64,000 nt of DNA from Anthoceros angustus (Eukaryota > Plantae > Anthocerotophyta). Positions within the stretch are counted from its first letter, which is position 1, and each line of letters begins with the position of its first letter. Below the pieces are notes generated by a model, which made no database searches, had not been told where the DNA came from, and saw only the letters and a program-made list of their open reading frames with translations. The translations under genes were made by a program, and so were the position numbers. The stretch spans positions 1-64,000 of the forward strand of contig VJWM01000107.1 of the NCBI GenBank assembly GCA_010909165.1, written 5' to 3'. Below are positions 1 to 64,000 of the stretch, piece by piece.

Positions 1-1076
1 CCCACGAGATACCGCCAGAGCCGGATCGCGGAGCGCAAGAGATCGCGAGAATTGTCTCGAGGTCCGCGGAAATGACCTTCTTCCGCGACCACGCCGGAGT
101 AACCGGGCGGGAGGGCGCTTCTCGTCAGAATCGCGAGGTCCGCATGGCTTACTCGCCCTACGCCGCCACCGCCTTACGCCAGACTGCCCCACGCCGCCTG
201 CCATGTGAATACCGCTATAACGGCTCGCAAGGTTACGGTCCCGACCCGACCGATGCCCGCCCTCCACTGTGGTCGCCCACGTGCCGCTTAGTCCGCCCCA
301 CGCCCAACTTCTAAGTTACTTTCCGCGATTTATCCCGCCTCGGGTCCCGGAGTGGGTCCGACTTATCCTGCTACTGGCGCCTACCATAGTAGGTCTCTCA
401 CTCCGAGTCCGAGTATACTCCGAGGCAGTCCGAGTGCTATCCATGCTTATTTCCCCTTTTCGGCCTCATTTTATCCTTCACTCCTATTTAAAAAAAAGCC
501 AAAACCCTACCTATTTTCTAACCCCCAAGGGAAGTCCGTAGGTCCACACTCCAAATGTTTCCCACCGTAGTAGTCTCGTCTCTTTACTCAGCTTCAATGG
601 CTGTGAGGGTGGCGCCTCACGACAGAGTCTCCGCCAAATTTACCAATCTTTCGCCAGACCCCATCCACTCGTCTGGGGTTGTTTCACCCATTCTTCTTCC
701 TTCTTCGATATCCTCGCTCTCCTAACAATATTTTACAGCCTAGCTCCAAGATTCTCGTAATTCTCCGGCATGCTCCTTTTCACCTTGCTCCTAGCCAAAA
801 ATCAAATTGCTCATTTTTGGGCTCCTTTTGGGTCAAGCTGGCTCCAAACTTTTATGCTGCCCATATACTCCCCACCTCAATTGCTTCACAGGCCCTCGCA
901 AACAATAGTGCACTGGCCTGAAGGTACTCTTAACCTTCCACTGGCATTACCTCGGCTCTTCCGGCACACCGCCCAAAGACCTTGAAAGGCAGACAGATCC
1001 ATTCTCAGAGCATCATACTACCATTGTAAGGTCCCATCCATCTTAGCCTAAGCTTCCCTGGAAAGTCTAGGTATCA

Positions 1077-4000
1077 ACAACTATGGCGCCCAATTATTAT
1101 TCGCCCTCAACAAAGGCCCCACCAATTAATGCCTGGCTTCAATGGCGCCCAATGCCCAACTATGGTGCCCAACGCCCGACAATGGCTGGTTATCCAATGG
1201 CGCCTAACGCCTACGATCGCTGGTCAAGCATATAATGGCGCCTAACGCCCGACAATGGTTGGCCATCCAATGGCGCCTAACGCCCTATGCTACAATGCTC
1301 GCCATGTATACAATGCGCCTAACGCCCGAGTTAAATAATGGTCGCCATCCACATCCACGGCGCCTAACGCCTTGGCCAATGGCTGGCTGAGTACAATGGT
1401 GCCTAATCACCGACAATGGTCTACGTACGTTTCAATGGCGCCCAACGCCCGGCCAATCACCGCCGCCCCCGCCACCCCTCCCGCCTCCTTCCCAATGGCG
1501 CCCAACGCCTTTACAATGGTTGGCTGCTTTACAATGGCGCCCAAGCCCGACACCTGCTGGGTTCGAGCAATGGCTGGCCCGACAATCACCGGCTCGCCTC
1601 ACCAATGGCCTCCCCGCTTTGCCACCCCTCCCTGCTACGCCCGCCACCCCTCCCGCCACCAAAACCCCTCCTCCATCCCCTTCCCAATGGCTTCCAACGC
1701 CCGACAATGGCTGTCTGGTGCCGAACGTCTGGCCATTAATGGTCGGCTCGGAGTAATGGGTCGGCTCCGACACCGCCCGCCAGCCCGCCAATGGCTCCCT
1801 CCGCACCGCCACCCCTCCTCCCGCCACCCACCCCCACCAAAAACTCTCCCTCCATCCCTTCCAATGGCGCCTTAACGCCTAACAATGGTTGGGCTAAGGT
1901 TACAATGGCGCCCAACCCCGACAATGGCCGGGCCTGGAGCAATGGCTGCCCGACACCGCTGGCCACCGCCAAAGCTGGCCCCGCCCGCCACCCCTCCACG
2001 CCACCACCTCCCCGCCCACTCCTCCCCACCAAAACTCTCCTCCATCCCCTTTCCTCTCCTAATGGCGCCTAATGCCCGGCTAATGGCTCGCTATACAATG
2101 GCGCCTGAACGCCTGAACGCCAATGGCTCGGCCCGACAATCGCGCATGGGTCAGGCCGCCAATGAGCTGGCTGCCCGCCTACCACCACCCCTCCCCGCCC
2201 GCCACCCCTCCCCGCCTACCAAAACTCTCCTCCATCCTCTTCCTAATGGCGCCCAACGCCCACAATGGTTGGCTGGAGTACAATGGTGCCCAACGCCCGA
2301 CTAATGGTTGGCCATACAATGGTGCCTACCAACGCCCACAATGGCTGCCCAACGCCTTATAATGGTCGGCCTGACCTTATAATCGCCGCCACCGAGACCG
2401 CCGCCAATGGCTCTCGCCGCCACACCCTTCTGCCCCGCCTCCTCTCCGCCACCCCTCCCCACCAAAAACTCTCCTCCATTCCTGCTCCTAATGGCGCCTA
2501 ACGTTGGTAACGACAATGGCAGCGTTCGGAGAATGGCAGTTCGATAATGGCAAAGTCCTGGCCAATGGTCGGCCCGGGACAATGGCATCGCCCGACAATG
2601 GCTAGCCATACAATGGCTCCTGCAATGCCCGAGCAATGGTCTTGCCCAATAATGGTGGCTCCGACAATCGCCGCCAGCCTACTTCAATGGCTTTCTGCCT
2701 CCCGCCTCCCCGCCCCCCCGCCTCCTCCTCCCCGCCTCCCTCCCTCAGCCTCCTTCGCCCGGCCACCCTCCCCCACCAAAACTCTCCTCCATCCCTCGCT
2801 CCCAATGGCGCCTTAACGCCTTGGCTAATGGCCATTTGCCATAAATGGCGCCTAACGCCCGACAATGGTCGGGTCATAAACAAATGGCGCCTAACGCCTT
2901 ACAATGGTCGGGCGCACGACACCGCTGCCGGGACAATCGCGGGCTAGCCCGCCAATGGCTCCCGCCTCCACCCCTCCCCGCCTCCTCCCATCCGCCACCC
3001 TTCCCACTTCCTCCCCGCCCGCCACCGCTCCCCCCCACCAAAAACTCTCTCTCCATCCCCCTTCCCATCCGGGGCCTCCCAACATTTGTAAACTAATAGA
3101 GGATATGGTTTATCTGCAATGATGAGATTATCAAGCGATCCTGTGAGGGTGGCTCCATAGCTGGAGACAAAAGGTTGGTAACTAGAAGGCAGGCTAGTTA
3201 GGAGTTGAGCAACAAAAGATCCAGCTCACTCATGGTGGACCCTAAAGAGATGAGTTGTGCACGGTTTTAGATTTTGGAATCGCCAAGGAAAGCCGCAGCA
3301 GCTTTCCTCGCCCCGCGATCCGGAGGGAGAAAAGTTCCCCTCGGACAGCACATAGAATGAGAATGTTCTTCACCTCGTTGGTGCCTAGTTAACTCCCAAC
3401 TATGGCGCCCAAATAATGCTCAACAATGGCGTCCAATGCCCAACTATGGCGCCCAATTATCGCCCAACAATGGCCCCCAATAAATGCCCAATAATGGCGC
3501 CCGATGCCCAACTATGGCGCCCAAAGCCCAACAATGGTCACATCCAACAGCCGCCCAACGCCTCACAATGCCGGCCATACACGAATATGCCTAACGCCCA
3601 TAACCGCCCGACAATGGCTGGCTCACATACAATGGCGCCTCAACGCCGACAATGGCTGGTCTGACAACCGGGCCGGCCAGCTTCTACCAAAGGCTCCCTC
3701 ACCGCCACCCTCCCGCCTCCTCCTCGCCTCACCCTCCCTCACCAAAACTCTCCTCCATCCCCTTCCCAATGGTGGTAATCTGGAAGACATCTATTAAATG
3801 GATGGCCCGGCAATGGTACTGCCTGACAATGGTCGTCTGCACAATGGCCCGGATAATGGTCGCCCGACAATGGCGGTCGGCCGACAATGACCGCCCGACA
3901 ATGGTCAAGTTGCCTCGACAATGGTCACCGCCCGACAATGGCTAGCTGGCCGCCAATGGGTCAAGCCTCGACAATGTATTGCCCGAACAAGAATGCCGCT

Positions 4001-5856
4001 GGGGGCTCGACAATGGCCGGCCCGGGACAATGGCCGGGCCCGACAATGGCTGGCTACAATGGCTCCTAACGCCCGACAATGGCCGGGTTTGGGCAGGCCT
4101 AATGGTGGCCCTTGACAATCGCTAGCTGCCTTGCCAATGGCTCCCGCGCCTCCTCCGCGCCTCCCGCCTCCTCCCGCCTCCTCCTCCCGCCTCCTCCCGC
4201 CTCCTCCTTGCTCGCCACCCTCCCCCACCAAAAATTCTCCTCCATCCCCTTCCTAATCGGCTTTCAACGCCCGACAATGGTCGGGCTACACAATGGCGCC
4301 TAACGCCTCGACAGTAACGCCCGACAATGGCTGGCACGGGATAATGGCGCCTAACGCCTCCCGACAATGGCGGCTATATACACAATGGCGCCTAACGCCT
4401 GACAATGGTCGTAGCCCGACAATGGCTGGCAAGCTATACAATGGCGCCTTTCAACGCCTGACAATGGTACGGGCCCGACAATGGCTCGCCATACAATGGC
4501 GCCCAACGCCCGACAATGGCTCAGGCCCGACAATGGCTCATACAATTTGCGCCCAACGCCTGACCACCGCCGCCAGCTCGCCAATGGCCTCAGGCCTCCG
4601 CCGCCACCCCTCCTTCTGCCTCCTCCCCGCCACCGCCCCCACCAAAACTCTCCTCCATCCCTCCTCAATGGCGCCTAACGCCCAACAATGTCTCAAACAT
4701 ACAATGGCACTTAACGCCCGACAATGGCTGGCATACAATGGCGCCCAACGCCTGGACAATGTCAACTGGCTCGACAATCAAGCAGCCGGCGAAGGCCCAA
4801 TGGCTCCCCGCCCGCCACCACCTCCTCGCCTCCCCGCCCGCCACCCCTCCCTACCAAAACTCTCCTCCATCCCCTTCCCAATGGCGCCCAACGCCCGACA
4901 ATGGCTGAGCCATCCATCGGCGCCCAACGCCCGACAATGGCCGGGCTATACAATGGCGCTCTTAACGGGCCTGACAATGGCTGGGGCCATACAATGGCGC
5001 CTAACTCCCGACAATCACTGCCAGCCACCGCCAATGCTAACCCCTCCCCGCCTCCTCCTCACCGCCCGCCACCCTCCCCGCCACACCAAAACTCTCCGCT
5101 CCATCCCCTTCCCAATGGCATCCAACCAGCCTCAATGGTTGGCTATACAATGGCGCCTAACGCTTCGAAGCAATGGCTGGCCATACATAGCGTTTCTAAC
5201 GCCCGACAATGGCTGGCTATACAATGGCGCCTTAACGCCCGACAATGGGCATAATGGCCGCGCGCCTAATCTCCTCGATAATGGCTGCCCGGCTCAATCA
5301 TCCACCAGCTCAAGTAATGGGCACGCCACCCCTCCCGCCTCCTCCCCGCCGCCACTCCTCCCCGCCACCAAAACTCTCCGCCCATCCCCTTCTCCCAATG
5401 GCGCCCAACGCCTCGACAATGGTTGGCTATACAATGGCGCTTAACGGCGCCAAACGCCTGATAATGGCCGGGTTTAACAATCGCATCACGCCTCGCCAAT
5501 GGCCTCACCGCCAATGGAATCGGTTGGTCTGGAGCATGGGTGGCCCGACAATCACTGGCCAGCCTCGCCAATGGCTCCCCGCCTCCTCCACCTCCTCCCT
5601 CGCTCACCCTCCCTACCAAAACTCTCCTCCATCCTCTCTTCATAATGGCGCCTCAACGCCGACAATGGTTGGCTACAATGGCGCCCTAACGCCCGGCTAC
5701 AATGGCTGGCCCGGAGCAATGGTCTTGCCTGACAATCGCCGGCCACCGCCAATGGCTCCTGGGGCCCGCCACCCCTCCCCCACCCGCCACCCTCCCCGCC
5801 TCCTCCCCTGCCGCCACTCCTCCCCCACCAAAATCCTCTCCATCCCCTTCCCAATG
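1077..5856. repeat. C-rich hierarchical tandem satellite (two arrays, interrupted at ~3080-3395)
   Basis: Dozens of 15-20 bp subunits anchored on CAATGG (CAATGGCGCCTAACGCCCGA / CAATGGCTGGCTATA). They are grouped into ~15 higher-order units, each closed by a pyrimidine tract and ACCAAAACTCTCCTCCATCCCCTT (near 1658, 1837, 2028, 2218, 2461, 2776, 3037, 3741, 4227, 4641, 4853, 5085, 5367, 5615, 5827). Confidence 0.93.
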
Positions 5857-6979
5857 GTGGAGGGGATTGGTTTCATTTGTACTAGTATTGGAGAAAGTGG
5901 AGCAAGCCTTTTGTATGAGAATTCTAAAATGCATGGAAAATTATGTGGGTACAAGCATCGTGGAAGACGCATAGTACAAGGTGAGGCTCAAGACGAGGAT
6001 AACATGAGTCAAGATGATGAGGATCGGATATCATAGGTGAGGATGATGAAGACAATGATAGCGTGAGCGATAATGACCAATGAGTTACATGGTAGAGTTG
6101 GAGTAATAGACTTGTTATGTGGAAAGGAGAAGGCAGGGAAGGGGAGATGACAGAGGGATAAGGAGTGGGGAGATGATAGAGGGATAAAGAGTGGAGAGGA
6201 TGGGAGGATAGATAGGTAATTGATAGGTTGAAAAAAATTTTTAAAGCTTTTCTTATAAGTATAAAAAGTATCCCAAGTCTTAAATATTTCACTTATTTAA
6301 TTATAATTATGGTGAGTACAAACGGACGTGGAAGACGCATAGTACAACGTGAGGCTTATTTTTTTCATACTAAATTCACTTACACTGTAATAATAGCCAT
6401 ACATCAAAAAAGATTCCATCTCTGTTTGATCTCAAGTCCTCTACAACTTTTAACATTGTAGTAGCCGCATACTAGCAAAGTGCACTGCGACATTGTGTAT
6501 TAATGACTTTATAAGTCATGATATAATTTATTCGATTGATGAATCCTCTAGAATACAATACTTGGAGGAAAAGTATTAAGTCACGATGAATGAAGTAGAG
6601 AGCTATATTAGGGCTATATGAGTACATAGTCTTCATAACATCATAGATGAATAACACTTATTTACGAACTACAGTCGACCAACAAGCATTACCAGTCGGC
6701 ATATAAATGACATTGAAAACTACATTAGAAAGCTAAACTATATCGGCTGATACTTAGTAGATGGTCTAGGATCTAAAAGTAAAGAGACAAGTTTTCACCT
6801 ATGAAGTATGTAATGTTCGTCCAATAGAGTTACTTTGGAGAAAAATAAATATGTAAAAAACTTTTATTAGAATTTTAACAATAAAATCACCCATGGGTAA
6901 ATCCTGGTTTCATAGGTGCAAACTACTTATATTATGTTATGGCTACTTCTTGGCCTCTGAAGACGAACGAGTACATCTT

Positions 6980-7858
6980 GTGTTGCTAGTATTTTATGAG
7001 CAAATTTAAATTCAGTTTGACTCTGGAGGCACTACAAATTGTGATGTGCAGCTGTTAGGGTGATGTGCTTCATCTCTCTCTGTTTTGCAAGACATTACAC
7101 CATATAGGGTGAAGCCCAAAAAGGCCATTATGTTCCAAACTCTTCTCATGATTTGACTCTTACATCCACCTCCGTTTGATGGGGCAAGATTGCTGAGATG
7201 GGACTGTCACATAATCCCAAATAACACACTTCCTTTCCAAAGAGATTTGTAAGGAAGCATACATAAGCAAATATAACATCATTAAATATAATATCATTAT
7301 GTCATGCATTTAAAGTAATAAATAGATTAATATACTTATGTTGAGTGAGAATTTTAGGAAATGAGATAAGATTCAATTTTTCCCGTTGGAGCATGTTCCA
7401 AATTGTGAGAAGGCATGTGCGTTACCTTTCTTGCAACATGCCCAGTGTTGCTAGTACTTTTTGAGCAAATTCCTTTGACTGTGGAGGTACTACAAATTGT
7501 TCATGTGCAGTTGTTAGGGTGGTGTGCTTCATGTTTCTCTGCTTTACAAGACGTTGCACGGATATGGGGTGAAGCCAAAACAGGCGATTCCGTTCCAAAC
7601 TCTTCTCATGATTTGTCTCTATCCGCCTCCGTTTGATGGGGCGAGATTGCGGAGATGAGACATAATCCCCAATATCACGCTTTCTTTTCAAAGAGATCTG
7701 TAAGGAACCATCCATGAACAAATATATAAAATAAAGTTAATATATTAGTACACTTATGTTGAGTGAGAATTGGAGGAAAGAAGATACAAGGCAAGAAGAG
7801 ATAAGATTCAAGTTTTACCCTAGGAGCATGTTCCAAATTGTGAGAAGGGGTGTGCATT
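6980..7858. repeat. Diverged ~460 bp tandem duplication (6980-7422 / 7445-7858)
   Basis: Colinear shared blocks GTGTTGCTAGTA..GAGCAAATT..CTACAAATTGT..TTCCAAACTCTTCTCATGATTTG..GAGCATGTTCCAAATTGTGAGAAGG occur in both copies. Confidence 0.8.
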
Positions 7859-8188
7859 ACTTTTCTTTTCTTGCACACTGCTTGTTGCTTTACTTCAAAG
7901 AGTCGTGTTTTTGACACCATCTTGATAGTGCAAGTCATCCGTACAACTAGCGTGATAGCCAAAGAATTGACATATGGCAGACAAAAAGCCCATGTCGAAT
8001 CGTCCTCTAAATTTTCTCGAATATATAACAAGGATGAATAGTAATTGATTCGCTCCCGACCACAATCACTGCTTATCAAATCAAAGAGTCGGATACGCAA
8101 TGGTGTACATGTTACACCAATCTCACACTTATCTTCCTTATCTTGGACAAGTTACATATATTGATCATCCATATAACCTATCGAGAAA

Positions 8189-8294
8189 ATGAGTAACTCA
8201 AGGGCCAAGGACAAGTAGATACTAGGCATCACTAGCTTTATATGAGTAACTCAAGGGCCAAGGACAAGTAGATACTAGGCATCACTAGCTTTAT
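8189..8294. repeat. 2 x 53 bp perfect tandem repeat
   Basis: ATGAGTAACTCAAGGGCCAAGGACAAGTAGATACTAGGCATCACTAGCTTTAT twice in succession. Confidence 0.9.
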
Positions 8295-8410
8295 AGTAGA
8301 GACAACAACGTACTCATAAATGCACAAGTGAGCACTAGACAAGATCGTTAAAGTGTAGCCCCGAAGACCTTTATAGAGAGGAGCACACCGTACTAATTAG
8401 GAACCTAACC

Positions 8411-8614
8411 CAGAATAGTATTCTATGTAAAATGATACTATGTGACTACACCACTAATTTTCAGAATAGTATTCTATGTAAAATGATACTATGTGACTAC
8501 ACCACGAGTTTTCAGAATAGTATTCTATGTAAAATGATACTATGTGACTACACCACTAATTTTCCGAATAGTATTCTATGTAAAATGATATTATGTGACA
8601 ACACCACTCATTTT
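8411..8614. repeat. 4 x ~51 bp minisatellite
   Basis: CAGAATAGTATTCTATGTAAAATGATACTATGTGACTACACCACTAATTTT repeated four times with few substitutions. Confidence 0.92.
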
Positions 8615-9139
8615 AAATAATACATTATTCTATTAGGTTTTACTATTTGTAATACTTTTCAAAGGCCTTTCTTCATATATATAAGGGAGCACACTATACT
8701 CATTAGGAACCTAACCCAGAATAGAACTCTACAGAAATAGTACTACCACTAATTCTATAATAATATTTTATGCAAATGATACTATGTGACTACACCACTC
8801 ATTTTAAAGAATACTTATTCTAATAGTTTTACTATTTGGTAATACTTTCCAATTTAATTCTCCTTCCTTATTTCTCTTTTCACATATGTATGTACTATAA
8901 TTGGCTATCGAATTAGACCATCTAGAATCTGTATGTATATTCAAGCTTTTTAGCATAGTATGTATCAATTCTTTTCTACGTAGTGTAAAGTCCAATTTCC
9001 ACGCCAAGACACGTGGTTGAGTAAGGAAGAAAGATAAGCGGGGTGCCTCCAAGATGTAGCTCACCCGATACAGTAACGATTCTAGGTTATCATAGACTGT
9101 CACAACATTTTTACCAGTCGGCAATTGGATATCGCTAAA

Positions 9140-10225
9140 TATGTTCCTACTCTTTGATGAAAAATAAACCTACAAATCAGCTTTTCTCAAGATAAGGAGC
9201 CTCAATGAGATGGCATTCCGAAAGATGAGTACTTACCTCGTAGGTGAAGCGTTGATGTGCTATAGGGAGGTAAAGGAAGAAATCCAGGAGGAGGCAAAGG
9301 ATTATGCCCACCGAGCACACATGAGGCAAGAATGAAGTCAGGTGGATGTAGAGAAAATCTACATAGGAGACTACTGGACGAAGAAGTGATGCCAATAGAC
9401 TATCTGGTAAACTTGGTTTTTGGGAAATTCAAGGAGATGTTTCCCAGTTCTTCTTCAAAGAAAAGTCAGGAATTGTCTCATTTTTCCTTCAAGTCTGGTG
9501 AGCCGTTGAGAGCTGCATATATGAGGCTGAGATAGTTGGTAGCTGATATTGATGTGAAGACCATGAGGGAAGCTACTGAAATTTTCATTGCAGCAATGAA
9601 TTCTAGACAGTGTAGAAAAGATGCTGACGTTGTGCATATGTTTCATGGAGAAGCAAAGGAGTCCTTATGATGCGTAAAATCGAAAACAAAAGGGCGGAGA
9701 CCAAGGTGCGCCATGAGCCATTTGGTGAAGGAGGCGTCCTCAAGTATGACTATGTGCTATGAAGAAGCACCCAAGGAAGACTCAAACTCTTAAGAAGAGT
9801 TATATGCCTTGGTAGCTAGGAGGCCGTTAAAGACCGGGCTGCCCCGATCTCGGCTGTAGGGATCATCAAGGTGGCGAATCACGTGACCAGCCAAGAATGC
9901 CAAAGTCATTCTGGGACAATTTGGATGGTGAGGGCACAAGCACCCGACACTGGAAAGCAACACAGAGGCACTGAGGTTGTTACATTCCCGACCAGAACAA
10001 CCCTCGGCCCAACAAGTGATGTAGGCGTGGATCCGTGCCAAGACTTGTGGTGGTGATTCTGTAGGTGGAATGCTCAGTTTAGGTGGGGATCACTTGAAAC
10101 TAGGTGCTAGCAGATTAACGGAGTGGTATGGCCAACGCAACTCGAGACATCACCTTTGATGGCTTCGCTCCGAAAAAGGTGCTTATGGACATTGGAGCAG
10201 ATCCAAATTGCTTGGGAGCACAAGT
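9140..10225 (+). pseudogene. Ty3/gypsy gag and protease N-terminal remnant (duplicate copy 1)
   Basis: Gag-like FRKMSTYLVGEALMCY segment; retropepsin motif KVLMDIGADP at ~10177-10206. Confidence 0.7.
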
Positions 10226-10599
10226 AACATGATAATGAAGGGTTAATATGAACCCCTTCCACACTTTCAAAACCCTTCACAAAAGACACTGCTCCTTAAA
10301 ATGCGCAATATGCTTAATCCAAATCCGCCAACAAAACCGTTGTATTTTGCCTCGGAAAATTAAGATTCAACAATCCATGAAACAAAAAGGGCTTTGTTGG
10401 CGCCGGCTGGTCGACGCCAGCCCGGAAACTTCCTTGCCCACGGCTATGGTTTGAAACAAGTAATGAAAGGAAATCATAATCTACAGCTTTAAAAACCTCT
10501 TACATCCCTCCAAAATAGTCTTCCCAGCCACAAAGATCCTCAAAGCGGACTAATCGAGACTCATACCGTGTTTGGGTGGCTTCAATCTAAAACAATCAC

Positions 10600-11000
10600 A
10601 AAGTTGCATGCGTTCTCCAATTCTACTTACGCTCGGTTACGCTGCCAGTAGCCTTCGCTTCATCATCTTCTTCGTTGTCTCCTTCCTCCTTGTCGCCACC
10701 ACTCCCAGATTGCCATTCAGTATCCAGGGTTTGTTGTCCTTCCTTAGCAAGTCCTCTGTTTGCGTTTTCATCCTCCTTGCACTAAGTGGAACAACCTGAG
10801 CCTTCAAACAATTTTTTTCACCGATACAAACTTCTTTAGCCCAGAACTGTGCTGCTCCTCTCAGGTGGGCATCGAATGTGAGCTCCTCTTTCCAGTCTGG
10901 CAAAACCTCAAAACCATGGATGCGTTGTGGGATATAACCAGCACAGCGGAGGTCAGCTTCTATGGCAATAGAATTGCGTCCAGAAAACAATGCTGCCAAT
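10600..11000 (-). pseudogene. C-terminal part of the element A methyltransferase (also duplicated at ~13100-13496)
   Basis: LAALFSGRNSIAIEADLRC...EELTFDAH...AKEVCIGEK is paralogous to element B's FLAATMRRNCIAIEGDLRC...AKEVCIEK. It joins in frame to GSGTTT at 29088. Confidence 0.8.
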
Positions 11001-11713
11001 AACACGATATCTTGTGAAGGGGGTGAATATCCGAACCCCCTTCTGTGATATGAAAACCCCCTTAGCACAATTCACACCGTCCCGAAATACGCGTTTTGGC
11101 TCTTTTTAAAAAAAGGTCGACCTTGTTCCAACGAGTAGGTATTGAGAAAAACTGTTATCGCGAACAAAGACATGAAAACGGTGCGAGGGCGCCGGCCGGC
11201 CGGCGCCTTTTCATTGATTCTTTGGAACATCCAAGAAGACATCAATTGCCTCATATATAAGGGAGCACACTATACTCATTAGGAACCTAACCCAGAATAG
11301 AACTCTACAGAAATAGTACTACCACTAATTCTATAATAATATTTTATGCAAATGATACTATGTGACTACACCACTCATTTTAAAGAATACTTTATTCTAA
11401 TAGTTTTTACTATTTGTAATACTTTCCAATTTAATTCTCCTTCCTTATTTCTCTTTTCACATATGTATGTACTATAATTGGCTATCGAATTAGACCATCT
11501 AGAATCTGTATGTATATTCAAGCTTTTTAGCATAGTATGTATCAATTCTTTTCTCGTGAGTGTAAAGTCCACCCACCCGCCTAAGACATGGTTGAGTAAG
11601 GAAGCATAAGCGGGGTGCCTCCAAGATGCCTTCTCGAGCAGTAGTGGCACGATTCTAGGTTATCATAGACTGTCACAACATTTTTACCAGTCGGCAATTG
11701 GATATCGCTAAAT

Positions 11714-12789
11714 ATGTTCCTACTCTTTGATGAAAAACAACCTACAAATCGAGCTTTTCTCGAAGATAAGGAGCAGTTCTCGGCTGAGATGGCATTCCGA
11801 AAGATGAGTACTTACCTCGTAGGTGAAGCGTTGATGTGCTATAGGGAGGTAAAGGAAGAAATCCAGGAGGAGGCAAAGGATTATGCCCACCGAGCACACA
11901 TGAGGCAAAGAATGAAGTCGTCGGTGGATGTAGAGAAAATCTACATAGGAGACTACGGACGAAGAAGTGATGCCAATAGACTATCTGGTAAACTTGGTTT
12001 TTGGGAAATTCAAGGAGATGTTTCCCAGTTCTTCTTCAAAGAAAAGTCAGGAATTGTCTCATTTTTCCTTCAAGTCCGGAAATCGTATATATGAGGCTGA
12101 GATAGTTGGTAGCTGATATTGATGTGAAGACCATGAGGGAAGCTACTGAAATTTTCATTACGAATGAATTCTGATTGTAGAAAAGATCCGACGTGCATAT
12201 GTTTCATGGAGAAGCAAAGGAGTCTGCTAAGGATGCAGAAAAATCGAAAACAAAGGGCAGACCTACAAGGCAGGCGCTCATGAGCCATTTGCAGAAGGAG
12301 CTGTCTCGAAGCATGACTATGTGCTATGAAGAAGCACCCAAGGAAGACTCAAACTCTTAAGAAGAGTTATATGCCTTGGTAGCTAGGAGGCCAGTTGAGA
12401 CGTGCAAGAATGCCACAGCCGATCTCGATGTAGGGATCACTGGGAAGGTGGCAGAACCGCGTGACCAGCCAAGAATGCCAAAGTCATTCAGACAGCTGGA
12501 TGGTGAGGGCACGGACACGGAAAGCGATCACAGTGCATGAGTTGTTACCTTAAAGAACAACTCCTCAAAACCAAGTGATGTAGGCGTGGATCCGTGCCAA
12601 GACTTGTGGTGGTGATTCTGTAGGTGGAATGCTCAGCTTAGGTGGGGATCACTTGAAACTAGGTGCTAAAGGACAACGCGGAGTGGCCATGGTGGCCAAC
12701 GCAACTCGAGACATCACCTTTGATGGCTTCGCTCCGAAAAAGGTGCTTATGGACATTGGAGCAGATCCAGTCCTGTTGGGAGCACAAGT
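11714..12789 (+). pseudogene. Ty3/gypsy gag and protease N-terminal remnant (copy 2), interrupted by element A
   Basis: ORF 11714-12094 carries the gag-like RKMSTYLVGEALMCYREVKEE. KVLMDIGADPVLLGAQ ends at the AAGT TSD (12786-12789). Confidence 0.75.
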
Positions 12790-13499
12790 AACATGATAAT
12801 CCTGGAAGGGGGTTAATATATGAACCCCCTTCCACACTTTCAAAACCCCCTTCACAAAAGACACTGTTAAATTAATATGGCGAATCCAACAGACATGCTA
12901 AAAACCATTTACCTCGGAAAATTAAGATTCAACAATCCATGAAACAAAAGGGCTTTGTTGGCGTGGCGCCTTGACTCCTTGCCACCGGCTATGGTTTGAA
13001 ACAAGTAATGAAAGAAATCATAATCTCACGCTTTAAAAACCTCTTCGTCCCTCCAAAATAGTCTTCCACAGCATAAAGATCCTCAAAGGACCATCGGACT
13101 CATAACGTGCTTGGGTGGCTGAATCTAAAACAAGCTGCCGGGTTGCGCATTGCTCCAATTCTACTCACGAAGCCGCCGCGAGCCTTCATCATCTCTTCGT
13201 CTCCTTCCTCCTTGTCGCCACCACTCCCAGGATTGCCATTCAAGATCGGGGTTTGTTGTCCTTCCTTAGCAAGTCCTGTTTTGCGTTTTCATCCTCCTTA
13301 CACTAAGTGGAACAACTTTGAGCCTTCAAACAATTTTTTCACCGACATAAACTTCTTAGCCGTGCCTGCTCCTCCGGTGGGCATCGAATGAGCTCCTCTT
13401 TCGACTGCAAAACCTCAAAACCATGGATGCGTTGTGGGATATAACGCACTGAGGTCGCCTTCTATGGCAATAGAATGGCCCGGAAAACAATGCAATAAC

Positions 13500-16460
13500 A
13501 CGATATCTGTGAAGGGGTGAATATCGAACCCCTTCCGTGATATGAACCCCTTAGCACATTCACACGATTCCCAACAGCGTTTTGGCTCTTTTTAAAAAAA
13601 GGTCGATTTTGTTCCAACCAGTAGGTATTGAGAAAAACTGTTATCGCGAACAAAGACATGAACGCGAGGCGCCGGCCGGCCGGCGCCTTTTCATGATTCT
13701 TTGGAACAAGGGAAATCAAGACATCAATTGCCTCAATGCAGCGGGTCCATAAGTGATTGCGAACTAACAAGCGCAGATGCACATGACATGAGACCACTAA
13801 GCCTACTCCCTAAGGCTAACTTGGGACGTCCGGGTAGAGCAAACTCGAATCCATCACAATAGCGATTTCAATGCGCCCACTTCCTCTTCATCGAGCTTAC
13901 TGCCTCCCCAAGGCCCTAGTGTCTTCGCTAGTCTTGTGTCATCGTTGTCGTGGGAACGCCAAACACTATCCAAGGATTGTTGTCCCTCCTGTAAAGTGCT
14001 CCAGCTTTTGGTCTTCACCGCATGCTTAAGGAAACAACTCGAGCTTGTGGAGTCCTTCTCGATACACACCTCCTTTGCCTGAATTGCGCAAGTCCTCCGG
14101 TGGGCGAAATGTCGCTTCTTCTTCAAGATCGCGTAACCTCATGCCCAAACTTTGTGCAATATATCCCGACACCTCAAGTCGCCTTCTATAGCAATACAAT
14201 TCCGTCGCATAGTAGCCGCCAAGAATGTTGTCCCACTCCCAGAGCATACATGCAAAATCCAATCCCCCTCTCTCGAGAAGGTTCGGATAAGTTTCATCAT
14301 AAGGCCCAGAGGCCTCGTATGGGCAAACCACCACTTGTCTTGGGACATGTACACTGCTTTCTTCACAACCGTATCGTGAGCGATCGACCTCCATTGTTGA
14401 AAGTGCCGTGCATGGCATTGGGCATCATTGGAACTCTATCCTGTGAACCCATCTTTCATTCCCCAACCCATCGTGACATATTCCACGGTTCAACCCACCT
14501 TCATTGTTCATGTTGGTCTTGTCCCATACAAATGAGACCAAGCCCCTTTCTTGCACCACCTTCGCATGGACTCCCCGACGGTGAGCCTCCTCCACACCAT
14601 GCATGACAATCATTCTCAACTCATCGGAAGTTGTTTTCCGCAAAGCTCGCAAAAGCTGTCCATCATCCGCTTGTCAACGTTTGTCCAAGGGCCCAAAAAC
14701 CCCTTGAACGCCCATCACCAGTGTGTATCGGCCCTCTCAAAATCCACGCATGTCTACCACATCTCGGCTTTCCACTTGGTATTGCACTTGCTTATCCGAG
14801 GAGGGCACACTGAACACCTCCAGTCCTTCCTCAAGGTCCTTGTCCGCCAAAGCACGCTGCTCGTCCTCCAGCCCTTTCCAATTGTTCACCTCAAAAATAA
14901 AATGCTGAAAGACATCTGGAAGTTTGGACAAGACCTCAATGTCCTTCAGTTGCTGCGAACCACAAGTTTGTTAATCCAAAGTGGGAATGACTCCTTGCGT
15001 ACAGGCATAGACAGGAAACTCACCTTTCCAGCAAAAGCAGTCTGAAACCGCGACAGCATTTGGTCTGTGGAATGCAACGGATATTCCTCTCTGACCTCCT
15101 CAAATGAAGAGCACCCTGTGCTTGACCATCGCCACTTGTATGACATGAAACTTCTTCCGCGTGATCTCCTCATCCATGCCCTTCAAATCAATCGTGCTTA
15201 ACACCTTTTCCGTCATGCACTGACTGCCGACCGTGACTCTCCACCGTATGCCTTGAACGATTTCCATGGCTTTGCCAACATGTCCTTCACGTACATGGTC
15301 CATTTGCTTCGCCTCCTCAACTTATGCCTTTCCCTTTCTTGCTTGTTCTCACCGGTAGATGCTTCTTGCTCCGGAGTTCTCCAGCCTCCCACTTCGAGAA
15401 AATAGAGTCTACATTGGCCCACACCTTTCCTTCCTGCTTGGCAATGCATAAAATGTGTGTGCGGTTATCCACTTTGTTCTGCTTATACACATCGTCTTTG
15501 CGCCCTTCATCATCCTCAATCAGCCCAAGCACCTTGCATGATTGTACTTCCATGCCATTGTCATCTCAGACCTTCTCGCTTTGCTATCAAAAGCTCATCT
15601 CTTAAGTATCGGACCCGCTCAATGAAGTTCATCTTCTTCCGCTTGTCCGATAGTTGTGATCGCAAGGACTCGCATTTACGGTATAGTAAGCCCGCAATAG
15701 ACATGCGCTTCAACATATTGGAACCTCTTCTTCCCCGGTGATATATCGCATAGATGTTTCATGGTCGCATAAGTGTGGTTCCCACCAAGAACCCCATAAC
15801 ATATTTTTTCCGCCATCTCTTCCACCAACTTGTCGAGGTCATTGCACTCACTTGGATCAATCATACATAGTGGCAATACACCCTCTATCCTCCCTTCGAA
15901 ATAACTCGCCAGATAATTGGCCCATGCCTCCAACCTGCGAATGCGATCCGAATATGCGTCGGGTCGAAGTTCTCCAATTTCACTAGCACTGTCTCCATGA
16001 CAACCTTCTTTCCGTAAGTCAATCCCTTAGTGAGTCAGATCCATCATTCTTCATCCGCTGTCAAAATATGCATGGGAATGCCACCAAACACTTCCTCTTG
16101 TGCCGCGCCTTTTTGATTTCTTTTCTTCCTCGCCTCGTGCTTCCACTGGGTTTCTTCGCACCCTCAGGAATCCAACACCGCAGCAGGCGCTTGCCCTCGC
16201 GCCTCCTATCTCTCCCAGGAGAGGCGGGCCGGGCCGCGCCCGCCTTCTTCCTCCCGTCCATACCGTGTCCCCCCGCACCCACTTCCTCCTCTGCCTCCAA
16301 CGTCGGCACCTCTTCCTGCGGTCCAGTGGAAGGGCTCTTGTGGATGGAGGTATGCCGGCGGCCGGGCGCATATCTCCTTCCCCGGATAAACCGGTTGGGA
16401 TCCGAGTGGCCAAGTCCAGCTGCACTCTTCGCTGGCGCCGGCCGCCGCTACCTCTCGGCA
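13500..16460 (-). pseudogene. ParB-like domain + beta-class N4C/N6A DNA methyltransferase fusion of element B (frameshifted)
   Basis: ParB-like YGVLGGNHTYATM...VYCGL (15676-15933). MTase motifs VSFVWDKTN, RPLGLMMKLIRTFSREGDWILHVCSGSGTTFLAA and RNCIAIEGD (14139-14650). Both outer boundaries are approximate. Confidence 0.75.
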
Positions 16461-18799
16461 TTCACTACATCCGTGCACACTCATAGATGGCCCATGCCAA
16501 GCTGGGTAAAATTGCCGCATCCCTATCTTCGCCCCTGCCCCGAGACTTCATCATCGGAATGTCCCAAGACGTGAATCGGGCCCTCTTCCTCATCGGATGG
16601 GCCAAGTTCGCCTGGAAGTCTGTCTGCCCGCCGCCTTCAACCATTCTTTGATGTGTCGACCCCTTCTCATCGATGCCTCTCCTATGATCAATGACGCCTC
16701 GGTTATCTTCCACAGATTGCCCTTATAAGGGCCATTCCTACCAAAGGTGGTCGGAAAACAAACAAACAAGTTGAATGTTAGTCATCAAAGTCGAGGGTTT
16801 TGAAGTCACAGTCGTTGTTGGAAACTTACGTAGGCGCATGCATTCGCGAACTCTTCCACTATTGCCGAGGTGCACATTTTTGGCGTTGAACTTTGAGGTC
16901 GAGAACATAAGACCAGAAACTCGGGTCCCGGATGACGCATCGAACTCGTATGGCTCGGTGGTGCAATAGCGTGAACTCCGGCCCCCTCGCTCATGTCCAT
17001 GTTTGCCCAGACACCAAATTGCTCTCCGATTTGGCAAAGCCCCGATACCCCATTATCCGTAGTTTTAGCAAGGGGTCCATGCCGCTTTTCAACCTCCGGT
17101 GCGGATCCCGGACTAGCATCCAATTTCCACAATGACAATAGGGTCTATCCGCCACCCTGGATGTGCAGCCTCTCATAGCGAATGGCGACAATTGGTGCAC
17201 CGGATGCTTTGAAGCCTTGCCTCCTCCTTCCCAGCTCCTTGCCCGCCACCGCCTGCTCGCTTGTTTTCCCAAGACATGCTCCCGGATTTTGCTTGCCCAG
17301 AGGCTATATGGCCCCCACCCTCCGAATGTGCCTCCCAAACTTCCTTCCAGCCGCCTTCCTCCGATCGCGGAACCTCGGCGATTTAGCGGATGTCTTGGTC
17401 TCGTGAATCCTTTGCCGCCGCATGGATCGGAGGATCAAGAATCGCCTCGCCAGTCCTTCTTGCTCCGCCTTCCGCTCGCCATCTTTAAGAATGAACTCAG
17501 ATCACAAGACATCACAAATTTGGAAGGCGAAACAATTGTTTCACATGGAAGTAGAACGAACCTCACTCGCAGACCGCCGATTGATGCACCCGAGGAATGC
17601 CCGGCCTGCCTCCCCAACCCCGAGCCCCCGCCTGATAGCCGAAATCCCAGGCCAAGGGAGGATTCGTGGAATTGTGGACTGACACCTCCTCCAAATCGGG
17701 CAACACCGCCAGACACGCCCTCATATTTCCTCAAGGGAAGCGCTACGACGGCAAGTGGCAAGAGAAAACAAATAGTAATTAGGGTTTCCTCCCAACCGGT
17801 ATTTATAGCCCAAAAACATGCCCAATTAACTTATGCCAAGATATATCCATATACCCGATATAAACCACGTGAACCATAACCCTATTGACTTGGGTGATAC
17901 GGGGCACACTCAATGTGGACAATAAAAGCGGAGGACGCGATATGCCGTTAGATATCTCAGATCGTGAACTCCATCATGTCGTATTAGAGGAACATAATAT
18001 CCTACCCATCTATGCGCGACGCCTATCCATAAAGACAATGGCCATCTTCACCATTTTCCTCACACTCGGAGGTCTCTTCCAAGACCCGCCGGCGATGTGG
18101 TTTCAAACGACGCCAGTGTGGTTTCAATCGACGCTCTTCTACAAGTTGTGCGATACCATGTTGCGCCTCACCCACACCCCGCGCGAAGAGGTTTGAGTTC
18201 GCCCTTTTGGAAGGATTACTTGGTTTTCACCCCTATCTTGTTTTCGGATTCTGAGTTCTTAGTGCATCCGGTTGCGGATGAACAATGGGAAGAAGGTTTC
18301 TCTTCACAATGCGTGTTTCCGTAAAGATGGAGAAGCGAGTAGACTGTTGAAGCCACCACCCTCGAACTCGGGCATCCCCCGAGTGCTTTGCCATTCCCAA
18401 AGACGGTTGATAATGAAGGTAGAGGATGATTTTTCCATATGGGAACTGTGGACGCTAGTGTCATCTGTTGTGGGATTTTGATGCATTCTTCCGATATTGT
18501 TGTTCCAGACGCGCGAAGACGCCGCCAGCCTCGCCGCCAACTGGCCCCGCTGGTGTTCCTCCAACACCTAGGAATTTGCCAGAGTCGTTGAGGGAAGCCC
18601 ATCCAACCGACGCTCAAGCTTCCCGAATGTCGGGCGCTCCCCAGATACATCGACGCTGTTGCGGGTTTGTTTCTCGCGGACGTTGATCGCGTCGCCACCG
18701 TTGAGGAAGGTCCCATTGGCGACATGAAGATTCGAGCGTGTTCACCACCGATGCGTCGCTCCTTCCATCCCAAGCCTTTGAGTGAGTCTCAAGGCTCCA

Positions 18800-19560
18800 A
18801 CAAGGGCGCGTTATATCATCAAGAAGAGAAGTTGGAGTGTCGCTATAAAAGCAAGGGATACAATGATCGATTTCAAGAAGCCTTGTTGCATAAAATGTGT
18901 TTGCGGTTGGGGAAAGCGCGATTTCAAGAGCAACGTACCGCTTTCGATGGGGAGACAGAATGAGACATATCTCAGCCTTGTTCACCCATCGGATCCCGAG
19001 GTGATAGGGCGAAAGTGGTGACACATGTCATGGGGGCGACTCCTATGCGCTGCTGCTTGAAGGCTTTTAGAAGAGTACATTGTCTTGGCCACAGGAGGTA
19101 TGAGGAGCTAAAGAGCAGAGTCATTCGGGAATCACCTTGGGATGGATTTGAACCAAACCCAAGGCACACGACGATGCGATGGATGCCCTTTCGTGGATGG
19201 ACAACGCCACGCTTACGAGCGCCAAAAACTTGGATGTTTTAATCACCGACACGTATACAAAGTTGGAAATATGGACCTTGTGCGTCACAAAACTCTAACA
19301 CTCCACGTCATCCATGGTTCTTGAAACCGTGGAGAAGCAACTTCCCAACAAGAAAAATCAAGTCCAACAGTTTTCAACATGCTCGCTTATGCAGTCTCAA
19401 GAGCACTATCAGAACACAATGCACAAGGAAGATCAAGGTAATTTGCACCAATGTGTCCTCCATGAGGTTGTTCACCGCTATGGATTTGTTGACTACCCCG
19501 ATGGAGCGGATGTGCTCTTCCAATACCACCTGCTCATATGAGATGCATGTATGCATGTTC
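18800..19560 (+). pseudogene. N-terminal part of the element B transposase
   Basis: Cys-containing segments KPCCIKC, RCCLKAFRRVHCLGHRRYEEL and LKPWRSNFPTRKIK resemble the N-terminal region of DUF7869/Sola1-type transposases. Confidence 0.55.
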
Positions 19561-19619
19561 TATAACGTTTTGTGTTTGGTTTCCAAACGAAGGCTTAACA
19601 TGGGCGCCGCCCTATTTAG

Positions 19620-22600
19620 TGGTTTCCACGACCACGAAGCCGCTTGCTCACCCCCCCAATCGAGAGGCAGATTGAAGGCGCCACGGCCGCCTTCCCAAAT
19701 CCGGAAATGTAACTGGAGTGTGGATGGCGGCCGCCCCGGGCCCCAAATCCAAATGTGGGAGATTGGAGGGCGCGGCCGGCGCCCCACCTCCCCCGCTCCC
19801 TCTCTTATCTCGCCATGTATCCCCATGATGAGCGTCGCAAATAAGCATTCTGCATGTGAGGAAGTTTTGTTAAGGTCGGCGATGTCTGCTCATTTGGAGG
19901 GCCTAACGGATGCCGCTTTTGAGGATTTCTTATATTTCGACTAGGACATTTGTTTGTGGCATGTAGAAATTTCAGTCGCTTTGGAAGCACACTGCGCGGC
20001 GCCTCCAGAGCGGAGAAAATGTCTAAACACAGAGCAAGAGCTATGTGGAGCCACATATGCATATGTCCAGGGAGGTTCTCTTGACCCCAACCCTCTTTCT
20101 AGCGCTACACTTATCCTAATCGCTGGTTCAGACAAGAGGTTTCGCTCCCACAAGGAGTGGGGAGCCCTTCCTCGCACGATGGAGGGTGCCTCCCCGACCG
20201 ACCTCTCCGACTTCATCGACCTCCCGCAGCGCCGATCGACTAACCGCCTCCTACCGCCCGGTGACCCACCCTGAAGTCACACTACCCCACGCCACGATGA
20301 CTCTGCCTGGACTCGCCGCGAGAGGCACCGCCTAATCTAATGCCACCTTGGGACCCCCAAATCACCGTGACAAGGCAATCCTCCCACCAGCTCCTACACT
20401 CCCTAAGACCCTTCTCACAAATTTGGGGCCTCAAGCTCTTATCCACAGCCCCTTGAAATTTCAAATTTCCCCTCTCTTTTCTAGGTTTCTTCCTCCTCTC
20501 TTCTCTTTTTGTCTTTTTTCTTTCTCTTGCTCCTTCCTTCTCCTCTCTTGCTCCTATCCTCTCTAGCTCCTCTCTCGCCTCTCTCTCTCGCCTCTTCTCT
20601 TTCTTTCTCTTTCTCCTCTCTTCTCCTCTCTTCTCTAATCTACCTCTTCCACTCTTCCTAGCTAACTATCAGCCCTCACAGCCTCCCGGCAGCGCCTCGA
20701 GATCATAGGGGGCGGTGCCCTCACGGACCTAGGCGGACATTTGGCTGCAAGTGGCGTCCGCGTCTTTGGATTTTGCTAGGGGTCTTCCTTCACGGTCATG
20801 CCGTCACTTTGCCCACCTGCCGCTCCCTCACGCTCGAAGCTGCCCCTCCGGAAAGAAAGGTTTGGGCCCCGCCTCACCACAGTCACCGCACCTCAAGACC
20901 CTACCAGACACCATGCACCCTCACACGGTCGGCACGCACGCTTGTGTAGCAAAACAAGCACACACAGGTCAGGAGAGCAAGGCATGACATTTTATTATGG
21001 GAGCTCCTCCCCCTCTTATAGGAGCTCCCCCAAACCCTAGCATTAATTAAGTCTGGTGGGGTAGGTGGGGTTGCTTACGGTTTTTAAGTAGGTGGCCTCT
21101 TAAAAGGTTCTTAACCTACCTCCTAACAATCCCACTAACCCCCTAGGGGTCTTAATGACCCATTCACTCCCCTACCAACTATCTGCCTACTTCTTCTTGG
21201 CGTTGGCATGGCGGGCCAACCACCATCTTCCTCCTCTTGGCTTGGGGGTTGTCAGGATCTCTTCACTCGTCGGGACAGAACCTCCACACTGTCTCGGCGA
21301 TCTTGATTGATGGTGGGCGCGCCCCCTCTTGCAGGCGCTCTTGTAGAGGCACCGCCTCTGTAGCCATCTGTCTTGCCCCTTACCTTGGCGGTTGGGTGTT
21401 GGTGCAGCTCACATCCTGAGACACCCCCCCACCAACTCTGGAAATCTCTTCCTCTTCCATTGGCTCCTCCCACATTGAGCCTTCGCATCCATTTCACTCT
21501 CCAAGTCCCGAATCTCCGGGTTGAGGGCTTCCAAAATCTCCTTCGTGGGGACCCAACAACTTCCTTGTCAACAAGGCGCATCTCCTTGGCGAACTTGTTG
21601 ACCCTAGCATGTAAGTGGACCTGCATCTCCTGGCCCTTCAAACAAATCTCATCAAATTCCTCAGGCCACTCTCCGAGGCTATCTTACCATAGCATCCCTC
21701 TCAAGCGTCACCTCACTCAAAAGGCGAGTGACATTTCAGCATCTCTCTTCCATGCCTCCGGTATCCCTTGCGCCATGCATAATCGGCTGGGCGTTGCTTC
21801 TGACGACGGCACGATGCATCATTTTCCTCCGGTGGGCTACCTCTTCCTTCCACCGCTGGTCACCTCCGTTGCTTGCTTTATGAGCTCCTCACGCTCCTTG
21901 CTCCATGTGGCTGTCCTTCCTCCGGCTCCTTGAGCTTGGCCTCGATTCTTCATTCTTGGCTTGGCGGCCTCGGCCTCCCGGGCAGTCTTCATCGTCCCTA
22001 TTCTCCTTCTCGGCTGAAGAGTTCTTCTTGCCACTCCTTCCCACATCGGACAGTCTCCTCAATCTTCTGGTTGAGGGTAGCCACTTCCTTCATTCGCTCC
22101 CTACTTTCTTGTCTCGCCTGTTCTTCAATCTTGAGCCCCAACCTTCTCTCCAGGTCAACTAGGCGCCCCTTTGCCAACGCCATCTCCTTGATAGCCTTGC
22201 TATCCTTCTCCCCACTGTAGGGCAATCGCTTCGGCTGTCCTGACGACAGCTCTCACCTCCAACTCCTCTACTTCCTGTAAGGCTTGCTTCACTAATGGAG
22301 TGTCAATTAGCTGACAGATGGTCAGCAGATCCTTCAAAGCCTTTGTCTTCTCATTCCCCTCACAGGGTTGACTCATGCCTTTCTCTTGGTGGCGGTCTCT
22401 CCACTCGGTCGATGTTGGGTGGAACTCCTGACTCGGTCATCTCACAGGGTGGGTTAGTTCCACCACCGCTCCATGGGGTTGCCTCAGACACATGGTGGCA
22501 CGCCACCTCTTCCTCTTGTGCCCTTGTCTCCCCACAGGCGCAGGCACTTCTCCTTCCTTGGCGTCAGACGCCGGGGTGGTCTCATCATCCAAGATCACCA

Positions 22601-24345
22601 CCTGAGGTGAAGCACTCCCTTGCTCCACCTTGGGTTCCTCCTCTGCCTTCTTCACCTTCTTAGGGAGAGGGACCCCTGTACCGTCCCTCAGAGGGACCAC
22701 TTCAAACGGCTGGTAAGACTCCTCCAGCTCTTCTTCCGTCAGTAACCCATGTGCCCCCCATAATTGCACAAGGTAAGTACTCAAATGGCTATGTCTCGCC
22801 CCCTCATTGTCCACAATGTTTGGCCTCAGCAGCTTGTCTCGGTGATGCTCATAGGCCCGTGACATGGTCCCCGGTCGGTGAGCTCCTTGCTTGACTTCCA
22901 CATGAAATGAAAGAATGCCTTCTTGAAGTAGGTGGTTGGCAGTCGCCCAAAACTATCCTTGTAAAAAGCTTCCACTTGAGGTCAGCAATCTTATCATCCT
23001 CCGGCCATTCAGCGTCTTCGCGTCTACCCCTCCGATGAGCATGCTGAGAGCTTCCTCAGGAAGGTCACCACCACTGCTCTTTTTCCATCTTCATTCCTCT
23101 CAGTGGGAGCCACACCATCACTTTCGGCCTCCCATACACCTTCGAATGTCTTTGGGCGGTCCATCCCTTTGGATCTGTCCCGTCCGTCGGTCCTCTGTTT
23201 CTCCCTCGTCGATTCGGTGCTGTAAGACTCAACCAATTCCACATTAGAATAGGCCCAATGCCTATCGTAAACCCAGCTGCACATTTTGTGACAGCCTTAA
23301 TCCCATAAGTCTGGAGGAGACTTGCAGCTCTACAAAATCCTGGCCCCTCCTTCTCGGCGATCCTTCTCGGGCTTCTCCTTCGCTTTTCTTCTTCTTCTCC
23401 TTGGGCAGTCGCTCCCTCCTTCTTCTTTGGGCGCCTTGCGCACTCCTCCGGGCATTGCGCGTCTTCATCTCCGACTTACGGGCGGTCGATCTTCTCAAAA
23501 ATCCTTCCTGCATCGGTCGATTTTCTCCTCAAAATTCTTCTAAGTGTTCTCTTGGTCATCCCGCTTCCTCATCGCTCCGTCCTTGATCCTCGACCAACTC
23601 AAATGAGCTAAACACTCCCCTCTTACATATATAGGGTGAGGAGGATTTTCCACACCCAAAGGCCAAGGACGAAAATTTCCCTGTCCAGAAGGCCAAGGAT
23701 GGAATTCCTCCAGGCCAATTTCCCATTGCCAAAGACCAAGGAAGAAAAATCAGCGAGACATGCAAAAGGTCGACCACGCCACGTCATGACCCTAACCCGC
23801 CGGTTCGTCTTCCGTCTGTCCGAAACCCTCCGAAGGCCGAGGACAGCGCCTGATTTCCTCCTCCGAGCGCCAAGGACTTTTCTGCTATATATGCATGCAT
23901 GCGCTCCCTCCTTGGTGTTGTTGTGCCTCTCCTTCTCCTCGCGCGCTGTCACATCGCTCGCTCACCACCTCAACCTCGCGCGCGCAATTGCGCGCTTTCG
24001 CAGCTTCGAGACCCTCTCGTGCGTCTTCCGGTGGAGTAAGAACCTTACTCTGCATGTCGTTCAGGAGTGACTGGCGCCGCCGCCACGAGGCCCGGCACCA
24101 ACCCTCCTTTTGCGAGGTTCGGCCTTGCCTCCTACCTCCGTAAGTTCTTCCAACCCTCTGTCCGGACCTCCCGTGGGACCTCCGTCCCCTTCGTTGGACC
24201 CGTTTTGAATCCGTTTTCCTCCATCCATCCGGTCGGTCCGCTGTCTTCTCCATCTCACTCTTCGTTCTTTGTCTTCCGTCGGTGATCTGTTGATGAAAAA
24301 GAAAAATAAAGAAAAATGAAACCTAACTAATATGAACAAAACTAG
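19620..24345 (-). mobile_element. ~4.7 kb insertion splitting the element B transposase; probable LTR-retroelement accessory-ORF remnant
   Basis: Transposase-like sequence stops at ~19600 and resumes at ~24365. The interval has decayed minus-strand ORFs with coiled-coil (EEQARQESRERMKEVATLNQKIEE) and HLSTYLVQLWGAHGLLTEEE segments. No termini or TSD were resolved. Confidence 0.45.
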
Positions 24346-24364
24346 GAGGCATCCGCCTCTGTTC

Positions 24365-27300
24365 TAACCGTGGACCCAAAATTTGGCGTTCCACACTGCT
24401 GTTCATAGATGGAATGGACCAGAAAAAGACAGAGATTCCTCATCTTCTCCGGTGGCCGAAAAACCTCGTGAGAGGTGTCGTATTCGATTACGTGGTTGGG
24501 TGTATGATTCACAACTACACGCTGGCGAGCCTATTTGCATTATCGCAATTCTGAAGCAGCCGAATCGACCATCACCATCATTCAGGACGTTATACATAAT
24601 TAGGAGGGGGTGCTGCCAAGAGTTTTGTATTTGCAACTGGACAACACATGCAGGGAGAACAAGAACCAGCTGCTTTTTGCATATCTGAACATGCTTGTTG
24701 ATATGGGTACTTTTGAAAAAGTGAAAGTGGGATTTCTTTTGGTCGGGCATACGCATGATCAAATCGACCAGATGTTTTCTTGCTTCTCCAAAAGCTTGAA
24801 ACATAAAGAAGCTCACACCCTGCCCGCATTGTCAGAGATCTTGATGCATGCGTACACTCGTCACAGGTAAAGATATTGGTAAGTGGCGGACTTCGGTCAT
24901 ATGTGTGGCCTATTAGACAAGGCGAGAGGCCTCACTTATGGAGCTACGAAAGAGATTGAACAACTTATCGCTCCAGACCCGCTTAAAATAACGTGAAGAG
25001 AAAGCGGATCGGGGTTTGTGATTATCGAGCAAGCGATTCCACCAAGACAATGGGAAACGGAAGGGGTTTGAGTTTCAAATTTGTCCTTCCGACACTATGT
25101 AACAAATGGCTTTCACGTGACCGCCAAGGGATAAAAGGAACACAGTGACATTATCACCAATCGCAGCCATTGCCCATCTTAAGGATGGTCTTTCGAACTT
25201 AGGCCTTATGTGACATCACAGAGTTTTATGGTGGGAAGCTCGTTGGACCAAGAGGAGATTGTTGTTATTGTCCAAAACAACATTGGCCTTGTGCTACGTA
25301 ATCCTTGGAAATGGTACTCAAGATCGGAAGTGGATGCACAACCTCTCCATGTTCCGGATGTGGCAAGGCCGGAGGAGGCATTGCTAAGGGACCTCCCACA
25401 ACGAGATATGTATTTGGGAGCATACCAAACACGGGAGGCAAATAAAGTGAAATGGCACGGTGGAATGGTGATATCGCGGAAATAAAGACAGGGATGTTTG
25501 TTGTTCCGGACACGACACGAATAATGCACCCTTTTGGATTGGGAAGATCACTGCTCAATTGCATCGCCATGACCTCACTTCCTTGTTCATTGGTACGTAA
25601 TCGAACACAATGATGCAAAGGGAAGTACGAGAAGAATATTTAATCGGAGGGATGCCACAGACTGCGAGCAATGCGGGAAAAGGGGCGAAATCCATCCATC
25701 AAAAAATATCCAAAAGGTTTTTGTTCACTAAATCACATCCTCTATTATGGGTTCACATTGACTACGCGGAGACACTTGTACTGTAGATAAGAAGGCAATC
25801 AAAGAGAAGTTCATTGAGTTGAGAGGCTTCATTCAACCAGTGAAAGTCCCACCGAGGATAGTGAAGATGATGGTCATGATGCCGACCCAAATAAGATGAT
25901 GGAGTGGCGTCGAGAAGAGTAGAAAGCCCTCGAATGTTATGTCATCTTGCGGGGCGATCTTGGGAGGCTATTCGTGTACCTCAAATCCTGCAGTTTGGAG
26001 TGCACATTTGACATATGTCTCAAAAGAGTGTAGGCCCATGATAGAATATTGTTGTTCTGCTTCTCAGATAATGTGACGCTACATGCTATAGAATTTTCAA
26101 GGCAAGCCATTTCCTTTACAAGCGGTAGGACATGGAGGAAGTATAGTAGTTAAGGGCTTGGCATTCGGCATATTGGCGAGCAACACATGTAGACCGCCGC
26201 ATGTTTGAAAGGATATGATTCATGAACTACCGCTCAACGCCTTCGCTTGCCGATTGCTTTTGGGTCTTAACAAGGTGATTATATTTTTGGGCTCAATTTA
26301 TGGTGTGCAAGCCACCCACTCACCCCAACATAGAGTCTTTGTGTACACACACAAGCAGGGCTTACCCGCCTTTTCCCAATAGTCGAGCAAACAGGAATGG
26401 CTGACTCCCTCAAACATCGTTCCTAAGCAATCAGTCAATCTCATCCAATTTACATCATTCTTTTATGAATGTTAAGGGTTTTCAAGGAAGACAGAAGGCG
26501 TGAGAATGGTCCTTCACATGGGTCTTAAATGCACCCAAATAGGGTTACCTGCACCTAACCCTTCTCCTGCAAGCACGGACCTCATGTCAATGGTTCACAA
26601 GATGTTCACCCTTCTTTTCCTTATATTCATTCATACCTCTATAACCACGAGTTGAAGACCCATGTCAAACCCCTTCGTGGGATATTTCCGTGAAACCCCT
26701 TCGTGAATATTAACCCCTTCACAAGATATCGTGGTTCGGTTGTAGTCCCATGAACAATCCATAATCCAATCTCCTTCTTTGGAGAATATTTTTGATGAAC
26801 TTCATCATCAACGAAGATCTTTGACGCACAAAACTGGTTTTGAGACATGTACATGCTTTCACCATAACAGGTTACGGTGTCAATGTGAGGATCGTATTGT
26901 TAAAAGGTTCATATATTAGCAAGTCGCTTGCTTCGAAGCCGCTTTTCCTTCACACGCACTGTGCCACCGTTATGTATCCATCTATCTCAAATCCACCTGC
27001 TATTACTCATGTTCGGTCAAACGTATGATACCATACCACCCCACATAATCACATGCACTCTCTCACGAGGTAAAGATATTGACCTAAGTGGCAGACTTCA
27101 TCATATGTGTGGCCTATTAGACAAGGCCGAGAGGACTCACTTATGGGCGGTCAGAAGAGATTGAACAACTTATCGCTCCAAAGACAGCTTTAAAATAACG
27201 CGTGAGGAGAAAGCGGATCGGGGGTTTGTGACGGTTATCAAGAGCAAGCAGTATTCGACCTCGCCACAATGGGAAACGGAAGGGGGTTTGGAGTTTCTGA

Positions 27301-28185
27301 AATTTGTCCCTTCCGACACTATAACAACAAGGCTCACCTGACCGCGTCAAGGGATAAAAAAGGAACACAGGTGACATTATCACCAACTGCAGCCATTGCC
27401 CATCTTAAGGATGGTCTTTCGGAACTTAGGCCTTATGTGACATCACAGAGTTTTATGGTGGGAAGCTTTACGGTTGGACCAAGAGGAGATTGTTATTGTG
27501 CAAAACAACATTGGCCTTGTGCTACGTAATCCTTGGAAATGGTACTCAAGATCGGAAGTGGATGCAACAACCTCTCCATGTTCCGGATGTGGCAGTGCTG
27601 GAGGAGGCATTGCTAAGGGACCTCCCACAATGAGATATGTATTTGGGAGCATACCAAACACTAGGGAGGCAACAACAGGAAATGGCACGGTGGAATGGTG
27701 ATGTCGCGGAAATAAAGACAGGGATGTTTGTTGTTGTTCCCGCGGACACAGACACGCATAACAGACCCTTTTGGATAGGGAAGATCACTGCTGTTCAATT
27801 GCATCCGCCACAGCCTCACTTCCTTGTTCATTGGTACAGAACTGAACACACAGATGCGTACGAAGGACGGTACGTAGAAGAATATTTAATCAGAGGGGAT
27901 GCCACGGAGCCTACGAGCAATGCAGGGAAAAGGGGAGCGAAGTCCATCCATCAAAAAAATATCCAAAAGGTTTTTGTTCACGAAACTGTCATCCTCTATT
28001 ATGGGTTCACCTTGACTACGCGGAGACACTTGTACGCTGTAGATAAGAAGGCAATCAAAGAGAAGTTAATTGAGTTGAGAGGCTTCATTCAACCAGCGAG
28101 TGAAAGTCCCACCGAGGATAGTGAAGATGATGGTCATGATGCCGGACCCAGCGAAGATGATGGTGTGGCGTCTGGAGAAGAGTAG
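24365..28185 (+). pseudogene. Catalytic core and C-terminus of the element B Sola1-like DDD transposase (core 24365-24870; C-terminus in 27070-28185, duplicated in 24866-25920)
   Basis: LFIDGMDQKKTEIPH (D at 24408), LPRVLYLQLDNTCRENKN (D at 24640) and FLLVGHTHDQIDQMFS (24745-24780). The C-terminal ORF 27637-28185 ends in an acidic tail. Confidence 0.85.
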
Positions 28186-29462
28186 AAAGCCCTCTGAATG
28201 TTATGTCATCTTCTAGGGGCGATTGGGGAGGCTATTCGTGTACCTCAAATCCTGCAGTTTGGAGTGCACATTTCGGAGCGCAGCACATATGTCTCAAAAG
28301 AGTGTAGGCCCATGATAGAATATTGGTTGTTCTGTTTTGCTGTATACCTCTGTAGACGTCACATGCTTTATAACTTTCGATGTGCAAGCCATTTTCCTTT
28401 ACAAGCGGTAGGACATGGAGGAAGTATAGCCGTAGTTAAGGGCTTGGCATTCCGGCATATTGGCAGGCAACACATGTTTAGACCGCCGGGCATGTTTGTG
28501 TGTGCGATATGTCGGAACTACCGGGCGCCAACGCTTCCCGCTTGTAGTCTTTGGGTCTTAACAAGGTGATTATATTTTTGGGCTCAATTTATGGTGTGCG
28601 GAAGCCACCCACTCACCCCACACCTAGAGTCTTTGTGTACACACGTGCAAAGGCCGCTTACTACCGCCTTTCCCAATAGGTCGAGCAATTGAACAGTAGG
28701 GCCGGCCGGCACCCTACTCCTCAGACATCCTTTGTTCCCAAGCAATCAGCGGGTTCGCATCTCATCCAATTCTGATCACCGTCCTTTTTATGAATGTTAA
28801 GGGTTTTTGTGCAAGGAAGACCAGCAGTGGCAGGCAGCAATGGTCCTTCACATGGGTCTTAAATGCACCCAAATTAGGGTTACCTCTTGCACCATAACCC
28901 TTCTCTGGCAAGCAATGGACCTCATGTCAATGGTTCACAAGAATGTTCACCCTTCTTTTCTGCCTTATATTCATTCATACCTCTATAACCACGAGTTGAA
29001 GACCCATGTCAAACCCCCTTCAGGGGATATTTCCCGCGAAACCCCCTTCGTGAATATTCACCCCCTTCACAAGATATCGTGTTCAGTGTTGTAGTCCCAC
29101 TTCCTGCGCAACAATCCATAATCCAATCTCCTTCTTTGGAGAATATTTTGATGAACTTCATCATCAACCCGAGAGATCTTTGGTACGGGCACACCACCAA
29201 CTTGTCTTGAGACATGTACACCTGCTTTTTCACCACAGTGTCATGTGCAATGACGGATCGTCCATTGTTAAAAGTCCCCTGCGTAATATTGGGCGTCATA
29301 GCCGCCCTTGGCTTCGAGCTGCCTTCCTTCACGCACCAGGCCACCGTTATGTACTCCACTATCTCAAATCCACCCCTGTCATTACTCATGTTCGTTTTGT
29401 CCCAAACGAAGGATACCATACCACCCTTGCCACATAATCCCCACATGCACTCTCTCACGAGG
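24866..29462. repeat. ~2.2-2.4 kb tandem duplication (24866-27069 / 27070-29462) crossing the right end of element B
   Basis: Both copies begin GGTAAAGATATTG..AAGTGGC and end CATGCACTCTCTCACGAGGT. The first copy holds an extra B right TIR (~26703-26733) and many deletions. Confidence 0.88.
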
Positions 29463-32400
29463 TGAGCTTCTTCCACTCCGTGCATGACAATGAGCCTGAA
29501 TTCATCCGCCGTTGACTTCTCTTGGAAGCTTTGGAAAACTGTGCTCATCATGCCTGCGTCCACCCGTCTATCCATGGGACCAATGTCCAAGGCTCTTGGA
29601 ACATCCATAACCAGAAGGGTATAAGCCCGTGTCGGAAGGAATCCCCGCATCTCCATAATGCTTCTTTTTCCACACAGTAGTAACATTCTTTCTCGGACCA
29701 CAGAGCGATGGCAGATCGATCCTTCTCTCAAATCCTTGTCAGCGATTGCACACTGCTCATCCTCAAGACTCTTCCAGTTGTTAATCTCAAATATAAAGTT
29801 CTTGAAATCCTTGGGCAACTTCTGCAAATGCTCCACGTCCTTTATTTGCTGAACGCCAGGTCAAGAAAAAACGTTAGAGCAGGGACACCATATGCCTATT
29901 GTCCACAACCAAGAGGCACCCGGGGACAAAGGAGGATGTGAAGGGCGCCGGCCGGCCGGCTCCCTTCACATCCTCCTTCTTCCCCCGGCGCCCTCCACGT
30001 CCTCCTTCTTCTCCTTGGATGCGGAAGAGCCTCATTTACTGGTTCACTGGTGCAGGACTGAGCACACAGATGCATATGAAGGTAGATACGTGGAAGAATA
30101 TGTGATTCGAGTCCCATCGACTGAGACAGCGGGGATTGGAAGGAAAAAGGGTGGGAAGCGAATTTCCCAAAGAATATTCAAGAAGTCTTCATCAATAAAA
30201 CTGTCATCCTGTATTATGAGTTCAGTTTGAATTCCCATAAACATCTATATTCCATTGACAAAAAGGCGATCGAGGATAAGTTGAATGAATTATGGGGCTT
30301 CATCGAGCCGGCCGGCCAAAGAAAGTCTGAAGAGCGGTGGCGATGACGTTGAGGACATCGGGCCCTTGGACGAGGAAGGTGTCAATTCGGGAGATGAGTG
30401 AAAAGGTTTATGAAGTGGAGGCAATCAGCGTTGGACATCGGTAGACAAGGGGGTTTATATACTGACTGTCCACTTGTGGTGACCGCCATGTTTTAGGGTC
30501 AAAGTGGGGAGCTCGCGTTAGTGATAGGGAATAACCTTTGGTACTATCCAACGGTCAGTGGAAGGTGAACAAAGTAGGAGTCACTTCTCCTGGAGGTAGT
30601 ATGCAGTGTCGGCGACATGGACATATGCAAGGGCGCCGGCTATCCCATTTTTAACCAACCTCTAGGAGAGTGGAAACCCTTTTCCGCACCAGTCCTCTGT
30701 ACTGTGCATGTTGTTCGTCAGACAGTATGAAAGCCCACCGTACAAATCCTCCATCGTGGGACCCCGAGAGTTCAGGGCACCGGCCCACCGGCGCCCTCAA
30801 CGGCCCGTGCCTGACAAAAACGACACACTAGGGGTTCTAGTCAGACGTTTGGGAAGTAAGCACCATTCTTTTCCACTAATGTAGAAGATTGCAGGAATGT
30901 CTTCAAAAGACCTTGATTGAGTTGAGAGGCTTCATTCAACCAGCGAAAGGAAAGTCCCACCGAGGATAGTGAAGATGATGGTCATGATGACACCAAATAA
31001 GATGATGTGGCGCCCAGAGAAGAGTAGAAAGCCCTCCGAATATGGTGTCATCTCTGGGGGATCTGGGAGGCTAGTTCTCAACCCAGCTTTGTCTCGCAAG
31101 ACATATGTCTCAAAAGAGCCCATGATAGAATATTGTTGTTCTGCTTCTCAGATAATGTGACGCTACATGCTATAGAATTTTCAAGGCAAGCCATTTTCCT
31201 TACAAGGTAGGACATGGAGGATAATTTTAAAGGGCATTCCGCATATTGTCTGTGCAACACATGTAGACCGCCGCATGTTTGAAAGGATATGATTCATGAA
31301 CTACCGCTCAACGCCTTCGCTTGCCGATTGCTTTTGGGTCTTAACAATGTGATTATATTTTTGGGCTCAATTTATGGTGTGCAAGCCACCCACTCACCCC
31401 AACATAGAGTCTTTGTGTACACACACAAGCAGGGCTTACCCGCCTTTTCCCAATAGTCGAGCAAACAGGAATGGCTGACTCCCTCAAACATCGTTCCTAA
31501 GCAATCAGTCAATCTCATCCAATTTACATCATTCTTTTATGAATGTTAAGGGTTTTCAAGGAAGACAGAAGGCGTGAGAATGGTCCTTCACATGGGTCTT
31601 AAATGCACCCAATAGGGTTACCTGCACCTAACCCTTCTCCTGCAAGCACGGACCTCATGTCAATGGTTCACAAGATGTTCACCCTTCTTTTCCTTATATT
31701 CATTCATACCTCTATAACCACGAGTTGAAGACCCATGTCAAACCCCCTTCGTGGGATATTTCCGTGAAACCCCTTAGTGTATATTAACCCCTTCACAAGA
31801 TATCGTGGTTCGGTTGTAGTCCCATGAACAATCCATAATCCAATCTCCTTCTTTGGAGAATATTTTTGATGAACTTCATCATCAACGAAGATCTTTGACG
31901 CACAAAACTGGTTTTGAGACATGTACATGCTTTCACCATAACAGGTTACGGTGTCAATGTGAGGATCGTATTGTTAAAAGGTTCATATATTAGCAAGTCG
32001 CTTGCTTCGAAGCCGCTTTCCTTCACACGCACTGTGCCACCGTTATGTATCCATCTATCTCAAATCCACCTGCTATTACTCATGTTCGGTCAAACGTATG
32101 ATACCATACCACCCCCACATAATCACATGCACTCTCTCACGAGGTGAGCTTCTTCATGTGCATGACAATGAGCTCATCCATGCTTCTTCTCTGGAAGCGG
32201 ACCTTTTTCATCATGCTCAAGGCCCAATGTCTATCCATGGGACCAATGTCCAAGGCTCTTGGAACATCCATAACCCGAAGGGTATAAGCCGTGTCGGAAG
32301 GAATCGCATCTCCATAATGCTTCTTTTCCACGATAGTAACATTCTTTCTCGGACCACAGAGCGATGGCAGATCGATCCTTCTCTCAAATCCTTGTCGGCG

Positions 32401-33477
32401 TTGCTCATCCTCAAGACTCTTCCAGTTGTTAATCTCAAATATAAAGTTCTTGAAATCCTTGGGCCTTCAAATGCTCCACGTCCTTTATTTCTTGAGCGCC
32501 AGTCAAGAAAAACGTTAGGCGAGGACACCATATGCCTATTGTCCACAACCAAGAGGCACGGGGACAAGGAGGATGTGAAGGCGCCCGCCGGCTCCTTCAC
32601 ATCCTCCTTCTTCCCCGCCCCTCCACGTCCTCCTTCTTCTCCTTGGATGCGGAAGAGCCTCATTTCCGCACGGTGACCCAGCAATCGGCATATGAAGGTA
32701 GATACGTGGAAGAATATGTGATTCGAGTCCCATCGACTGAGACAGCGGGGATTGGAAGGAAAAAGGGTGGGAAGCGAATTTCCCAAAGAATATTCAAGAA
32801 GTCTTCATCAATAAAACTGTCATCCTGTATTATGAGTTCAGTTTGAATTCCCATAAACATCTATATTCCATTGACAAAAAGGCGATCAGGGATAAGTTGA
32901 ATGAATTGCGGGGCTTCATCGAGCCACCACAAAGTGCAAAATCAAATGATGGTTGACGCGGATCATCTGCCCTTACTAGGGCGGCAAGAGATGGTGAAAA
33001 GGTTTATGAAGTGGAGGCAATCAGCGTTGGACATCGGTAGACAAGGGGGTTTATATACTGACTGTCCACTTGTGGTGACCGCCATGTTTTAGGGTCAAAG
33101 TGGGGAGCTCGCGTTAGTGATAGGGAATAACCTTTGGTACTATCCAACGGTCAGTGGAAGGTGAACAAAGTAGGAGTCACTTCTCCTGGAGGTAGTATGC
33201 GATGTCGACATGGACATATGCAAGGCGCGGCTATCCCATTTTAACCAACCTCTAGGAGAGTGGAATTCGCATTCCTACAGACTGCATGTTGTCGCCGACA
33301 AGAGTGAAAGCCCACGTACAAATCCTCCATCGTGGGACCGAGAGTTCAGCATACTAACGCGCACCAATTGCCCAGGCTCGACACGACACTGGGGTTCTAG
33401 CGACGCTTTGGGCGGCACCATTCTTTTCCACTAATGACTGTGAAGATTGCCTGGAATGTCTTCAAAAGACCTTGATT
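28069..33477. repeat. ~2.6-2.8 kb tandem duplication (28069-30918 / 30916-33477)
   Basis: Both copies start ATTGAGTTGAGAGGCTTCATTCAACC and end GTCTTCAAAAGACCTTGATT. An extra B right TIR lies at ~31780-31811. Confidence 0.88.
29088..29836 (-). pseudogene. Beta-class DNA amino-methyltransferase of element A, N-terminal part up to motif I
   Basis: Open ORF with permuted motif order LLVMDVPR (IV) ... FVWDK ... EYITVAW ... CPYQRSLGLMMKFIKIFSKEGDWIMDCCAGSGTT (X, I), matching the N6_N4_Mtase pattern. Confidence 0.85.
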
Positions 33478-33779
33478 ATTTAGACTGTATCTTGACAACC
33501 CCGTTCCCCTTTTGTTGTTCCGGGTACTTATGGTGAGCAAACATGGGTCGTATTATGCCAAATTCTGATGACCGAACTATGGCCCTCACCCTTTGTGTGA
33601 TGCAGCCACTGCTCCGGACAACGATTCCATCCATTATCCACCCTTATTTTGAGGCTTTTTTTGGAGCGATGTTGCCCAAAGCAACTGCATGCGATCCATC
33701 CCAAACCCCCTTCTGACCATATTTCGATGAAAACCCCCTTAGTGTATATTAACCCCCTTCAAGGATTATCATGTTAAGT

Positions 33780-33972
33780 GGAGGAGGCGCTCAAGCTGAA
33801 TGGCAGCAGATTAGTCCCTAGTGATGTGACAATTACGACTTCAGCAAGGATGAAAGAGTAGGTTTTGGGAATAACCAAGGAATCTGTAAAAATCAAATTG
33901 AAGCCAGGTACGCCAGATGCGTGTGTGGTTGAAGTTGATCAGTGTCTTGTCACGAGTGCAAGGACCTAGGAT
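33780..33972 (+). pseudogene. Continuation of the gypsy aspartic protease after element A
   Basis: Removing element A plus one AAGT restores an in-frame GAQVEEALKLNGSRLVPSDVTITTSARMKE*VLGITKESVKIKLKPGTPDACVVEVDQCLVTSART, with internal TAG stops. Confidence 0.8.
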
Positions 33973-33991
33973 GTCAGCAGATGTGACCCAT

Positions 33992-36135
33992 CACTACTAC
34001 AAAAGGGCGTGCCGAAAGACGATATGTAAAACGGGAGTAAGTCGGCCTAAGTTGGTGAGAGACTCTGGCCTGCACTTCCGAGCTCGTGTTTATGCATGTC
34101 TTTTGCGCACCGTTGCGGGGAAGGCTAAAGACGCGAGGAAGCGGTGAAACCCGGGAACAGGTTAAGCAGTGAACCGTTGCCGGTTTCGCGGATGGGTTGG
34201 AGTGCCTTCCCGTTGCAACCGATCCGTCCGCTTTTCCCCGTCTGCGCACCCTAAACCCTCCCCACTTTTTCCCCGTGTACCTTCTACCGCATGATGAGCC
34301 GCCATGCGCCATGCCAGCCGCTACGCGCTGTGACCATGGGCGTATCGCCCGCGCCGGTATGTCCCGGTGTACTGTCTTATTTGCATGCCAATGTCAGGCT
34401 TGGAGCCAGATCCGCTCACACCACCGGTGTGGGTGGATACGGCCGCGGCCGCTAGGCCGTGTCATCCGCCGCGGGCTTTAGGGTTTCGGTGTCCGTGCTA
34501 TGTTCAGCGTCGTGCCGGTCCGCGCAAAAATGAGCAACTGAACCTGAATGCACCGTGTGTACTCAGAACGTGATCGGATACCAGCATTTTACCGTATTCG
34601 GTGCAACAGCAAGTAATCGTGATCCCTACTAAAACTGTTATTAGCATGGCTGGTGGCAAAAGCGGATACATCAATCTGCACCTACTGTTTGAGGTTCATT
34701 TGTCTATTGCTACCACATGCAATTACCCACACAGTGCATATCAAGCGCCTATCCAACTGCGACCAATCTCTAATTGTAACGCGAAGCTGGAATGGGCGGG
34801 GCCGACGTCTTCGCTCGCTTCTCCTTCGCGCGATGGGCAGATGCATGCCCCTTTCGCTTGTTACTTCCCTTGCCTGGTGGGCGCGCCGGAGGCGGCACAA
34901 CCGTCGGTGTCACTGCCGGACTTGAATTTCCAGTCCACCGACGACCCGCACCCGTAGTCTCCATGGGTTTCTGCCAAATTAGATAACCATCAACACCTCC
35001 ACTGCACCTCAACACCCGTAGCAAATTCAACACCTCCACTACAGAGTGCTCAATTCCCATACCTGGGGGTGCGTTTTTGCTTTGCTACGGGTTACTCGCT
35101 CCTCCGGTGCTGGAGTTCCCAGTTGTTCGCATACCGTTGTGGTCGGTAAATCCTGCGTCTCCACCACAAGCTCAACGTCTGCACACACCTCTTCCAGCCC
35201 CGCATCCTCCCGACGCACCACCACTGACAATGCTTCTTCCGTGCTCGATTTCCGTATCACTCCATCTTCTGGCGTCGTGAGTCACATCAGTGCAGTCGGT
35301 GTGGTCTAATGGCAAGATGTTAGCATGAGAGAAACCTGACCTGATCGAGGATGGAGCCCCAAAATTCATCCATGTTTTGTAGACCATGCTTCCTTGCCCA
35401 ACGACTCTCCGCGAAAGAGGGTTCATACCCCCACTGTGCCTTGAACTTCCTGTTGAAAGTCTTGGCACCATCCTGTCCATAGATGTTCGTCCCAGCTGTC
35501 CCATGCTTTGCCTTTCGCGCCTCTACCGCTGTTTGCTGCTGTGGTCGCGGCCATTCCCCTCCTCCACGCTCATACTCCCGTACTGCCCATGCCACCAGGG
35601 GACCCCACTGGGCAGTAGACACTGAGGGATGCCTCAGTTCAGGCTCGCTGTCCCCTCGAGTCCTCATCTGCAATCCAGCAATCTTAAGACGATCCCGTAT
35701 TCGCGCATTTCTGTTCCTATGACAATTACAAAACCTCGAGCGGATAACTTCCCTGTTCGTGATGGCGGAGAACTCTTTTGCGACGATGTCCATTAGCTCA
35801 TCTCATGACTCCATGGAATGCTTCCGTCGGGGTTTGAGGATCGTGCACGAGTAACAACCAGGTCCATCACCCGTTTTTCAAATGAGCTTTTGGTCTGGCC
35901 CAACACCCCTCCGGTGACTTCATCGATATCTTGTTGTCCTCGAGGTCTCCCGCCCAGATCACCACACACCTTCGCCGTCAGAGCCTGGATGAGGCTAGCA
36001 TTGTGCTGCAGAATGAGGCATCGGAGCACATCGGCGGGGTGCCAAGGCCGGATAATCTCCTTCATTGCCAACATCCTGGCAGATGTGTCTGTGTCATCCT
36101 TCCCTCCTCGCGCACGGTAGGCCGCTCCCCAGTCA
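33992..36135 (-). mobile_element. Truncated CACTA (En/Spm) element with Ptta/TnpA-like ORF2 remnant
   Basis: Terminus CACTACTACAAAA at 33992. Minus ORFs 35320-36110 contain HPSVSTAQWGPLVAW...ARKAK...IYGQDG...FKAQWGYEP, resembling Transposase_24. The opposite terminus was not found. Confidence 0.65.
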
Positions 36136-36138
36136 GAG

Positions 36139-36357
<219 letters not shown>

Positions 36358-39300
36358 CTTGAAATCTGACCTCTACCTCGAAGATTGCAATAGATGCTTT
36401 TAACCCATGCCAGTTTGTGCACGGTTACCGGGTTACCAGGCGCTCCGCTGCCTCACTCCAACTTGACCATCGTGGTCCGCAATTTTGTGTGCGTTCACAT
36501 GGGTGCATATGTGGAACATGGTTTTCATGTAACCATGGTTGAGGCCCTTGCAAGGTTCTTGGCCTTTGTGAAAATCCTTTGGGGCTTTTTGACTCGGTTT
36601 TTTAACACAAGCCTAGAAGACAGTGATGGGTGTCCACGGAAATGTTTGCTCAAGGAAGTGTGGACTATAGCATCCTAAACAACAAAAAGAGAAAACCATG
36701 GAAAACCTAGAAACGAGGCTTTGAGAAAATTACATAGATTTTGGCGTAAGAACACGCATTAGAATCGTGAGTGGCGTACATCATTTTCAAGGGAATGACA
36801 CATCGTAATATGACACATCGTAATTATGTTGTTGTCATATAAACATACCCTCCGAAAAAAATATAATGAATATTTGAGGGGAAAAAAAGCAGAAAAGCCC
36901 CTTGTCGTTTCAGGGTTAAAGATCTTACAATGACGGAGATGTATTAGCTAGGGGCTTCAAGTGTATTATTTAAAAATATTATATTATATAGATATATTAA
37001 AAGGATTCCATTTCAAAAGGTTTAGCTTTTAGGGATAATTTATTTGCAGATGTGCTCTTGTCCAGCACTGAAAATTTCATAGCTAGCAAGAGAGCCCCAT
37101 TGGAAGAAAAAGAGTCTCACAACTCGTCTTCATGGTCTTCCAAATTCCACTTTCACTCGCCCATAGCTCTTGTTGTAGTATGCAGCTGAGGCCTTGGTGC
37201 TAAAGCCTTACGGACATGACCATGTATCTCGTATGCCGAGCTTGCTGTCAAAGGTGAGCAATATTCCAAAATATATGCCCCCTGCAGTGGGCTGACAAGT
37301 CCTGTTGAGCCCTTCACATGCTGAGTGGCTGACATATGTCTGGATGCTGCATCTTTTACACGGTGCCAAGTCCACGTATACGTCAGGTAGGAGTCAAGTG
37401 CGTACTACATATTTCCTGCTTTCAAAGAGGGTTTGGATTCATGGATGCCTGCCTTTAGCCTTTGTGGTGTTGAGAAGGGCGATAAGCGCAAGTGTAAACC
37501 AGAAAGACATATCTGCATGTTTCGGGAGGCGGTGAGTGGTAGGGTCGCCGCGTGCTCAGTCAGGCAGGCTCTTTTGTGTAACCAACAGGCAGCAGCCCAG
37601 CAGATACATACGGGAAAGAGCCAAGAAGGTGAGATGCTGCGAGCGTGTCGTTTCCTGGACGACACAGGCTTTGTACAGTTCGAGCAGTGTGCACAGTGCA
37701 CAGCCTTTGATGAGCTTCCCCATGGTTCTTTCACTTTGACCTGCATCAGCCACATACAGTACATAGTCTACATATGTACATACATGTGGACAAGTTTTGT
37801 GTCCTGCATGTACCGAGCCTGCGTGTGCTTGTGAGACTGGAGGCCGGGTCCTGGCCATGGTCGAGTACTGACCGACTTCAGTACTGTACCCGAAAGCAAA
37901 CGAGTTAAATAAGGCATCACATATGCAAGCTCATCTGTGCACAGTGTGCAGGGCGGCGAAGGCTGAGAGAGTGATGGAGCCAGCGCGAAGCACCGAGCAG
38001 GGAGGAGGGTGGCCAGCGAGTCGTCACATGACTGGGTGACGGAAGAAGAATGCCCAGCGGCCCAGCAATAATGTCCCCTGTGACCCGGACCCGGACCCGG
38101 ACCAGGTCCGGGCTCGCCAATGGGCTCCACATGTACTGTACGCCAAGGCCTGCTATCTGACACACTTGCTGACGGAAGGACATGTTGGGTGGGATGAAGA
38201 GCCAGCTCCTGTTCTGGTCACTGTACAGACCACACACGCCTGCGATGATTGGAGGAGCCAAGTGTCGACGTGCCCCTCCCTTCCTCCCAGCCTATGCAGC
38301 TTTCTCCACACACACATGTAGCGTTCTGACCTACAACAAACACACACACAAATTAATGCTCCCCACAATGCCCAAATCAGGTGCCCGCTTGCGCTTTCCT
38401 GGGCCTGGCCCCGGAATCTAGAGCAGCAACAGGACAGCTGGGTTGCAGATGCGAATCCCCAATTCTTGCATACATAGAGGTGAGATTTTGTGGTGGAGCG
38501 CGGGCTTTTGGCAAGGCCCACACTTGCGCTGCTTCCGTCTTCCTTCCTCTAAGCCTAGGCCAGACGTATTCCTGCACCGGAAATATTCCTCACTGTTGCC
38601 CTTCCACTGCAAGGACCCTGGGGCCGGGGCCCGGGCCGGTACTCGGAAAGAGCAGCAGGTTGGAACACTGGCAGCCGGGACTAGCATTAAGGAGGGAGAG
38701 CACAGAATCTGAATCCAGCATTTTATCCAGGTCTATCCATTTGCAGTAGCCGCCTGGCCGGTTCCAAGGGGCCCCATCGTCTTCCCGAGGAGGGCACGAT
38801 GAAGGGCTATGGAACGGCTCCCAGTCTCCCAGCCCGGCTCGTCACGACTCTCCTCTGCACGGGCATATTCGAATTCTTTCCCCAACCGCCGTCCACCATG
38901 AAGCCATGAAGCCAGGCCCAGTCCTTCGTGCCAACCGCCCGCCCAGACTCCAGAGACGTGCACGAATCATGTATCGGAAGAAGAACGGGAAGGACGATCG
39001 GGACTAGAAGCAAAACGGAGAGCCCTAGTTTCTAGCCGCCGTCATTTGTGTGACCTGTCGCGCACTGCCCGAAGCCGCCTGCTGCGCTTTACACTTGTCA
39101 CACCACAGCCTCCCATTATTGGACACCCTCCCACCGTACACTTGGACGTTGTATGTACAACACATGTTGCCCTAAGTAATCGCGTGCTCTGCTCTGCGAT
39201 ACGTCCATTCTTATCTCAGAGCTTTCACTAACCCTAGCTACAAGAAGCGTAACCGTAAGGGTGCCCTCCGTCCTACGAGCGGGATAGGGCAGTTAGGGTT

Positions 39301-39785
39301 TCGATTTTATGTCTATCTGTTTTATAATGGCTTGGAATAGTGGTGATCATATGCGTATGTGGAAAAACAGAGGATAAGGCTTACGATGATCTCGATTAGC
39401 AATCAGAACTTATCCGTAAGAGGTATTTGGATCCCAATTTATAAGTTTCTGTACACGGCCCGTTCGAGGGAGAGCAGAGTTCGCCTAGGAGTAAACGACT
39501 ATATGTGTATAGGGGGAAGCTAAGCGGAGCAGGGCCAGGTGAAGGACGTTGTGGGACTGTATATAAACGCTGGGCTTGCTTTTGTTCCGATGCGGATGTT
39601 CCCAATCAGAGGAAGCACGAGCCTCTGTTGTGAAGCGAGCCTTTGTGAAGCTTTTGCAACGAGCTTTGCAAGGAGCTTGTGTGAGACTTTGCAAGGAGCC
39701 TTTGTGTTGCCGAAGGCTTCACAAGGAGAGGGCTCGGTTAAGCTATTGCAGCTATTGCAGCAGCGGGCGGATCGCGGTAGTTCCG

Positions 39786-41456
39786 ATGACAGACTGCAGG
39801 TGTGCTGGGGCAGCCAGCGGCGTCGGAATCAGGCTTGATGCGGGGCTGGGGCGGAAGCAGGAAAGAGAATTCGGCGAGATCAGCAATTTGGGACGGTCGC
39901 TGCGGGGGCAGGTTCGCGGATGGGGATGCTCCAGCAGTTCGGTCCGGCTCACGTCCCCGGGGAGAGTCGGGAGCCCGGGGGTGATTGAAGTAGGCAAAGG
40001 GAAGAGGAGCAGGAGCTGGCCATGGCCGGCCAGGAGCACCTCCGCGGGCTACCACTTCATGGCCCTGGGCCGCTCCAGGCTGGACCTGGAGCATGCATCG
40101 CGGTTGCTCGAGGAATTCCGCGATTCTTGTGCCACTTCCACGGACCTGCTGCGCCTGCTGGTGGACGCGATGGTGGCGGACATGGAGGAGGGGCTGGGGG
40201 CCGAGGGCCGCCGGCTGAAGATGCTGCCGTCGTTTGTGGAGCGGCTGCCGACAGGGGAGGAGACGGGGGTGTATTACGCCTTGGACTTGGGGGGGACCAA
40301 TTTCCGGGTGCTGCGGGCGGAGCTAGGAGGGGCGGACCGGAGGCTGGTGAAGCAAGACTACAAAGAAGTCTCCATCCCGAGCGAGCTCATGATCGGGGGC
40401 AGCGATGCGCTGTTTGATTTCATAGCCGGGAAGCTGGCGGAGTTTGTGGCGTCCGAGGAGGATGGAGGGCCTGGCGCGGATCGGAGGCGGGAGCTTGGCT
40501 TCACCTTCTCTTTCCCTGTCAATCAGACTTCTATCGCGTCCGGGACGCTCATCCACTGGTCCAAGGGCTTCAACGTGGCGGACACCGTGGGGAAGGATGT
40601 CGTGGAGGTGTTGCGGGAGGCAATTGGCCGGCAGGGACTGGACATGCGGGTGGCGGCTCTGGTGAACGACACGGTCGGGACGCTGGCGGGAGGTAGGTAC
40701 TGGAATTCCGATGTCATGGTCGCTGTGATTCTCGGCACCGGGACCAACGCGTGCTACGTGGAGCGGGCGGATGCCGTGGGCAAGTGGACCGGCCCGCTTC
40801 CGCAATGCGGCACCATGGTGATCAATACGGAGTGGGGGAATTTCGACTCCAGGCTTCTTCCCCTCACCTTCGCGGACAAAGGCCTGGATCAAGACACTGT
40901 CAACCCCGGGGATCACGGATTCGAGAAGCTCATTTCGGGAATGTACTTGGGGGATCTGGTGCGCAGGTTCATGTTGCACCTGGCCACGGAGGCGGGGCTC
41001 TTTGGCGATTCCATCCCTGACAAGCTCCTGCAGAAGTTTTCTTTGTCTACTCCCGACATCTCCAAGATGCATTGCGACACCACGCCCGACCTGGACGTGG
41101 TGGCCGCCGTGTTGAAGGATCGGCTAGGGATGCATCACACCACTGCAACCGAGAGAAAGATTGTTGTCTCCATTATTGATGTTGTTGCCAGGAGAGGAGC
41201 CCGACTAGCGGCAGCAGGAGTTGTTGGAATTCTCAAGAAAATTGGCCGGGATGGAGCTGCGGACGGGGCTGGCAAGACCGTCATCGCCATGGACGGCGGC
41301 CTGTACGAGCACTATACGCAATTCCGTGCGTATCTGCATGGAGCTGTGAGTGAGCTTTTAGGAGAGGAGGTTGCCGAGAGCATTGTTATCGCCCTGTCCA
41401 AGGATGGGTCAGGCATTGGTGCAGCACTGCTTGCTGCTTGCCATGCACAGAATTAG
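39786..41456 (+). CDS. HXK: Hexokinase, single exon (possible N-terminal transit peptide; alternative start 40059)
   Basis: Intact motifs LKMLPSFV, ALDLGGTNFRV, LGFTFSFPV, VNDTVGTL, ILGTGTNACY, NTEWGNF, EKLISGMYLG, MDGGLYEHY and KDGSGIGAAL in one uninterrupted frame. Confidence 0.96.
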   Translation: MTDCRCAGAASGVGIRLDAGLGRKQEREFGEISNLGRSLRGQVRGWGCSSSSVRLTSPGRVGSPGVIEVGKGKRSRSWPWPARSTSAGYHFMALGRSRLDLEHASRLLEEFRDSCATSTDLLRLLVDAMVADMEEGLGAEGRRLKMLPSFVERLPTGEETGVYYALDLGGTNFRVLRAELGGADRRLVKQDYKEVSIPSELMIGGSDALFDFIAGKLAEFVASEEDGGPGADRRRELGFTFSFPVNQTSIASGTLIHWSKGFNVADTVGKDVVEVLREAIGRQGLDMRVAALVNDTVGTLAGGRYWNSDVMVAVILGTGTNACYVERADAVGKWTGPLPQCGTMVINTEWGNFDSRLLPLTFADKGLDQDTVNPGDHGFEKLISGMYLGDLVRRFMLHLATEAGLFGDSIPDKLLQKFSLSTPDISKMHCDTTPDLDVVAAVLKDRLGMHHTTATERKIVVSIIDVVARRGARLAAAGVVGILKKIGRDGAADGAGKTVIAMDGGLYEHYTQFRAYLHGAVSELLGEEVAESIVIALSKDGSGIGAALLAACHAQN

Positions 41457-43594
41457 GTTTGAGGTCGGGGCTCTTTCTTACCCTCTCTTTGATTTTTGGT
41501 CACACTCAATAACAATGGCAATGACTCAGCTTTAAGTGACTTATATTAGCACGCAGGCGAAGTGCCTTATGTTAGCATGCAGGCGAAGTTCAACCGTCTT
41601 GTGTGATTCTGGGGGGTGGGGGGCTTGTATTATTATTAGCAAAGCTCACCTCCATAGTTGTGTGTCGGACTTTTCATCCAATGTATTGATTCCATCGCTT
41701 TTTCCGGAATGGCTATGTCATTCATCATTGATTCCATCGGTATCTTCGAAAATTGCTCTGTTTGTTGTGTTTCCCAAAGAGGCTGGTCGTCCCCTCCCTT
41801 TCCCCACCAGCCGGGGGCCCTCCAGATGCCGCCCGGGCTGATATGCAGTAGCCCGTATCATCACTCTCCTGCAGGTATCAGCTCGAGAGTCACTGTTTTA
41901 CTCAGTCACAAGGGTCCCTCGTCCTCGGCATGATCCGTTAGGATAGAGATCAAGTTCTTGTACTGTCTGCTTTAAGAAAATGCGTTCATTTAGGAAATTT
42001 GTGTACAATGCATAAGTTGGCTAGAATAGGAGGGAACATTTTATCGTATCCGAACTGCAGTTCTTGTCAACAAGAACGAAAGGAAGACGAGAATCACTGC
42101 AGTTTGTGGCAACAAGAACGAATGGAAGACGAGATTCTCGCCTCATGGGTCAACCTCAAACCTACCTTCCCTGCTTGTATTGCATAATCTCGGTTGCCAA
42201 ACCATACCTACCTTCCCTGTTGCTAAACCAAACTTGTATGGTCAAGGGGAATCTTGGCACCAGCTTACGTAATCATGTCAAATTCAAAAGGGTGTGAGTT
42301 TGCAGGTAAAGACCCAAAAAAAGTCCTGACCGAGTGAGCTCCAGGCAGCCTATCATAGAAAGGTCCCGTCACTCGAAGTGCAAACTGAACCTAATGCCTG
42401 GTCACATTTATAAGCGGCTAACATCATGTTGCCGAATACATTTTCAATGCTTGTGTGCCAGACCTTGACAAGCAGTCTCACTGCTTCTCCGACATGTCCT
42501 GGAATCAAGTTCCCGAATAACAGAAACCACCAGTGCACCTGCAGTGGCAAAACAGTCTTACCTCAATCCTCACAAAAGAGAGACGGTTGAAGGTGATCGC
42601 AGTCACATCTATGTGCGGCTTCCCCATGCACAACTCTTTCTCCGAACTGCTCTTTCTGTATCAAGTGCCCCTGTCAAATTATCATGAAATGAGAACCTCT
42701 CTCCTCCGGGAGACATGTCCAAGTCACTGAGAGACCAGGACTGCTGATTGCTAGGGGCAATCCTTCACATGCCCTGGGTATGGGCCAGCATTGGGCAGAT
42801 CTTTCCTCATCAGTAATCGATTCCTAGCACACCGCCGCGGGATTTGAACTCGGAGTCCGCTGTTTATCTTATCCACTAGGCTACGGAGCAGGGAAGAAGA
42901 AGAACACATATCATGACATGGCCAGTGTGGCAGTTTACGTGTTGGGTGGTTTGTGGGCTCCACAATTCGAAGGAAATCCGGGATACCATTAGCGTCTGCC
43001 ATCAAGTTCTCCTGCTCGCCCCAAAAGATCCACCACGTATATGCAACAGTCCTCCCTATAAGTAATGCAGTGGTGTCTGCTCATACACTCTACCTCTCCG
43101 TCCCTTGCTCACAAGTCCCACATGACTGCAGACAATCTGTACAGTGAACAATGTGATATGTCTGGCCGCGTGTCATCCTCGGCACCAGGTCGACGATCAT
43201 TTCACTGTCTCCTAGACTGGCTTTGGACACCACATCAACACCTGCTATGTCCCAACCCTCCTCCCTGACTTTCCATGTCAAATAAACTACATACGCGCTG
43301 CATACGCACTTCGAGCCACTCACAGACAACATGAGGAGCCAGTGCCAAGCCTCGGCTTGTGAACTGGCGGTCCTGAAAACAATTTCTAGCCTCTCTTCCA
43401 GGCGCCTCCATGAGTGGAAATATCCAGCAGCTCGGATCCCTGGGGATTTCGACAGGTTCCCCTAATCTTCGGAAACATTTCCTTAAACATGTTCACACCT
43501 ATCAAACCAAGTTAAAATCTCCCCCGGACACAGTAGCTGGGCATCCTCCCGCCGTCTGTTGTTAGACGCATGTTCCGATAGCGGTCCCTCAACG

Positions 43595-46500
43595 ATGGCC
43601 ACAATATGGAAACCGGACCCGTTGTGGACCCAACAAATTGGTGTGCGTCCAGGGATTCTAGTAGGAGCTCCCGCTCACCTCACTTCAGGGACTCGACCCC
43701 TGGCAAACGACAACTCCAGGTGCAGCAGTGTAAGGGGCCAAGCACTTTCATTTCCGATGAAATGTGTGGCTCGGGACGGGTTTTCCAACGATGGTCGTCG
43801 CCAGGAGCAGGAGCACTTGTGGCAACAATTTTTTCCGTCTAACATAGTGTATTTCACTTGCCGGAGCCAGCTTGGGTTGATGGGTTTCCTTGGATATGCA
43901 GATGGGTCATGGTGCCTCTCCTTCCAAGTCGAGCTCTCCTGATAAGCCTGAACCTGGCAGGCTTGCAGAATTGGAAATGGGCTCCAGGTGCAGCGGTGTA
44001 AGGACCCCAGCACTTCCACTTCCGAGAAAATGTGTGGTGGGGACAGGATTTCCAGCGATGGTCGTTGCCAGGAGCAGGAGCACTTGTGGCAGCATTTTTT
44101 TCTGGACCCTACCTTGTGGTGGGACAACAGACGAGATAAGAAGAGCTCCCGCTCACCTCACTTCAGGGACTCGACCCTGGCAAACGACAACCCAGGTGCA
44201 GCAGTGTAAGGGGCCAAGCACTTCCGATGAAATGTGTGGCTCAGGACGGGTTTTCCAACGATGGTCGTCGCCAGGAGCAGGAGCACTTGTGGCAACAATT
44301 TTTTCCGTCTAACATAGTGTATTTCACTTGCCGGAGCCAGCTTGGGTTGATGGGTTTCCTTGGATATGCAGATGGGTCATGGTGCCTCTCCTTCCAAGTC
44401 GAGCTCTCCTGATAAGCCTGAACCTGGCAGGCTTGCAGAATTGGAAATGGGCTCCAGGTGCAGCGGTGTAAGGACCCCAGCACTTCCACTTCCGAGAAAA
44501 TGTGTGGGTGGGGACGGGATTTCCAGCGATGGTCGTTGCCAGGAGCAGGAGCACTTGTGGCAGCATTTTTTTCTGGACCCTACCTTGTGGTGGGACAACA
44601 GACGAGATAAGAAGAGCTCCCGCTCGCCTGACTTCCGGCGCAAGGGATCAGGCGAGGTCCTGTGGTTAGACAACATGTATAAGCCAGCTTGGGTTGATGG
44701 GCAGCTTGTTTCCTTGGATATGCAGATGGGTCATGGTCCCTCTTCTTCCAAGTCGAGCTCTCCAGATAAGCGTGAAACTGGGAGGGGTGCAGGCTCGGAA
44801 ATGGGCGTCGTGGGCATGTTATGTCAGCAGGGGAAGCTTTCGGAGGCCGTTGAAGCCCTGGAATCTCGGGCGCTGTCAGACTCTGCTATTCCTCAGTCTC
44901 TGTTTTACACTGTGCTAAAACTGTGTATAGCTAAGAAGGATTTGGTTGTGGGTCGACGAGTTCATGATCTCGCCGTCAAACTTGGGTACGACTCGAATGC
45001 ATACCTGGGGAACCATATCTTGCGCATGTATGCATGTGGCGGTAAGCTAGAGGAGGCCATCGAAGTGTTCACCAGGGTGGCCAAACCAGATGCCTTCATG
45101 TGGTTTTCCATAATCTCCGCATACGCTAAGCATGGGAAACCTAATGAGGCCATACAACTGTACCATGAGATGCGTAGATCAGGAGTGAAGCCGAATGCTC
45201 ACGTCTTTGTAGCTGTCCTTCAAGCTTGTGCATTTGCCTCCGACTTGGAATCTGGCAAAAAAGTGCACTGTGATGTATTGCACAGTGGCATTCCTCCTGA
45301 CTTGTTTCTTGGTACCTGCCTGGTGGACATGTATGCAAAATGTGGTGAACTGAAAGATGCGCGCCTGGTTTTTGACAGCTTGGCCACAAAGGATGTGGTG
45401 ACATGGAATGCCCTGATAGCTGGGTATGCAAAATGTGGTGAACTGAAGATGCACAGGTTTTGACAGCATGGCCACAAAGGATGTGGTGACATGGACCCCT
45501 GATAGCTGGGTATGCACAGCAAGGACTCGGACATGAGGCACTTGTTCTGTATGGACAAATGGAGCAGGAGGGCCTGATTTTGGCTAACCATGTTACTTTT
45601 GCTTGCCTTCTGAAGGCCTGTGCAAGCACTGGTGCCTTACAGAAGGGCAGGCAGCTGCACTCACAGATTGTTGAAGAGGACTGCTGGATGACGTAATGTT
45701 GGGCAACTGCCTGGTGGACATGTATGCAAAATGTGGTGAACTGGAAGATGCACGCCAGGTTTTGACAGCATGGCCACAAAGGATGTGGTGAGTTGGAATG
45801 CCCTGATTGCTGGGTATGCACAGCAAGGACTCGGCCAAGAGGCGCTTGTATTGTATGGACAAATAGAGGAGGCGGGTCTTATTGTGGCTGACGATGTTAC
45901 TTTTGCTTGCCTTCTGAAGGCCTGTGGAACCACTGGTGCCTTACAGAAGGGCAGGCAGCTGCACTCACAGATTGTCAAAAGAGCACTGCTGGATAATGTT
46001 GTGTTGGGCAACTGCCTGGTGGACATGTATGCAAAATGTGGTGAACTGCACGATGCACGCGAGGTTTTTGACAGCTTGGCCTCAAAGGACGTGGTGACAT
46101 GGACGGCGCTGATTGCTGGGTATGCACAGCAAGAGCTTGGCGAAGAGGCGCTTGTTCTGTATGGAAAAATGGAGCAAGAAGGGCTCCTTTTGGCTAACCA
46201 TGTTACTTTTGCTTGCCTTCTGAAGGCCTGTGCAAGCACTGGTGCCTTACAGAAGGGCAGGCAGCTGCACTCACAGATTGTGGGAAGAGGACTGCTGGAT
46301 AACGTAGTGTTGGGCACCTGCCTGGTGGACATGTATGCAAAATGTGGTGAACTGGAAGATGCACGCCAGGTTTTGACAGCATGAACACAAAGGATGTGGT
46401 GACATGGAATGCCCTGATATCTGGGTATGGTACTTGTGATGATGGTCAGAGGCACTAGCTTGTTTTGAGGAGATGTTAGTTGCCGGTATTCAGCCTGATG

Positions 46501-49078
46501 GTGCTACTTTTACTTGCCTTCTAGTAGCATGCAGTCATGAGGACTGGTCCTGAGGGTCGCAAGCACTTTGATTCCATGGCTGAACAGCATGGCATCAAAC
46601 CTACTATTGAGCATTACTGCATGATTGATCTTCTTGGGCGTGCAGGCCATTTAGATGAGGCAGAAGATGCTATTATCATGTGAGGCCAAAGTAATGTTGT
46701 GGGCTTGACGTCTTTGTTGAATGCCTGCAAAAGTCACGGGATATAGAGAGGGCGATGTGGTGTTTTGAAAGCATTGTTAGGCTGGACCCCAGGATGCGTG
46801 CATATGTGCTCATGGCCAATGCCTACGCAGATGCAGGTAGGTGGACCGATGTAGACAGGATTGAAACACAGAGAATGGTAGCAGGAGCTAACAAGAAACC
46901 TGCAGTGGCGACCATTGAGGTGAATAAGCAGGTACATAGATTTCTGGTGGGAGAAAGAGGACTGCTGGATAATGTTGTGTTGGGCAACTGCCTGGTGGAC
47001 ATGTATGCAAAATGTGGTGAACTGGAAGATGCACGCCAGGTTTTGACAGCTTGGCCACAAAGGATGTGGTGTTGAAGCCTGTGTGAGAAGGAAAAGGAAG
47101 ATGCACGCCAGGTTTTGACAGCATGGCCACAAAGGATGTGGTGACATGGAATGCCCTGATATCTGGGTATGCAAAATGTGGTGACATGGACCGCCCTGAT
47201 TGCTGGGTATGCAAAATGTGGTGAACTGAAGATGCACGCCAGGTTTTTGACAGCATGGCCACAAAGGATGTGGTGACATGGAATGCCCTGATAGCTGGGT
47301 ATGCACAGCAAGGACTCGGACATGAGGCACTTGTTCTGTATGGACAAATGGAGCAGGAGGGGCTGATTTTGGCTAACCATGTTACTTTTGCTTGCCTTCT
47401 GAAGGCCTGTGGAAGCACTGGTGCCTTACAGAAGGGCAGGCAGCTGCACTCACTGATTGTTGAAAGAGGACTGCTGGATGACGTAATGTTGGGCAACTGC
47501 CTGGTGGACATGTATGCAAAATGTGGTGAACTGGAAGATGCACGCCAGGTTTTCAACAGCTTGGCCTCAAAGGATGTGGTGAGTTGGAATGCCCTGATTG
47601 CTGGGTATGCACAGCAAGGACTCGGCCAAGAGGCGCTTGTATTGTATGGACAAATGGAGCAGGAGGGCCTGATTTTGGCTAACCATGTTACTTTTGCTTG
47701 CCTTCTGAAGGCCTGGTGCCTTACAGAAGGGCAGGCAGCTGCACTCACAGATTGTCAAAGAGGACTGCTGGATAATGTTGTGTTGGGCAACTGCCTGGTG
47801 GACATGTATGCAAAATGTGGTGAACTGGAAGATGCACGCCAGGTTTTGACAGCTTGGCCACAAAGGATGTGGTGACATGGAATGCCCTGATTGCTGGGTA
47901 TGCACAGCAAGGACTCCAAGAGGCGCTTGTTCTGTATGGACAAATGGAGCAGGAGGGCCTTTGGCTGACCATGTTACTTTTGCTTGCCTTCTGAAGGCCT
48001 GTGCAAGCACTGGTGCCTTACAGAAGGGCAGGCAGCTGCACTCACAGATTGTCAAAGAGGACTGCTGGATGACGTGTTGGGCACCTGCCTGGTGGACATG
48101 TATGCAAAATGTGGTGAACTGGAAGATGCACGCCAGGTTTTTGACAGCATGAACACAAAGAATGTGGTGACATGGAATTCCCTGATATCTGGGTATGGTA
48201 CTTGTGATGATGGTCAGGAAGCGCTAGCTTGTTTTGAGGAGATGATAGTTGCCGGTATTCAGCCTGATGGTGCTACTTTTACTTGCCTTCTAGCAGCATG
48301 CAGTCATGAAGGACTAGTCCTCGAGGGTCGCAAGCTCTTCGATTCCATGGCTGAACGGCATGGGATCAAGCCTACTATCGAGCATTACGCATGCATGATT
48401 GATCTTCTTGGGCGTGCGGGTCTTTTAGATGAGGCAGAGAAGATGCTATTATCATGTGAGGGCCAAAGTAATGTTGTGTGCTTGACGTCTTTGTTGAATG
48501 TCTGCAAAAGTCACGGGAATATAGAGAGGGCGATGTGGTGTTTTGAAAGTATTGTTAGGCTGGACCCCCAGGATGCGTCGGCATATGTGCTCATGGCAAA
48601 CGCCTACGCAGATGCAGGTAGGTGGACCGATGTAGACAGGATTGAAACCCAGAGAATGGTAGCAGGAGCTAAAAAGAAACCTGCAGTGGCAACCATTGAG
48701 GTGAATAAGCAGGTGCATAGATTTCTCGTAGGAGAACGGAGAGAGGATATTGCGCTCAAGGCAGAGAGCACGAATGCACGTCTGAAGCAGGAAGGAGGCC
48801 ACATACCTCACACAAAGTTGGTGTTGAAGCCTGTGTGTGAGAAGGAAAAGGAAGATGCGCTTTGTGGGCATGCTGAGAAACTAGCCCTGGCGTTTGGTCT
48901 CTTGAACACTGCAAGTGGAACACCTCTGGTTGTAACGAAGAATCTACGCATGTGCAGTGACTGCCACAGTTCCACGGAGATCATGTCCAGGCTCGAACAT
49001 AGAGACATTGTTGTAAGGGATGGGTACCGTGTGCATAGATTCGCAGCTGGTTGTTGCAGTTGTAAGGGTCGGCACTGA
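43595..49078 (+). CDS. PLS-class PPR RNA-editing factor with N-terminal PDF motif(s) and C-terminal E1-E2-DYW:KP domain; frameshifted and duplicated in this assembly
   Basis: [20 protein letters not shown] (44583-44645), repeated S-P-L triplets, and [11 protein letters not shown]...[11 protein letters not shown]...MCSDCH...CSCKGRH-stop. The last ~330 codons are open. It is either one gene with artefactual duplication or two tandem copies. Confidence 0.85.
43664..44628. repeat. ~475 bp tandem duplication in the PPR 5' region
   Basis: GAGCTCCCGCTCACCTCACTTCAGGGACTCGACC at 43665 and 44143, with near-identical downstream sequence. Confidence 0.9.
45300..48190 (+). repeat. Near-identical ~306 bp S-P-L PPR triplet array
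   Basis: CTGCCTGGTGGACATGTATGCAAAATGTGGTGAACTG recurs at ~45316, 45706, 46012, 46317, 46988, 47497, 47790 and 48085. Confidence 0.92.
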
Positions 49079-49355
49079 GAGAATTATGAAGAACTAGAGA
49101 GACGCTAATGGTCACTACAAAGTATGTAAATGTGGGGCGCTCTTCCCGACGCACACCTACAACCTGCAGCTTTAGGTCTCCTGGCGCCATCTTCAGTTGC
49201 GGTTCGCCCCATCATTCATGTATGTATGCCGGCCCTCTCGGTTATCCGTCTACGGGCATAATAAGGAGACCGGAGCCGGCGGGCAGGCGGTTCGTTGTAC
49301 GGTATTCCTTTGAATTACGGAACTGGCCAATGATGCGTATTCGTCGTGCTCTTCC

Positions 49356-49434
49356 CGCCTTATAGCTTAGGGGATAAGACATGAACTGCCATCTAACCAT
49401 GTAGCGGACGCCGGGTTCGAATCCCGCAGCAGGA
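49356..49434 (+). other. Degenerate tRNA-like sequence (A-box/B-box); pseudo-tRNA or SINE head
   Basis: TAGCTTAGGGG at 49363 and GGGTTCGAATCCC at 49413. The acceptor stem does not pair. Confidence 0.35.
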
Positions 49435-49483
49435 TTCGATTAATAATGAAGGAGATTTGCCTGCCAGTAAAATCTTGAACCTT

Positions 49484-50883
49484 TCAACGACAGTAATCAG
49501 GGAGGCTTGAGGGGCTTGAGGATGGCTGGTCCTCGCTGCCGAAAGCTTCCGGTTCGAACAGTCTTGCTGAAGCGTCGCTGTAGGGGGACCCGATGCTTAC
49601 TTCAGGCCCTTCATCCTCGCCAACGTCGGCCGTGTAGCGCGGGGCAGACTCGTGGACGCTCAGGAAAAGGAGGATGCAGGCTGTGAGGGATATGCCGAGA
49701 GCAGTTAGCGTGCCCTTCAACCTATTCAGAACTGGCTTGACCTGATGCAGTCCACGACGGGTGCGTGAGAGATTTGATGAGAACAACTCCACTCCGAAGC
49801 TGTTGTTGGGCCAATAGCAGCCAAGCTACTCACCTCGTGGACTCCAAGAAGCCGATCACGAGTCATGACTTCCCTAGGTTTCGCCCAGACCTGCACGACA
49901 TGCCGCATGTTAGACAGAAGGAAACCACAAGAAGTTGCTTCACAAAATCGAGCTCAAGCTGGCATACCTCTCCATCGTACCATCCACTCTCCTCATCTGC
50001 AGCACAAGCGAAGCGTAGAGCCGGAATTGGAGGTAAGAACTTCATCTGAAACGTGATCAAGAACTTGGCATGCTATCACAATCTGGTTGGCTACTGTAAC
50101 TCTGATTGTAAGGCATAAACACCAGAGCAGGGTCGGGGACGCAGCCAACCAAGGTGAACTCACTGGTTTCACATTCCAAAGTTAGTCACGCAACCGGGAC
50201 AGAGGCGTACACTCGACAGTGGCGCTGAAGAGACGATTTCCAACATGGGACCAGCCAATGTAGAGCCTGACTGCGACCAAAGTGGCGGCCACAATTCCCG
50301 CACAAATGGCTGCCAGGGCACACTCCCAGGGCTCGTCACCTTGGCTGATGCTAACGGCAGCAATTGGCCATCCCAGCAGCCCCGACACGGCCACACCTAT
50401 GGCAGCCAGCTTCAAGGAAAACGTCTTCACATCCTCTGCGGCCCAGGCGAACATGAATGACTGCAGCAACACCTGATACTCATTCACTGGCTGTTGTTCC
50501 CAAGGAACAGGACACTCCACCCACTGGCTGCCATCTGCGTACAGAGGATCCAAGTTGGGGACTCTGTCCCGTCCTCCCCCTCCGCTTCCATTCCGACCTT
50601 TCCTCGCCCGGGCCTCAATGCACAAGGCACGCCCAACGCTCTTACAAGCAAATTGACGACGACGGACCGACTTCAAGCTCAAGCACCATCCGTATCCCAA
50701 GTTGCCTACCAAATGGCCACCACAATTTCGCAATTCAGACCCCATACTTGCTGTAGGAAGAACATAGCTACTCACTGGAGCCCGCCAAAAAGCCGAATAC
50801 GTGATCTGGGGAATGGAGTTGGAGCAAATGCGCGCTTCTCCAACTGGCAAATTGCTTTGAAGAAGGCTCGAGGTGGCAGCCAT
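49484..50883 (-). CDS. CGLD27: CGLD27 / Ycf36-like (DUF1230) chloroplast protein, 4 exons (50883-~50210, 49996-49968, 49890-49834, 49741-49484)
   Basis: Spliced product CPVPWEQQPVNEY...RLYIGWSHVGNRLFSATVEYEESGWYDGEVWAKPREVMTRDRLLGVHEVKPVLNRLK with GT-AG introns and a Ser-rich transit-peptide-like N-terminus. Confidence 0.9.
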
Positions 50884-51608
50884 GGTGCCCCAAGCGAGGA
50901 AGGCCGGCGAATGCCACCGGCCACAAGATTGGGCCGGAAAGTCTCATATTTAAATCTTAGTTTCGGAAGTCAGGCCTAGGTCATTTGTTATGTATTTTTC
51001 TTCACTTCGTTCCGAAACCCTCCATTCTTCGCCCTCCATCCATGTGTATCGAATAAAGCGGCCCTCCATATCTACCAAAGTGGTGGGAGAAGCTTGGCCA
51101 TGGCCTCCTTCTCCCATCCACCTACGCCGTTCACCAGTCTTCGTAGTCCACATTGTACACTTATGAAAACTATATTGGAAACCTTCATAGAGCTTGTAAT
51201 GCGTCAGGTGTGGACTGAAATTTTCATGACCTGGAACCTATTAAGAGAGCATGCTCGAATTGTGGAGAAAATTTATGGTATTTTTATTGCAGACTCCACA
51301 AACCTAGGAAAGAACTTGAGTAGAGTATGGAAATCGAACAAGATCAATCACACTGGTTTTGGAGATATCTTTGTAAAGATAATCAAGTTTCCAATCTTTA
51401 ATGAGAAATCATATGATGTTTGTGAAGTTAGAGAAGTTATGCTCATTGTGTTAAACTGGTGCAAGAACTTCTCTTTGTGCGTGAAGGGTATCTATCATCC
51501 AGAGTATTGGATGGCGGGGACTTAGGTTTTACATTGATCCATCATTTCACAATATTGGTTTTTCTTAGGTCAAGTCTTATCACAACTTGTTGGCAATTCA
51601 GAGATGCA

Positions 51609-52514
51609 ATGGGATGGAAAGGATTTGTAGAGGGCGGACTAGCCTCTGTGATTGCGGCTGCAGTAACTCACCCATTAGATTTGATCAAAGTGCGGATGCA
51701 ATTGCAAGGAGAGGCAACATTTGCTGGAGTCGTAGGAGTAGCAACTAGGGCTGCAACTCATGGGCCTCTGGCTGTTGCTTGGAAATTAGTGCAAACAGAA
51801 GGAGTCAAAGCTTTATATTCAGGAGTATCAGCAGCTATGTTGAGGCAGCTTCTTTATTCTTCCACAAGAATGGGATTGTATGACATGATTAAGTTGCAAT
51901 GGTCAGATCCTTCAGATGCTAGTCGAGTGACTCTTCAAAAAAATGTAGCAGCTGGTTTAATTGCTGGAGCAATAGGAGCTACCGTTGGTAATCCTGCAGA
52001 TGTTGCAATGGTTAGAATGCAGGCAGATGGCAGACTTCCGCCTCAACATAGAAGAAATTATAAAGGAGCAGTGGATGCTATTGGAAGCATGATCAAGAAA
52101 GAAGGTGTTGCCTCACTTTGGACAGGTTCAACTCCTACAGTACATAGGGCAATGTTAGTGACAGCATCTCAACTAGCTTCATATGACTATTTCAAGGAGA
52201 AAATAGTTTCTAAAGAGCTCTTAGATGACGGTGTTGGCATGCACATGGCTGCAAGTTTTTTAGCTGGCTTTGTTGCCTCTATTACCACCAATCCTATTGA
52301 TGTGGTTAAGACAAGGTTGATGAACATGAAGGTAGGAAAAGGACAACCTCCACCTTACATAGGGGCATTTGATTGTGCAATCAAAACAATACGGTTGGAA
52401 GGACCTATGGCCTTGTATAAAGGTTTTGTTCCAACTGTTGCTAGACAAGGGCCATTTGCAATGGTTCTATTTGTAAGCTTAGAGCAAATCAGAACCTTGT
52501 TCTCAAAATTTTGA
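51609..52514 (+). CDS. DIC: Mitochondrial dicarboxylate carrier (DIC/UCP5-like), single exon
   Basis: MGWKGFVEGGLAS start and three carrier signatures HPLDLIKVRMQ, NPADVAMVRMQADG and NPIDVVKTRLMN; RQGPF near the C-terminus. Confidence 0.95.
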   Translation: MGWKGFVEGGLASVIAAAVTHPLDLIKVRMQLQGEATFAGVVGVATRAATHGPLAVAWKLVQTEGVKALYSGVSAAMLRQLLYSSTRMGLYDMIKLQWSDPSDASRVTLQKNVAAGLIAGAIGATVGNPADVAMVRMQADGRLPPQHRRNYKGAVDAIGSMIKKEGVASLWTGSTPTVHRAMLVTASQLASYDYFKEKIVSKELLDDGVGMHMAASFLAGFVASITTNPIDVVKTRLMNMKVGKGQPPPYIGAFDCAIKTIRLEGPMALYKGFVPTVARQGPFAMVLFVSLEQIRTLFSKF

Positions 52515-53199
52515 TGTTTAAATAAACTCTTAAAATACCTAAATAAATAGCATGTTGTCATAACTATTTTCTTACCTTTCTACATTTCCCAATACGATAT
52601 TCTAATGCTTTTAATTTTATAGTTTCTTACATGTTCAAATAAATATCTAGTATGAGATACTTTCGCATGGTGGAAAGATGAAAGGCATACAAGTGCAGAC
52701 ACGAAGGTGGGGCTTTATGAAGGGCAATGCATACACCACCACATAATTCTTCCAATTTTGAAAATATTTTCTGTACATAATTTGTAATAGTCCTAACCTA
52801 TTGATGAGATTAGATTATGTTAATGAGATCAAAAAAATCGATCAAAAAATATGTCTAGGTTTTTTTATTTGTTTACCTTAGACTACAAATTTTATCCACA
52901 CGCAAGAATCCTGTGTCCCGGGAACCCATGATGCAATGTCAAGAAAACTTTTTCCACCCTTTCACGACAACATGTTTTAGGTGTTGAGAACCTCTACTTC
53001 GGAACAAGTTGGTCTTCCCTCCACTTTATTAAAAAGAAGAGATGAGAAAACCCATCTACCTCGAACCGAGGAAGGACAACCCACTAAAGGGCCATGAGCC
53101 AGGGGAGCTAGCCCCTACGAATGCCAACCCCGAAGCTACCTACCACCCCGATTATGTCGTGGTCCAAGATAAGGAAAGTCCTACCTGCAATTGGTGCCG

Positions 53200-56150
53200 A
53201 TGATGCCATGTCTCCCGCACTCATTGCCATCCTATAAATAGCATTGGCCAGCGCCCTTTGCAGGGCGATGGATACTCGTTGTCAAAAGAAAGCCACCACC
53301 GAGGAAAGAAGGAGACCTACCTCGTTCTGATGACTATGGTAGGCTTTAGCACAATCCTCAATGAGCCCAAAAAAACCTTGCCCATAGCCCTGTGAGGCTC
53401 GATGGCAAGGGGGATGAAGGCGTGGCCGTCCTACAAAGGTGTGTACTTGTATACCTTGGCAGTTGTGCATCCATCCGCCACCTGAGCCCGGAGGGTTGAT
53501 GATGACATGCTCACAAATGGAGTTCCGGGTAGGGTCCACTATGACGACATCCCTAATAGAGATTTTCTCCCGCCAGTTCAGAAATAGATGTGGCATGAGC
53601 GACACCTCATTACGTAGGGTATATGGACGCTCTCTGTATGGAAAATAACCGCCCTCCTTAGCCATCGAGAACATGACGTCACGAACGGTGTCATGTGTAG
53701 TAACACGTTGCCCTCCAATTGGACAGTGAGCCAAGTGGGACCTTGAGTCATCGAGGGGCCCTGTGCGAGAGAGAACAGCAGGCTAAACCAAACCAGTGGA
53801 ATCTCTTTGCGATGAAAAAGTGGTACAATTGAGCGCTGGATGCAAGGGTGGCGAGAAAACCGAGCCTACTCCCTTCCCCGAGCAAGAGCGGATGTGGGCA
53901 CAAACAGGTTGGGGAACAGCAGAATCCAGAAGGATTGCCCGCTGCGGCTGCCTGTGCTGCTTCTCGTGAAGAGAGGCATGAAGGCCACGTACCCCTTCCA
54001 CGTAAAACCAGGAAAAGGGAGGCATGACCGCCCTAGCCTCAGAGGAAAGGGAGTCTCTGGCCAACCTAAGGGAAGTGTCATGCCGTGTGATACTAATCTC
54101 TGCACTTGGGTTTAGTGTTTGATTAGCATTAGTTAATCTAATTACTTATCTTTAAATAAGTAATTAGTGTTAATTAATCTAAGGTGCTTATGCTAATTAA
54201 GCATTGATTAGTGTTAATTAAACTAATGTGCTTATGCTAATTAAGCATTGATTAGTGTTAATTAATCTAATGTGCTTATGTTAATTAAGCATTGATTAGT
54301 GTTAATTAAACATGGTTAGCAATAGCTAAGTGGATAAGCTCAAGTAATATGCTTTGGCATATTCCTTGCATATTATAGTGTATTCTTAGGATACAATAGC
54401 TAAGTGGATAAGCTCAAGTAATATGCTTGGCATATTCCTTGCATATTATAGTGTATTCTTAGGATATTTCCTAGATGCCGATGCCAATAGGATATCTTAG
54501 GAATATGCGATGCAGTCTAGTATATAGACCCTTCCATGGAGGACAAGCTCGGATCATAGCTTGTCCTCTAGATATCAATGCAAGGCGTTGTGAGGAGGCC
54601 AGCTATGACTCAGGAGGCGATGTGTGAGGAATTTGCGTGTTGTTCGTGGGAGAGTGTGTTTGTGCCACGACGCGTAGCTACTCCCTCATTGTTATTGGTT
54701 GCACCTATATATCTGCGTATTCGATTTGTTCGCTTGGTTGTTGGTCGAGGAAGTGCTTACATGAATTCAAGTGCTTACCTCGTGCGACAGAAGCCTGCAA
54801 AGGGAAGGCCCGCTCCTCAATGCCCGAGACGAAGGCCTCCAAGATGCGAGCATCTTGGATTTAGAAATGAGCGGTGAAGACGGGGGCAGAGAGGGCCCAG
54901 CTCCCAAGGTAGGCCTCCGGTGCTGAGGCCTCCATGGCCAGCAGACATGTGCCCCCAAAAGCAATAGGAAGGGATGCCTGGCGCTGAGCAAGGCCCCCTG
55001 CGGCACACTCGAAGGTCCCTGGCCTGATAATGACTCCAAGTGCCTACATAAGCTGTAGATCAAAATTCCGTAGGCTCATTAAAAAAGTTGAGGAGGGAGC
55101 CACCATCTTGGTGAGGTACCCCAGCCGACGTACGAAGCAGGACGAAAGGATGCCAAATGCCACTTGAGGGTCCCCTAATAGAGATAGGTCGCTAACATGG
55201 GCCAAGTTCTTCTTCAAAGCCTCATCCACAAGACCCTGAATAAAGGCCGGAGGTCCCACGAGTACCCCCCAGATGCGAAGTGGCTACGAAGGAACAATGC
55301 CCCCCCCAAGGAAATTGAAGAGAGGAAGTAATGCCAGACGGGGACCAAACCTTGCACCTGATAATCTTGACCCTCAAACCCAAGCGAAAGAGCTTTAAGG
55401 AGAAGAGTGTGAAAGCTTCCTTGACCTTGCTCCCGAGTTCTAAGATATGAGTGTTCTTCGCCACGGACGGAAAGAGTCACTCCCCGACTGCACCGGTACT
55501 AACGGCCAGGGCCATGAAGTGTGCAACGGCAAAGAAAGCACCCCCCAAGGGATCCCCCTGCCTCGTGCTAGTCGTCGAGTCCAGCACAGTAAGCCCTTCC
55601 TTAGATGGTTCGTGCTGAAAGTAGAGGGTAGACGGAGAACCATAGAAAGAGCGGACAAAAGAAATAAGACTTGCCAGATGCCGGCCTACATCCTTCAGCT
55701 CTGTAAAAATTGCCGTCCTTGAGACTGTGTTGAAAGCGTTCTTGACGTCCACCGACAAGGCAACCCAATCTTGATGTGACTTAAGAACCACTATGATACG
55801 AAATACAACCCCCCAGAGTGGCAATCCCAAATTGGTGAGGGCAAAGATGCGCCTGAAATGCTCCCTAAGTTGGAAAACAATGCTTCGACCTATGAGGTGT
55901 AAGAATGCCTCCCTAGCGGTGGTAGGGCGTACCCCCAGGCGCGGGCTTCTCCATAGCCAATAATCTGCTGGCCCCCAACACCCAAGAGATCCGGTGAGGA
56001 GTCTCACCCCTGGCCACTGCCGCCGCCAAAATGAAGAGCTCCGAGAAACCCTACAAGGATCCTCAGGAGCAGAGTAATTCTGCAGGTGATTGTAGACTGT
56101 CGTATACAAACCACCCGAAGAAAGTCGCGTGGCAGTGGTAAGAGCCTACC
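53200..56150 (-). mobile_element. Decayed CRE-like non-LTR retrotransposon (RT + Zn-knuckle/restriction-like endonuclease)
   Basis: RT motifs VDVKNAFNTVSR, RQGDPLGGAFF and QASLPIAFGG...AYLGSW. C-terminal HLAHCPIGGQRVTTHDTVRD...DVVIVDP. Contains stops and frameshifts. Confidence 0.8.
54086..54865. mobile_element. LTR-like fragment inserted in the LINE, with AT-rich tandem repeats
   Basis: LINE coding similarity stops at ~54870 and resumes at ~54085. The insert starts TGTGATAC and has ~41-bp TTAATTAAGCATTGATTAGTG repeats (54110-54310), a 2 x ~75 bp repeat (54320-54465) and a TATA-like TATATAG (54521). No clean CA end or TSD. Confidence 0.45.
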
Positions 56151-57546
56151 GAAGACCTTTCCGAGACAAAAAGGCTCATTTGGTACATAATCCAAATGAA
56201 ATTCCCTTCACATAAAATTATAACTATGGCAGAAGAAGCAACAGCTCAACAAGTTGAATAAGGTGTTCAGGTGATAGCAAGTGAAGATAATGATTTGATG
56301 GATGATGGACGGGGCCCTGGAACGTGGTTGGGCATGCGGCATGAGGATGGGGCAGTGATGTCCGTGGGACGTTCGTTCCATGATGACGTGGCCTTGCGGG
56401 CTGGCCCTAATAAAGGCCCTGGGGTACTGTGCAGGCCCCTGTCCATATGTATTGTTTATGTGCTGCGGTGATGACGGATGGATATAAAAAGCTTAGGCAT
56501 ATATACATAGGTACTTATGCACGTATCGCAGAAGCCGCCACTCATTAAATACACTCCAGTCATGATGCCAGACTCCAGTGGATTGGAGTACTGTACCGAC
56601 TAGACTACATGACATTCGAGAATCGCCGTCGGCAGATATTTTGGGAGCGGGATCCAGGGCTGGCGTCATGGTTATGCAATCCCGACACGGCGTAAGTGGG
56701 AGCCGGGCCGGCACAGCCCCCACCTGCGTGGTCCCGTTGGAATACCCCCCGGCCCGGGCCCGGGCAATGGCCGTGCTACGGCTCCGCAGTCTGCAGCCCA
56801 GCCGGCAGTCTGCCTCGCACTGTGCAGCAGCAGCAGACTGCAGATTCCGTATATGTACAGGATGTATTCAAATTTCCTATTCCCGAATTTCGTAGGGTTG
56901 CGCGGCTGCCGCTCTGTTGTGGTTTGAATTTGGGGCAGGCTCAGTGGGCTGCCAAGCTCAGGCCCAGGATCCCATTGCCCTCGGAGGACGCACATCAGCT
57001 CAGACGTTTGCGACTGCAGCTGGGGAGCTTCAGCTGGGATTCCTTCACCTCGCCCTTCTCCTGCTTCCGTGTAGCCTGGTACTGCATTGTGTTCTCTGCT
57101 TTGCTGGTGCCTTTTACGTAGGATATTTCGCTCAGGCGTTGTTGGAAACGGATATTTTTTGCGTGATGGTCGTGGGAATGGGCTGGGCCGGACCTGGCCC
57201 CGTTGCCCTTGGTTATCGAAGTGGTTGGTTTTTGGTGTTGGACAGTCTCGGCAATTGGCAGTGTCAGCTTAGGGGCAGTGGCTAATGTTGGTGCCATTGC
57301 AGTGCATTGCATGGGATGGTTGCTTCTCAGCTAATGGGATCGCATTGCCTGTTCACGTAGAGGCGATCCCGGGATAGGGTCGTGGCAATTGCACAGGCGC
57401 CTGACCTCTTCCACTGAGGTGAGTGCAGGAAGGAATGCGACGGGGTGCAAATCAGAGTTGTGAGCTGATGGGCTTCAAAGGGCGCTAGCTGGTTGTCAGC
57501 TGCGCCTCAGTGTCAGGGAATTGCCTCGCCTGGGTAAGGTACAGAG

Positions 57547-60500
57547 ATGGCCGCTGCTGCGCGGAAAGCCGACGGCCTCTTCAACGTTGTCCCTTTGCAC
57601 GACTGTCCCAACGCCCGCCACCCAGCTAAGGATTTCGTTGAGGTTAGCGGGGCAGTCACTGTGTTGGGTTGCCTCCCTGTGCGTTCTGGACTGGTTTTTC
57701 CGCAACCCAGCTGCTGATCTCTGTTTATGCAGGTTGAAGCGGCTACCGCAGCTCTGCGGACTGTGGGGAATCTGAGGCAGCCGCCCAATGGTGAATGGAA
57801 AGATGGCATGGACTTGTTGGACTGGCTCGGAGCCTTTTTCGGATTCCAGGTGCTCAGCCTGCCCATTCAATGCTCATGCTGGCTGCATGCTGCGCCCACC
57901 TCTAACACGCGCTGTCGGATGGCTTGCAGAAGGATAATGTTAGGAATCAGCGGGAGCATCTCGTGCTCCTCCTCGCCAACGGCCAAATGCGCCTAAAGCC
58001 CGATCCGATCGATAAGGTGCCTGCCATCCCGCTTGTTTGCCCTTCTGTCATTTTGTCAACTTGACCAGCTAGTGCTCCCCATCAGTTGCTACTCTTCAGC
58101 TTGCTCTCCTCATTTCTCGTGACGCTGCTGTGCAATCAGCTAGCACACGAGGTCGTCACCCAAATCCGGCGTAAGATAACCAAAAACTATACCGAATGGT
58201 GCAAATTTGTGAACAGGGAAAGCAACATAAGGTGAGCTACAGGATTTTACGTGTCATGACTGGCCGCTACCTCTATGCTCACGGTTATGCCTCTCATTGC
58301 CTTTTCTTCTGCAACCTTGCCATTCAGGAACCTTGGTGGAAAGCGCTTGGATGTTGCTTCGCTGGATGAAAGATTGGAGCTTTTGTACACTTCCTTGTAT
58401 CTACTTATATGGGGGGAGGCTGCCAACTTGAGATTTATGCCCGAGTGTCTCTCATTCATCTTCCACCATGTACACAACCTCACTCAACCCTCGTAGGCTG
58501 CCTCCACGTTTTCAACCATCTCACCGGGACTTGACATCTTCATTCTTGACTTCTAAAGATGGCAGGGGAGCTAAACAGAATTATCGAGCACAACATTGAT
58601 GAGACCACTTCTCAACCTGCCTTACCTGCTTATTGTGAACCAAACGGATTTTTGAACCATGTCGTGGCGCCCCTGTACAAAATCATACAGGCTGTAAGTC
58701 TCGGCTGTTAGGTTGCACACTTCTTCTGGAGCATTCACTTCCCATACAGGAGCTGTACAGGGTCTGCCTCTATTCATGTACTGGACAACGTCCTCTTGCA
58801 GGAGTCGCTGTCAAGTAATAACGGAACAGCTCCCCACTCAGCCTGGAGAAATTATGATGATTTGAATGAGTATTTCTGGTAGGTTGGTACTTTTGTTGGG
58901 GCGAATTCGATAGTGCTGGAGGTTGAGGAGATTATGTGTTCATTTTAGGACTTCAGTCGTTGTTTTGTATGCCAGTATGTTTTCATCCGCACTTATCACA
59001 TTCAACAATGCTTTTTGTGTTGAACTGCGAATCCTGTGGCTTTACTCAGGGAATTTGAATCTTGAGTGGCTCTTTCAGGGATAAAAGGTGTTTCACACAG
59101 CTAGGTTGGCCACTGAAGCGGCAGAGCAATTTTCTTGTGGAGCCTCCGAAGGGAAAGGTCAGATGTGAGCGGTTTGTACCGCACTCTTACTTTCACCTGT
59201 GTGTGACGCTCAGTATGTTAGTGGTCTGAATCAGCGGGGTTGGGTTTTGGCAGTTTATGACAACACAAAGGGTTGGGAAGACAGGTTTTGTGGAGCAACG
59301 ATCCTTTTGGAATATTTATCGTAGCTTTGATCGGGTTTGGATTCTGCTTATTCTAGTTTTCCAGGTAGGGGTGGCCCAGCATGAGTCCTTTTTTTTCTTC
59401 CAAGGCTGTGAAGGTTGCATGTTTAAAAACTTGAGCTATATCTCGTGTCTTTTTGTTGACACAAGGGTTATGTGCAGGCTTCAGTTCTACTTTGTTGGAA
59501 TGGAGGAGCTGCTCCATGGATTGAGTTAAAGAACAAAGACTCATTGGCTCGGGTTCTGAGTATTTTTATAACATGGGGAGGACTCCGAATTCTTCAGAGT
59601 ATGGTCCAACCTTCTGGGCAGTGCAGAATGAGATATGGTGTCAGAATGGAGTGTTCTTTGTCTTCAATGAACTGATGAGGGCTGTCGCATCTGGATGATC
59701 CTGCAGCATTGCTTGATGCCGGGATGGAGTCAAGTCTAGTAACTGTGGAGACAAGACTGGTCGGAATCCGCATGACCTTGAAATTCTTGTTGGCAACAGC
59801 TTGGACCATGACATTTGCAATTCTCTATGGGTACTTTCTGGTTTCCATCTAAATGATAATTTCCAGTTATATGCAGAATATTTGGCCCCTGGGAGTCTAG
59901 ATACAGTGCAGCCTTGTGACACCCAATGTCCTTGGATCAGCAATTTTGGCAAGTGCAGTGCTGTACTGTTTATGTTTCAGTAGCTTCAACTTCTGAACTC
60001 CAATATTTTTGATGGCAGTCAGATGTGGAAACAGCGACATGCCGCACAGGGCTGGTCAGCTGCAGCAGACAGAAAGCTCAACAACTTTCTGTATGCTGCT
60101 GCTGCCTTTATATTTCCTGAGGTTCTGGCGCTGCTCCTCACCGTTGTTCCATGGTTTCAGAATTTTCTTGACACATCCAACTGGAGGTTTTTTCACCTTC
60201 TGACCTGGTGGTTCCAGGTTAGATGAACTTCTCAGTTTTTCATTGGATGGGTTTGGCAATTCTGACTTCAATCAAAACTGCCATCCTGAAATGACTGATG
60301 CAATGTGTAACAGAGCCGGCTCTATGTTGGCAGAGGTCTGCGAGAAGGCATTTATGACAATCTCAGGTTCACTTTCATCATGCCTGGTTGTTGTTACTTC
60401 TTGTCATTCATAGGATGCCCTACGTGCTGAATTGGCTCATGTAGCTTCATGAGTTTCACTTCATTCACGTTCGTTTGGTGGTGCTGGCATTCTGGGTCCA

Positions 60501-63500
60501 CGAGTAAGTTGGCTTTGAGCTGACATATGATGTAGTGCTCTGTATCAGGTATACGGCATTCTGGGTTGTCATTCTTGGGTCAAAATTTGCTTTCAGCTAT
60601 ATCCTCCAGGTAGGTTCACCTGCATGTGAATTGAGAACTGAGAATGTATGCCATTGTAAAATTCGTTCACTGTTTCCAAGGCTGAGCTAAGCTGGTTGAT
60701 TTCCTTGATGCCAGATAAAGCCAATGATCGAGCCAACTAAGGAACTTCTAAAGTTCCCTGACAGAGACATTATCTATGCTTGGCATGAGTTCTTCCGACA
60801 TGGTAGGTGATACTAGCCTCTAGCTTAGGTTGACATGTCCTGCAGTTGGTTCAAATTTGTGTGCTTTTTCCAAAGCATGGACTCTAGAATCCTGTTCATG
60901 AGGACCACGATTTCTCCACTCCTTCAGTTTGATGTGTACCTTGATTAGCTCTCAATTTTGTCCATGATGTGAGCATTTCCATAGCAATCTGATAGCAGTT
61001 ATATACACACAGGTAACCGAATTGCTGTTGTGTGCATGTGGGCGCCGGTGGTGCTGGTGAGTGTAGTTCGGTCTTTCTGTCCTATGGTGTCTCGCATACA
61101 ACAATGAATTCCGCAATATCAACTACTCTTTAAGCTTTATTATTCAGAGGCCTCGGTTATTGTGCACCATGAACTGTTGCTTAACTTTTGGTGCATTAGA
61201 TTTACTTCATGGACATCCAAATATGGTATTCAGTATATTCTTCTCTTGTGGGAGCACTTGTGGGGCTACTTCAGCATCTTGGAGAGGTACCAGTCTGCCA
61301 GTGCGATGAACCAGCGCAATTCGTGGCTTTTATCTAACTACTAGTGCAGACTTTAGGAGCTTCTTATGCTTCAAGACGATGCTAATTTGGTTATATCACG
61401 ATTAATCTCTTCAGTTTCTGTAATGTTTGGCAGATCAGAAACTATCAGCAGCTTAAGTTGCGATTCCAATTTTTTGCAAAGGCTCTGCAATATGTGCTGA
61501 TTGCAGATGAAAGTGCCTCCCAATACAGGTACTGGCTTGTTCCACCACATAGTAAAGGAAAAGCTCAGTTTTGTCATGTGTCTGGTCGTTTGTTTCTCGA
61601 TTTGAAATGGTGTTGATAGATCGCTGGTGTTTTGGATGCAGCTGGTTTTCTAAGACGTGGACAAAGGTCAAGGAGGGTGCAAAGAGATTTAGTCTTCGCT
61701 ATGGGCTCACTGAGGATTTGTATGCAGAGGTACAATACTGAATACTCAGGTCTGTTTTGAGTTGGGCCGTGCTGTAGCTTGTACTACATCCGATGCATCC
61801 ATGTGGTGGTACATAGATCGGCAAGGATGCCATTGAGGCCAACAAGTTTGAGCACATCTGGAATGAAATTATCCACATATTCAGGGAAGAGGATCTCGTG
61901 AGTGACAGGTTTGTTGTATGACTCACTAAGCTAGCCTTCTTCAGTGTTGCTGGACTTCAAGTTCTATACCTTGAAATGTGCATCTCCTCATTTCAACACA
62001 AGAGGGGTTCGTTGGAACCCTTCTTTGTTGTCACCCTCCTGGCTTTGCTATGCTTCTCAACTCCTTATCGTTTAATTGTGTTCTGAGTTCACTGCTAATG
62101 TCCAGTGAAGTTGCCCTGCTGGAGGTGCCCATTCCAATAGGAAAGGAAGAAAAGGGGGAGAGGGGGAAAATCAAATACCCAATGCGCAAAACCTGGGAAA
62201 TATCCGTCATGCAATGGCCACTCATTCTTATTGCCAATGAGGTAAGTGGCTGTCTTGTACTACTAGAGATTCATGGATGTTCGCAGCAGCATCTGGTGAT
62301 TGTAACATGTTGTACATTTTCAAACTTGCGTTCCATCATGCCTTCTGTTTGCAGATTCTCATTGCACTTGGTCAGGCCAAGGACTATCGTGGGGGCAGTG
62401 ACAAGACACTCTGGCAAAGGATATGTAAAAGCGAGTATCGCAGATGTGCTGTGATAGAGGTCTTTGAGAGTGTGAAGGAAATGATGAGAACGATCATCAA
62501 TACTCAATGTGAGCTAGAGTATCGCATCATTGACACACTCATTAATGAGATAGATGCATCTCTTCAAACGGGGACTTTTACCAAAAAGTTTCAGCTCAGC
62601 GAGTTACCTGAGATTCATGCTCGTGTTGTTACTCTGGTTAGCAACCTCATGCAATTTCAGAAAACAGAGTCAGAGGATGACAACAAAAAGGTTTGTGTTT
62701 TGAGCCTGTGTTTCTAGTCTTCTGTTGGTTCTTGCTCCTGCTGTAAGAGATCTAAGCCAAAGTGTTTCTGCTGCAGGTCATAGACGCTGTACAATATCTC
62801 TATGATGGATTGGTCCGTGATTTTCCACTTGGTACCTGGGAACAGCTGGGAGAGGGTACTCTTTATCCATTGAGAAATGAAGACAACCCTCTTTTTGTCG
62901 ATGCTGTAGAGCTCCCGGGCAAGGAAGATGGTTTTTATCGGCAAGTGAGGCGTCTTCACACGACCTTGAGCACAAAGGAATCACTACTCAACGTGCCTCG
63001 CAGTTTGGAAGCCAGACGCAGAATCACGTTCTTCAGCAATTCCCTCTTTATGACTATGCCTCGTGCCCCAACGGTACTTCTCTTTAGAGCTCACATGATG
63101 TTCCGACAGCTAGAATGATAACGTTAACTATCTAATAATCCATGGTCTGCTCCAGGTTGAGAAGATGCTGGCCTTCAGTGTCTTGACACCCTACTATGAC
63201 GAGACTGTCCTGTTCAGCAAGGAGCAGCTGCAGCAGGAAAATGAAGATGGAGTCTCTACTTTGTTTTATCTTCAGAAAATTTATCCAGGTCGTTATGCTG
63301 GTAGCAGTACTACTTGCATTTGGTTATCGACTACCATGTTGCTGTCAAAGTCGAGATATTTACTTTGCGCATGTTCCAGATGAGTGGAGACATTTTCTAG
63401 AACGCATGGAGAAGTTGAACATACTTGAAACTGAGATTTGGGACAAAGACAAAGGCCTCCAGGGTCTGAGACTTTGGGCCTCTTATCGAGGACAGACTCT

Positions 63501-64000
63501 TGCTCGAACAGTTCGTGGGATGATGTACTATGACAGGTCTGAGCACGTATATTACTTAGCTATTAAGGCAAATTTCGAGTGATGTTTCTTATCCTGTCTT
63601 TTGATGTGTTTTCTCTTCTCCAGTAAGGTTTCAGGGAAGGAATAGGCAGTTTCTGATACCTGGTTCTGCAGTTCACGGACTCACCCAGCTGGTTCATCTT
63701 GTTGCAGGGCACTGCAGCTGCAGGCCTTCATTGACAAAGCAGAACAATCTGACATAAACCGTGTCCGAAGTCTTCTGTACAAAACATCAAGCGGGATGGC
63801 CAGCCATCTGCATGGAAGTGCGTCTTTCCTTATGCGAGAAGGTGTAAGTCCCCATGGGCTACATTCTAGCACTGAGTTCTATGGTCAGAAAATAAAACAG
63901 AGGCATCAAGCAACTGCAGCAATGAAGTTTACTTATGTTGTTACCTGCCAAATCTACGGGATACAAAAGGCCAAGAAGGAGGTAGTTGCGGAAGACATAC
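57547..64000 (+). CDS. CALS: Callose synthase (1,3-beta-glucan synthase, CalS11/12-GSL5-like short N-terminus), multi-exon, runs off the window
   Basis: Exon peptides MAAAARKADGLFNVVP, DLLDWLGAFFGFQ, DNVRNQREHLVLLLAN, LLIWGEAANLRFMPEC, AWRNYDDLNEYFW, KTGFVEQRSF, EARRRITFFSNSLFM, FSVLTPYY, LRLWASYRGQTLARTVRGMMYY and MKFTYVVTCQIYG, separated by GT-AG introns. Confidence 0.96.

Follow-up and report, generated by a model that had tools for sequence, protein, structure and literature searches.

Elements A and B and their nesting

The window, meaning the whole 64,000-nucleotide stretch of Anthoceros angustus contig VJWM01000107.1 that was analysed, contains a dead Sola1 cut-and-paste transposon, element B (positions 13497-29083), nested in a non-autonomous relative, element A (12790-33775), inside whose methyltransferase (MTase) gene it sits. 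B is bounded by terminal inverted repeats (TIRs) and carries a transposase gene on the forward strand and, on the reverse strand, a gene that joins a ParB-like part to an amino-MTase domain. Both genes are frameshifted in the present sequence.

The left TIR of B occurs on the forward strand at 13497-13524, just after the target-site duplication (TSD) CAAT, and the 30-bp right TIR on the reverse strand at 29054-29083, next to CAGT. The earlier note had described a 30-bp TIR and a 4-bp TSD, and both are real, but at 13497 the left end is the assembly twin of the copy at 11001-11030 and is 2 bases short (28/30), and the two TSD copies differ by 1 mismatch. The left TIR at 11001-11030 is complementary to the right TIR at 30/30 positions. 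Both ends are independently proven by the empty site, since in silico excision of B with one TSD restores the A MTase frame across motif I (GSGTTT-LAALFSGRN). Although B spans 15.6 kb, its true length is about 9.0 kb once a 4.35-kb insertion and a right-end duplication of about 2.2 kb are subtracted. The insertion (20044-24395, reverse strand, TG...CA ends) interrupts the transposase immediately ahead of the first catalytic Asp; it shows no clean TSD, no Pfam match and no LTR pair, and is probably an LTR-retroelement fragment. The duplicated part, a lower-quality copy of the right end and its flank (24870-27074, forward strand; TIR twin at 26707-26735), is probably an assembly artefact.

Element A has 31-bp TIRs matching at 30/31 positions, the left one on the forward strand (12790-12820, with an assembly twin near 10227) and the right one on the reverse strand (33745-33775), with a perfect TSD, AAGT/AAGT, on the two outer sides. 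With A removed, the empty site puts a retroelement protease back in frame, and the order of nesting is shown, running from this retroelement through A and B to the TG...CA insert. The left arm of A (12821-13496, reverse strand) holds the 3' part of its MTase gene, downstream of motif I, together with subterminal GAAGGGGGTT-type repeats, and has a better-quality twin at about 10227-11000. On the other side of B, the A MTase domain (29084-29860, reverse strand) stays open over 259 codons, reads DVPR at motif IV and DCCAGSGTT at motif I, and is severed by the insertion of B. It is followed by the internal-deletion junction (29915-29992), a 78-bp hairpin centred on the palindrome common to A and B (29944-29963), and by a transposase C-terminal remnant (30015-30400, forward strand) with 57% amino-acid identity to B. 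The related TIRs and shared layout that had been claimed for A hold for its TIRs and TSD, its MTase and its transposase C-terminus, but not for the rest, because A is an internal-deletion derivative without a ParB domain or a DDD core, in which nothing but the MTase domain and the C-terminus of the transposase is left.

A lower-quality copy of 28055-30918 lies at 30903-33477 (forward strand; TIR twin at 31781-31809) and is again probably an assembly artefact. Altogether, three tandem blocks of 2.2-2.9 kb look, from their sequence, like long-read assembly duplicates. True tandem amplification of the element ends is thought unlikely, as the twins differ mainly by short indels and transitions are about as frequent as transversions. 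The left arm of the locus is covered by contigs of an independent run, and a search of sequencing runs found the stretch in no RNA run.

The transposase and the ParB-methyltransferase gene

The N-terminal part of the B transposase (18592-20043, forward strand, frameshifted) contains a CC motif, a CxxC-like FSTCSL motif and the helix preceding the first catalytic Asp; the DDD core (24396-24867, forward strand) contains IDGMDQ, QLDNT..ENKN and GHTHDQIDQ, and the C-terminal part (27075-28185, forward strand) an open 183-codon stretch (27634-28182). Pfam matches PF25273 (DUF7869) at 24604-24867 with E 4.5e-36, including all three aspartate motifs; our literature search found DUF7869 named in no paper. 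An ungapped comparison by eye across aspartate motifs 2 and 3 gives 27 of 52 residues identical to Sola1-1_Ec32 of Ectocarpus as given in its published description. A Sola1-type DDD transposase, TIRs and a 4-bp TSD (in A, in B and, as TGTT/TGTT, in an element of Riccia sorocarpa) place these elements in Sola1, and the earlier reading of a Sola1-like TIR element with a forward-strand DDD transposase stands on the DUF7869 match and on the 30/30 agreement of the TIR with the 11001 twin. Insect Sola1 elements prefer AWWT/AWDT targets (PMC3845634); the target site of A fits AWDT, whereas those of B and Riccia do not. The published passage on the Ectocarpus element says only that it favours a final A (PMC12477816).

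On the reverse strand, 16030-17800 probably holds the upstream part of the ParB-MTase gene (5' exons, a low-complexity N-terminus and the promoter side), followed by a frameshifted ParB-like N-domain and HTH-like helical region (15030-16030; GGNH motif, 15679-16026). Pfam gave no ParB match in the piece 15679-16026, so the ParB/Srx profile check proposed in the earlier note fails in the window copy itself; its support comes from a single family member matching HTH_ParB (E 8.6e-4) and from fold searches. This piece aligns with a family whose structural model resembles ParB/Noc. For the model of the N-half, which was built on relatives rather than on the broken window copy and is of low confidence (pLDDT 52), the top 12 Foldseek hits are all Noc/ParB/Spo0J (best E 2.7e-5) and span the N-domain and HTH. 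The nearest Atlas clusters of the ParB part are AIPR/ParB; the ParB alignment, searched against PDB sequences, gave no match, the fold search alone giving one. The N-half is thus predicted to form a ParB-N fold followed by an HTH. GGNH departs from the box that binds the nucleotide in true ParB CTPases, so that any CTP-driven spreading would be putative.

The MTase domain of B (14142-14970, reverse strand) is also frameshifted, with motif I at about 14230-14260 and a damaged motif IV, (D/G)VPR, at about 14700-14720. PF01555 matches B at 14142-14435 (E 4.8e-7, above the cut-off) and A at 29084-29860 (E 8.1e-6, just under it). Motif IV lies N-terminal to the SAM-binding motif I in the alignment, in the PDB profile search and in the Foldseek search of a DxPY member, the arrangement of the beta class, and the family model resembles the beta-class enzymes CcrM, MboIIA and RsrI (Foldseek E 1e-13, pLDDT 89). 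The PF01555 match and the fold searches bear out the proposed fusion of a beta-class amino-MTase to a ParB-like part, and the suggested profile searches matched both PF01555 and DUF7869. In the PDB profile search, the family scores E ~1e-13 against the 6mA enzymes MboIIA and CcrM, 6e-7 against N4CMT and 1e-4 against PvuII, and looks 6mA-type rather than 4mC-type.

The catalytic (D/N/S)PP(Y/F/W) motif with its aromatic fourth residue is replaced by DVPR in A, by the damaged equivalent in B and by DLPR in family members P0001-P0004, while further lineages have DIPY or DVPY, with the variants DIPH (Ginkgo) and DIPS (P0011). SPPY was found in no TE-linked family member of the alignment and tree set, in a quick tree that leaves out MpDN4MT1 and N4CMT and in which the rows of A and B contain some short stretches read out of frame, the breaks in B being read through as X. 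In beta-class MTases, the fourth residue of motif IV stacks the flipped base (PMC10406627). Because motif IV of the A/B lineage is DxPR, without this aromatic residue, its methylating activity is doubtful; of the idea that the element writes 4mC or 6mA on itself, the amino-MTase fold remains and the activity is in doubt here. The MTases of A and B nevertheless diverged under purifying selection (pS 0.90, pN 0.23), with 64% amino-acid identity at saturated synonymous divergence, and one DxPY pair gives a dN/dS of 0.05. Judged by these motifs, the DxPR clade, including A and B, keeps its SAM-binding motif but is probably a weak, dead or altered catalyst that acts mainly by binding, whereas the mark of the DxPY lineages is most likely 6mA.

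Conserved cargo, palindromes and possible role

An exhaustive HMMER search with the A MTase found 23 relatives, where a word-index homolog search with the same query found nothing. All searches were run piece by piece, pieces being joined only in scripts that built the tree or checked the reading frames of the empty sites, and a contig labelled human-gut metagenome (L036) was excluded from every comparison. Among long loci picked by their transposase, the ParB part lies head-to-head in 4/4, with the whole MTase in one, and three loci picked by their MTase have tail-to-tail transposase sequence. Riccia sorocarpa (L043) has a complete 9.6-kb element with TIRs, TGTT TSD and both genes, and like B it encloses within its TIRs a ParB and amino-MTase gene opposite a Sola1 transposase. 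At the level of sequence, the ParB-MTase gene is shown to be conserved family cargo across land plants, the link to the transposase being only putative in the Adiantum and Ginkgo loci. We found one weak match to the family in viral contigs and matches around motif I only in bacterial and archaeal genomes, which argues weakly against a close prokaryotic donor among them.

A perfect 20-bp GC-rich palindrome common to A and B (13668-13687) is a candidate site of parS type. It has degenerate copies with ends near 16240, 16451, 19783 and 28713, and a further copy lies in A at 30776-30795. Allowing up to 4 edits, the window has 8 copies inside the elements, some of them assembly twins, and 0 outside, with 0 expected from shuffles; Riccia has 22 inside its element and 0 outside. 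Each family has its own dispersed 16-28-bp palindrome, with motifs that differ among families, and loci L042 and L004 have only one or two copies. The Riccia copies are mostly internal (introns, spacers) rather than terminal, and distinct repeats in subterminal position already suit transposase binding. These element-confined palindromes look like candidate self-sites of the accessory protein, but they may instead be bound by the transposase or have arisen through replication slippage.

We propose, with a probability of about 0.55, that the accessory ParB-HTH-MTase protein serves in self-recognition. The ParB-HTH half would load onto the palindromes of its own family, like ParB on parS, and carry the MTase domain onto the element, where it may keep the element open or favour its mobilisation against host 5mC silencing. 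More tentatively, a land-plant-wide Sola1 lineage may use family-specific palindromes and matching ParB-HTH parts to target an amino-MTase (6mA in DxPY members, a pseudo-enzyme or changed chemistry in DxPR members) for anti-silencing or end-pairing.

A more direct role, in which the DxPR protein is an active amino-MTase that marks the element with 6mA or 4mC through an unusual active site, would suit the retention of motif I and of the D-x-P of motif IV under purifying selection in this clade, and the tolerance of the family for other motif IV variants. We consider it doubtful, given the changed base-stacking residue, the loss of N4CMT activity on a double change of SPPY to APPA (PMC8885841) and the precedent of the DIRS1 transposon, which carries catalytically dead MTases (PMC4738411).

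The accessory protein might instead act in transposition, pairing the ends of a 9-20-kb element or holding the excised intermediate by ParB-like bridging, with the MTase as a DNA gripper and no anti-silencing role. Palindromes close to each end of B, others in the arms of A, and the recurrence of ParB genes among giant DNA transposons of several superfamilies, are consistent with this, but the internal position of most Riccia palindromes, the distinct subterminal repeats and the many 2-3 kb Sola1 elements described without such a gene (PMC3845634) make it unlikely. That the gene is a captured passenger without function for the element, or its layout an assembly artefact, is highly improbable, even though both copies are broken and the region has long-read-type duplications with indel-rich differences. 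Locus linkage in independent genomes, the Riccia element and the selection seen between A and B already largely refute it, and the left arm is covered by an independent run; the same linkage and selection, with the 4/4 ParB-bearing long loci, uphold the earlier view of the MTase as conserved cargo rather than chance capture.

Comparison with known systems

The earlier note knew of no TIR transposon built in this way, but the layout itself is known: in its published description of 2025, Sola1-1_Ec32 of Ectocarpus combines a Sola1 transposase with a ParB-like and N4C/N6A MTase gene on the strand opposite to it, exactly as in B, with the same AAC...GTT termini and 4-bp TSD; its authors suggest that it serves self-binding and self-modification (PMC12477816). 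Its best Repbase match, in the same account, is the Physcomitrella Sola1-1. As described there, it belongs to a brown alga and is 21.5 kb long with 282-bp TIRs, compared to about 9 kb and 30 bp for B in a land plant, and the DxPR motif IV and dead copies distinguish A and B from it. Its accessory gene is likened to ours by description, and a shared ancestor of the two MTases is only putative. This precedent is a one-paragraph prediction; what we add is the spread in land plants, the altered active site and the element-specific palindromes. The family is placed in liverwort, fern and gymnosperm genomes (the transposase link being putative in fern and gymnosperm), its palindromes are testable candidate binding sites, and the DxPR clade is a natural comparison for intact-looking DxPY enzymes, even if the A and B copies in the window are themselves dead.

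The Plavaka (EnSpm) elements PAG2 and PAG3 of Bostrychia moritziana also combine a DNA transposon with a PF01555 methylase and a ParB-like protein, and inverted-repeat arrays beside the ParB gene are proposed ParB sites (bioRxiv 10.1101/2025.02.11.637652). They differ from B in transposase superfamily and in having ParB-2OG oxygenase and MTase-SET proteins in separate genes. Like the present family, rotifer N4CMT and Marchantia MpDN4MT1 are eukaryotic enzymes with a beta-class amino-MTase fold that came from bacteria, but they are encoded by host genes, write 4mC, and are neither fused to ParB nor carried as transposon cargo. Their (T)SPPY motif, against DxPY or DxPR in the elements, and the better scores of the family against 6mA enzymes give no support to the suggestion that such elements brought 4mC writers into bryophytes. 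Chlorophyte-type Dam is likewise a eukaryotic N6A-MTase fused to a ParB-type HTH, and DIRS1 is a transposon that carries inactive MTase domains, but both are group-2 (M.TaqI-like) and unpermuted, whereas the present family is circularly permuted, with motif IV before motif I.

A functional analogy is VANC of the Arabidopsis VANDAL elements, also a TE-encoded accessory protein paired with family-specific non-coding motifs, although it is an unrelated protein of the Mutator superfamily whose activity was shown experimentally, that of B being putative (PMC5735166). The self-recognition proposed here would build the VANC/VANDAL logic from other protein parts. If confirmed, the family would add to VANC another, unrelated kind of anti-silencing factor borne by transposons, along with naturally targeted methylase modules and a possible source of the disputed plant 6mA. 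It would then be a bacterial partition-type clamp at work in the nuclei of plants, and a sequence-targeted source of this mark that has gone unrecognised.

Nested copies and their ends

Element B, a Sola1-type transposon copy, lies inside the MTase gene of element A, a related and internally deleted copy. The right terminal inverted repeat (TIR) of B is a 30-bp inverted repeat ending at 29083, and its fully complementary partner stands at 11001-11030. The earlier note had bounded B by this repeat at 13497-29083; the TIR pair and both ends are real, but the copy at 13497 is a twin (a lower-quality near-copy) of the left TIR, 2 bases short, and 11001-11030 is the full-length one. The 4-bp target site duplication (TSD) proposed for B is near-perfect, its two copies (CAAT and CAGT) differing at one base. 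The TIRs of A, at 12790-12820 and 33745-33775, agree at all but 1 of 31 positions, and its AAGT duplication is perfect. Taking out B with one TSD copy puts the A MTase in frame across motif I, and taking out A rejoins a retroelement protease-like frame, which confirms both sets of ends and gives the order retroelement, A, B in the A MTase gene, and then a 4.35-kb insert. The target of A is the gag/protease region of a degenerate LTR retroelement (11253-12789 and 33776-34000), with a DIGA protease-like motif readable across the empty site.

The 4.35-kb insert (20044-24395, TG...CA ends) splits the B transposase just upstream of the first catalytic aspartate. Its minus strand has broken frames of coiled-coil, gag-like character. 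The insert shows no LTR pair, clean TSD or Pfam match, and may be a fragment of a Tat/Ogre-like retroelement.

Three tandem duplications of 2.2-2.9 kb each (8677-11253 with 11253-13735, 24870-27071 with 27075-29463, and 28055-30918 with 30903-33477) differ mainly by indels: the copies are 81-86% alike, with 138-200 short indels per block and transitions about as frequent as transversions. This pattern is that of uncorrected long reads, and the blocks are probably assembly artefacts, which yield surplus TIR copies and could distort other findings made in the Anthoceros angustus genome. Once duplicates and insert are subtracted, B measures ~9.0 kb and A ~2.8 kb. Contigs from one independent public run cover the left arm of B many times and supply bases missing from the window, so some frameshifts may be sequencing errors; the stretch between positions 16 and 19 kb is left uncovered by the same contigs. 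Both copies are dead irrespective of such errors, the insertions being sufficient.

A is an internal-deletion derivative, in which a hairpin (29915-29992) marks the junction of the MTase domain and the transposase C-terminus. The layout attributed to it, MTase on the left arm and transposase on the right, survives for these two domains but not for the ParB part and the DDD core, which are absent.

The window carries land-plant DNA, including a PPR gene of PLS type (44360-49078), which is frameshifted, encodes E and DYW domains and contains tandem repeats of ~300 bp, and an intronless hexokinase-like open frame of 64% GC (39576-41456). We also observe a satellite-like array of at least 10 degenerate, GC-skewed repeats of about 200-400 bp (1300-5900), and a long ATT/AAT-type microsatellite within a 209-codon frame (36126-36380).

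Transposase and ParB-MTase accessory gene

The B transposase core (24604-24867) matches DUF7869 in Pfam (E 4.5e-36), and 27/52 residues of its motifs, counted by eye, are identical to the curated Sola1-1_Ec32 transposase, in agreement with the Sola1-like assignment. The transposase C-terminus (27634-28182; 966-1400 in the related contig L015), retained by A and B alike, resembles a small beta-barrel with a Tudor/SH3/BAH-like pattern (FW.G/AK...V.WY). It has no significant Pfam match, and could be a chromatin-reading domain.

Both MTase pieces match PF01555 in Pfam. The family profile matches beta-class enzymes, as does the structure that AlphaFold predicts for a relative (pLDDT 89), the best matches being the 6mA writers MboIIA, CcrM and RsrI, with rotifer N4CMT and PvuII ranking lower in the profile search; the proposed beta-class amino-MTase fold is borne out. 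So is its fusion to a ParB-like part: the top fold matches of the N-terminal half, from a low-confidence model built from relatives, are only Noc, ParB and Spo0J, spanning N-domain and HTH, the HTH_ParB match is weak, and the Atlas neighbours are AIPR/ParB.

If the enzyme is active, 6mA would be the likelier mark, with the reservation that an Asp at the first motif IV position is not fully diagnostic. SPPY, the motif of N4CMT (PMC8885841) and MpDN4MT1 (bioRxiv 10.1101/2021.02.12.428880), is absent from every family member. Motif IV is DIPY or DVPY in most lineages, DVPR in A, a damaged equivalent in B, and DLPR in the four nearest relatives; these six form one clade (support 97, quick ML tree). 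In beta-class enzymes the fourth residue of motif IV stacks the target base (PMC10406627), and its replacement by Arg makes activity of the DxPR clade, including A and B, doubtful. At least five annotated ParB-MTase genes occur in Ginkgo biloba (P0007, P0067-P0070), with DIPH as motif IV where visible.

Cargo conservation, palindromes and possible role

The MTases of A and B share 64% identity with saturated synonymous sites (pS 0.90, pN 0.23), which shows that selection acted on the protein while the two families were diverging. The ParB part lies head-to-head with the transposase in all four long contigs chosen by transposase alone (L004, L005, L041, L042), one of which has the whole MTase, and in L002, from another genome. 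A 9.6-kb Riccia sorocarpa element, with AA(C/A)-starting TIRs and a TGTT duplication, carries both genes. The view of the MTase as conserved family cargo is upheld. Among the relatives, those with a named source are from Riccia, Adiantum nelumboides and Ginkgo, and the link to a transposon is seen in Riccia. Three contigs chosen by MTase (L007, L008, L015) have transposase sequence tail-to-tail; their MTases are of DxPY type with dN/dS near 0.05, and L015 has an open 672-codon transposase stretch. They are good candidates for intact, assayable elements.

We find a GC-rich 20-bp palindrome at 13668, 29944 and 30776, as well as twin copies of it at 11188 and 10399, where none is expected by chance; allowing ≤4 edits, 8 sites fall within the elements and 0 in the other 40 kb. 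In the Riccia element the palindrome is another one, of 23 bp, with 22 copies inside and 0 in the flanks; contigs L002, L006 and L009 have 5-10 copies each of yet other 16-28-bp palindromes, and L004 and L042 only one or two copies. Introns and spacers hold most of the palindromes, which differ from the subterminal repeats that resemble the TIR.

Beyond the anatomy, the folds, the linkage, the selection and the element-confined palindromes, all of which are established, we favor, at a probability of about 0.55, a role in self-recognition: the ParB-HTH half would recognize the palindrome of its own family as ParB recognizes parS, and the bound protein would carry the MTase domain to the element, shielding it from host silencing or aiding mobilization. 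An active DNA writer of DxPR type, with motif I kept in the clade and Arg at the stacking position, is a distinctly weaker prospect. A purely structural role in end pairing is less probable again. A functionless passenger, as the dead state of A and B might suggest, is hardly credible beside the selection on the MTase and the Riccia element.

Comparison with known systems

The observation is real, but the kind of element is already known, and the earlier note's suggestion that TIR transposons of such build are undescribed is not supported. Opposite its transposase, Sola1-1_Ec32 of Ectocarpus has a gene for a ParB-like and N4C/N6A MTase protein of 1104 aa (PMC12477816). The ends of that element are AAC...GTT, its TSDs are 4 bp long, and the authors propose that the accessory protein binds and modifies its own element. 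In Bostrychia, Plavaka elements likewise combine a PF01555 gene with one for ParB that adjoins inverted-repeat arrays. The novelty that remains lies in the range of the family over land plants, in its DxPR clade and in palindromes specific to each family. VANDAL elements have family-specific motifs to which VANC proteins bind (PMC5735166), and the Sola1 family would resemble these elements in that its own protein would recognize a family-specific motif.
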